A DNA stretch of 64,000 nucleotides from Yuukianura sp. NJ FZ-2021. Taxonomy: Eukaryota. The stretch's first letter is position 1, and every line of letters begins with the position of its first letter. Below the pieces are notes generated by a model. That model saw only the letters and a program-made list of their open reading frames with translations. It had not been told where the DNA came from and did no database searches. The position numbers were made by a program, and so were the translations under genes. Shown piece by piece: positions 1 to 64,000 of this stretch. The stretch lies in the NCBI GenBank assembly GCA_046563655.1, contig CM102287.1, positions 7,316,001 to 7,380,000 on the forward strand, written 5' to 3'.

Positions 1-531
1 TAACAATGGCGTTTTTCGCCTTTTAACGTTTGACCAAAGTAATGCTCCAGAAGGAAGGACAATGTAAGAACTTTCCTTACCTCCTTTTCAAACTCCAGGT
101 TTCAAAATTTCAAAATTTTCTGGAATTTCAGGGTTTGTTTCCAACTTTTGGAGAATGAGAACATGATGAGTCAGGAGAAATCGCTTCAAATCCTCAGCGC
201 CCCCGACATCCAAGATATCTTTCTAAAACATTCATTTGCTGAGCAAATTCAAAAGGTCAGACCCAAATAATTCAAAAATTCAATACATTTTAGCAGTTTT
301 TAGACGTACCTTCAAAATTTTGAAAACGTCGTTATGAAATTGTCATTTTCTTGAAAACAGGGATGTCCGCAGCGACCTCAAGGTCCAGCGAAGTTGACGC
401 TGGCAGGATCCCCAGGGAGGTTCTGGGTAGAAACTTCGCTGGTCGGAATCGCTTCCGTAGTGGCAATCGCTACGCTCTCGTTCATTACCATTCTGTGCCT
501 TGTGAACAGAAACAAAGTAGAAAAACTGTGA
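1..531 (+). CDS. 3' end of a type I single-pass membrane protein of unknown family (truncated by window start)
   Basis: Exons about 1-62, 132-255 and 361-531 join through GT-AG introns in one frame (...NNGVFRLLTFDQSNAPEGRTMVCFQLLENE...EQIQK|GCPQRPQGP...). They end in a hydrophobic stretch (LVGIASVVAIATLSFITILCLV), a short basic tail (NRNKVEKL) and TGA at 529-531. Confidence 0.7.
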
Positions 532-997
532 CCTGTTTCCAAAACCTAAAATATAACAACAACAGTAATCGATTAATCAATTAAAATATTTTATGAAATA
601 TGCATATATAGATAAAAAAAACCAAATAAGTACCGATTTTATATTTATTCAGAATAAATCCTCCTATATTTACATTTACATAATAAAGTAAATTCATCTG
701 ATAAATTGAAATCCTGTCATAAGATTCACTACATTAATAAACTCAAGGTTAACGTTTAGGCAAAAAATGCATAACAAAATGAAGGAAGGAACAAAAAGAA
801 ACAAGGCTTGGAGCCGAATGTTAGGACGTTAAGGGCCTAAAATTTTCCAGGAACATTGGAAAAACGGGAGAAAAAAAAGTCAAGTTTTAACATTTTCAAT
901 ACATTTAGTACATTTAAAACAAAGGTCAAGTTGGCTAAACACTTTAAGTCTAAATATAGGGACAATTTTCTGCAAAATTTAAAATTCTAGAAATAGT

Positions 998-3900
998 TTA
1001 GTCAAATTTAATTGAGTTTACGGCGATAGAAATATTTCCGCCACGATAGCTCCCACGCTTTTTCTTCGTCTTTTCATGGCGAAACGATTTCCCTTTAGTA
1101 AACTTCAAATCCTGGTTAGCTTTTTCACCCCAACATCCTCTCGCACCTTTCTAAAAAGTACAGAAAACAGAGATTATACATCAATCGATTAATTATAAAC
1201 TTAATTAAATCTAAACAACCCAGTTGATGACAAAACCAGGAAGCTATGAATAACTCTTGGTAATGGACAACAAATGACCGGTAAAATTGAAATTGTCTCT
1301 GGAATCTTGAAACATTGCACAATTTTTACACAACGTTTTTTCAAGATTCAAGACTTTGGTATCGGCCTTAAGGGAAAGATATGTTGGTAATCGACAGTAC
1401 CAACATATGGCAAAAAGGCCCCAGAGTAATTAGTATTAAAATTAACAATGATTAGTATAACCACTTCGGTTTCGGACTTACATGAATGTCTAAAAAAGTA
1501 AAGTGCGGATTTCGATTGCCCCGGAAAACTTAGTCGAAAGTGACTTTCTTATTCTGTGGTGGCGCTTCGCTATCAAACCCTCCGCTCTTCCTTGGATTCG
1601 CTCCGAACCCGCCACGTCCTCGGCCACCTCCTCCTCTTGGACCACCGCGACCACCACCACGCCCGCCGCCACGACCTCCTCCTCCACCCGACGGACAGTC
1701 AAAGCTCATGTGACCCTCTTGACCACATTTAAAGCATCCTGATCCTCTACCTCCACCGCCACCACCTCCACTTGGACATTCACGACTGATGTGGCCTTGT
1801 TCACCACATTTGAAGCAGCCTGAACCTCCTCCGGAGTTTCGGTCACCTCCTCCTCCACGGCCACCGAATCCTCCTCTTCCTCCGCGCCCACCTCGAAATC
1901 CTCCTCCTCCACCGCCAGAAGCTTCTTCGTTAGGACATTCTCGAGCAAAGTGCCCAGTTTGTTGACACTTTAGAACACAAAACGAAGACTTTGAAGATTT
2001 GATTCCACATTATAGTCGATTTTTCTCGTTCATACCTTGAAGCAAGTTGAATTGCCACCGAAACCACCAGCTCCACCGGGAGAATCACGACCTCTGAAAC
2101 TTCCGCGTCCACGATCTCCACCGCCTCTTCCTCCCCTACCACCTCTTCCTCGGAAACCTCCTGCGTCACCACCCTGCAATTTGCAACATAGTGCGTCAAT
2201 ATTAATTTATGGACAAAGTTATGTAAAAATTATCATTAGCCGCTGCATCGTTACCAAGCTATTCAAAACAAGGTTTCAAAAGGTCAATCCAAATTACACT
2301 GATATAGTACACTTACTCCCAAAATACAGGGCAGTGACGCAGGAGATCCGCTAGATCGTTCGATTTTGAAACATGAGGCTAACTTAAACTTAAGATTACT
2401 TGAAAGAAAATGAAAACTAATTTATACTTTTCCGGACCAAGAGTTATCGATAACCCCCATGGTTTGTCATCAATGAGTTTTCTTTTTCAAAAATACCGTA
2501 AAAACTCACTTTTGCTTCAAATGAATTGTCCCTCAACCTGTCGTCAACTACAATCTCCTCTGCTTTGACACGCCGAAATGGCGTTTTTTGACCTTTACCC
2601 TTGTCCTGGAGAACATTAAGCATTTAAGTCACACTTTGACTTCACAGTACCTGCTTCAGCTTCAGCCAGCATCAGCAAACGCTTGTAAGCAACGTGCAGC
2701 GGGCGATTTGTTCGAAATTATTAAGAAAGAATGAAAAAAAATGGACTAACCTTATTGAAACTGTTGTTTCCAAATGATTTGTTGAATGACGAGTCTCCCT
2801 CTTCAGCGTCAACGTTCTTTTCCGTCTTTTGCTTCTTTGCAACAGGGGCTTCTTCTTCGTCATCATCATCTTCTTCGTCAGAGGATTCTTTCTTAGCAGC
2901 AGCCTTTGCTGGAGCAGGTTTGGCTGGAGCCTTAGCTGCTGGTTTTGTGTCCTCTTCTTCGTCTGACGATTCTTCTTCTGAGGATGATTCCTTTTTGGCT
3001 AAGGGAGCCGCTTTAGCATTAACAGCGGCCTTAACAGGAGCCTTAGCCGCTGGCTTGGCTGGTGCTTCGTCTTCATCTGAAGAGTCCTCCTCCGATGAAG
3101 ACTCTTTCTTGGCAGCAGCTTTAGCAGCAGGCTTGGCCGCAACTGCAGCGGGTTTTGCTGGGGCCTTTGCGGCTGGCTTGGCTGGTGGCTCTTCATCAGA
3201 TGAATCTTCCTCCGATGATGATTCTTTCTTGGCAGCAGCTTTAGCAGCAGGCTTTGCCGGAACTGGAGCGGGTTTTGCTGGAGCCTTTGCAGCGGGTTTT
3301 GCCTCTTCTTCATCCGAAGAATCTTCTTCGGAAGAGGATTCCTTCTTCGCAGCAGGTTTTGGAGCTACAACTGGCTTTTGTGCTGCTGGTGCTTTAGCAG
3401 GTACTTTGGCGGCTGGCTTAGCCTCCTCTTCATCAGATGACTCTTCTTCAGATGAAGATTCTTTCTTGGCTACTGGCTTCTTCGCAGCGACTGGAGCCTG
3501 TTTTACAGGTGAAGCAGCTTTCACCGGTGACTTCGCTGCAGGTTTGGCTTCTTCTTCTGACGATTCTTCGGATGATGATGACTCCTTTTTAGCCACTGGT
3601 GCTTTTGCTGGTGGTTTAGCTACTGGCTTTACAGGAGTCTTTACTGGAACCTTCTCTTCCTCTTCTGACGATTCTTCTTCTGATGAGTCATCTTGTTTAG
3701 CCTTCTTAGCTGTTCCATTCGTAACACCTTGCGCGCTTATCCTACGCTTTAGCGGAGCATTTCTGTAGAAAAAGATAATCAAATTGAAGAACTTTGGTGG
3801 TAATGAGTGAGATGTAATGGAGATGATGTTCATAAATTCAACTTACGTCTGATAATGTGAGAATACGTCGGCAAGGGTGGCAGATCCCTTCGGTAGGTTT

Positions 3901-4147
3901 GCCTAAAATATTCAGTTCATGAATTGAGCAATATCGAATACAAAATGTGAATTGTCTTATTAAACTTAAGGATTGGTTAAAAAAAATTGGTTCGGTAACA
4001 CAACCAAGTTGGTTTCAACTTTCAAGTTTCAAATACAATCCTTTAGAAACTTACCGGATTCACCTCCTTCTTGAAAGCATTTGCAAGGGTTCCAGCCTTT
4101 TGTTTCAAATACTCGTAAACGAGTCCAGCCAATCCTGGGTCTTCCAT
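998..4147 (-). CDS. Nopp140: Nopp140/NOLC1 nucleolar phosphoprotein, canonical SRP40_C isoform (exons 4055-4147, 3847-3902, 2751-3762, 2510-2605, 998-1150)
   Basis: LisH-like N-terminus ([21 protein letters not shown]) and a central region alternating Ser/acidic and K/A/P repeats. The SRP40_C domain is split over two exons: [24 protein letters not shown] | [50 protein letters not shown]. Exon phases are consistent. Confidence 0.93.
1530..2173 (-). CDS. Nopp140: Alternative Nopp140 C-terminal exons (2036-2173, 1530-1967): RGG-rich tail with three CCHC zinc knuckles
   Basis: Both exons are phase 0 with ttgcag/ctaaag acceptors. Translation: [15 protein letters not shown]...[17 protein letters not shown]...[15 protein letters not shown]...[15 protein letters not shown]...RGGGRGG...QNKKVTFD*. 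This frame has no ATG before the knuckles and is absent from the ORF track. Confidence 0.85.
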
Positions 4148-4149
4148 CG

Positions 4150-5265
4150 AATGTCTGCTGTATCGGTGGTTGATTAATCGGAGTACAAATTAGGAATTTA
4201 TGACAAAGCAATATGAAAATATATAAAATTCCACACTTCAATCAAATCCAGAAATTGGAATCACCTCCTTCTCTTACGTGTTCTGAATAGGAAAGAACTC
4301 GACTCACGAATTCCGCATGGGCGCATGCATCAATAGCATGAAAAGATGAGGCACAGAAAACGCACGCGGAGCACGTTGCTTTTCCGCATTTATTTTTTCA
4401 ATTATAAAACAACACTGTTGCTTGGTGCGCTCTCCGGTTTTTTGCCGCTCATCTGACTAGCTCGGTTACAAATTCTAAATAGCTAGTAAAAGCATCAACT
4501 TTTAGTTACAATGCCGGAATAGTACCCGCCACGTAGAAAGTTCAATATAAGTATGTAGGTCATTAAGTTTAGTATTCACATTATTTTCCATTTTTACGAG
4601 CGACACATTTCATCGGTTAGCCGGTTCGGTTGCCAATATTGCGCCCGCCGAAACGACAGTTGTGGTGAAACCACATGCTAGACCGAACTAAAGAGCGGCC
4701 GCGAAGGCGCCAAAGTTGAAAAGGTAAACAAACGGAAATGAATTGAAAATTAAATTAAATTCAATTCTTGCCATCAAGCCCAGCTGTAACATAAGCAGTT
4801 TAAGTCCCGTTATGACGGGACTAATTTTTAAAAGTACTGTGGGACGGTTTTAAGATTTGTTATTCAATTTCAATCGTTAAGTGTTTTCCGAAAAAGTAAG
4901 AGAAAGTGATCTCGACCATCTTGCACGAGACGGGAGAGGCGACTGCTTTTCCGACGTTTTGCTCTAAAAAGGTTCATTCACGTCTCAAGATCATTAATCT
5001 TTAAAGTTTATGTTACGTTTATTTTCTAAATTTTATTTTTGTGTGTGTTTGATTTCCCAATAGCCAGGGCCCAGGGCCTTCTGAATATCTGAATCTGATA
5101 TTCCGGACTTGGCTCCACCGTTGCTAACTGGCTGTGGCTACTTAACATCAACTGAATCATTGAACGTCCACGGGGTTTACGTTTATGAATTCCTATTTCG
5201 TCCGTTTTTGGTGCCGCCAGTTACTGACAGATTCTTAACTTTTGGTCCTCTTCTCATTGGACAAC
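4150..5265. promoter_or_regulatory. Divergent (head-to-head) promoter/5'UTR region between Nopp140 and RMI1
   Basis: Start codons at 4147 (-) and 5266 (+) face away from each other about 1.1 kb apart. No specific motif is asserted. Confidence 0.45.
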
Positions 5266-7758
5266 ATGTCTTCTGCGCGTTCCCAATCGGGCAACCGATT
5301 CGACGTATTAAAAGAACGGATGGTACAGAGCAGACTCACTTATACGGATGAGTGGCTTTCAGCTTGTTACGAATGGCTGACACAGGAAGCGCCTCCTGAG
5401 GTACAAACGTTGTAGAATCTAATCTAAAAAAACACAGTCGTACAACAGGAAGTTCAAGTTCGGTTGGAGCAGAACAAAACTAACGTGTCGTGCATCTTTT
5501 CAGGGTGTTTCGGTGGATGATCTTCAAAATCAAGTTTACGACCAATGGCTAGAGGCAAATCTTGAGGAGATGGAAAGCCGATGTCTACCTCTGAACTTGA
5601 AGGACGAGAGACTGAAAATTCTGACTGGGACTTTCACTCTTCAGGTAGTTGAGTTATAGCCGTAACTTGCTGTGTTTCAGTAATACATTTCCATTGTGTC
5701 GCATGTTAATTTTTTCATTTTGTGTTGTCTAAAGGTGAACTCGGTTCAGGATGTAGGAGAATCGGCGTTTAGTCAATACAACAAATTGAAAAAACTGGAG
5801 AACGAGAATACCAACGTTCAAGCAAAAGATAGTACTGACATTCCACCCTGGCAGCCGAAGCCGAGGAGGGCTCTTTATCTCACCATGACTGACGGCACTC
5901 AAAAAGTGTTTGGGTTAGAGGTAGAACCAATACCCAAATTATCACTGGAAATGAAGCCAGGTTGTAAGGTACATTTGTCACGTTATGCTTTGTGCTCATC
6001 TAGAATGCAAATGTAAACTAACGTTTCGTGTAAATCAAATCAGATTCTCGTGTATGGGCCTGTTGATTGTCGTCGTGGAGTTCTTCACTTGAAGCCGAAG
6101 CACGTGAAGCCGATGGGAGGTGAAGTGGAAGCGTACCTCACCCAGCATTCTGTGGAAAGCACTATTTGCAAAATTCTGTAAGTACGGCGGAATGTAATTG
6201 CTGTATGGTGCCAGTAGCAAGTATTCTTCCACTCCACTTAAACGCATCTCATCTTCTTACTTCTAAATTGAGATATGCTTTCATTTTAATTGACAAAGGA
6301 TTTGTTGATTTAGGAACAAACCCCTGCCTAGTTCATCGTCTCAGCAATCTCAAACGCAAGACTTACCCGGCCCATTCGGCTCGCAATCGCAACCTCTCAC
6401 GGCCTTACCATCGACAGGCCAACCTACTCCATCCCGGTATCCTTCAGCATCTTCAACTAATACTCAAGCATCCTTTCACAATCGAACAACTCAAGATATC
6501 GGATCATCTTTCCAAAATCGAACAACTCAAGCTATCGGATCACAGAACCAACGAACAATAACTCAATCACAACCACAACCTCCGCCTTCCACCGATTTCG
6601 ACGACTCTGACGATGATCAGTTGTTTTTAGATATCGACGAAACAGTTCTCATCGCTGCAGCCAGTTCCACCACAAATTGTTTGTCCACGCAACCCTTTAG
6701 TACTCATGCGACAGGAAGTGGAAACCAAACTCCAGCAAATAGCCGAACAACAACAGTTAAACCTACTTCAGCTAATGCACAACCCAAGTCAAAGTCCAAT
6801 ATATGGCTACCACCACTAAAACGGAATGCAGTACTGCCGAATACAAATAATACGGTGCCTCGAACTGGACATTCAAACAGTGTAGCACCAGCACCAACAC
6901 CAGAAACAACGAAAAAATCAAAAAATGCAAAACCGAAAGCAGTTCTGTCTTATCTCAAAAAACAGAAGCCAGCAAGCAGGACAAATTCAAATTCCGGGTT
7001 TAATTCAAGTGACGACGACTTGTTTCTGCTGGATGAAAACAATTTCGGCACAGAGATAGCTCCGTCATCAACCAAACCAAATGGAAAACCGCCCGTTGTG
7101 GCGCCAAGGCCGACTTCACCAGAACTGATTACCTTGGACGACGACGATGACTTCATTCGGGATACCAGGCACCCTCAATCAACGCCTAAAACTGCTTCAA
7201 ATCGGTGTAAGTTGATGGTGCTGCCGGCTGCTCCGTACCAATACATCAAACAAGTGAAGACTGGCCAAATCAAAATGGGGAGCACAGTGTTTGTCAAAGC
7301 AATCATCTCCACAATGGTGTCCAACATTCAAGTAGACAAGACCAGCGGAGAATGGAAACTTATTGTGAATATCAACGATGGTTCTGGATTTCTCGTGGCT
7401 CGAATTGCTGCACCAGTGAGTTTAACTGAACACAACTTTTACACTTTTAGATAGTTGCAGTAGACGAAAGACATTGTATTGACAGCACATTTAAAAACAA
7501 TCTTTGATTCAGGTCCTGGATAAGATCATTGGATTCACTCCGTCTCAGATGAAGTCACTCAAAGCCTCAAAAGTTCCAAAAGAAAAAGAAAAGGTTATTA
7601 GCGGTATGCAGCAATTGTCCAAAACGTTGGTGCATTTCTCCGGAGTTATGAAGATTATGACCAGTGCAAATGAAAATGTAATTCTGGAGATGCGTGACAT
7701 GACAAACGACCATATCCATGACTTGGTGACAAGGACATCACAGTTGCCTGCACCGTGA
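5266..7758 (+). CDS. RMI1: RecQ-mediated genome instability protein 1
   Basis: Spliced N-terminus DEWLSACYEWL...QVYDQWLEANL; OB-fold 1 (VNSVQDVGES...KPRRALYLTMTDGTQKVFGLEVEPIP...PGCK|ILVYGPVDCRRGVLHL); a disordered linker; C-terminal OB (PYQYIK...VKAII...EWKLIVNINDGSG...|VLDKIIGFT). Confidence 0.9.
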
Positions 7759-7911
7759 CGACATTCTGTCTTCCGAGACTGACTGCTCATTAGATATTAC
7801 TGGACATGATCCATATTGCGAATTGTTATTTATTGTATTTGAACTGTATTTTAAATTTTTGATATTTACGGCTGTTGATAACTTTCCGGAAAGAAATTAA
7901 AAGAAAGAAGA

Positions 7912-10671
7912 CTAAACTGAACCTAGCGAAGGAACAGAATCAATTTGGAGGCTGAGAGACAAGTCATCTATTGAGGTCACTGTTGAGCTTGACTTGGAAT
8001 CCTGCGAACATAAGTTGTCACTTAAAAGGAGAGGTAACGTCTGGTACTCTCTTGTCGGTTTTTCGATTTTCACGATTCTGAAAAGAGTGGAGGTGGTAAG
8101 TGATTTCGTTTTTACAGCGAAATGATTAGCCAATTCTTCGACACTTTTTACGGATAATGAATTCGTTTTCAATTTCGAAGAATTTTGAGATAGTACCTGT
8201 AAGCAGGGGCGTATGAATTGGAGGTTAGTTTGACGTTGCTACTTGATTCTACACTTCCCTTTAGTTTGTACGTCATCATGAGTGTCGCCAGTTTATTCTC
8301 CAGCTTATCCACATTTTGCTCCACAGTCTTATGATAGTCAATTACTCTGCGTTTGTATGAATTTCCTAAACCCAGTACTCCGCCAAGACCAAGTGCTGTC
8401 GTCACACGATCCATTGGATCCTAAATATTAAAAACCGGTTAGATTCGTATCAAAAACATCTTGTTAAAGTTGTTAACTTTAAGTGTTTTTCATCAACTGC
8501 TTACCAGAAACCCGTGGGATATCCCTGCTACTTCCTTCTCTGCTGCACTTTTCAAATGTGTTGCCAACTTCTCGTAATGAGATTCCAAAACTTCCGATAG
8601 AACTTCTATCACTGGTAAGGTGGCTTCTACAAATTCAAGATCAAATTATACTTTTTGCATAATGTCCACCAACTTTTTATGCTACTGAATTCATAGAATC
8701 TAATGGTTATTTATTATTTAGATTTACGTGTGAATCCAGAATGTGCAAGAAAATCACAGATGCCAAGAGATAGTGCCTCTTTGAGTGAATTCTTCTCCAG
8801 TGGAACCGTAAAAACTGGATTTTTTGAAAATACATTGCGACTAACGGGTTTCAGTTGAGGCCGCTTCCCAATATCCAGTAAAACATGGTCAGTCTTGAAC
8901 GTTTGAATCTTTCGCTAAAATACCAAAAACGTCAGAATTAAATTAAAAGTAAACTCTGTCGATAAAAATACATAATCTAAGCGTTGTGATTTACAAACAG
9001 TCCATAACTTAAAAGTTTTAAGTTAAAACTCACTTCTATCTCTCGAGCGTAAGCAAGAAGTTCAATAGTATGGCGGAAAACATCACCGGTAGTCCCCCCT
9101 CCCGAACCTTCGACAGTATTTGAAACTGGCAGTGCTTGAGTATATCGATTCACGAGAATCATGGATGGATGTTCAAGTGACGATTTTCTGCCTGAGAGGA
9201 ACACGGGCGAACTAGGCTTTTGGTGGTTCTGGCGAGACTTTTCAGCTAATAACTGTTGGCAGTGGCACGATAGAGTTTCCTCTTCCAGCGGCAGAGGTTG
9301 AGCAGAATCCTTTTCATCGAAATCGTTAACAGAAGTACCAAGCTTTGCCAGTGCTCGAAGGCTTGTGGTTAGTGGAATGGATGATGGCAAATTCATAGTT
9401 TCGTTAACGAGTTCACTTTGGTTTGTGGCTGTTCGAGGTTCCTTTTGTAATGTTCCATGTTTTAACGCATACGCGGCAGTGAGAAGCGAAAGTCTATGTA
9501 AAAACAACAAACCACCACAATTAAATATCATGATCTGTCAACCAATTGTGATGTAAACACAGTAAGTTTTGTGCGTGACTTACCCGGATTCAGTAATTGT
9601 GCGATGAACACTGGTAAATCGAAACTTTTCTCTCGTTCTTCTGCACTTGAAGGTGATTCCAGGACGAATTTTATACTTCCGTTGTAGTACGAGCACTCGA
9701 TGTCTGGATTTTAACTTCTTTCTGGGTACTTCCTTCAATTGTGCTTTTGTTAACACCGGCTTCTTGTTACCGAAGCTGCCGACATCTACTTCCTTGTCAT
9801 GAGCGACAGTGTCGGAGTCTGAGGTTGGTTGACATGATGTTTCATTCAGACTTGTGTCGTTATCTCCTGTGCTGGCGTTGCTTTCTTCTTTCAAAGGAAA
9901 TTCGGGGATTACTTCTTTTTGACACTGCGAGTTCGCCGAGCTAACTTTCGTATCCGACTTCCCTAAATGTCCAAACTTGTTATCACGATGGCATTGCTTT
10001 CTAAGTCGTCGCTGAGTCGTCAATTGTGTCCTGAGCACATCCTTAGCCGATGAATTTCGTGGTTTCACCATCCAGGCTTTCTTCTTGAGTAAAATTGAAG
10101 CGTCGAGCTTCTTCACATTTTCCAGAATACTGTTCAAACGTGCTTCCCTATGTGAATTCAGTATTTCCGATTCCTCTTCCTTCCCTGGAAGTTGCGACTT
10201 TAGAAAATTCCTTTGGGTCCTCTCCAAAACCTGATATGGCGAAGGAACATCGCTGCAATCAGTTCGTAATAGATCTCTTAGTCCATCGGCTTCAAGATGA
10301 AGATCCGGCAGAGATAAAACTACCGGATTTTGAGCAATCAGCGATTCCAAGATTCGTGACTGAACTTCCGAAGCCGATGTCGTATGTGTTGGCTTTACAT
10401 GACTTGAGTATTGTTTCTCTGAAGTCTTCAGTAGGGCTAAGTTCAGCGGTTCAAGAATAGACTGTAATTGGTGGGATCTTAGCGAATTCTTGGGAACAGG
10501 ACTTGGCGTAACAACGGATGTGCTTTGTGTCTGAATATTTATAGCAAGTTTTGGAAGTCTGTTGTAAATTAGCCGAATATCTTGCCCCGAAGATGATCTT
10601 GCAGATGCTGATGCAGAGTTTTGTCCTTGTAGCAAATTAGTTTGTGATGTATTCTCGTCTTCGACTTCCAT
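7912..10671 (-). CDS. SUPT7L: SUPT7L / STAGA complex 65-gamma-like histone-fold (BTP) protein with a long N-terminal extension
   Basis: Exons encode LGICDFLAHSGFT|EATLPVIEVLSEVLESHYEKL...|DPMDRVTTALGLGGVLGLGNSYKRRVIDYH, resembling the SUPT7L BTP region, with FRHTIELL upstream. The 9580-10671 ORF splices in frame (GG|A) to the next exon, and the last intron (about 8145-8196) is in frame to the stop at 7912. The true start may lie further upstream. Confidence 0.7.
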
Positions 10672-11785
10672 CTTTAGATGACCTCAGGGATCCAGTATCT
10701 TCTGACTCTGACTTCCTGTCAAAGATTATAAGAAAAATAGGAAATGAAACAAAATATGTAATGATTTGATAAAATGGGCATTTAGTTATACACTTGGCCT
10801 TCATAACTTAACTTACTGAAAATTTTTGTGTGAAAAGTAACTGCAACTCAAAATTGATTTGCTAAACAAAATTAAACAACTCGCTTTAAAATTCAATTGA
10901 AAATCTTTCGACCAAAAGTAAAAGTAAACAAACAAAACAAGCAAAAACCTAATGAATTGAATCAGCTGTGCCTGTGAGTACCACATTTTAACCAGAAGAT
11001 GGTACAACAGGGACATGAGACATAACGGTATGACGCTTTATGTAAAAATTGCATAATCTTCATAACTTATTAGGTTTATGGCAAATCTTTACAACTGGAT
11101 AAGTGGAATTATAGCAAATTATTATAATTTATTAATTTGAAAATTTACCTTGTTTGACACATTTTTTTAAAAGTGTTATACCTTTTCCAATTTATATTTT
11201 TCGTGCACCATGCTCTAATTTCATCATGTGTCCAAGTCCTAGGAATTTGACCTTCGGCTTTAGTAATTAAATATTATTCAACACCATATTGTAATTGCTT
11301 GTAATCTTCACAATTAACGCAAAACCTCCATTAGTGTTAATCAACTGCAATTAACTAATTAACCCGTGCATTTCTAACCATAGATCATCAATAGCACAAG
11401 TAATCGCTGTATGATGTCATTAGAGGAGACTATGGCTGGTTTGGACAAGTTCCACGCCAAACTTCCAGCGTATACGGGCGACGAAATATCACTTTGTGCT
11501 TAGAATTTCCGGTTAGTTGATGTTGTTCTACCTTGTAAAACTACTGCCTCATACTTCACTGGTCAAATTAGTTGTCAATTTGCCATTGTCATTGTCAATT
11601 TCATAATCTAGAAGATAGATTAAAAATATTCTGTCAAATTCAAGCCAATATCAATATCGGCCTCCTTTTGTAAACTAAAAACTGATTGACTAAAAATTGA
11701 AAAGAATAAGTTGATCATTCAACAACATTTGTTTCATTTTGACAAAAAAAAATTCACAGTGGCAGCGTGTAATCCCTTGTTAGGC

Positions 11786-14273
11786 ATGAGCGTCAACGAA
11801 GAGTCTGAACCAAAATCGCTGGATTCCGGCACTCGAAAAGAATCATTTAGCATACGAAGCAGTAAAGGGGTGAGGAACAATTTTTAAATCAATTTTGAAC
11901 AAAAAAAACTGTATTAATTTGAAACGTAGACTTTAAAACTACCAAATTAGCATTGTGAGTTTCAACAAACTTTTGTTGAGTTGAGGTACTGAAATTCTTT
12001 TTAAAAAATTCAAAATTCTTTCAGAACGTAGAAATTATTGAATCTTTCGACGATCTGTTGGATTTCGTTGGATCTGAAGGACGATACCAAAAATGGATCC
12101 TGTATGGCTGCGTTACTCCACTGACATTTGTACTGGCAGCAGTTTCGTATGCTACTGTCTACACACTTTATATTCCACCACACTTCTGTAGTCCTGGAAC
12201 GGAAATGACAGCGCAGGAGCTGGAAGAATGGAAGAAAATATACATTCCTACGTAAGTTACTTAATGCACTAAAAATATTAAAGTATCCACTTAAAAATTA
12301 ACGTTTACCGTTCATAGCGACGTTGGGTCCGGCAATGTTACAAGTTACGACAGTTGTAGCATGTACACTTCAAATAACACTGACGTAGAGCGACCGGAAG
12401 TGGCATGTCAGAACGGTTGGATTTACGACAAAGAATACCTCGATAGCACAATTGTTACACAAAACGATTGGGTCTGTGACCGCGATTTTTATGCAACAAC
12501 TGTCTACATGACAGCATCAGCCGGATTTCTAGTTGGCAACATCGTATTCGGCCAATTGACTGACAAGTATTAAGAAAAACCTAACGTACTTAAGTACGTT
12601 TTAGGATTTTACATTACTTTTACTGTGTACAGGTTCGGAAGACGACCGATCTTGTGCGTGTCCTTGATACTTTACGTCGTTTTTATCACCGTTGCTCCGT
12701 TTCTCACGCACATGTACGAACTATATCTTGTAATTACGTTCATCGCAAACGCTGGATTTCCAATGGTCCAGAACCTTCCGTTTCTTCTCATGGCAGAATT
12801 ATCTAACAGCGGTAAGAAATTACTATCTTTTTCAATACGTTTCAAAACGTTTTTATACTCAATCAGAATCGTTTTCGGAAAACTGGAGGCTAACTTTAAA
12901 TGAAATCCAGAAATAATCAACATTTTGCTTTTCAGATTATCGCGCTTGGACATACACTGTCAATTGGGTAGCTTGGGTAGCTGGAATGGCCGCCCTTCCG
13001 TAAGTCATGAAGAAATTGAAAAAAAAAATAAGCTTTTCATATTAGTAATTTTGAATATTTCTGAAAAATTGCATTTTTTTCAAAAAGTTTGTTACCTTTG
13101 TTTCCACAGGGGAGTCGCATATTTTGCTCGGGATTGGTTCGTCTTGATCATGTGCCTGTCAGTTCCTGGATTTGGTTTATTTTTTCTACTTCCGTTTATG
13201 CCGGAGTCTCCACGGTGGCTTATTACTCGCGGTCGTATCCAAGATGCTGCAAACATTATGATGCGAATTGCAAAGGTCAATGGTCGAGGTCACATCGTCG
13301 ATCCAGATCAAATTGAAATCACGTTAACAAAGTTGTCAGTGAGGGAACTCGATGAGCAAAGTAAAATGCTTGGCTTTTGGAGCTTGTTCAGTACCAAAAG
13401 GATGGCCAAAATCACTTGCTGCATCGCAGTTGCAAGGTGAGCCTAGATAAAAAAAAATGAAAAAAAGTGATTTTTATAACTGAAATCGCTTATGCTTGTT
13501 TTATTTGAAAACCTAACCAGGGCATCAGCGTCTATGGTTTCGGAACAGCTTTCGCTGAGTACTCCGTACATGAGCGGTGATCCGTTCCTGAACTACTTTA
13601 TCATTGCAGTTGTCCAGTTGCCTGGAACAGTTTTGGCGGGAGCCCTTGTGGATCGAACTGGACGAAGATGGTTGCCAGTATTCTCCGGAATTCTATTGGC
13701 AGTAGCATGTTTCGTCGTAGCATTTCTACCAGAAAACATGGAAACAATACGAATTGGAGGAAACATATTATCAAAGTAATTGACAATTATTGTTTTTAGG
13801 CTAAAATATAATGTTAAACGTACGTTCTTTGGTGTTCATAGTTTCATAGTGTCCGTAATACTTTACGTCGTGTACGTCCAACAAGCAGAGCTGTTTCCAA
13901 CGCCATTGCGAGCCACTGGAGGCGCCTTGTGCACCACGACTTCATCCGCTGCTGCTCTTCTGAATCCAAATATCGTCTATTTGGTAAGCCCTAGAAGTAA
14001 TTAGAGTAATTAATCAAAGTTAGTTAATTTTTATCCAATTTAACTTTATGTTTCCACTGACCTGTGTAGAGGAAGTATTATTATGGAGCTCCATACTTGG
14101 CCATGGCGGTGATCTGTATCGTTGGAAGTGTCGTTGCCTCATTCTTGCCGGAAACTATGGGACACAATTTACCGGAAACTATTGAAGACGTAACTAATTT
14201 CGGAAAAGGAGACAAATACTGGGCGTTCCGTTCCAAACATCAGAAGAAACACCATAACCAAGAAATTAGTTGA
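11786..14273 (+). CDS. SLC22 / organic cation transporter-like MFS protein
   Basis: Motifs FDDLLDFVGSEGRYQ, C-x-x-GW-x-YD...STIVTQNDWVCD, D(K)FGRRP, PESPRWL, DRTGRR, AELFPTPLRATG and LPET...LPETIED; multi-exon. Confidence 0.9.
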
Positions 14274-14814
14274 CAATTGCCACCTACGCATGCCAATGGC
14301 CGAAGTTATGGGTCATGCACATGTGAAAGTGAAACACATTAGGCATTCGCAATTCGCAAAGCTAACAAGAATTCTGAAACATAACCTGAATTTAACTCTA
14401 ACCATAACGTTAATCCTCCAAAACCTTAACCCCTAAACACTAATTCGCTTGCGACCTTACAACTTGTATCAAAAATTGTTCCGTTAATTGTACAGATAAT
14501 TACGAATTGTTTTAAACACTTGAAAAAACCTAATCTCCGGATTATGGAATAACCCCTCGTATAACCGGTTAATCTCTTTTTCCAAATTTAATTTGTTATG
14601 TTTAGTAAGGTTTAACGTAAACAACTTGACATTTCGTGTAGCAATCACAATCAAGCATACGGGTTACGCGAAACTCTAAGTGAATGGAATGTGTTTCTAC
14701 AAATAGCCAACTGAAACGTTCGTTCTAGTCATTCTATGTCGCTAATTACCAAAAATAAATTACTTCCAAATCCAATCAGAACTTATGATAAACTATGTTT
14801 AGATTCGTCAATTG

Positions 14815-17800
14815 TCAATTAGTTGGTGCTGACTTATGAAATAGAAATCTATCAGCGAACGCTGGTGTATCACATTGGAGTGTTTTATAGTCTTTGGTCC
14901 AGGAGAGCGTAAAATTAAAGTCTTTGGCAAACCACTCATCGGAAAACTGTTGATTGAGTCTCGAGTAAAAGTTCTGGATGTCAAATCTCTCAGATGGAAT
15001 CAGCTGTGTTATAAGTTCAGGAAATTTCTGGAGCCATTTTAAAGAAAAGTAGAATGACAAACTTCTTCCAGGAGTTGGTGATCCAAATATTAAATCCAAG
15101 TCTGGCGTTTCATTGAATCCTTGATCTTGAATCCTACTTTTAGTCGTATCGGATGGCTCGGACTCAGCACTCCACGAATGTTTTTTCCGTAGTTTCTTGG
15201 AAACGTTTGGACCAATCGGAACTTCATTGATTTCAAACTTTTGAATCAGCTTTTCAAGGGCTTTGACTTCATCGCTCAAGGTCACTTGAGACTGGCCGTC
15301 TGCATTTGAAGCCGTGCCTACTGATGGTGTCTTTAATATTTTCAGTGACTTTTCCTTGTCGTCAGTTCCAACAAACTTAATACTTGGCGAATAGTCGACT
15401 CCAGTTTTCTTTTGTTCTTCCAATAACTTGTCCAGTAGTTTTTCCAAAGTTGTCATTTTATCCACCAGAGTTCCGGTTAGTTTCACTTCACCAGGTCTTG
15501 GAGCAGGACATGTTTGAGATGAAGGTTGCATGAGTTGCATAAACGACGACTTGTCACGTTGGCAATAAGATGATGATGTGGTAACTGTCCCTGTTGTGGC
15601 ATCGTCAAATGTAACTTGCAGATCAAGATCTATTCCGTCAAGTATACTGGAAACAATAGCCTGATTTGAAGGTTTGACTCTTATTTGTTGACCAGTTTGG
15701 ATCAGCTGTGGCGGTGAATCTTTCATAGGCGATATTTGGGTAACCGTGGCAGTACCTATGGAATTCGCCTCTTTCGCAACTACTGTCTCTGAAGATGAAG
15801 ACACTGAAGCGTCTTCTGTTTTCCGTAACTTTGCAGCTTTTCCACGCCCATGAAATTTTGGTGACGACCGGATTTCATCAATAATGGTGACTTCATCACG
15901 AAGTTCTTGTTCCGTGACTCCAGTGCAACAGTGAAGAGCTGACGGATCAATTGGATGTGCTTCGGTATTAAAAATATATCCACCAGCATAGACGGTGCAC
16001 TGACCTAAAGGATTTTCAATTACTGTGTATTCGTCTCCGTCATTGTGAATGAAGTTGGTAGGATCAAAGAGGAGATACAAGTATTTGATTGTTTCTGCCA
16101 AGAAAAACGACTCCATTCTGTCTTCCAGTGTAAGTGACGTAACGTCTCGGACCTAGAAAACATAGTGCTTGTGAATACAAAAGTTTGGCCAGCAATAATT
16201 TTAACGGAACTGCTTGTGTCTTACCGTGGCAAATCCGCAATCAGTTTTCATTGTGGTTTTAATGCTTCGTAAGATGTCTTCACCGATTTCGAGCATATAG
16301 GGATCTCCAGTAGCTCTGTACAAATACATCGCTGATTCCACAAGCTCTGGCCTCAGAGGATATCCTTCTCGCATACTAGTCGACTTCCCCTGAGCAATAA
16401 ATCAAATTCATCAAATTACTGACGCATAGCCAATGAAAAGAGATTCAAGTACACCACGTTTACTTGTAAAATATTGTACAGTTCCGGCAGGGCTCCATAC
16501 TGCTTCCAAATTCGATGATAGTTGGCAATTGCTTTCAATGCCGGTCGAAATTTACCAACTAAAGACAGAAGTCCTGGCCAGTAGGATTCCAGGCTAAATT
16601 AATAGATTCAGAATTAAAGATTAACGCCGTTAGAAGCGTAACAAAAATGACACGAAAACTCAGAAAAAACAGAAAGACGCCGGAAACGGGAAAATTGATA
16701 CCTTTGAAAAGTGGCAGTTGAAACATGGCCGTGGCCCATCGTGGCCCAGACATACCACCCACCTTTCCCAAGATGCTTCTCGATTGCGTCAAAACTCACT
16801 TTGAACATGTTCATTAGTTCCGGTCTTTGGAGTAGGATCCCGCCTTTGACTAAATACTCGAAGAACGAGTCCACACCAGCGCCGATTCCCGAGTCAACTG
16901 CAGTCCACTTACCCGTATCCGTGTCAATGTGATTTCCAAAAAGATTGAGTTTCGACCTCTTAGAATACAGTGAATGGACTGCCCGGAGAGCAACCTATTT
17001 CCAGGAAATCATAAATTCCTGATGAGAAATAACATTGAAGCAGTGATTTCGCTAAAAATGATTGATTTAGCTTTCACTTTCTTACTTTTTCGTAAAGTGG
17101 ATCACCGGTCAAGCGTGATAAGGCTCCGAACTCAACGAGAAAGGTTCCAACACCGGCAGTACATGTGACGGGAGTTTCTTTTGCTGGAACGCCGTATCTT
17201 AAGTTGACTGTTCCAAATGGCATACCGGTTTTGGTATCAAATGCAGGCAAAAGCTTGCGGGCAACTTTTTCTGCCAAGTGAAGCAGTGGACCGTTGCATG
17301 GCCAGCCTTTCTCCACGTCTATGCCTGCTCTGCAATATGGAAAATGTATTTCAGGGTAAACTAATTGCAATCTAAAAGGAAATTGTGAAAGAAAGCAACA
17401 GCCTGAATATCAGAATATTATTACCCTTACTTGTGGCTTAGCAAATGCGCACTGAGCAAACCACCAATTATCCTAATGTTTGTTTCAAACACGGAGACGT
17501 TGATATTCAAGTCAAACTGTGTGTTATCGATGATGAGCTGCGTCACTCTTCTGAATTCTGAATAATTTCCTAAAATTGCCAATGTATCCAAAGTGTCAAT
17601 AAGTGTCAGAGAGTAACTGAAATAGAAGTGGATAAGAAATACGTTATAAAATCAACTTACTTTCTCAATATTAAAACATAATCCACTGGTATCCCCATCA
17701 ATTTACCTTCCCCATGTGTCAAGTCCATCGCAGGACAGTGGGCGTAATTCATCAAACGGATAAGCATTCTGCATGTAAGAATCGTATGCATGGTAGAACA

Positions 17801-18013
17801 TGGATTTTACTTCGTCCCTGTAACAAAAATTCGCAAGAATATTTTAAATCGATTATCCAAAGGGAGGAAAACAAGCTAAAGCTACCTTAGGTTTGACAGC
17901 CTCTGGTGATCGTAAACACGACCAGCTGTCACAACACGATAAACACTTAGAGTGGAACATGTCGCCAACCACAGAAGCAGGATTTTGTATAAAGTCCAGT
18001 TAACAGTCATCAT
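14815..18013 (-). CDS. EDEM2: ER degradation-enhancing alpha-mannosidase-like protein 2 (GH47)
   Basis: Signal peptide followed by [65 protein letters not shown]...[49 protein letters not shown] and FNTEAHP. Confidence 0.9.
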
Positions 18014-18019
18014 AAATAA

Positions 18020-18708
18020 CACTAATAAATAGACGGTAGTAGAAGTTAGGCACAAAAAGGAATTGTCCTAAATACGGATGTATTTTCCTATTTTCATATC
18101 AAATCTGACAAATCAAACAAGAAAAATCGTTCGCGGTGGTGTCCGTATCGGTATTGGTATATCCCTGTTCTCTTTTACTTTTAATGATCACTTTATTATG
18201 ATATTCAGCATTTTCTGTGGAAAAGGGGGTACCCTCTCATTCGGGCGTGGCTAAATATCGGATATCGGACTCCTCGGATCTTACATGAGAGGGGTGCACT
18301 GTGCAGTCGTCCCTCGGACTTTTAATATGGACGCGGAAGGGGATATGTTTGGTTACCAAACAAAACCATTGAAGTTTGTAACCTCAAATAATCTGAATGA
18401 GGTCAATTGTCAGTTTGGGTCAAATTGTTGGACGGTAGACCGACTACTCAGGTGTGATTTTTAAAAATCCGCAGCGGAATCCGGTACTCGTACCATTCTT
18501 CCGAGAAATCCGAAATCCGACCTTTGGCCATACCCCAAAAAAGTATTTCAGAAGTTTGAATTTTTGAAAGTTTTTTGTTTCATTTTAAATTGTTTCTTTT
18601 TGATTTCCCACTCTTCTTGACTCTTGTTCTTTTAATTTCATTCCAGGTAACGTTCACAGTCATCCAACTCCGTTTGCCCTACAATTTTTTGGCCAAATCA
18701 GCTACAAA
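18020..18708. promoter_or_regulatory. Bidirectional promoter region EDEM2(-)/GLE1(+)
   Basis: Divergent start codons about 700 bp apart. Confidence 0.45.
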
Positions 18709-20821
18709 ATGGTCGGTGATTGCAAAATAAATACTTCCCCAAATCTACTGCAACCGCAGCCGGCCCCTTATACAGAGAGGTACTATTGAGTATCATCGTG
18801 TGCATTAAGAATCCAAATTGCTTTTCACAAGGACTGCTTTATTATTACAGAGTGTGAACCGTATAACCGATGATTGATAAGATAAACTTATTTAAGCGTT
18901 CTCTTATTTTATAGAATGTTTCTGAACCGACCACGACGCGGATATGGAATCCGAGATGTTGACGGCGAGTACAATGACTTGGCCGACATTGTGGCTTTAT
19001 TTACCCAATCACCAGTTCATGCCCATGTCAGCAAGCTGTTGGAAATAGCCGAATCAATGAAGTTAGCGAAAGCCGAGTCAGCAGCAATTGCTAAAGCTGA
19101 AGCCTGCGTCGAACAGGAACGTCAAGAACATCTTAAAAGTATCGCAAACCAGAAGATTTCCAACCTCCGTCTTGATGAAGAGTGGAATGCATTTCAACAA
19201 AGAGAAGAGGAGAAGACAGCAAACGTTTTTAAGCAATTAGAAGAACTACGCCGGAGACAAAAAATTGAAGGTGATTTATTGGACAAAGCCCTCTCGGCTG
19301 CTAAGGAAAATGTTTCATTTGAAAGAAGGGAACTTCAAGACGCGGAGCAAACGGCACTCGAACTTCAGAAGAAAGCTGCAGATGAAGCGTTGGAGAAACT
19401 AGCACTAGAAGAGCAAAAACGAAAAATAGAATTCGAAGAGGCACAGCGACGGGCACTTGTGGAAAAGCTTGAGAGGGAGGCTGTTGAAGAAAAGTTGAAA
19501 GCAGAGAAGGAAGCGCTTGAACTTCGAGCTAAACAGCAGGCAGAGATCCTGAATGCTGAAAAGGAAAGACTGGCAAAACTTGAAGAAAGTAGACTGCAAT
19601 CGAGACGCGTTCCGCCTAAAATTGGTTCTATTCCTTCAAATGACTCTCTTGTGCCTTCGGAGTTTCAAGGATGTATTCATTACGATGATCTTCGAAAATA
19701 TTCAAAATCACAAGACCTGTTAGAGCGAATTCAAGAACAGACGAAGCATATCACCAACACATCCAAATTTTACAGCAGTGCAATTAAAGTTGTGAATGCA
19801 CCACTGAACCAAATCACTGCGCAGACCCAAACTAAAATCAGTCACTTTACTGATCTCTTGGAAGGGAAGAACGTCAATGCTCCTGGCCTCTCTACACAAT
19901 TTTCAGTGACACGTAAATAATTTTTCCAAAGCTACAATTCTGTAATGTTATGTTTGTTATTCATTATGTTTAGTATGCTATACTTTTTATGTTTTAGTTG
20001 AAAAGAAGGGAGATCTCTTCGTCAAGAATCTACTGGCATTTCGCTTTGTGAAGAAAGCAGAAGCTGACATAAGTGAAAACAAGTTGAAAAGAGAAAACCT
20101 GAATTACTTGGCAGTCGTTGGCGTATCTCTGATCAAGAAATTTCCAGACCTAGGAGAATTAATTCAAGCCCACTTTTACAAGGCGTGTCCATTCCTAGTG
20201 CCTTTCAGTTATCCGAGAAACGGAATGGACATTGGAACGTATGCAGCAGCGATTGGTCATAAAATTAACATTGGCGACAGAGACAACAAGGCATTGGAGG
20301 CTTCCGTTACTCAAACACTGCTGGACAAGCTCTCTGGGTTAGCTTGTACTTTGATACTTTTTGTTAACATATTTCGAAATCATTCTAAATCAAACTGTTA
20401 TTTTTGCAGATATTGCATTCTGTATGGATTCATGGTCAGGAATATGTGCTCTCAGTCGATGACAGTGAAAGGGAAGCTACCAAATTCCTTTTTCTCTTTG
20501 AAAGAAGTTTGGAGAATTTTGGCTACAATCGTATCCTTGGGTAAGAGATTCTAGAAAAGGGATCTTGAACAAGCAAGAATTTTTGTTACTTTTGATTTGA
20601 TTTTTCTTATAGAACCGCAAGACGAAGTCACTGCTACAATATTACAAAGTCTTCTTGAAATTTTTAACGAACTGCTTGCGAAAAACTATGGAGCTCAGTT
20701 CAAGAAGATGCTGAAATATATACGGACTGTATATGTAGAAAAGATTCGTAGTGCCACTTCCAAAGGAAAAACTGGATCTCTATCAAGACTGGAATTACAA
20801 CTGGAAAAGTCGACAAAGTAA
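18709..20821 (+). CDS. GLE1: mRNA export factor / nucleoporin GLE1
   Basis: A long E/K/A coiled coil is followed by GLE1 domain motifs FPDLGELIQAHFYKACPFLVP and C-terminal YGAQFKKMLKYIRTVYVEKIRSATSKGKTGSLSRLELQLEK. The first exon 18709-18779 splices in frame. Confidence 0.85.
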
Positions 20822-21091
20822 CCACACCTTTAAAGATCCGTGACTTCGTTATGCATGACGCTGGACATCCATCTGAGCTGAAAACGAATCAGATAAGCCT
20901 AATCGTAATCAAAGTTATCTAAGGAATCCAACTACACTCTCCTTCGGTCTTCCATTCCTGAAGTACCATACTTGGATTTGTAATTCAGATGTGCATTTTT
21001 TATTCGTTGACGATCAGAGTAAATTTAGCATCTTTTTCAAATTTAAGTTGATGATGCGTGCAAATTATCTTGTTGCTTGTTTAGTTTCTTT

Positions 21092-21794
21092 TTAGTTTAG
21101 AGTCTTGCTCTGTGGTGGATCTTTTTTGATGAAGTTGAGCTTCTTGAAACAGAACTTGGTAAATTCCCAAAAGTTTGAGAAGATCTGAAACATAGCCTGC
21201 GCTCCATTCATCCCGATGCGAAGAATTGCCACCATTTGGACAGTTAACATGACCTGCTGGACTGAGTACACAACTTCGTTGTCGCTCCAAGTAGTTTTTC
21301 TGGTGCAGGTGACTGTCATGGTCGTGTTAATTCCTTTCCCAATGTCACCGTCAAATTCAAACGTACAACACAGCGTCCCGCACAGCAGAATCAGGGCGAT
21401 GAGATTTGCATAGACCCGGGCCTACATTTTTAAACAACGAAATAAGTGAACTAAATTGGATTTGTTAGTTAATTTTTGCAACTGTCTTTGAATTTCAGAT
21501 CCTTACGGTGTAAACATTGCAGGTTCTGTTTTGCGGGTGTGACAGGATAACATCGATGTCGAATTTGAGCATGGCAAGGAGGAGTAAGAGGAAGACGAAG
21601 AGGCGGGAGTTGTCGGTGGCAAGGTCAGTGAAAACTAAGAAGCAGCCAGCGATCTTGCCCAGCGCAGCAAATCCAAGCAACATTGCAAGCTCGTATACCT
21701 GGGGGTTCAATGATTACGTTAATATAACGCATTTTAAAACATTTCTATTTGGATTGAGACTTACAAAAGCCTGGTCTGCTGCTCCTAGGACCAT
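21092..21794 (-). CDS. Orphan multi-pass membrane protein, paralog 1 (3 exons)
   Basis: MVLGAADQAF|VYELAMLLG...TCNVYT|ARVYANLIALI...LRIGMNGAQAMFQIFSNFWEF...; canonical phase-0 GT-AG introns and several hydrophobic segments. Confidence 0.7.
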
Positions 21795-22302
21795 GGCTAC
21801 GATGAATCCAGTGGAGAGTACTGGCGACTTGACGAAAGCTCTGGAACTCGGAATTCCTAGAAGCGCAAGCGGAGATGCTTCTGCCTTCTTGTGCGTGTAC
21901 TTTTGAAATGACCTTTGAAAAACTGGAAAGCTAAGCCAAGCATCATCAAGTGAAAAACAACAAAGCATCTGCTCTTGTTTTCAATAAGGATTCGCGTTGT
22001 CATGATGACAATTTATTTACTTTTAGTAATCAATGTGAAATTAATTTTTATTATTTAGCAAACTTTTTTCTTGGACTAGTAAGCATCAATCTTAGTAGAT
22101 CAAACTTAAAAGCGTTCCAACAAAGATTCCAAATGACTTAAACTTGGATTTTATAAATCAGAATTGTTTTATTTTGACTTGTTTTTCGAGATCAGTAAGT
22201 GTTTCGAGTAAATTTTGGACAAAAATTCAAGTCATACTAGGTCATGCAATATTCGTAATCTTCTAATTTGGAATTTTCTCATTTGGTCCAGTTTTGGCTT
22301 GT

Positions 22303-22913
22303 TTAGGCGAAAGTCTCCCAGACGTTGGTGAAAATTGCGAACAGACCTTGCGCTCCAGTGATCATGACGCGGAAAACGGAGAGACTAAGAATGCTGATCA
22401 TCAAGTTGCCGAATAGAATCGCAACGGGATTTGAACCCCAGGAGCAATTGGCGGTCGTTGTGGACGTGTTCACTGAATGTTCGAAGCGACAGCTCTGGGC
22501 CAGATGAGCGGAGAAAGTCAGCATGACGACCAAGTTTGTAAAGAATCGCATCTATAATACCATCAAAAAGTCAAAAAAGTTGGATTTAATTTTGATTTTT
22601 TTTTATTTCAGATGCTTTTACACTGTACACCGACGCAGTTGTGTTCCGGGGATTGGCGAGGATCAGATCGATGTCCAGCTTGATCGTGGCCATGATGACC
22701 ACGAGGAACCAAATGGCAACCAATCCGACCAGGTCTGCAAGATCCAGAATGTAGCGAACCGTCATGTCGATGGTGGCAATGCCAACCAAAATTCCAAGTT
22801 CGTAAGCCTAAAAAAGGTCAAAAAATTGTTTATCATGCATTGAAGTTAAAGCTTTTTTAAGCATTTGGATTTGGATTGACGCTTACGCTGCACTGTACTG
22901 CTCCGGAGATCAT
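22303..22913 (-). CDS. Orphan multi-pass membrane protein, paralog 2 (3 exons)
   Basis: MISGAVQCS|AYELGILVG...KLDIDLILANPRNTTASVYS|MRFFTNLVVML...FRVMITGAQGLFAIFTNVWETFA*; aligns by eye to paralog 1 (KFDIDVILSHPQNRT). Confidence 0.72.
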
Positions 22914-24667
22914 TTTCGTTTCTGCGATCAATCAACTGGAAAGTACTGCCGACGTGATAGAAGTTCAGGAAAACGAAGTTTGATAAAGAGGGATGATGCT
23001 GGAGACGCTTCCGTCTTGTCTACTAAAGTGGCTTATTGACTTTTGAAAATCTGAAGAGTGCTATCGAGCGAGTCATCAATGGAAACAAAAACATAGCAAC
23101 GTTTTTTTCCGTAAGCATTCCCGTTGTCATAGCAATTAATTTGATAATTTTGATAACCAATTGGATAATTAGCGAAGATGTTTTTTTAAAGTCGCTCAGG
23201 TCCATGATTGTCTAAAAATAGACGATGAGAGTGATGCTGATGCTGACAGTGATGCTGATGTTGGCAGTAGTGCTGATGCTGCCACTGGTGCGAAGGGTAC
23301 TTCGAAACAAATGGTGAGTTTCAGATTTCAATTTTTTAGAAGATCTCCTCGAAGGGACGGAAGTTGGATTATCCGCTGTTCTTTTTGTGTAACTTCCGTT
23401 CTAAATTGTAGCCTAACCTTAGCATAACCTTAAAAAACTAATGAATCCTTGCAGTAATGAAGTCCATGTGGACCCTTAAGGGCTCCGAACTTAGAAAAAA
23501 GATTTGGAAAAACGCTTTGGATTTTATGGACTTTTTTGAAATTTTTTGTAGCTCCGTCTTCCGTTCGCTGGAAATGATTTAAAATGGATCTTATACCTAA
23601 GGATCATCCGTTTCCTGTGTCCTCGTGCCCCCTGTCACTGCAGATGATGACGAAGGGCAGCTGTTGAATGGAACTGTCTAAAGTCTAAGGGTCTTCCAAG
23701 GGAGCCCTTAAGAACAAAACCAAGCAGAGGGTGAACGTGAACCTTCCCATTGTTGGCTCACCCTCATTGTTGCTTCTTTGGACATTGTTCGGCTGGACCC
23801 TTAAGGACTTGTTGAGCACGAGCCAAGCCAGAAGCAACAGGCAGCATCCCTTAAGTCCTCCTCCAACTCTCAGCACATCTGCCACTTTCTTCTTCCAATT
23901 TTCAAAAACTGGATCTTAGAACAGCTTGGTTTTAATTTGAAACTTTCAAATTAAGGTCGGTCCACACTCCTCTTCCAGCAGCGTCTCGGAAACTGTGCTG
24001 GTAAAATAAGTTTCATTGCAGTATTGCTGATCAAACGAAAAACTAGCCTTAACCGAGCACTTTGGTTTAGGTTAGTTCAATTTTTAAGTGAGTTAGTTAG
24101 GTTTAGAATCAAAACAATAATAATTATTGTCTTCTTGGAACACAGAATCTACCATATTGGCCAAGCTTAGTATTTGTCATTGTCATAGGCGGGTGCATAT
24201 GAAACGGCGTCTTGTGTCTACACGACCCAATTGATTGCGGATTGTGATAACACTTCATCTTACAAACAACCACAATCACCTCACCACTTTGCAACTTTGA
24301 GATCGTATGTTAATTTTAGTAGTAGTTTGATATTGGAAAAAAAAATTTATTGCTTATCACCTCACCACTGCTGTTTGTGCTTATATTGTTTTTTTGTTTT
24401 ATCAATTCAGCAGACTTTTTAGATTTTGTGGGTTCGTCTTTCATCTGCCTTTCACACAGAACAAGGGAACATTAGAAATTCATTAGGAAATGGATTTAGC
24501 ATAACACATCTTCTCAACAATATCCTAACTTTGCAACTTCAACATTGGAAATTAGCGGCAAAAACTGCAAGCAAAAAGTTTCGGCTGGAAAACTTACTGA
24601 ATCAGTCGAACAAAGGACCTTGGAAAGAAAACAATAGACGTGGGAAAGAATTAACTCTAAATTATTG

Positions 24668-25588
24668 ATGAAGAAAATGACTCACACGCCAAACAACAGT
24701 ATTTATGCGGATAATCCAAGTAAGTTTTTAAAAAATTTCAGAAATTGTTTCAAAATTTCAACTTTTTATGAATTTTTGACTGCCGGGCTACACATTTAGT
24801 CAACGCAAAGTTGACGTTGGTCGTCGTCGGATACACAGACTCCGGCGAATGTCATTGGCTATTGAAGGAACTAATTTACTAATTGAACAAACTTTTTTAT
24901 GCTAGCTACTACGGATATTGAGATTTCGATGTTACCGTCGTCGCCAGACTTTACACCCACTTCCAAGAAGATTCGAACTCCAGCTGTAGCTAAACTGCGA
25001 TCCTGGACTACACGTCGTGGCTTCAAAGTATCTAACCTCTTCCTTACCGTTGCCATTGGAATTATCATTCTCATTGAAATCAAGATCATGTACGAGACAA
25101 CTCGCACTTACAACGAATCCCTGGTCAACCAGCTGAGTCAAAAGAATGAAATGCTTGAAAAGGCACTGATCAACCTAACGTCAAGTCACAAAGACCGAAA
25201 CGAACTGCTGGACAAACTACTTCGGCTCAACGAAGACTTCAAAGTGGATGCTATGAATCGATCGGAACATCTCGAAGACAGGATTGAAGAGACACAGCAG
25301 CTTGTGATTCAAATGGCTAAGGAGAACAAGTTGATGTACGACACTGGAGAAAAGAGTTTCATGGATACGCTTAAACTTGTTCGTGAAGCACTGACGATGA
25401 ACACGAACACAGTCATTCGCCTATTGGATGAAAACAGTGAGATACAGAACAAGTTGCGGGAATTGGAAGAAAATGTTGGAGCGACCCGTCGTCGCAAAAG
25501 TGCTGCCTGGGGTAACAGTTCCTCCAAATCTACTGCCAGTATGGCCGCCATTTTGGTCGTGATGCTGGTTAACTTCTTGGCCATTTGA
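24668..25588 (+). CDS. Type II TM - coiled coil - predicted GPI-signal protein (tetherin/BST2-like topology); exons 24668-24719 and 24906-25588
   Basis: The upstream exon MKKMTHTPNNSIYADNP splices in frame (A|CT). The protein then has a basic juxtamembrane segment, a hydrophobic LFLTVAIGIIILIEIKIMY stretch, about 130 aa of heptad-like ectodomain, and a C-terminal GNSSSKSTAS spacer followed by hydrophobic MAAILVVMLVNFLAI*. Confidence 0.75.
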
Positions 25589-25885
25589 GTTGCAAACACA
25601 AAGTATTCCAGGTACTTAAGGTTATGGTGCGTGTTATGTTGTTTGCTGAAGATCTTGCTTTCCAGTCAAGTTTCATTGGCTTAAGTTTTAGTGTAATTTA
25701 AGTTCAAAGTAGATTAATTTTGCGTTATTAGTACTTTTTACCTTTACCTAATCGTTTAGGTTAGGTTAACATACGAATTTAATCTGTAACATCAGTTAAA
25801 AGTTGTAATAAGAAAACAAAAACAAAAATTCTTAAGTTAGTCGAAACTGAAACGATTTTGTTTTGTGTGGCTCAAACTCAAAAGT

Positions 25886-27467
25886 TCAAATGTTTGGAAT
25901 CCCAACTTGGACGTGCGCTTCAATTCCGCACTCGTTGTGTCCTCGACGAATTCTGAAGAATCCTTTCTCACCTAAAATTCAAAAATTTCAAAATTTCGAA
26001 CAGTTTTCCAATTTCTAGAGCTTTAGTATAAGTTCCGAATATGGTTTACCGAAATCGTAGTTCCACGAATTGGCAATCGTCCAGTAAGGAGCGCCATTTT
26101 CTTCTCCCCATCCGATGATCTTGATCGCATGGCCACCTAAGTAACTTCCAGCGACATGACGGTAGATTCCTGGAGAAGTGTTGAATTTAAAAAAAAAATA
26201 ATAAGTTTTTAGCAGATTTTAAAAGCTTTTTTGAAAAGTGTTGAAAAGGTTAAAGTCCAACCGGATTTGTAAGAGAGAAAGTCTTGGTAAACCCAGAACG
26301 CTGCGCTGACGGGTCCATTTTTCATGATTTCAGTTTGAATTTGTTCAACTTGTCTGGATATGGAGTAGGAAGTGTTGCCATAATGAAGATCGCTTTTGTA
26401 TGTCACTGGATACTGCGGTTGGCAATCCTTATGACACTTTGGTGTCTTCACAGGCTCGGTACAGTTGACACGATCTCCAGACGTGTGATGTTCGCAAGGC
26501 GGGATTTCATAGGGTTGGCATCCCTGCAATAATTAACATAACCATGATTAATTTTTGGTCAACTCCCGAATTCAATTGAATTAAAAGTGCTAAAAATTGT
26601 TGCTAACTAAATTGTTACTTGGCTTGAGCCGTAAGGACCTCCACTGACAATTCCATGAGTTTCAAAATATCTCCAGGCACTTGACAACATGCCACCATTG
26701 CATCCTGAAATAGAAATCAGCTTGAAATTCTTAAAAAGTCACAATTGAAAAAAAATAGTTTCTTTTTTCTAAAAACCGATTTTTTTTTACTTTTTAGAAA
26801 CGTTTGAACTCACCCATTGCACAAAAAAGAAATGGACAACAAGCCATCAGGTTTTCAGCAGAAAATCGGAATTGCTTCGTCCCTTTGCTTACAATGCAGT
26901 ATCGGTCAGTCATCGTTTCCGTAGTCTAAAATTCACAAAAGTGAATTCACATTTGGGAGTTGGGTGGCGGTGGGACCAAAACACAACATATAAATTCAAG
27001 TTAGCCTTCAAAATAACTTACAGCAAATGCCCAACACGATCCGCAAGACCCTTGATCCCGAATTTCCTTGATTGACGGACAATTTGGCCATTTTGTCCTA
27101 GCATCAAACTCTTTTGGAATATGAAGCCCTTGGAGACTGTGTGTCTTCTGGGGCAATCGGAGATACCAAGGTTCGTCCAGGGCTCCCATCAGTCGTCGGA
27201 TGTAAATCATGCTCGTATTGGCAGGGAAGTTTCGTCCAGCCTACAAAAAACTTATGAAATCATCTGTGGACAATTTGAAGCTACTAGCTAAGAGTGTGAT
27301 TAACTTACTTTCCATTGTGGTTTGAGTTGATTGATGTGATCAATCATTTGATCTGAAAGGGGATGAATTCCCATTACATTGTACCTGCCCGGGAATCTAC
27401 TGATTTTTGCAAGTCCAAGTGCTAATAACGATGCAAAAACGATCAAAAGTGTTGTCCACTGCATCAT
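25886..27467 (-). CDS. CtsB: Cathepsin B (C1A cysteine protease)
   Basis: Signal peptide, propeptide [40 protein letters not shown], occluding loop [22 protein letters not shown] and GHNECGIE. Confidence 0.95.
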
Positions 27468-28717
27468 GCACTTTTGGGAATCTGGAAATAAAGTGTCTAA
27501 ATGTTGTGAAGAACGAGAACAAAAATCTGTTCTTCACTTCTTAGATGTGTGGTTTTTACAATTTGAACCAAATTCGTTTTTTGTTATTTATAAAAACGGA
27601 GAGGGTTGGTTTTGGTTTTGTAAGGGGTGGAAAAAGTCTGAAAATAAAAATCCAACGCAACGCTGTGCATCAGAGAAAAGACAAAGAGCAGATTTCGAGA
27701 CGCAAACAAGCAACTGTTTTGAGTTTTGAAGAAAATTGCCCGTTTTATTCATTTTAAGTGGAAGGAAAGAAATGAAGATGACTAAGCTGGATGTGAATGA
27801 TGACCTTTGTCTTGACTGTTGATCTTATTTGTGAACTTGTCAGTCCTCTATTGCGAAAGTTACATTTTTGTGAGACGATAGTAGAGGTCAACAAAACATA
27901 TCCACACATCCCATCAATTGTTACTTTGAATCTAATCTTCCATTTTGCTCAATTTACTTGTTTCTGGATACAAGCATTTTAGATGTAACCTCCACAGCAA
28001 ACAGAACATGGAACTAATGATTTCATAAAGTTTATTAAACATAAACACTCGTGACTCGTCACAGTTAAGAGTTCAATGGTGACACGCCATTACATACAAT
28101 GCAAGTAAAAATGTACACAAGGATTTCGAAATTAGCCTAATAAACTGCTGTTTGGGAATGGTGATGAAGGTCAAGCGAGGTGATGGTCATTCGATGTATT
28201 CATCAGCAGCGCAGTTTATTCATCTAAGTGCGAAAATTGAAGGAAATGGTGACACTTTCAATTTAAATTGAAAGGAAATAAATAACTATTTAAATTAATT
28301 ATTATTTATAGAATATTTGTTAGGAGGGGGATGATTTACTAAACTGTTGGCTATTTGAATTTGGATGTTGGTGGAAGGAATGGCCTATGGTTCCGTCTTT
28401 ACAACAATGTTAATGTTAGGTATGTATGTATGTAATAGTTAGTAAGTTAACTTACCATCAAAGTCAGGTTAATTTCTGTTAGTAAAGCGTGATTTTAATT
28501 GGAATTCATCTGAAAATTTGCTGTGGCTTGGCTGGCTGTAGCGTTGATATTTTTTGTGGTGTTTACTTTTTGAGCTGTTTCCCGTCAGTCTGTTATTTCA
28601 GAGGATTAGTCCATTGGTAAAGAATTGTCTCAGTCCTGTTCAAAAGTTTAGAATTGGAGCGCGCTAAAGATTTGAATTATCTGTTTGTTTTGATTTTTGT
28701 TGTTTTTTTTCTGTCTT

Positions 28718-29885
28718 TTAAGGACGTGTGCTATGCGTCTAATTAACAGCAGTTCTTAAATTTAGTTACCACGATAACCGAACTTGTGTAGTTAGTAAAA
28801 GTTGCAGACATCGACAAGAAGAAACACTCATGTGAAAAACGATCAGTGCAAAGATGATCAAAAAAGTATGAACTTTCAAACAAACAAAATACTGACTCAA
28901 GTTCGGTTGCCGTCGTTTGGGTTTTGTAAATAAGTTTTCTGAGGCTGCGACATTGAAAATGAGAAATCGTGGGGATCAGCGTAGGAAGGTCGTACAATGA
29001 CCCACAATATATCAAACTGTAGGAAAAGACTGGATCTAGTTTCTCGCTAAAAAAAAATTACAAAATTTTAGTTGTAACTGTAAAAAAAATGGACCCAAAC
29101 ATTCCACCTCCATATTTACATAGATGGAACTAAAACTTTGTAATTTTTTTTTTGCGAGAAACTAGATCAAGTCTTTTCCTAAAGTTTGATATATTATGGG
29201 TCATTGTATGATCTTTCTACGATGTCCCAGATCATTTTTCATTTCATGTGTTACAGCGGCATTTTGACCCCCAGTTTCCAGGGTGTCCGCACACCTTAAG
29301 GACGTGTGTTATGCGTCTAATAAACAATAATCGTTAAATTTAGTAACCACGATAACCGAGTTTTTGCAGTTAGTAAAAGATGCAGACATCGACAAAAAGA
29401 AACACCGTCGTGAGTGGTGAAAAAGGATCAGTGCAAAGATGATCAAAAAAAGTGGGCACTTTCAAACAAACAAAATACTGACACAAGTTCGGTTGCCGTC
29501 GTCTGGGTTTTGTCAACAATTTTTCTGAGGCTGCGACATTGAAATTGAAAAACGGTCTGGGTCAGCGTAGGAATGTCATACAGTGACCCACAATGTATCA
29601 AACTTTAGGAAAAGACTTGATCTAGTTTCTCGCAAAAAAATTTTTTCAAAATTTTAGTTGTAACTGTAAAAAAAATGGACCCAAACATTCCACCTCCTTA
29701 TTTACATAGATGGAACTAAAACTTTGTAATTGTTTTTTTGCGAGAAACTAGATCAAGTCTTTTCCTAAAGTTTGATATATTGTGGGTCATTGTATGACCT
29801 TTCTACGATGTCCGAGATCATTTTTCATTTCATGTGTTACAGCGGCATTTTGACCCCCAGTTTCCAGGGTGTCCGCACACCTTAA
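28718..29885. mobile_element. Head-to-tail dimer of a ~580 bp non-autonomous element bounded by TTAA (units 28722-29295 and 29300-29881); Kolobok-like
   Basis: Both units begin GGACGTGTG and end GTCCGCACACC. TTAA occurs at 28718, 29296 and 29882. Each unit has an internal inverted repeat of about 70 bp. The copies are similar but diverged. Confidence 0.7.
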
Positions 29886-30200
29886 GTTAAAATGAGGAAA
29901 GTTGTTTTTAGATTACAAAATTGATGAATTAATTGAAGTGAACTGCTGGTCGAAAGAGGTAAGTTGTAATTTGTACTTTTGTTGTTATATTAGTTAAGTA
30001 CAGCATTCTTAACGCTTGTTATCATTGGGTGACTTGGGGAGGGGCGATGACAGCAAGCAAAAAAAGTAAAAAAGAACAGTAGAATGCGAAGAAAGATTAA
30101 ATCACGTTTGATTTGCTTGTTTTAGGTCAATCAATCAGGTTCAGAACTTTGAATTAGAGCAAGGACTTAGATCTTCCAGCTCCGGAAGTGGAGGAGAATT

Positions 30201-33200
30201 ATGGAGATGGAAATTGAATACACGCCTCCAGACACAACTGCAGACATTACTGCTGCGGTTAGGAAGAATGTGATATCATCGGAAACAAAAGTTGTCACTT
30301 GGGACTGCAGTGAAGTTTTCAATCGGTTAACGCCTCGGGAGAAGCTTTACGCACATTACATGAGTAAAGCAGCCTGGTATGGAGCGCTTATTATTCCTGT
30401 TCAGGTAAATATTTATAACTGGATTACTACAGTTCTACCGCTGTCATTATCGGCTTGTTACAACTTTTTACTTACTAATTAACGTTTCTGTTTTTGCAGA
30501 CATCTCCGGAGTCTCCAGTCATCTTTTCTCTCCTCTTTGATTTGTTCAAAACGAATACCATTGCGCGTAAGTATTTCGCATTGAGTCGATAGTAAACTTT
30601 CTTAAGTTTTCATTCAAATATTCATTCATACTTGTTTTAGGTGTGAAAGAAATCGCTGTTGATCACTGTTTCTTTTGGGAGGATGACTGGCAAGTAAGAT
30701 AAATATTGCGAAAATTCTTACGTTACAGGAATTCCTGCTGTGTAATGCCTTCTCCACGTTTAGGATTTACTAATATACACTTGTGGGATCTTTTCTAACG
30801 GTGGAAATTATCTTGGATCTGGCGACACAAAGTTTATTCCCGGGTTATCTTTGTCGAAGTTTGGTTCTCTCATTATGAACCGACACATAAAATTTACTGG
30901 AGACGACGCTCGTCAGAAGTGGGAAGTGGTGAAGGATAAGCTGTACTCTTTGAACGATGGTGAAAAGCAACTTGGTTTGTGGAACAAGGTTTGATTCCGA
31001 ACCTATTCAAATTACGTTTTTTACTTTTACATCTATGACTGCATAATTTTTCAGGGAGTTACAACTTATTTCACTCCGAATTGCACACCGCAGGATGTTG
31101 CGCTTGTGGATCGTTTCATGGTTGCTTATTCACGGAGTCATCTCAACACCCGTGTCTTCAAGCACTTTCCGAATCCCAACCCAACGTTCACAAGCAACAA
31201 ACCTAAGGATACAAAATACACCCTCTACGAGGTTAGAACGCGGCATTTAAGTTAAATAATTTAACTATACTTCATTTAGTAATTTGATGGCCAGTTTTGC
31301 CAGTAATGTTTCTTCTTTGAATTCGAATTCAGGTGAGAACTGCTTCTGTTGCAGGCGATCCCTATGGCTTCAAATATTCCCCTCACTACGACTTCGAAGA
31401 CACGGAATTTATCATTACGAGGTGTGACTATGTCCCAATGTTGAAAGACGTTCGCCACTGGTTGTGTCGAGCCAAGGAGTTTTCTGCCAATGATCATCAA
31501 AGGGACATGGTCGAGGAACTTCTCAATACATTTCATTCTGGAGAAATTGAACAACACAAGGAAGCCACTCGATATTGGCTACGAGACAAAGACTCCAATG
31601 TCGAAGCGTAAGAATTTAAATCACACTCAAGTTTTTATTTTCTCTGCTCTATCGAAATACTTTTATCTATGTTTAAGTTGATATCATCATTTGTTGCACA
31701 GGTACTTAGGATTTGTCGAAACTTATCGTGACCCGGATGAACAGAGAGGAGAGTTTCAAGGATTTGTACTTATAGATGACCCCGTTTTGAATGACATTTT
31801 GGACAAGATGGCATATCACTCGAAAGAGTTCCTAGCCAAACTCCCCTGGCCAAAGGAATTTGAACGAGAAGTTTTCAAAAAACCAAACTTCAGTGCTAAA
31901 GAAGCCCTTACGTATGCAGCCAGCTCCATTCTTGATTCCATCAACGTTCCCAGTTGTATGACTTTTACTAATTTTCTTTTCTGAAACTAGATATCTGAGC
32001 CATTTTTATTTCATTTTTTTTTCAGATCCTGATATCCGAGTGAAAAATGGTTTCAAGAACTTTGCACTTGAGAAAGTTTCTCGATCTCTCTACGAAGGAT
32101 CCAAAATGTCTTTTCTGTCAAAGGAGGACACGAACCTCTACAACCGATATTTCGTCCAAGCACATAACGTGCAACTCTGTATTCACGAAATTCTTGGTCA
32201 TGGATCCGGAAAGTTATTCGTACGCAATCGAGATGGGACTACGAACTTTCCACGCGAATTACTCAATCCAATCACTGGAACACATGTAAGCTCTTTTGTA
32301 TTAACAATATATAATTTATTATTATACGTTCGGCAATTGGCAATAAATGATGCAAGTAATTTTGGATTTCTGGACAGATTGATTCCATGTACGAGATAGG
32401 GGAAACGTACGACTCCCTGTTTCCTCCTGCTCTGGGAGGTTCAATGGAAGAATGCAGAGCGGAATGTGTCGGATTGTATCTATCCCTTGATGATGAAGTC
32501 CTCAAGTACGAAGTTTCGTGTAATGATTGCGTAGCATTTGATATAAATCTCAAGTATCTGTAATTTAATTTTGTGTCCGTAGGGTTTTCGGCTACGAAGG
32601 AGAAGAAGCAGAAGCGATTCGGTATGTCAACTGGCTGGACTTCGTTTATGCTGGACTTGCCATTTCATTACGGAGCTACCTTCCAGGTACGACATTTTAA
32701 GCAATTAAGTTGTAATTCAGCAGACATTTTACAATCCTGTTCACAATTTCAGATGTTAAGCAATGGCGGGACGTTCACGAACACGCCAAGTTTGCCATTC
32801 TTCGAGTATTAATTGAGGCTGGGGAAGGACTGGTTACAATTGAGCAAGTTCTTGACGAAGATAATGAACCCGATCTGAGAATTACGCTTGATCGAAGCAA
32901 GATTCAAACAGTGGGACGGAAAGCCGTTGGCGACTTGTTGGTGAAACTTCAAGTGTACAAAGCAACAGCTAATGTTCAGCATGCTCAGCGTCTCTATCGG
33001 AAAATTACGGCTGTGAATAATAACGGGCTTTACCCATGGCTCCAGTGGAGACAAATTGTAATGAAGAAAGAAGAAGTTCAGCGCTTGTTTGTCCAGCCAA
33101 ATACTTTCATAACTGGTAATTCTTCCTTTACACAAAGTTCATCGTATGTGAAGTATTATTGTTAACTGATTTGTTTGATTTCTGGAAGATGAAAATGACG

Positions 33201-33361
33201 TGAAATTGGCGGTGTACGACTCCACATTTGAGGGTTTCATTGAATCCTGGCTAGATCGTTATGATGACAATGATTCGTTCCCACCATCGCTATATGATCA
33301 ACTGGACGAGTGCTGGCTCAGGGACAAAATGCATTTCTTCCCAGAACACACCAATATCTAA
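30201..33361 (+). CDS. DPP3: Dipeptidyl peptidase III-like metallopeptidase (M49)
   Basis: LTPREKLYAHYMSKAAWYG, GNYLGSGDTKFIP, YLGFVETYRDP, HEILGHGSGKLF (HExxGH), MEECRAECVGLYL and LFVQPNT; multi-exon. Confidence 0.9.
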
Positions 33362-33842
33362 TTGTTTATTTACAGTTTACAGTTTTTTTTAATTCTATAC
33401 AAGTTTGACCATTTTCAAATTAATTTTTAAGTCAGAGATTTATGATTTATTCTTTTTGATACATGACATGACCCCGAGAGTTAGACGACTGAAATTGACC
33501 TCAAGTTCAACATTAAAGGAAAACGACAATTTTTACTTTACTTATGCAATTTCACTAAACTTTAATTTTACTTCCTTACTTTATGTCTGCCAATTGCTGT
33601 AATCTGTATCCAATTCATGTGTTGGTGTTCAATTTGTCCAGGCGTGGAAATTGCGATAAGCCGGTAGCGGGACTCAACTTCGGGACTTTTGAAAGTGTTT
33701 TTGATTTTGTTTTGTGCATGTCTACTTTTCCATTTTCGTGTAATTTCATGATCTTCTCAAGTTCAATTAAATCAAAATCTCCCAGTTAATCGTTTCTTTA
33801 TCATTAGCGGAGCTCGTTTTAGTATCGAAAAGTGGAATAAGG

Positions 33843-35427
33843 ATGGGAATACATGGATTAGCTAAGGTGATAGCGGACGTAGCTCCAGCAGCGATCAAGG
33901 AAAATGAATTGAAAAACTACTTCGGTAAGGAAAGGATAACCAACCGGTGTGTTTTTGGATGGAATGTCACCAATAATTGTCTTTCCTGATTGTTTAGTAG
34001 GATTGTTGACATCACTAATATTTTGATTGGTTTTTACAGGCAGAAAGATTGCCGTGGATGCTTCGATGTGCTTGTACCAATATTTGATTGCCGTAAGACA
34101 GGAAGGGGCTCAGCTTCAATCGACTGATGGTGAAGTCACATCTCACCTGAGTGGTTTCTTTTACCGAACCATTCGATTAGTCGAAAACGGACTCAAGCCT
34201 GTCTTTGTATTTGATGGGAAGCCACCGGAAATGAAGAGTGGAACACTGGAGAAACGGGCTGAAAAGCGTGCTGATGCTCAAAAGGTGTGAATGATTTGTT
34301 CAATACGAATTTTCGCCCGTTACTTTTGAGTGACTTGCTATATCGCTTATCGTAGGCATTAGATGAAGCTCTAGAAACAGGAACTGGAGAAGATGTCGAA
34401 AAGAATGTCCGAAAACTTGTCAAAGTCACAAAGTCTCACAACGAGGAGGTTAGAAAACTGTTGGGTTTGATGGGAATTCCTTGCATTACGGTAAGTATCG
34501 AGTCAGTGCAATGTGTTTGTTCCAAGTTTGATTTCCTTATAAAGTTTTCATGGAATGCATTCGTTGTCTTTTAGGCTTCATGTGAAGCCGAAGCTCAGTG
34601 CGCTGCTCTTCAGAAAGCGGGCAAGGTGTACGCCGTGGCCACTGAGGATATGGATGCTCTCACGTTCGGCACCAACGTACTCCTTCGTCATACCACATTT
34701 AGCGAGGCTCGGAAAATGCCAATCAAGGAATTCCATCTGGACAAGACGCTCCAGGCCATGGAATTTACCATGGAGCAAGTGAGTGGATTTTATTCATACT
34801 AATGAGTATTTTTATGTTGGTTTCATCAAACTTTTTTGTTTCTAGTTCATCGATCTCTGTATTCTACTGGGATGTGATTATTGTGACAGTATCAAAGGGA
34901 TTGGCCCGAAACGGGCAATTGAACTCATCACGAAACATCAAACGATTGAAAATGTCATTAAGAACTTGGATGAGAAGAAATACCCCATTCCAGAAAACTG
35001 GCCGTTCGCAGAAGCTCGTCGTTTGTTCACTGAACCTGACGTCGCAGATCCAGAATCATTCCAAATTACATGGAGTGCTCCTGATGAAGAGGGACTTGTT
35101 GCCTTCATGTGTGGTGAAAAAGGTAAAAAACGTGAATCCAAATCACAAAATTGTACAACTTCTTGATTTTTGATTACATGCAACCAGAATCGGTTTATCA
35201 ATTTATTGCTTTTCAATACAGGATTCATGGAGGAGAGAATCAGGAACGGAGCCAAGAAGCTTCAGAAAGCTCGACAGACATCAACTCAGGGAAGACTTGA
35301 CACGTTCTTCAAAGTTTTGCCGTCCACTCCAGCCGCTAAAAAGCGACCGTCTGAAGAAAAGAAAGAGAATCCAAGCAAAAAGTCCAAGAAAGCTGGAGGC
35401 GGAGGCGGATTTCGCCGTGGAAAATGA
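33843..35427 (+). CDS. FEN1: Flap endonuclease 1
   Basis: [12 protein letters not shown]...[54 protein letters not shown]-box QGRLDTFF and a basic C-terminus. Confidence 0.97.
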
Positions 35428-35719
35428 TCTGCATACCCAAAATATTCTTCGTAGCATAAAGTAAGCTGAATTCACTCACCTCAACCAAAATTAAGTATTG
35501 GGATTTTGCTGGCACTGTAATAATAAAGACTGGACTACTGGACAACTAAGCAATGGAGAATGGAAAATAACGTAAGAAAAATTTTAAAACGTTGCCAACT
35601 TTCATACTTTTGGGGTTTTATTTCCCAGCAAAATCTGTCCAGGAAGTTCATTTGACAATTCACATGTAGTTTTATTACCTTCTGCGCTTTAAGTGTATTG
35701 TTGATTCAGTTTGGCAACA

Positions 35720-36367
35720 TCAGCGTTGAGTGAAAAGAGCTGCAGCTCTACCAGCGACGGAAGCCAGCATTTCAAGAAAAGTAATCACGAATCTTCCAAC
35801 GGATACATTTAGTAAATCCAGCACTACTGCGTCAACTACTCTCTGCATCAGTCCTGATCCTTCGACCAAATTCTTCAGTTGAGCTTCATTGAAGAAATTG
35901 TTTCTGAATCCATATCGAAGTGACATGAAGGAAACGAGGAAGCCATACATTATGTAGTTCGTCGCAACTCGAATCTGTATAACAAGTAAGAAATTTAAAA
36001 CAAACATCATCGTTAGTACAATTTGGTTTCATAATTTTTTTTTAATCTTACACCGTAGATTGGCAGAGTTCGAATGTCGTCATCTTCTGCCGTGTAGTAA
36101 ATCTGTCCCACATCAGCGACAAATGACAGAAGAAGGACGATCATGAACGTGGCATACCAAACTGATGGTGGCAACGGATTCCATGACCCAATGAAAAGGA
36201 TCACCGGAAAATATTTCAGAGTCAGCAGCACAATTTCCCAGAGAATGACCAGCACAATTGTCAGGAACACTTCGTAGGCCTAAAGAAAAACGTTTTTTTC
36301 AACACATTTCATCCGTTATGTTCAGAAATGGACTCACAGAGACTAGTATCGCAAATGTCACGCTCAT
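35720..36367 (-). CDS. Orphan multi-pass membrane protein, paralog 3 (3 exons)
   Basis: MSVTFAILVS|AYEVFLTIV...LPIYG|IRVATNYIMYG...; same exon layout and boundary motifs as the genes at 21.1-22.9 kb. Confidence 0.65.
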
Positions 36368-37404
36368 TCTTGTAGACGATTGGTGATTTCCAGGCTTCAA
36401 AAAAAACTCTGGACCACGAGTCAGTCAAAAATCGCTGCTGCTAAAAATGGGAAACTTGGAGTGTCCTTTTAGAAAAATCGTCCACGAGTATTTCAGAAAT
36501 AATCGCGCCAATAAGCACATCGACTTCAAAATTCAAGGTTTCCATATCGATAAATTAATTTTTCATAAAAAATCGAAATGCGAAATAGCATTTAGTATTT
36601 CGAAAAAAAAATTTTTTTTTTGTCTGTTTCCAGATCCTTGACTGTACGTGATCCAAAGTATTGGCTTTTGTCGCTGCAGCAGCAGCGTCATCTCGATTTG
36701 GACAGGACAGGACCAGTCCGGCTTCGAATTTCTTTCCATGACTTCAATTGAAGAATGACCTCAAGTAGGATTTATTGTTGGAATCATGTAGCAGGTCAAA
36801 GGTCAAAGGAAACTTCCTTTCCTTGTTCCAGCAGAAATGCATAATATGCCTCGTCATCATCAAAACAACATCTACGCACTGGATTCCCCGTTATTTTGAT
36901 TATTCACTTCTGGTTCTTACGGGATTTGCCTAGATTTGTCTATTTGCTTGATGTTGTTGAATTTTGATAAGAATGTTTCTATACATGCTCAGATTCAACC
37001 CTTGTCTTGTCGGTCATGACATGATAGGTTGGACACTTTGACTTCATTAGACACCCACTCAGAGAAGATTCAGTGGAGTCTTGATGACATGGACTGAGAC
37101 AATTGATCTACAGAACTCATTTTCACAAGACTCATAACCATATCCGTAACAACACCACAAAGCAGATCTCATTTTCACTCGGAGTTCAACGAATGACGAA
37201 ACTAACTAATTCCAGTTCAGTATTTAAAGGCTGGAGGTTACGATAAATGTGGTTTAGTTCTGAGTAGTTCAAACTATCAGCATTAACGCCGAAGCCACTT
37301 AATCACTTCTTCGCTTCCTACCTTACGAAGTGACACTCAAGCAGTTAATAAGAACTCCACCTTGACCGTAACGGGAGTTTGCACAAAATTTTGGACTAAA
37401 GAAA

Positions 37405-38162
37405 ATGGTTTCCGTAAATTTTCAAATCATCCCTCTGCTTGTTATTGTGTTTGGAGTCTTCCAGTATTCCAATGGTAAGAGAAACAACAGTTTCCGCAAC
37501 ACGTATAAAATAATACAGTTTTCAGAATTTTTTTTTACAAATCGATTTGATGACTTCCAATCAACTTCCAAACCTTCATCGAAGCGATCTTCTTTAAAAC
37601 AAAAAATATCTCTCTTGAAACACTTTTGTTTTTGAACAGCCTTGAAGTGTTACGTTTGTAACAGCGTCTTCCACCGCAACTGCGATTCTCCCCCATCGAT
37701 TGACTATCTTGTAGAATGTGAAGATTCCACGGCGCAACCGACGTCCAAAGCACCGCTGACCCCGAAGTATGACCTTGAACCTCCACCAGAGTCACTACGT
37801 AACTACACGTTTTGCCGCAAAACGGTAGCTTGGATCCCACGCCAAGACAATAAAGGTACAACTTTTAGCAAACTTCAAAAATTTTTGCAATTAAAAACTG
37901 ACATCGTTTGCCAATAAAAAAAATGTTGTTTTTTTTTAATTTTGTAGTGGTTGTACGAGAAGCAGAAAAACGAACTGTGCGTTCCTGTGGTTGGCTTGAA
38001 CCGGAGAGTACAGACGTCTGTAAATGGGGATCCACTGATGGGGTACAACGTGAAATGTGTACTTGCAGGACGCCAAAGTGCAATTCAGCGTCGACGCTGA
38101 AACTAACGCTTCTTACAACCATTATCCTCCTGGTTTTCATTGTGTTCAGAATATACTGTTAG
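37405..38162 (+). CDS. Ly6/three-finger (quiver/sleepless-like) GPI-anchored protein
   Basis: Signal-peptide exon, LKCYVCNS...C...C...FCRK | RTVRSCGW...C...MCTCRTPKCN, and a hydrophobic C-terminus. Confidence 0.85.
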
Positions 38163-38958
38163 GAAGTACTAGTCTAATTTAGCAAATTAATTTGGAAACA
38201 TTACAAATTTTAAATTTACACCACACATTACAATTTATTACTAAAGACTCTGATTAGTAGAAGCTGTTACACCGGGAAAACGAAGTTTTACGTAAATAAA
38301 CACGTTAGATTATACTATTAAAAGTTAAATTGAAATAAAATGCTACAGAAATTTTGATCGTCCTGGACAGAAAACTTGGAATTCAATTAGTACTAACATG
38401 CTCTAACAACCTATACAGTGACACATCATCGGACTAGTACACAACCTAACTGAACTAATATTTACAATCTACTTTACATTTTACCTCACACTTTATGTTT
38501 TACACGCCGTAGTTTCCGGGATACTCTGCACGATATTTGACCTTTGACCTTGTTTGCTAAATACTTGGAAGCACTTTCTTTATTGTCAGGAACGATCGTG
38601 ACCTCAACCTCAAGAATCTTCTCCTTCCGTTTCCATCTGTGTTTTCTTTACTACCGTAATAATAAACTGTAACACTAGCATTTTTGGTAACTTTAGACTA
38701 GGAGCATTTACACTGCAATTTGATTGGTTCCTATAAAAAACACTAACTGTTCAATTAGAAACTAAACTTAAGATCTTTGGCTAAAGTAAACTATAGGAAT
38801 TTTAGTTGTTTTAAGTTCTAATTTTAAGTACGATCGAAGTCACAGTTCAGTTCCTCTCCTAAGGTACTTAGCTTTGTGAATAATGATTAAGTTACATTTC
38901 GCTTTTAGACTATAAGTACTAATGTCAAGGGGTACTTGACCTCACATTTTTGACCAAA

Positions 38959-41900
38959 CTATCCCTTCTGGTGCAGGGTTTGAATTACTCCGCCAACTGC
39001 CGGAAGTGTCGAAGTACCCATAAGGAATTCATCCACTTCCCGTGCCGCCTGTCTCCCTTCAGTGATTGCCCAGACTACAAGGGACTGACCCCTTCGACAA
39101 TCTCCAGCAGCAAATACCCTTGGAACTGATGTAGAGTACTTGCCAAGGGGTGTGGCAATGTTTGACCTTGGATCTTGAGCCAGCTCCAGTTCAGCTATGA
39201 TTCCTTTCTCTGGACCGAGGAATCCCATTGCAAGCAGAACCAGATCACACTTGTATACCTTCAAATCCACAAATTATTATGATTGTTAGTACTGTGATCG
39301 TTTAGTTAAAGTTTAGTTTTCAGTCAAATTTGGTTAACATTGAAATTTTAAAATTCGAAAATTTTTGTGAAATCTTTTGTTTTACCTCTTCGGATCCTGC
39401 TACTTCCTCCATTTTCCAGCGTCCACAACCATCCCGTTCCCAGAAAACTTTCACCGTGCGAATTCCAGTCACTCGGCCATTTTCTCCCAGGAATTCCTAA
39501 AAAGTTTGAAATTTTTAATTTTTAATCTACTAAAAAAAATAGTAGTTTTATGTTTATTTTGTTGACGTGGTTGTGTTAATATTGCTTTTACTTTGCTCAA
39601 TGTGTTGAATTTTCTGGGATCATGACCCGTCTTGACCTTGACTTCCTCATGCCCATAGTCAACCTTGAAGGTTCTCGGCCACTGAGGCCATGGATTATCG
39701 AAGTCTCTTGTCGCTGGTGGATCCGGCAGAATTTCAAAAGTAACAATTGACTTGGCTCCTTGTCGCAGTGAAGTCCCGATACAGTCACAACCGGTATCTC
39801 CTCCTCCAATTACTGAAAAGAAGCGATAAAGCGATTGTGTAACTGGCATTAATAGGAAGAAATTCTTTACTTTGAAACCAAATTTTTACCAATGACGTTT
39901 TTATCCTTTGCTGAAAGTGGAAGATGGTCAATGGAGTTGCCCATTTGTTTCTTTTGCCACTAAAAATTTAAAAACGATGCGAAATTTTCTTTTCAAATTC
40001 AAATCTGTTTTTGAACACTTACGGTCTCCAGAAAGTTCATTGCGAAATGGATTCCTTCGAATTCGCGACCAGGAATTGGCAAATCCCTTGGCCACGTAGC
40101 ACCGAGACTTAACAGCAAAGCGTCATTTTCGTCATGCAGTTTTTTGGCACTCAAATCCTTTCCCACATTGGCGTTACACACGAATTGAATTCCTTCTGCT
40201 TCCATTAGCTTAATGCGACGCTGGACAACGGTTTTACTCAACTTCATTGTTGGAATTCCGTATTGCAGAAGTCCCCCAGCTCTGTCGTTTCGTTCATAAA
40301 CAGTGACCTGGTGACCTGCCTTGTTCAACTGATGTGCAGCCGCTAGTTTCCAAAAAAAAAGTTCCAATTTTTGAATTTTCTTAATAAAATTTTGAATTTT
40401 ATTGAAACTGTGTTCCATTTCAGAAGCTCACCTAATCCAGCAGGTCCACCTCCAACAACTGCCACTTTCTTGCCAGTTCTGAACATCGGAAGTTCTGGAA
40501 CTATCAAGCCTTTTTCAAAAGCGTTGTCAATAATGGCACACTCGATGTTCTTGATGGTAACTGCAGGTTCGTTGATTCCTAGGACGCATGCGCCTTCACA
40601 AGGTGCTGGACACACTCGGCCAGTGAACTCTGGGAAGTTGTTAGTTTGAAGTAATTGGGCCAATGCTTCGGTCCAATTGTTTTGATGAACCAAATCGTTC
40701 CATTTTGGAATAATGTTGCCCAATGGACAGCCGTGAGACGACTGACAGAACGGAACGCCGCAGTCCATACACCGGGCGGCTTGTGATCTCAAACCTACGC
40801 AACAGAATTCAAAAAATATCATTTGAAAAAATGTTTTCGAAAAATTGCTTCAGAAAAAATCTTAAAAAGGAAAGCACCAATCTTGTAATCCCAATCATGC
40901 AGGCAATCTCCAAAAATGTAAAACAATCGCCTTTCGGGTTCGAAAAATGTTCAAATGGAGTTTTACCTTTGCGAACATTGGGAAAGTCGTAGATTTCGTC
41001 CCAGTCTTCCATTCGCTTCGATGCTGGTCTGTAAGATGACTTTTCTCGTCCATATTTCATGAACCCACGAAGTTTGTCTGGAACTGAATCTTCAATATCC
41101 TTGACCTTTGGTTCACTCTTGACTGGCTCGACTTTGGCCGCTTGCGGAATGACTCCATTCTTAGCTTTCAGGACTTTTTGATACTCAAATGGAAATACTT
41201 TGACGAAACGAGACGCTTCAGTTTCCCATTGCGACAGAAGTTGACTGGCAACAACTGAGCCAGTTTTAGTTTGAAATTCCTTTAACAAATCTTGAACGAC
41301 TTGCTTGTCAGCTTTGTCCAACATGACGAGCTCAATAGTTTCTGGATTGCATTTTCTGTTTCAAAAAATATGAAATTTAAAAAAAAGAAACAATTTTTTT
41401 TTTCGAAGTTGAGTTTGCTTGGATTTTGTTTCTACGTACGTCGGAAAAGCGGCGGTCGGATCGTACACGTAGGCAATGCCGCCGGACATTCCAGCTCCAA
41501 AGTTTCGTCCAGTAGGTCCAAGGATCAAAGCTAATCCACCCGTCATATACCTGTATTACGTATATCAGAATGTTACGTTAATTAATCTAATCTATATTTA
41601 TATTAATAAAATTATATTTATATATTATATTTATATTAATTATAAAGTATTACTCGCAACCGTGGTCACCAACGCCCTCTACAACCGCTGTAGCTCCAGA
41701 ATTCCGAACGCAGAACCGTTCTGCTGCAATTCCACGAAAGAAAGCTCTTCCGCTCGTAGCTCCGTAAAGACAAACATTCCCAACGATGACGTTATCTTCA
41801 CTTTTAAATTCGGGTGACATGTTTTTTGGCGGGTAAATTACGATTTCACCACCCGAGAGTCCTTTTCCAACGTAGTCATTTGCATCACCTTCCAAGGTGA

Positions 41901-44900
41901 CGTGGATTCCCTTGATCATGAATGCGCAGAAGCTCTGACCAGCCGATCCTTTCAAATTGATGTTAATACTGTTATGTGGGAGTCCATCATCTCCGGCCTT
42001 CCTGAAATTCAAAAATTCAGTTAATTTTTTTTAGAAAAAAACAAAACAAAAAAATTGAGATTTTCAGTTTTGAATGTTTTCGTACTTGGCAATATGATAA
42101 CTGAGAGTTGTTGCAAATGCTCTCGCTGAATTGACAATGTCCATGTCAATGTCAACTCTGGATTTCTTTCCTTCCAAAACAGGAGCAGCTTGAGCAATGA
42201 GCCCACTGTCCAGTCGTTTTTCAAATTCAAAATCTTGTTTCACACTGCCGCCCAAAATGCTCACGTCTGGACGCATTTCTTGAGCATTTTTGAGTAAGTT
42301 GTCAAACTTGATAAATTTTGCTTTCGGATTAGTCGTTTCCTTTGGTCTTAGCAATTCCGTGCGTCCAATAATATCTTGAAGCGTCTTGGCTCCAAGTTTT
42401 GCCATCCAAGAACGAACTTCTTCTGCCAACATGAAGAAGAAATTGATGACATGTTCCGGTTTTCCTTCAAATTTCTTTCTGAGTACAGGATCTTGTGTGG
42501 CAATTCCAACTGGACAAGTATTCAAGTGACACTTTCTCATCATTGTGCAACCCATGGCTATAAGTGGAGCAGTACTGAATCCAAATTCGTCTGCTCCCAG
42601 TATGGCTGCCACGATGACATCGAATCCTGTTCGGAGTTGTCCGTCAGCTTGTAAAACAATTCTTGAACGCAGGTCATTTAGAACAAGCGTCTGATGTGTT
42701 TCTGAAATTCCAAGTTCCCATGGAAGTCCAGCGGCTTTGATTCCTGTCCATGAACTGGCTCCAGTTCCACCATCGTGTCCAGAAATCACGATGTGCTCAG
42801 CTTTACCCTAAGATGTTCAACAAAATTATTCCAAGGTTAGTCGAAAACAAGTTTCAAGACAAAATTTTGAAAATTTTTTCAAAATCTTAGCAAAAGTTCT
42901 CGGAATTTTAAAGTTACCTTCGCCACTCCGGAAGCGACCACTCCAACTCCGACTTCTGAAACGAGTTTAACTGAAATCCGGGCATCAGGATTGGCTGATT
43001 TGAGATCATAGATGAGTTCGGCCAAGTCTTCGATAGAGTAAATGTCGTGATGTGGAGGTGGACTGATGAGTCCTACGCCTGGAATTGAATGTCGAGTTGC
43101 AGCAATTTCTTCACTGACTTTATGTCCAGGCAGTTCTCCACCTTCTCCAGGTTTTGCTCCTTGGGCCATCTTGATTTGCAAGTCATCAGCATTGGCCAAG
43201 TAAGAAATTGTTACTCCGAATCGTCCACTGGCAACTTGCTTAATTGCTGACCTCCGATTGTAATCTGGATCTTGATTCAAATAGCGATCTGGATTTTCAC
43301 CGCCTTCACCCGTATTACTTTTGGCGTGGATCTTGTTCATTGCAACTGCCAGGGTCTGGTGAGCTTCAATTGAAATAGACCCGAACGACATTGCTCCTGT
43401 GGCAAATCGTTTCACAATTTCTGAAGCCGGTTCAACTTCGGACAAGTCGATAGGAGTCGTCGACGGAACGATTTCGAGCAGTCCACGCAGCGTACAGGCT
43501 GAAACACTTTCCATAGCAGCGTCAACGTACTTTTCATAAGCAGTTTTACTGTTGTTCTTCACGGCTTCTTGGAGGTTGGCAATACTCACAGGATCGTTGA
43601 TATGTTTTTCGCCGCCTAATGTAATGAGTAAGTACAGTTAGTTAATTTTAATTTTAATTAAAGTTGCGTGTTAGCGCCATATGCCGTACCCGCTCTCCAA
43701 TGATATTGTCCAGGATTCCTCAGAACGAGCATGTCACACTCGCGGTCTTGATACGTAAGAGCATGACGTTCAAACGCTTCCTGGGCAATGATGCTGAAAG
43801 TGACTCCGCCCACACGCGATGCTGTGCCACGGAAACACTGTTCAATCACTTCCTCAGCAAGACCAACGGCTTCAAAGATTTGGGCGCCCTTGTAGGACTG
43901 TAGCGTCGAAATTCCCATTTTTGCCATAACTTTTGCTATGCCTCGTTCCATTGCAGCGGTGTAATTCTATAAAGTAATAACGGTTGAGGTAAACTTTAAC
44001 GACCGTCATTGTAGCCGCACAGCGTAGCCACTCCGCCATTTTTTGTGGCTACAATGGGTGGCTACACTTTGCGGCAACTTATGTTGCCACTCTAGGTTAG
44101 GTTAGGTTAGGTTAAAGTGGCTACTTAAGTTGCCGCTCAGGTGTAGCCACCCATTGTAGCCACAAAAAATGGCGGAGTGGCTACACTGTGCGGCTACAAT
44201 GACGGTCGTTAAAGTTTACCTCGACCGTAATAACAATATAAAATATGTTAATTTTTATATAATTATTATAATGTATAATATAAAAATACCTCAAAAATCT
44301 TCCGGTCGGTTAAAGATGGAGGCAGAACGCCTTCGAAGCGGAGTTGTCTTGCCGTTTCGAATACAAGGTAGGGACAGATTGCGTCAGCGCCGTATCCAAG
44401 CAGAACGCACATGTGATGCACTTCACGTGCTTCTCCAGTTTCCAAAATCAAAGCAACTTTCATCCTCTGTCGTTCTTCAATCAAGTGATGATGTGTAGCA
44501 CCTAGCGCAAGCAAAGCGCTCATCGGGACGCTGAAAATGAATTTCATATTTTATGTTACAAAGTTTTTATTATTTATATTCTATATCTTATATTATATAA
44601 ACGTACCGCTGCTCTCCTGCAGCACGATCCGAAAGAATTATCATTTGATAGTGATTTCTGGCTGCTTGACACGCTTCGTCGCAAACACGCAAGAGTCCCT
44701 TCTGGAGTCCAGTGGGACCTTCACTTCTGTCAAACGTAATGTCAATAACCTTCGTCTAAAACCAAAAAAAAATGACAAAATTACGAAACCTGACAAATTT
44801 TACATTTTCAAAATTCGATTTTTTAAAAAATCATACCCGCCATCCACGATAGCGCGTCTTGCGTAAAACGTCCAAATCCTGGAGTGATAGAATTGGATGT

Positions 44901-47900
44901 GGAAGGAAGAGGCGGTGACATTGCTCGGGACTTGGTTCCAGAATGTTGGCTTCTGGACCAATGGGACACGCCAGTGACATGACGATGGCTTCTCGGAAGG
45001 GGTCAATTGGTGGATTCGTGACCTGAGCAAACAGTTGCTTGAAGTACTCGTAAGGAAGTGGCTGAAACAGGGAGAGACAGGCCAACGGAGCGTCGTTTCC
45101 CATTGACCCGAGCGCTTCCTTACTAAAAAAAGATAAAAAGATTTCCATTTGCATTAAAGTGCCAAATCGGCTTAAATGAATTCGTAATGCAATTCTGGGA
45201 TAATTTTTAATTAAACTAATATAATTACTAATTAATTACGAATGGACTTACTTTGTGGACACCATCGGAAGCATGAGGAGATGAATGGTTTCCACAGTGT
45301 AATTGTACATCCCAAGCCGCTTGTCAGCAGTGCACCGGCTAATTTTTCCTTTGACAAGATTAAAAATATAACTGTGATTAATTTGTACATTGCAATTTGC
45401 AAAACAAAAAGAAATTAAAAGTGGAATTGCAGAATTTCTGGGTTTTTGATTGGACGAAAATTCAAATTACCATTGAGATCGTTCACGGTTCCGTTACATC
45501 CATTAGCACTCGGTATGATATTGTCTTCCACAAGTGGAGATCCAATGTGAGCTGCTCGCAGATCATCCATCGTCACCTAATAATGCGAAATTCAGAAGAA
45601 GATTTAAGAAAAGAAGTTTTTCGAAATTGAGTTCATTTGACAGAATTTAATTGTCCGTACCTGTTCTTGTAACCAGTCTCCATGCGGCCTGGATTTTGCA
45701 ATGGTCAACTTCAGTTCTTCATCCCGAATGATCAGTTTTTCCTTCGTATCAACCAGTAGCATTCTTCCAGGTTTTAATCTCCCTTTTTGGACAATGTTGC
45801 TTGGATCTGTATCGTACACTCCAACTTCCGATGCCATCACCATTATGTTGTCTTTCGTGACGCAGAATCGGGAAGGTCGAAGGCCATTTCTGAAATAGAG
45901 GAAAACAAAACGTGAGCTTTGTTACATAATAACGCCATTTTTCCTAGTAAATTATCTGTCCTTGGCGCGCGCAAGTTCAATCCGAGTTTGCTTTTTTCTT
46001 TGGAGTTGAAAAAAAATTTGCCAGCCCCAACCAATTGATTGATGATTTCTCACCTGTCAAGAATGGCTCCAATATATCTTCCATCAGTGAAAGTAAACAA
46101 CGCTGGACCATCCCATGGTCTGGAACGAAAAAAATGAGCCGCTTATGATACTGACGCTTAAAACAACATTTTCTCTATCATTTTTGATTTTACTTACTCC
46201 ATTGCACAAGCAGCCCATCGATAAAAATCCTTCTTGCCCTGTCCCATTGCCTTGTCATTTTGCCATGCTTCTGGTACCATCGTCATCACTGCCTAGAATA
46301 ACCAAACGTTTGGATTTCGTTCGTGACAAAGTTTATTATATTTGTAGTTTTGCTTAAAATTTTTTATTGCAATTTAGGAACTGACTTCCGGTAAGGATCG
46401 ACCGCCGGCTTGTACAAGAAACTCTAGCACGCAATCCGCACATCCAGAATCAGACAAGTTCGGTTCCACCACTGGATACAGTTTCTGCAAATCTTCGCCA
46501 AACAATTCGCTGGACATGACTCCTTCTCTGGCCTTCATCAAGTTTACATTTCCACGCAGAGTGTTGATTTCTCCATTGTGAGCTAGGATTCTAAAACACA
46601 AAAATTTAAGGCACGAGAGTTTTGAAAAACCGTTTTAAACATTTTGAAAACTAAAATACAATTTTTTTCCAAACCTCAAGGGATGTGCTCGTTCCCAACT
46701 GGGGAAAGTATTTGTTGAAAACCGAGTATGGACAAGGGCCAAGTACGTTTTGAATTCTGGATCCTTGAAGTCCTTGAAGTACTTCCATAGTTGTTGCGAA
46801 GTCAGTTGACCTTTGTAGACAATCGTTGATGGAGACAAAGAGCAAATGTAAAACCGAATTCCGTGCTTCTTTATGCTATGTGTCGCTCGTTTTCGTAACA
46901 CAAAGACCTAAATCCAAATTCAAACAATAATCATTACTTTTGAACAAACCAATCACATTAACTTTTCCAATTCAGAAAATTCTTCAACTTAATCCACTTT
47001 ATGCAGGCAATTGGAACCAAAAGTGAGAAAGTGAAAGTCAACTTTCACCTTCACTTTTTGTTTCGTGACGCTAAAAACAGAAAATTAAAGCTGCAAGGCC
47101 AATTTTCGAATTCTCTTGGTTTTGAAAACTTTGTTCGTGCCAAATTACAGGAAATGAGATTTTTTAAAGGTCAAAGGTCACCTGTCTGGCAAAAACGCTC
47201 CAGTCATCCTTCTTATCCGTTCCAACAAAAACTTGGCGCATCAAAGGCTCAGAGCCACGAGCAACTTGGCCAATGACAGAGTTGTCAGTTGGCACAGTCC
47301 GCCAACACAGAACCTACAAAGCCAAACAAAATGGATGTAAGCAGAAGGTAGTAAAAGTATCGATTTCCGTTTTCATTCAAGCACCGCAGACGCCCACTCT
47401 GAAACTGCTGTTCCAATTTCAGCATCCTCCTCCGCTGCATCTTCCAGCTTTCAGCCTTTGACTACCGTCAAGGACTTTCTTTCAAACGCGAAAAAAGTCA
47501 TTCGCCCTTTGACATTTTAAAGTAGCGGCGTTTCTTTTCGGATTTTGAAATTTTATCAAAGTTGTGCTGTTTTTCTCTAAAACTCATTATTTAGAAAGCT
47601 TGGTTTTATTATTTAAGAAGGCTTGGTTTTATGTTAGAAATTTACCTTTAGACCACATTCTAATGCGAGTGCATTGAACAACTTTTCATTTTCTTCGTGA
47701 TGGGTCTCATCCATATAGAAAATTCCCGTGGCGTAGTGCCCGGATTCGGGTAACTCAATCCCATGCTGATCTCTGCACAAATATGAAACAGCACACGTTT
47801 GAAATTGAATTTGAGAACTTCCAAAAACGAAAACAAATTTAGGCTAAAATGACATCGCAATTAAATTTGAGAACTTCCAAAAACAAAAGGCTAAAATGAC

Positions 47901-49624
47901 ATCGAAATTTCGAAATTGAAATTGAAAATGGCGGTACTTGAGAATTTTTGAGTAAAATGAATGCGGAATGGCTGTCACGACTCCTGCTCCGTCTCCCGTG
48001 TCATTGTCACACCCGCAGGCACCGCGATGGATCATCCGGGTAGCCAGCGTCTCTGCATCTTCCAGAATCTATCACAAAATAGCATAAATCAAAGTATTAC
48101 ATAAACATAATGCAAAAAAATAGAAGTGAGGCACAAGTTTACTCCTATTTGACAAGTGCGGCATGGGCAACTAAAGTTTATGGGTTAAGTCATGTCTTTG
48201 AGTAATGAAATGACTATGAGAATCATGTGCTTAGTACTAAAAGATAGACGCCGTGACCCGCTGACATCTGAACCAAACTGTATGTTGCAAAATAATTTAC
48301 AATGTGACTTGGCTCCCATTGCTTTATGTTAGTTTATTTTTGGCTTGATCACATTCACTTGGTTGGACAGGCAGACAGAAGACAGAATGCCACTGGATGC
48401 ACACTTTTCTTCATTACATTTCGTCTCCCCACTCAATGAAACACTTTCCGTGTTCTGCTAGCCAAAAAAATACCCGGGTTTTATAAATACCCAGCGTTTG
48501 TTTTCGTTGCAGCGTTTGTGTCCCATAAATAATAGGCACAACATAGATATCAAACGGAAACCTCAAACCTCAGTAAATGAGACTTGATAATTCACACGTT
48601 TAATGGCATTTTGAGAGCAATTAAAATTATACAGCAGTGACAAAAAAGTGATGGCAAAATTTAATTACTGTAAATATGTTTAAAGGGCTTGTGAATTCGC
48701 AAATTCGCTTCTATTATGCCAGAGTAGACGCAGAACACGAGCTGCTCCACTTTTCTGCAAATGGCAAGCTTTTCCTGGTGAGAAAACTCAGTTCCATGAT
48801 GGAACTTCCATCGTAGTGCAAAAATATATCGATCGCTTGGTTGAGACAAGCTCAAAATTTTCGCAGAGTTGCAGGTTGCAGACAAGATGAAAGTTATCGT
48901 TATACAGCATTATGTCTTTAGAAAAGACTTTCACAAAAACTGAATACGTTAAACACTGTTTCAAAAAAAATTGTTCACAAATGTCGCGAATTTTTTTTTG
49001 GTCAAATCATTTGAACCTTCAGATAACTAGAGGAAAGACGAAGGCCAATTTTGCGGGAATTTTGAATTTTGCACTAGTTTTTTCTAAACCGTAACTTCCG
49101 TTTTCCGGGTTGGTTTTATGTCCATGTGGCTTTTAATGCGAACTTGTCAATTTGCGAGAAAAAAATTGCACAAGAGTGTTATCAATATCAAATTAAGTGT
49201 AAGAACACGTTCTGAGTGTCTGTCCTAATGCTGTTACCTTACCTAAACCACTCCATACCTAAACTTCGACTCGAGTGTTAATTACATAATAAACAGATAT
49301 CGGATGCCTGGCACACTTCTACCTAGCTCAAACTGTAACGTTGACCTTTGACCTCAACTTAACCCTGGTCAAGTCCAACTAAAAACTTACCTTGTGACTG
49401 GCCACTCCTTCAATGCTCACAATGAATCCTACTCCACAAGCGTCTTTTTCGTTGTTAGGATCATATAAACCAGCGGCTGAGGGCCCTTCCCAGTGACTCC
49501 AGGGTCCCTGCACTCCAATGTCGCCATGACCTCCCTCTCTAGTCTCCTTGCAGTTGTGGTGACCTTGACAGTCGTTGGCCAAGGGCTCCTTGAGGCCTTT
49601 GGCCGTCTCCAGTGGGGACTTCAT
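38959..49624 (-). CDS. Glutamate synthase [NADH] (fused alpha/beta GOGAT)
   Basis: [127 protein letters not shown] and [18 protein letters not shown]; many spliceosomal introns. Confidence 0.97.
43981..44227. mobile_element. Foldback MITE in a glutamate synthase intron (arms about 110 bp, TTAGG-repeat loop, TAA flanks)
   Basis: 43981-44091 is the near-perfect reverse complement of 44116-44227. The centre is TAGG(TTAGG)3TT, and taataa lies on both flanks. Confidence 0.8.
47805..47910. repeat. Short imperfect tandem duplication in an intron
   Basis: ttgagaacttccaaaaac...ggctaaaatgacatcg occurs twice in tandem. Confidence 0.6.
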
Positions 49625-51979
49625 AATATTAGTACGAAGTTACTCACAAATTGTGAGTCTCACAATTGAAGCGAAAGCGTCCGCGAAAACTGACAGTGGC
49701 AGAGGCAGAAGTCAGACAAGATAAAAACTACAGAAAAAGTACGCGGCGTTCTAGTTTTTCTAAAAACTATTTTTCTCTTTTCTGGAATTGTTACTTTCAA
49801 GGGTATGCAAGATGCACTTGAACTGTTTGAAGATTTGGGAGAAATTGCACATGAGTGTTCTTATTCAAGTTTTGCAACACTGAGAAATTGCGAGGCGTTT
49901 GGTGTTGGTGCTTTGCACTCTGACAAGGAACTGAATGCTCCAGCTTTGAGCTCAACCGGGAGTGTAAAAGCTTCAACCTCTGCGTCAGCGTGGAAACAAG
50001 ACAATGGTGCTAGGGCATTAGGTCCAGGTTCTGGACAATCAATAAAACCAGAATGGAAGATTTTCAATATGGAGCAATACATGATGACTTCTGGGAACTC
50101 AGATAACAATGACCATGGATACAAATTGTAATCACTGTTAATTTACAATGGACTCAAATGGATATATCAGTACAGGGACGGAGGTCATTTCATCAATCAA
50201 ACACTGACCTTCATCAGTTCAAATCTCAAAGTTATACAAAGATTTACTCAATCAAAGTTTCTTACAAGAAGTGACAAATTCTCAATGTTATTCAAATAGT
50301 CAATTTAATTCTCAATCAAGAATCAAGTTTGTAGTTGAGCTAAAAACAAAAACTAAACAATAACTTACAATTTTGAAAAAATTCCAATCACGTTGTTTTC
50401 ACTCAAGAGCAGTCTGGGTGAGTGTTACATGAAATTATGGGATTTCTTGTCGAAATTTCAAGTGGTTACTCAAAAATTCACAAAATTGATTTAAAAATTA
50501 GTTTAAATCTAATTTACGCTATTGAAATATAGTAAGGCCAGAATTCTAATAAAATAGAATCTGCGACGACGTAATGACCTTGAATAACAAACGAAACTGA
50601 ACATGACTAAACACTAACATGAACTAAAGTGGCACAGTGCCACTTTAATTCATGTAAAGTGCTGTGGCACTTTACATGCTTTGCCATGCTTTTCGCACGT
50701 GAAATTTGTTTTGATGATTTCATATCTACAATTTTCATATGTACAATTTCGCTATAGTTTCGCTTCATGAAATAAAAACAGAAGAACCATACCATGTGTA
50801 ACTCTGGACTTTGAAACAGCGCAACTGAAAACAGAAAATGATATTTCCTAACACAGAAAGTTACACCAAATTTAAAAACTGCAAATTGATTAAAACGTTG
50901 AAAATTTATGTCTTGACTGAGTGAAATCACTTACAAATCGACAAATTGTAATTCAAGTGCGTAGAATAGCTCGTTGCGTAAGAATTAAAAAAAAAACTAT
51001 GAAAGTAAAAATACAAGTTACAGGATCAGATCATCTACGTATAACTACATTTTATGTATAACATTGACATTGACATTGATCATCCTTTCAACATCCTCCT
51101 GGTCCTGGCGTCTTCAAATAAAATAATATGCCTCGTCTCTTGATGAAATTATTTTGGAATTATTCAACTAAAAGATCGATTTTGACTAATTTTAAAATGT
51201 CACACTCGTGTAATTAAAACCTTAGGTAACTGCTATAAAAATTTCTTTTTTTAGTAAGATTCGTTTTTGCTTTCTTCGGAGCTGGGGGAAAGAAATGAGA
51301 AACGAAAGGCTTTCTAAACATAAATTTCAACAGGTCTTAAATTTTAGGAACTTCTGTTTCGATCAAGGAATTAACTCTTGTTCATTTAGTTAATTGTAAT
51401 AAATAATCATCAATGTAGTCACAATCACAATGTTAATGTTAGTATTAATATTAAAAATATATTTGAAAAAAATTACACTATCACTAGAATTGCCCTTTTA
51501 GAAGTTCACTTGATTGACTACATTGAATTGCGGAACTTCTGTCTATGAAAGAAACTGGACTTTGAGATGTTTGTTTACTTTAGGCTGACCTCTTGACCTC
51601 AACAAAAACAAGTCTAGCGGTACAAGAACCTTTCATAAACATCTCATTCAAAAATGCCTAAATGCTGACTATCTATTGTACTATCATCGTTTTGGTACTT
51701 CCAACATAATCAAAATTCTTAGAAATCTAAATTAAACTTTTCCACAACAAAAAATTCTCAACCATTGCAGTTTTCTGCATTTTGAGCCTTAAAATTGTAA
51801 CAAAAACTTTATGAAAACTTTTCACTACTGCTTTCGAAAAAAAAAGCTGTCCTAACGCTAAGTTGCCGGAGGAACATCGTTCGTATAAAGTTACTGGCAG
51901 CAAAATAACGTTTAAAAAATTCGCCAAGTTCAAAAGATTTTTCTGGTTTTGGAAAAAAAAAACATTCAATTTATCGTAG

Positions 51980-52536
51980 CACGCCATTAGATCAAAAAAA
52001 TTAGGTAAGCAGAATTGACGTCAGCAGAAAATAGGTAAGTTGAAATTATGTAAGCAATGCATTTAGGTAAGCAATAGATTTAGGTAAGCAGAAAAGAGGT
52101 AAGTGGAAAGTAGGTAAGCGGCATAATTAGGTAAGCAGGATTTAAATAAATGTCACGAAGGCAAAATGTTTGGTTAGGGTTTGCTCGTTACGTTAGGTTA
52201 ACTTTATAGTTTCCCGCGCCGAAGGCGCGGTGTTAGGTTTTCAAAAGTTTGAAATACTGATTCCGTCTCGAGGGCCCTCGTTAAGGTTTGATTATGTTAT
52301 CTAACGACCAAAATTTGAGCACTAAATAAATAGTAACTTTTTTCAAAATCTCACCTTCGTGTACACTTATGTAAATCCTGCTTACCTAATTATGCCGCTT
52401 ACCTACTGTCCACTTACCTCTTTTCTGCTTACCTAAATCTATTGCTTACCTAAATGCATTGCTTACCAAATTTCAACTTACCTATTTTCTGCTGACGTCA
52501 ATTCTGCTTACCTAATTTTTTTGATCTAATGGCATG
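51980..52536. mobile_element. Foldback/MITE-like element with about 165 bp TIRs built from AGGTAAG repeats
   Basis: 51980-52144 and 52372-52536 are near-perfect inverted repeats. The core carries a CCGCGCC-GAA-GGCGCGG hairpin (52214-52230) and TTAGG motifs. No clear TSD. Confidence 0.75.
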
Positions 52537-52608
52537 GAACCCAATTTATTGCGTTTGAACATGTTGTCGCTGAGCCTAAAATTTTGATTTTGCGACATTC
52601 TATTGAAA

Positions 52609-53350
52609 ATGGAAGTAAAATTTTTGTTTTCTACGTTTATCGTTTTCATTCTAGTCGTCGTCAGTACAATTGACTCCAACACGACGACGCAACTACCCGA
52701 GTCTAAATCTGAATCAACCTCAACGTTCTCCAGCGATCTCCAGGAATCTCCAGACGACCCAGAGGAAGATTCAGATTCCGTCAAACCTTCCATAAAGCCT
52801 GACGAGTCCAATCAGACAAACGTTATTCCCTATGGTAAACCTTGTGACAAGAATAATCCAGAAGCATGTCAAAATTTCCCAACCGTCCAATGTGTCACCG
52901 ACAGTCTCCGCATTTCAACTTGTCGCTGCAGTTTCTTCCGTACTTGGGAACCGGCAAAGAACAACTGCATTCTCAACGTCTTTTCGCCCTGTTCCAGTAG
53001 GAATCTAAAATTTCATAAAAATTACAAATTTTCATATATACTACTCAAAATTTCAATTAATTTGTACAGAGGGCGTACCTGGTCAATCGGATTTAGAATG
53101 TGGGCAGAACGCTGACTGTATCAACGACACCATAAAAATGAACAACCACAAATTTTGTCGTTGCCGCCGCGGTTTCAAGCCCGTTCTCAACAAAGACAAA
53201 ATTCCATCCAAGTGCGTTGCAGCACCACCAAGCGAGTTTGACGAATTTGATTTTCCCGATGACTACGAAACTGGCATGGCTTCGCCTAAGGCAATGTCGT
53301 GGCCACTGCTACTACTATCAACCCTTGCATTAGCTTATTACCACAATTAA
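52609..53350 (+). CDS. Secreted Cys-rich (EB/EGF-like modules) protein with a probable GPI signal
   Basis: Signal peptide, S/T/D-rich linker, Cys modules YGKPC..C..C..CRC..C|..C..C..CRCRRGF...C and a hydrophobic C-terminus; one in-frame intron at about 52997-53069. Confidence 0.75.
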
Positions 53351-53940
53351 CTAACTTTAAGTTTTAACTTTAACCATAGTTTCTACCTTAGTTAGAAAAA
53401 GTGCCACCCACTGTTAAAATTTTGGTTAAGGTTTTTTGTTTTTATTATAATTATTACTTTTTCTCTTTTTTCGATTTTCAGAATTAACCTTTTGACCTCT
53501 TTTTCCTTTCAAAACGAGAGACAGGAGTTTAGAATGATCGCGCCAATTTGTTCCTGCCTCTTCCTTAACACTCTCGATTCTTAATTCACAATATTAATTT
53601 TTAGATAGTAAGTTAATTACGCTTTTTTTCATGTTATTGTAAGATTACCAGTCTCTAATTGTTACCACTTTCTTGGATGTCTTATCCCGATGATCAATTG
53701 TATCATGTAAATTAATATAATATAAGTTTTCTTTAAGTGCAACAGAGTTTAGCTCTCATTCTTAATAAGTGATTTGTTAATGATAACAAGTTAACGCGAA
53801 TTGTTGCTTAAAATAGGCAGTAAAGGTAGGTGTTGTGGAGGTGGGTATTACAAAGGTCAGATGCTGGCTTTCCTAACAAACATAATAACGTTAAAACAAA
53901 ATTTATTAAACAATTATTTTAGTAAAGCCACTTAATTCAC

Positions 53941-54022
53941 GTGAGGAGGAGGAGGGATGGAGGAAGAGGAGTGAGGAGGAGGAGGAGGAGGGAAGACGGG
54001 AGGAGTGAGGAGGAGGAGGAGA
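53941..54022 (+). repeat. Polypurine (GGA)n-rich simple repeat downstream of G3BP
   Basis: Repeated GTGAGGAGGAGGAGG units; a purine-rich tract. Confidence 0.7.
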
Positions 54023-54984
54023 GCAATACGTTTAGACTCAACAAAACTTACTTAATTACGGTGTCAAACTGCCCAAGATTCATACAAAGGAAGAATAAAT
54101 TGACAAAAAAATTAATTGAGCCTAATTCCTGTTAGGAGTTGATTTACTTTAAAGTGTTAACGTTAACTTTACCCTAACTAACAAGAGACATGGATAAGGA
54201 AACTTATTAATTAGCAAAATAGAGTTAATTCTTAAATTTTTACCCACTTAAGAGGTTAATTATTTACGCAATAACATATTTCTTCCACATTTCGGTGGAT
54301 CAAAGAGAGGCCACTAGTTCAGCGGAGGGGATGACAGCTTACCGACTAGAAATTATTTTTTAGAGCAGACGGAGCACTCGAACGTGAAGATGACAAGGTT
54401 TCTGCATTGGGTAATTCAATTAATAATTAAAGAGTCACCATCCGCCAATGACCATTCAATGACCACTGAATTAAAAGACACACAAAAAAGTTACTTTAAA
54501 CTTAACTCCAAACTTAAACTTAAACAAAAAAGAGGTCCACTTTCACAGACTCATATTAATACTTTTTTTTAAAAAATGGGAAATCCGATGAGAATTTTTG
54601 CTAAGATTTGGATGATAAACTTATAGTAATTTCTTAAATTAATTGTTTTGTGAGTTAACTAACCAGGCTAATTCCTTCTTCCTAACAATTTCTACAAAAT
54701 TGAACAGAAAGTGAATGAAACGAGACCGAATAACACTGCATACCGTTAACTTTTTGTCATTTCGTCAAGTTTGAAAGTAGTTTCTTAAAAAATGCAGCAA
54801 ACCTTCTTCAATTTCTCTCCTCCGCTACGTTTTTAAACACTCCCTTTTACACCAATGGCACAAACCAGACGAAGATGACTCCTCATCGCAACTTCCTAAC
54901 TGCCTAATGGGTGTAACTCTAATATCGAAAAATCTATGTTACTAAAGGGAAGGTTAATTGTACCTTAGTTAAGTAGATTATGTT

Positions 54985-57805
54985 CTATCTAGCACCACCG
55001 CCACTGCCACCTCCGCGCTCTCCCATTTGCCCTCCTCCACGGTTCGACCCTCGGAAAGTTCTTGCGTGGGGCCTCGCATTATTCTGACTGCGGAAATCAT
55101 TTCCTCCAGCAACGTTTCCGCCGTCCTTGACTCCTCCACCGCTGTTGCTGTTTCCTCCACCGCGACCACCGCCCGTATCCATTCCTCTTGACGGATTATT
55201 ACCACCGCCTCTCATGTTATTACCACCTTGGCCTTGATGCTGGGAAGGTCCACTGCCACTTGGTCCGGCAGTGTTTGCCGCATTGTCTCCTCTGTTGTCC
55301 CGATTGTAGTAACCACCAGGAGGACCACCGTATCCACCAGTTTCACGTGGACGCTTCTCCTCGACGTTCAAGCGACGATGGTTGTTTTCGCCCATCTTCA
55401 TTGTAATTTTCGACTAAAATTAGAAGCCAAGAAAGTAATTAGATTTCTAGTTCCAAACTCAAGTAATGATAATGGAAATGCTGTACTATTCAAAACCACG
55501 AGCGCCACGTCAATTTGCGATTGCAAAAACACTAATTGCCGACAAATTGAATAACGGAAATGAGAAGGCTAAAAATTTCTATTTACCTTATCTTGAATTG
55601 CAGCGTCTGCGGAACTCTTCTCCTCAAACACAACAAAGCAGAAATAAGGAACCTTGATTCCCTGATTCTTCTGATTTGGCTTCAAAATTTTGACCTCGGC
55701 AACACGACCATACACTTCGAAAATTTCCTGAAATCATAAAAACGATCAAAATTATAGAAGTGTAATAAGCATTAGTTTTAACAATCTTGAACATACTACG
55801 AACGACTCACAATTTGCAAATCGTGAAATTATAAGATTACCTTTATCTCTGCAATTGTTACAGTGTGAGGAAGATTTCCAACAAAGAGTTGATGGGAATC
55901 CGGATAGGTGTGCATTGGGCGAGGGCGTGGAGTGGAGTCCCCATCTACGCTTCCGGTGTCGTCGTTCCCAGTGGTATTGCTGGAGCGAGATGTCAGGCGC
56001 TCGCGTCTATCCCGTGGATGAGCATAACTCCCGCGATCTCCTCTGCCAAAGTTGTTGTGACCTCGAGGAGGCAAGTTCCTTCCAGCCATGTTGTCAGAAG
56101 GTGGAGGTTGGGGCGACAAGGCCGAAGGAGACACACTCGGGTGCCCAGCATCCCCGGCAACTTCAGCCTACATTTCATAAAAATGAACCATTATGAAACA
56201 AAAACTTACCAGTCTAGAATGTCTGAGAAATGATTTTGGTAATAAAGCTTACCGCAGTTGGACTTGGTCCGAGTCTCCCAGTGTTTGGTGGTGGTTTGGT
56301 TGGGAATGGGCTGCGGCTAGTGAACTCGTGTGTTCCACTGGACGCCGTTGGAGTAAGGTCACTCTTGAAAAGATTGGCAAAGGTTTTGACGTTTCCGCCA
56401 GGCGGTGGCGCGACAGTTACCGGTTCCGGCTCTTTCGGTTGTTCAGGACCGCGTCCACCAAGGCCAACATTATTATCACCCCCGCTCTGAGCACCAGTTG
56501 AGACAAAACCATGCGACGGACGATTCTGATTTTCCACTTTCGGTGGCTCAGGCTTCGTATCGAGAACTGAAACCTCCGGAACACTAACTTCAACGGTTGC
56601 CTCCGTATTAGTAGCAGCAACTGGAGCAGTTTCTGGTTGTTTCGGGGAAACTGTCTCCACCACATTAGACACCTCGGATGTTGGAGAACCGGCGGAAACA
56701 GATGGAACATGGCTTCCGCTGTCATTCAACTCTACCTCTTCTTCGCTTTGCTCATCTTCGACGTGCTCATTTGACAATCTTGAGTTGATGCCAGGTCGTC
56801 CACCCAAATCGTCCTTACAGATGTCATCGTCCTGTAATAACAAAAAAAGATGACTCATTGTAAAAGTACTTGGATGCTAGAGCTAGAGTTATGTTGGGGT
56901 ACTTTACTTTTAGAGGAAACGTGAAAAATCTGACCTGGTAGTGGAAGATGTCGTTACGAACGTAATACAACTTTGGCGTTTGCGGTGCCAAAACGAACGT
57001 TTGCATAAAGCGACGCAGAGGCTGACCATTGTTGGACAACTCGCCACGTACTTGAATCACAACGCCATTTCCCAGAGTTTCCTGACTATCCACCTAAACG
57101 TGACATAACCAAATACCAAAGTTGTAATTCATGTCACAGCCACAACTAACTGATTAGTTATCTAACAAAAAGTGTTCTGACAGTGTTTGTAAGTTCACCC
57201 ACCTGAAGGATTTTGGCCACACAATCCCTGAAGTTGAGTTGTTCGATTCGGTCGCGAATGTCTTGGAGACCATAGACGACGCTGGAGTCGTCATGAACGA
57301 AGCATGACTGATCCGAATAGAAGCGATGGAGATAGATAGGCCCTTGGTGTAGAACAGTGTAGTACTGCCGGACAAATTCCAATCCGATCAAATACACACT
57401 CGAGTTCCCCGAGGCAGGTCCGCCGGTTGTATTAGGTGAAACTGATGGTGACACTGAGCCAGCATTGTTGTTGTTCAAAACGGTGGCCTGTAAAGCAAAA
57501 ATCAAGGTTTACAATTTAAGTTAACATCCTTTGTATAATCTTATCTACTCAACCTAATACCCGACTGCATGACTTCAACAAGACATTAAACATCAGTCAC
57601 ACTTTCATCTGATTCATAAATTCTTTGTTTAAAAGTTGATACCGGACACTCCACATAAAAAAATGGCAAATTCAGCAATATTCATAAGATGACTAACCTC
57701 TGGGTCGGAGCTAATCCCAGCGTCAACGCCCGTTCCATCTCCAGTAATCACAGTTGCCCGGTGTTGTTGAACAATAGCCGCCTTCGTACTTTCTTCCATT
57801 ACCAT
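54985..57805 (-). CDS. G3BP: G3BP / rasputin (NTF2-like, acidic, Pro-rich, RRM, RGG)
   Basis: MVME start, [13 protein letters not shown]...[66 protein letters not shown] and an RGG tail. Confidence 0.95.
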
Positions 57806-59437
57806 GTCTTGAATAATTTGTCACCTCCGAAATGCGTTGTCACAAAAATATATTGCCGAAGTAGTCAACTTGTTACTTTGCCTGCCTCTCGTAGTAATTG
57901 TACTCTTCAAACTTAATACAAACGAAGTGCAAATAAGGAAAGATCCTTGGCAAATTAACGTAGGATGTGAGAGAACTGCTAACCAGTGACCACTTGTAGA
58001 ATTTTCTAGATAAACTCTATTGTTTTGCCTATCAATCCAATTCAATCGACCTCTCTAACCTTACAATAGTTCTAAATTATGTAATAACTTGTTCCGTTCC
58101 TTCTAATTTATAATTTTAGCAAAGAAGATCCTCCGTATAAGTTTCTCCGGACCTGTCCTAACTTTTCCTTACGTTTACACTTATTAATTAGATTCTAAAG
58201 ATTAAAAAAGTTGTGTAGTTGGTTACTTTGAGTCCTGTCCCTGTTTCTCGCTGTAAGTTCCACTCGAAGGTAGTTTAGTAGGGAGCAGAAGATGAGGAAC
58301 CGAAGGTAAAAACGTCGTTTGAAGGATGATGTTGATGATAAAAAGGCAGGAGCCAGGCCAGGACACAATACACAGAGACACAAACGTTCCGAAGTTCCAA
58401 TTCTATCCCCAGCCACAATTCGGCACCGTATATAACAATTTTATAGAGAAATTGCGAAATTCCCACTTTACAGACCAAATGCTATGCCTATTTCTCGATC
58501 TCTTCCGCCTTTCGTCCTCGCTCCACCCAACTCCCGGTTGAAGTAAGGTTAACGCTACCACATTTGTACAGATATTGTCGCCACACTCCGGTTACAAATA
58601 CAATAAAAATAAACAGTCCATTTCACATGTAATTACGTAACAGAATTTGTGTCGTGAAAGACCACAGACAACCTACAAAATGACCTCTTTACTATTACCC
58701 ACTCTCGGCTACAATAGTTTGCAACTGCAACTTATGTCAGCACCCCAGTCTACGTTGTTCAGACTGGCCTAAAGCAAATTGGCTACATTGGTTGCCACTT
58801 TAGCGTAATTATGTTGTGGTGTAGCCATAATAGGTAGTGGTAGTTGTGGTGGCAACGTCTTACGTCTTGTAGATGAATTTTACTAACCTTAATCCTTACT
58901 TCAACCCAACTCCCAGGCGAAGTTGATACTGCAATTCTTCACACTCCTTTGTTTAGAATTTTCAAATTTGAAAATACCGCCACATCCAACATACACACCT
59001 TTAGGCGCATCAGGCTTAGCCAGCAAGCCAGCGGGATGGAAATTGAAATCATCCAATACTGAAAAATTGAAAGGACTAATAATTAGTAAATTACAATTAA
59101 TTAAATTTAAACAGCTGATTTTAACTTTGAACATGGACATGACGAGCTTTGTTTTGAGAAGCAAAGGCGTGTCTCTCTTTCATTCGTTCACTCCGCCTTC
59201 TGGAGTTATAAATTAGGAACGCTAGAGGGCAGCGATACTGCATGGAACAGGAAGCGTCCTTTTTTAATAAGATTTTTTAAAATTGCACAATTTTCACTTT
59301 TTGGCTAGTGATTAATAATTTAATAATTGATTAATAATATTAATAATTTGAACATGAATATTAATACATTCATAGTTTTTAATTTTTTTTTAGAAAATCC
59401 GCACGCTAATGTAATTGTGAGGTTATGATTGGAGTTT

Positions 59438-60472
59438 TCAAGGATTAGCGCGGAACGGTCCAGCTATCAAGTTGAGGAGCACTGCCGCCGCGGACATAAT
59501 CGGCACGGCTTCACTGATGGAACCACGACAAGGTCTCGGTGGAATAACAACCGACGGAAAACGTTTTCCAAATGTAGAAGATGGCAATCCATCACGTACT
59601 TTTTTGATATCCACCCAACCAAATGTATGTTTGAACTTTATGCAGTGGATGGCCAGCCAATCAATGTTGTCCACCGTAAAAGGACCACCAGGGAGGACCA
59701 GTTCAATTGTTTTGCCAGCATATGCTTTCAGTACTCCGCAATCTCCAGCTTCGTCTGGAATCTTCTCTCCAGGAGTGCTTCCAGGATACTCTCTCGGTGG
59801 ATCACCTCTCCCCACCATCCAATAAGCATCAGGGCCTTTTCCATCGTAGTGTAAATTCTGAATACGAAGTGTTTTAAGGTTGACAATTTGAATTGGTCCG
59901 GAGCGTAGGTTGTGCGGAAGTGGAGAGGACTCGCCTGACCGCAACTTGAACTGCCCCAACTGAATTATTGTCTGCTGTCCACAACTTTGTGGTGTCACTA
60001 ACGTCTCCGATGCTTCTGGAACATTCTGGAACTGTCCATTTCCGCTGTTTTTTCGAACTGAAGCGAAGTCCACCCACCCAAAAGTGTGCTTGTACTTGAA
60101 ACAGTACATTCCCAACCAGTCGAAGTCGTTGACCGTCATGGCCTCTGGCAGAACCAAGGTGATTGTTTCTCCATTGAATGCTTTCAGCACTTGACACGTC
60201 CCGTCATGGCCTGGTATTTTGTTTCCTGGAGCAGTATTTGGACGTTCTGGCGGGAGAGAACCGACTCCGACGATCCAGAAAGCGTCCGGAGCAGCACCAT
60301 CGTAGTGAAGATTCGGAATTCGGATTGTTCTTGTGTCAATGATTTCCAGTGGTCCGGATTGGAGTCCATGAGCAGTCGGTCCTTCACGAAGCTGGAAACT
60401 TTCGAGTAATTGTGTACCGGAAGTAATCCACACAAAACTGGCGTAAAGTGTAATTAGAATCGCAAAAATCAT
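59438..60472 (-). CDS. Secreted/GPI-type protein with two DM13 domains (Skeletor/Knickkopf-like modules)
   Basis: Intronless 344 aa ORF with a signal peptide, two repeats of H-x-L-x-SGP...IxNLHYDG..PDA.W.VG...LKA..G.TI.LVLP...DWL...C.K.KHTFGWV, and a weakly hydrophobic C-terminus. Confidence 0.85.
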   Translation of the reverse strand: MIFAILITLYASFVWITSGTQLLESFQLREGPTAHGLQSGPLEIIDTRTIRIPNLHYDGAAPDAFWIVGVGSLPPERPNTAPGNKIPGHDGTCQVLKAFNGETITLVLPEAMTVNDFDWLGMYCFKYKHTFGWVDFASVRKNSGNGQFQNVPEASETLVTPQSCGQQTIIQLGQFKLRSGESSPLPHNLRSGPIQIVNLKTLRIQNLHYDGKGPDAYWMVGRGDPPREYPGSTPGEKIPDEAGDCGVLKAYAGKTIELVLPGGPFTVDNIDWLAIHCIKFKHTFGWVDIKKVRDGLPSSTFGKRFPSVVIPPRPCRGSISEAVPIMSAAAVLLNLIAGPFRANP

Positions 60473-63263
60473 TCTTTTAAAGCTTTAGCATCTACAAAGT
60501 TAGCTTGTTTGCGTCAAACTGCGCTTTGTCGCTTCCTACCCAAGTAGTTTTGATTTGTATCTGAGGTTTTCCAAACCTCCTGTTAAAATACAGGAACAAA
60601 AGTTTGCGGTTTTTCGCCACTGAATGAACGCGATGGCCTAGATAAAATCTAATTCTAGCGACTATGTTGCAATGCGGTAACATCGCAAACCCTGAGGCTG
60701 TTTTCTTTATTACATCAAATCAGTGCATCAAATGATACTGAAACGCTTCTAAACGTGTGATGGAGAAAGTATAAGTAAACATTAACAAAACTAACTCAAA
60801 ACTCCAAATTATAGAATAAAATATTGATAACAAAATTAACTTATCCTAATTACAAATACGATTTTGAATTTGAATTGAATACATACAAAAGCTCGACGGA
60901 TGTGTTCAATGTGTAAAATTTAAAAAAAAAATCAAGATGGATAAGGAAGAGTGCGTAACTGTAATTTCGGAAACGAAATTTTGTCTTTGTTTTTTGTTCT
61001 TTTCCGACTGACGTTGAGCAATTTAATTTCGCCTTTCAAAGCGTTAAGCTAAAGACACAGTTTTCGACTTACTTAGTCAAAAACGCGTTAAATTTTGAAA
61101 GTGGAAAATAATTAGAGAGCGTAAATGGTGGAATGATTACAATTCCAAAAAGGTTTTCTTCTTGTTAAACGGACAGCCTCAAGTTTCAACTTTTCTCTTC
61201 AATTTGTATTCTCGTTACGTCCTCTTCAGAGAAAAGCCGCTTTTTCTAACTTTTCCTTTCTTTCTTCACAGTAGTATGCTCCACTCCTTTTGTTTTCACT
61301 TGAAATCAATTAAGTTTCTAACTGCTTTAGATTAATATTTGCAGTTGAAAAACGTCATCTCATCATTCAAGAAGCAAAACAGAGGTTTTTGAACACTTTC
61401 GAAATGAAATTCAAACTCAGCAGCAGGAATCGCTGGAAGTGATGTGGTTCAAGCACCCTCGACCTAATGAGAAACTTGTTGAATTGTGTGTGTTCTAAGA
61501 AGACAGGGAGAAAAACACTGGAGGTAGAGCAGGATGCAGGGAGAAAGCAATGATTTTGGGCAGATGGTGAAAGTTATGTGTTAGGTTTCCCTATCCTGAA
61601 TTACTTCATGCTGAAGAAGTGCTCGTAAATGGGAAAGAGAAAGCTCTTCAAATGGTTCTGTATCTCACAGACAAAGTCTCAGTCTTGGCTTCGCTTCCTT
61701 CCAGACTCAAACTGGAATCGAGGGCAGTTTTCAGCGCCAATTTGACGCCATAATTTTAAATACGTCAACCTTTGAACTTTTTTAATCAACTTAAGATCTG
61801 GAACAACGCAGCCTCCGAATCCGCATTTCATCACTTCACTTCCCTTCTATTTCTGAACAAAAGGTAAAGTTTTACAAAACTTTTGTGCATAAAAATAAAT
61901 TTCAATTTTCGAAACTCCTTTTTTCAAACCAAACCTCCGCAGTTTATTGTTGGTACAAATAAAGTTTGTATTTTAAAAAGTTCTTTCAAAAGTAAATATG
62001 ACCTGATCATGTTTCATTTCAATTCAGCAGAGCCACAGAAAGTGGAAGCTGTCTAAAAACTACGAAAAATGAGAAAGTTTTCCATGACTTACGTTGGGTT
62101 TTTACAATTTACATAAGAGAAAGCTGCATGGAGTGAGTTAGAGCCAGGCATCATCATAAATTCCACAGAGTGAAAGTCAAGTAAAGTAGACCAGGATGGG
62201 AATACTAATGAAAATGAATAAAGCATTAGGTTACTCTGTAAAGACTTTCCAAATTGAGCATGCAAGTGGTTGCGTGATGTGAGGAGATGAGAGATCATCC
62301 GATATAAGTTAATGAAATGTTCTCAAAATGAAAATCTGTCTGAAAACGAGACACAACTTAAGAAAAACCATGCGAGGACTTATTAGATTTACTTAAGGTT
62401 AGGTTAGTTTTTGAGTTCTTGGGGCGAAGTCCCTTCTGGAATCAATTTAAGTAACAAACAGACAAGGGACGTTCATTAGGATCCGAAGTTAAGATGTGGC
62501 ATGACCAGGGAGTCGAATTCTGTTTCCCAAGGGAAAGTTTTCTTTCTCTGCAGAATCTTCAATAAGTTCAAATGGTTTCTGGATAGGTTAGGCTAACATT
62601 CTGGATAAGACTTCTTAGTATAAAAGATGACACGCAATGAAGTCCAGTCCCTCAGCGTCCCTGTGTCATCCAATATCAACGTCAAGTCATTTGAAGCATG
62701 TTAGGACTTTGAACATAAGTTGGAATAAGGGTAGGTTTTCGGAGTCAACTGACAGTGAAAGCAGTAAAAGTCGCCAAGAAACTCAGTTTCAATTGAGATC
62801 AAAGAGACAGCGAAACATGGTTTAGCTGTCGTCGTAATTGAACTGTTCAAAAGTGGAGCAAGTATGACCGTTGGGTTAGGTTTATCTGAAATGTTTCTGT
62901 TCAAATATGGCCGCCTGAATGTCTACTGAAGCGTTTTGCAAGCTGCATTCATCTAAATTGAGGTGAGCCTGAACCTGAGCCTGTCCAACCATATTCAATT
63001 CCCTTGGTAGTACTAAAGTTAATACAATATAGCATAAGAACAGGCGTGTTATGATCACGAGCCCAGATTTGAGCAAGTTTTATTGCATTGTCTCCCTTTA
63101 CAACGCTAACGATGTAAATGATAGAATGTACTACTTTAGCCCATTTGAAGTGTTTCTGCCGTTGTAGGGGAAAGTTGTCTCCTCCGTGTCACATTTGCGT
63201 CACTCCGGTTGAATCCAGGAGGTATAAATTATTAATGTCAATTTGGTTTATCTAAAGCAGTAA

Positions 63264-63482
63264 AATCCGTCCGTCGTCCGTCCGTCTGTCATTCAGAGTG
63301 AAAGCACCAGAATCCTGATTTAGTTTTAGAATTTCCAAATCTCGCGATCTATGATAGTCAGATTATTATAATTGAGTATAAATGACATTGCCTTTCGGAC
63401 CAAAACTTGTATGACCTTTGCTAACATATCCCGATGTTATTAAATTTTAGTCCAAATTTTGACGACAGACGGACACACGGGC
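63264..63482. mobile_element. Possible Helentron/DINE-1-like non-autonomous relic
   Basis: A GTCC/GTCT microsatellite (ccgtccgtcgtccgtccgtctgtc) and its inverted counterpart gacagacggac lie about 190 bp apart. Confidence 0.3.
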
Positions 63483-64000
63483 AAGGACTGATGAACCCAT
63501 AAAGTAGCTACCACATACTTGGAAATGTTGTGTTAAAAATTCGAAACGTGTTTTCGCTACTTTGAAATTGTGGTTTGCCTCAAGTTTATTATGATTTAGT
63601 GATGAGTTTATGTGAAACTACCATCAGTGGAAAAAGTAGAAGTGCTGCTGGAACAGCGAGTGAGAAGCACTTAAGATAAAGTTGGAAAACCTTTAGAAAG
63701 GAAAGTGAAAGCACCCAACAGTGAAATCGCTGGAAAACAGAAATTTCCAGAGCCTTATTCTGCGGTGTGTGTCACTTCAAAATGAATATGAAATGGCACA
63801 GTCCTTTGTATTCCGAACTGAACAAAGACTTTCTCTCCAATAATAATTTAGATAGCAGAAGAGACTTTCTAATTTCCATGTTTGTTCAAATAAGATGGTG
63901 AAATATGGAATCAATTAATCACTAAACCTTTTGCTTAGTTTATAAAGTAAAAAAAATCGGTGACCTTTGAATTATTCCAAGGTCACTGCAGTTAAAGTTG

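Follow-up and report, generated by a model that had tools for sequence, protein, structure and literature searches.

A two-exon gene in an arthropod genome encodes a 244-amino-acid protein that, as far as sequence comparison reaches, founds a small new family without known relatives. The protein is predicted to consist of a cytoplasmic tail, a transmembrane signal-anchor, a long helical rod and a C-terminal hydrophobic tail that is probably exchanged for a GPI anchor. The explanation put forward here, to which we give an even chance of being right, is that of a family of type II glycoproteins in which a rod of about 20 nm would be held by a peptide anchor as well as by a probable GPI anchor and would serve constitutively as a tether, spacer or organiser. 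The layout is judged to be tetherin-like by convergence, and nothing about the gene marks it as a fast-evolving immune gene.

The gene lies on the forward strand at 24668-25588 of the window, by which is meant the whole 64-kb stretch of DNA that was analysed, and all features of the protein described below are encoded on that strand. Its coding sequence of 735 nt is in frame throughout. Exon 1 (24668..24719) holds the ATG, the first 17 codons and one further base, and ends in CAA directly before the GTAAGT donor at 24720. Intron 1 (24720..24905; 186 nt, phase 1, GT..AG) closes with the acceptor end TGCTAG, and exon 2 (24906..25588) supplies the remaining coding sequence up to the TGA stop at 25586-25588. 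A short repeated element, marked by raised depth and by loose ends at 24742 and 24776, occupies about 24742-24776 within the intron. A related metagenome contig, L002, has an intron at the same position and likewise in phase 1, with a GTAAGT donor and an equivalent acceptor, and the protein of another relative, P0002, reads uninterrupted across the splice junction of the window gene. Exon 1 encodes a conserved N-terminal motif, M-x-H-T-P-N, which is common to P0002, P0004, P0005 and exon 1 of L002. Since the relatives begin with this motif, the true start of the window gene may be its second in-frame ATG, at 24677, which would give a protein of 241 aa. With five relatives at 33-69% identity and non-synonymous change far below synonymous change, the gene is real. 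It is single-copy within the 64-kb window, where no second copy was found, and Rfam and tRNA scans of the same 64 kb returned no match.

An earlier note, written from the letters of 24668..25588, had listed a series of features in this protein, and all of them are present in the 244-aa translation. They comprise an N-terminal tail of about 60 aa with a basic juxtamembrane segment and no signal peptide (a 58-aa tail, with the anchor starting at residue 59), about 130 aa of helical, heptad-like ectodomain (a predicted helix of about 137 residues, its heptad mean above chance), the sequons NES, NLT and NRS (at N87, N107 and N135), an ectodomain free of cysteines (the whole protein has none), and RRRK, GNSSS and a terminal hydrophobic tail with no residues behind it (residues 212-215, 220-224 and 230-244).

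Six distinct members of the family are now at hand: the window protein, P0002, L001 (which contains P0003), L002, P0004 and P0005. The window protein shares 69% identity with P0002, 68% with L002, 59% with L001, 36% with P0004 and 33% with P0005. A word-indexed search gave two relatives among 237 candidates, phmmer against 1,835,955,588 representatives gave three matches at E <= 0.001, none of them named, a profile search gave four relatives among 8000 scored candidates, and two loci were confirmed among 556 pattern matches in a metagenome scan. The corresponding scans of prokaryote genome contigs (103 pattern matches) and of viral contigs (175 pattern matches) gave no relative at all, and hence no sign of a viral origin. 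No relative is annotated beyond 'hypothetical protein'. In an hmmscan of the six members against Pfam-A, no family came at or near its cut-off; a sub-threshold match to PF19745 (FUT8_N_cat) in three of the six, with a best E of 0.022, is treated as noise. The search for paralogs and orthologs that the earlier note had proposed has therefore returned five relatives, no paralog in the 64-kb window and no known family. Because so few matches were obtained from a phmmer database that includes many arthropod proteomes, the family looks either lineage-restricted or too divergent to trace.

The note had also proposed a dN/dS test. Run on the window gene, L001 and L002, it gave purifying selection: over the whole protein pN is 0.20-0.28 against a pS of 0.76-0.81, with dS saturated. 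Within the coding sequence, contigs of two DNA runs list at least ten variants, seven of them synonymous and three not; the non-synonymous changes among the variants listed (K113N, E117D and V131M) all map to the rod where it is least conserved. A control for the rate is provided by a cathepsin B-like gene, found by tblastn and tblastx just downstream in convergent orientation (25889..27365, reverse strand). Between the window and L002, the protein studied here is 68% identical and the cathepsin B-like neighbour, from the same two genomes and over 313 aligned residues, about 69%. The gene is judged from these comparisons to be under purifying selection and to evolve at an ordinary constrained pace, unlike an arms-race gene.

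The cathepsin B-like gene stands in the same convergent arrangement in the window, L001 and L002, which amounts to conserved synteny, and a GLE1-like gene (18886-20554, strand not given) is the upstream neighbour. Frames of the window match Pfam families of eukaryotic proteins, namely RMI1, GH47 mannosidase, a sugar transporter, GLE1, dipeptidyl peptidase III, glutamate synthase and a DM13 protein. Arthropod proteins, at 77-83% identity, are the best matches to one exon of the glutamate synthase gene. When about 900 aa of glutamate synthase from six frames were compared, in a search confined to proteins of up to 2000 aa, identity was 72-73% to termite, moths, water bug, mayfly and shrimp, with ticks and molluscs near 70%; no arthropod order stands out. 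As far as these comparisons show, the host is an arthropod, and the proteins covered by the search include no close annotated relative of it.

The N-terminal tail, of which residues 18-58 are encoded by 24906..25027, is basic next to the membrane and carries, in the alignment of members, a conserved S/T-D-[IV]-E-I-S-M-L-P-S motif. It is followed by the predicted signal-anchor TM1 at residues 59-79 (25028..25090), located by hydropathy and highly conserved. Windows of 19 residues with a mean Kyte-Doolittle value above 1.2 occur only at residues 55-84, with the peak at 62-80, and at 223-244. Among the window protein, L001 and L002, TM1 and its juxtamembrane segment are 83-87% identical, with a dN/dS of 0.07-0.11, and a conserved E-x-K pair sits near the outer end of TM1. 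A cleavable N-terminal signal peptide is not apparent, the first hydrophobic segment beginning at about residue 59, behind the conserved tail motifs. GPI proteins normally use a cleavable ER signal and long signal peptides do exist, which raises the question of whether TM1 is itself an unusually long signal peptide whose removal would leave an ordinary single-anchor GPI protein. However, its hydrophobic core begins some 60 residues into the chain, the tail before it has conserved motifs of its own, no small -3/-1 pair follows the core as judged by eye, and no other part of the protein is as well conserved as TM1. We regard a cleaved TM1 as extremely improbable and treat TM1 as a membrane anchor.

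The flanks of this anchor are charged asymmetrically throughout the family. The 15 residues on its N-terminal side hold 2-5 K/R and 0-1 D/E, and the 15 on its C-terminal side 0-2 K/R and 2 D/E, in all six members. By the positive-inside rule, the flank of a transmembrane segment that is rich in K/R faces the cytosol. The N-terminal tail is therefore predicted to be cytosolic, because the excess of K/R lies on the N-terminal flank in every member. The type II orientation claimed in the earlier note is in this way predicted from the flanking charges, and it is also supported by the sequons that are maintained further along the chain.

Beyond TM1, a helical rod with heptad character is predicted for residues 80-216 (about 137 aa; 25091..25501), on the evidence of AlphaFold2, the heptad score and the table of core positions. 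In the AlphaFold2 model of the window protein, residues 56-216 form one helix, 217-228 are disordered and 229-243 are helical again (mean pLDDT 69.8, pTM 0.27), with pLDDT mostly 70-90 in the rod. With P0002 as the target, helices at 54-104 and 107-214, separated by a single two-residue break, are again followed by a disordered linker and a terminal helix (mean pLDDT 64.0). Both monomer models, with pTM of 0.26-0.27, rest on an alignment of six sequences. A straight helix of 137 residues would, at 1.5 Å per residue, make a rod of roughly 20 nm. Rod length varies across the family, since L002 is without 4 and 11, together 15, rod residues, and the rod is 66-74% identical among the window protein, L001 and L002. 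The mean heptad register score of the ectodomain is 0.39 against 0.27 +/- 0.04 in shuffled sequences, a value that 1 of 300 shuffles attains; taken singly, the best 28-residue window, equalled by 38 of 300, is not exceptional. The heptad pattern falls into three register segments, at about 81-132, 133-168 and 161-216, in which the inferred a and d core positions are L, I, V, M or F nearly throughout the six members. Four core positions are an invariant Asn in all six, at 98, 158 and 194 (a) and at 183 (d). Asn buried at an 'a' position is a hallmark of parallel, in-register dimeric coiled coils. These invariant residues at 'a' positions suggest that the rod pairs as a parallel, in-register coiled-coil dimer without disulfides. 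When the fold of the monomer model was compared with the PDB, no match came out at E <= 0.001, the six weak rows (vimentin five times, an axonemal protein once) being generic long helices, and a PDB sequence search with a three-sequence profile gave five rows at E 0.36-0.9, none of them meaningful.

The rod is also where the family retains N-glycosylation sequons. That of N87-E-S (25112..25120) is present in all six members, within an invariant motif about 8 residues past the predicted end of TM1. Sequons very near the membrane may be too close to it for glycosylation, and use of a glycan at N87 is uncertain. At N107-L-T (25172..25180) a sequon is likewise present in every member, spelt NLT in three, NLS in one and NVT in two, and at N135-R-S (25256..25264) in four of the six, as NRS, NQS, NRT and NRT. 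Further sequons of the window protein stand at N221 (NSS) and, in the cytoplasmic tail, at N9. Because the sequons persist while their letters change, glycosylation itself appears to be what is selected, which suggests that the rod is lumenal or extracellular and bears N-glycans.

The same considerations bear on an inverted arrangement, in which the N-terminal tail would lie outside, the rod would be a coiled coil in the cytosol and the C-terminal end would serve as a tail anchor inserted after translation; fixed in this way at both ends, the rod could bridge two organelles. Coiled coils are common in the cytosol, the protein is free of cysteines, and a terminal hydrophobic end without following residues is also a hallmark of tail-anchored proteins. 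On the other hand, the charge bias at TM1 is the opposite of what this arrangement calls for in all six members, the sequons at N107 and N135 persist while their letters vary, and C-terminal tails of 14-16 aa with internal polar residues are short for a tail anchor. An inverted topology is thus held to be very unlikely, and the rod is treated in what follows as lying outside the cell or in a lumen.

At the end of the rod stands a basic cluster, RRRK (residues 212-215; 25487..25498). The region is basic in the four close members, yet no uniform furin-type site is kept. The flexible linker that follows (residues 216-229; 25499..25540) has pLDDT below 50 and no secondary structure, is disordered in both AlphaFold2 models and is rich in small residues, which make up 12 of its 14 positions against a fraction of 0.33 in the rod. 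It contains GNSSS (residues 220-224), with G220 and N221 as candidate omega sites, and SKSTAS as the putative spacer. The chain closes with a hydrophobic tail of 15 aa (residues 230-244; 25541..25585), a probable GPI signal with nothing after it. Four of the six members have such an end, 14-16 aa long with 0-2 residues beyond; in these, 8-12 of the 14 residues just before that end are small, where the rod has a small-residue fraction of 0.33-0.39, and each of the four offers omega candidates. A small-residue omega site, a spacer and a hydrophobic end, the rule-of-thumb signs of a GPI signal, are found together in the window protein and three further members. The layout of a GPI-like C-terminal signal, as the earlier note had claimed, is consistent with the sequences of these four out of six.

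The manner in which this end evolves is informative. Over the last 34 residues or so, the three pairs formed by the window protein, L001 and L002 are 12%, 14% and 52% identical, with pN of 0.39-0.72 and pS of 0.78-0.88; even so, hydrophobicity, shortness and position of the tail are maintained in all four close members despite the drift in sequence. As far as these comparisons go, a helix with a function in the mature protein would not be expected to evolve in this way, whereas a signal that is removed, and of which composition alone is constrained, would. Since the tail drifts nearly freely in sequence and keeps its length, position and hydrophobicity, it is probably a GPI-attachment signal, cleaved at about G220/N221.

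The C-terminal segment could also be retained as a second membrane segment or a membrane-dipping helix, never exchanged for GPI, in which case the protein would be an integral one with two anchors and a rod in a lumen or outside the cell, for example a lumenal spacer of the ER, Golgi or nuclear envelope. Both models predict the segment to be helical, the conserved E-x-K pair of TM1 could pair with another helix, and the GPI call itself comes from rules of thumb. The near-neutral drift of the tail, against 83-87% identity in TM1, would nevertheless be odd for a helix packing on TM1. Tails of 14-16 residues that include polar ones are, moreover, short for a bilayer span, they are followed by only 0-2 residues, and the small-residue linker before them suits an omega region. 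We consider a second membrane segment unlikely, and the cleaved GPI signal is retained as the preferred reading of this end.

The remaining two members, P0004 and P0005, have no hydrophobic C-terminal end as called. The two sequences run together as far as an aligned Gly; beyond it they part, and they end after another 6 and 20 residues. These ends may have been mis-called by reading through an intron, a possibility that fits if the Gly codon is GGT, since the residues that follow would then match a splice donor. If the two ends have been called correctly, the family as a whole does not share the second anchor.

The architecture proposed in the earlier note came through all the computational tests applied to it and is well supported at that level. 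Taken together, the following picture of the protein would emerge. The N-terminal tail would be cytosolic, and TM1 would hold one end of the rod in the membrane. The rod, outside the cell or in a lumen, would be N-glycosylated and would form a parallel dimer free of disulfides. Cleavage of the tail at about G220/N221 and its exchange for GPI would yield a mature rod anchored by peptide at one end and by lipid at the opposite one. To judge from its architecture alone, such a molecule would most likely serve as a constitutive physical tether or spacer, connecting membranes or membrane domains or keeping them organised, and would interact with specific partners. The candidate sites for partner binding would be the cytoplasmic motifs, the TM helix and the two invariant motifs of the rod.

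How far does this layout resemble known systems? In the available excerpts of the literature on tetherin, joining a TM, a coiled coil and a GPI anchor in one protein counts as extremely unusual and as almost unique to tetherin (PMC3235769), and in a full-text literature search no invertebrate protein of this kind appeared among the papers listed. The same excerpts describe the tetherin ectodomain as a parallel coiled coil and a ruler of 170 Å (17 nm), whose three cysteines mediate dimerisation (PMC3235769). Tetherin/BST2 (PF16716) and the window protein have in common an N-terminal tail, a type II TM, an N-glycosylated helical ectodomain of similar length and a GPI-type end, all of these parts being predicted in the case of the window protein, and the modelled rod of about 20 nm comes near the 17 nm given for tetherin in the excerpts. 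The differences are equally plain. The window protein has no cysteines and hence no disulfide-linked dimer, it has a cytoplasmic tail of about three times the length, with conserved motifs of its own, and its host is an arthropod, not a vertebrate. According to the excerpts available, tetherin conserves its topology and not its sequence, and its orthologues are recognised by that topology together with a location between CILP2 and PLVAP (PMC10617486). In the window family, by comparison, the TM and the rod motifs are strongly conserved in sequence, and the neighbours are the GLE1-like and cathepsin B-like genes, not CILP2 and PLVAP.

In an hmmscan against Pfam-A, the window protein does not match the BST2 profile PF16716 at E <= 10, and the same profile is absent from the 25 families listed, out of 27 Pfam families recorded at E <= 10 for the six members. 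The earlier note had proposed convergence, a tetherin layout without sequence kinship to tetherin, and this proposal holds for all six members at that threshold. A tetherin homologue was considered and ruled out by the lack of a BST2 profile match, the lack of cysteines and the different gene neighbours; the window protein is not a tetherin because sequence, cysteines and synteny all fail to agree with one. It may still work mechanically like tetherin, by analogy of design.

Other proteins share parts of the design. TMCC(aT)/CCDC194 and PLVAP, whose genes are neighbours of tetherin, have a coiled coil outside the cell behind a TM and a cytoplasmic tail, but they are vertebrate proteins without a C-terminal hydrophobic signal and show no sequence match to the window protein. 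Type II stem proteins of the Golgi, such as FUT8 with its N-terminal TM and coiled-coil stem, likewise have an N-in anchor and a lumenal coiled coil; the window protein differs in having no catalytic domain and in ending in a hydrophobic tail, and the Pfam match to FUT8 is far sub-threshold. With ordinary GPI proteins it has in common a small-residue omega region, a short spacer and a C-terminal hydrophobic tail. Those proteins, however, enter the ER by way of a cleaved N-terminal signal, whereas the window protein has an internal conserved anchor some 60 residues in.

The earlier note had gone further and suggested a candidate antiviral or membrane-tethering factor. In its antiviral version the protein would be a tetherin analogue whose main job is to trap budding enveloped virions, being anchored at one end in the cell membrane and at the other in the virion. 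Layout can indeed suffice for restriction in vertebrates, if the available excerpts are followed: an artificial TM/coiled-coil/GPI protein restricts virus release (artificial tetherin, PMC3235769), and TMCC(aT) restricts release of HIV-1 once it is supplied with a GPI anchor (GPI-tagged TMCC(aT), PMC10617486). The rod, estimated at about 20 nm, is also near the 17 nm reported in these excerpts for tetherin, which is in keeping with such a function. In a language-model feature search, a BST2-like cluster was nearest to the window protein, with a score of 0.76, which lies below the evidence threshold; the match was not reproduced with P0002, which gave no usable match, and it is treated here as no result. 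Set against the antiviral reading is the absence of any sign of an arms race, the gene being under purifying selection, with invariant motifs and at a rate equal to that of its cathepsin B-like neighbour. It is single-copy within the 64 kb, and two members, P0004 and P0005, are without a visible second anchor. Further, the ectodomain has no cysteines, and tetherin that has lost all three of its own no longer restricts release, as stated in the available part of the source (PMC3235769). The claim of an antiviral virion tether is accordingly left without support by these observations, and we rate such a role as highly improbable.

Two kappaB-type consensus sequences were also counted in the 64-kb window as motifs of immune promoters; the counts give no hint of one, and such counts are weak evidence in either direction. 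GGGRNNYYCC has two matches against 5.8 expected, both at 8516, and GGGGATTYYY, with one mismatch allowed, has 16 against 26.7 expected, none of them between 18472 and 34472.

This arthropod lineage might even have evolved independently a constitutive rod of the tetherin type, with TM, coiled coil and GPI, by which budding enveloped virions or vesicles of the cell itself are physically retained at the surface. We see this as very much a long shot; if it is true, double-anchor tethering would be a convergent solution that extends beyond the vertebrates. Should the GPI prediction fail, the protein would be of modest interest, as one more orphan among ordinary type II coiled-coil membrane proteins. 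If the double-anchored layout does occur in a second, unrelated family, and in an invertebrate, this would show that the design arose more than once, and would offer a natural test of whether the layout by itself implies tethering. A role in organising or spacing membrane domains is still debated for tetherin itself. A family that is conserved in sequence and free of cysteines could therefore reveal a non-immune use of double-anchored rods, of which the organisation of membrane domains and the spacing of membranes at a fixed distance are possible instances.

The tetherin-like gene (window 24668-25588, plus strand) lies in a gene-rich neighbourhood, in which Pfam identified RMI1 (6309-7454, plus strand), a fragment of a GH47 mannosidase (14815-16152, minus strand), a GLE1-like gene (18886-20554, plus strand), dipeptidyl peptidase III of family M49 (31962-33165, plus strand) and a DM13-domain protein (59438-60484, minus strand). 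A large glutamate synthase (GOGAT) gene with at least six open frames occupies 39469-43637 on the minus strand; over about 900 aa, these frames share 72-73% identity with insect and crustacean proteins, among which no arthropod order stands out as the closest. Genes occur about once every 4-5 kb and their introns are short, which together suggest a compact arthropod genome. Near the window start, at 2721-3842, a long open frame of 373 aa on the minus strand overlaps another of 347 aa on the plus strand in the highest-GC portion of that region, and the 373-aa frame has no Pfam match.

Within intron 1 of the tetherin-like gene, the summed contig depth over the short stretch 24742-24776 is raised two- to three-fold, and on either side of it contigs from both runs end, running into unrelated sequence. 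This stretch is probably a small dispersed repeat.

Downstream, about 300 bp beyond the stop codon, lies a convergent multi-exon cathepsin B-like gene of the papain family (25889-27365, minus strand). The same arrangement is present in L001 and L002, two related metagenome loci that each carry a family member, and the gene pair therefore constitutes a conserved block. Upstream of the tetherin-like gene, window 21498-21722 and L002 796-1020 match each other weakly in translation, at 31% identity across 75 aa, which hints at an additional conserved neighbour gene, one that has no Pfam match.

Set against window 25121-25255, the predicted helical rod of the L002 orthologue (3001-3618) is shorter by 4 and by 11 residues, in frame at both places, and rod length thus varies by about two heptads among species.
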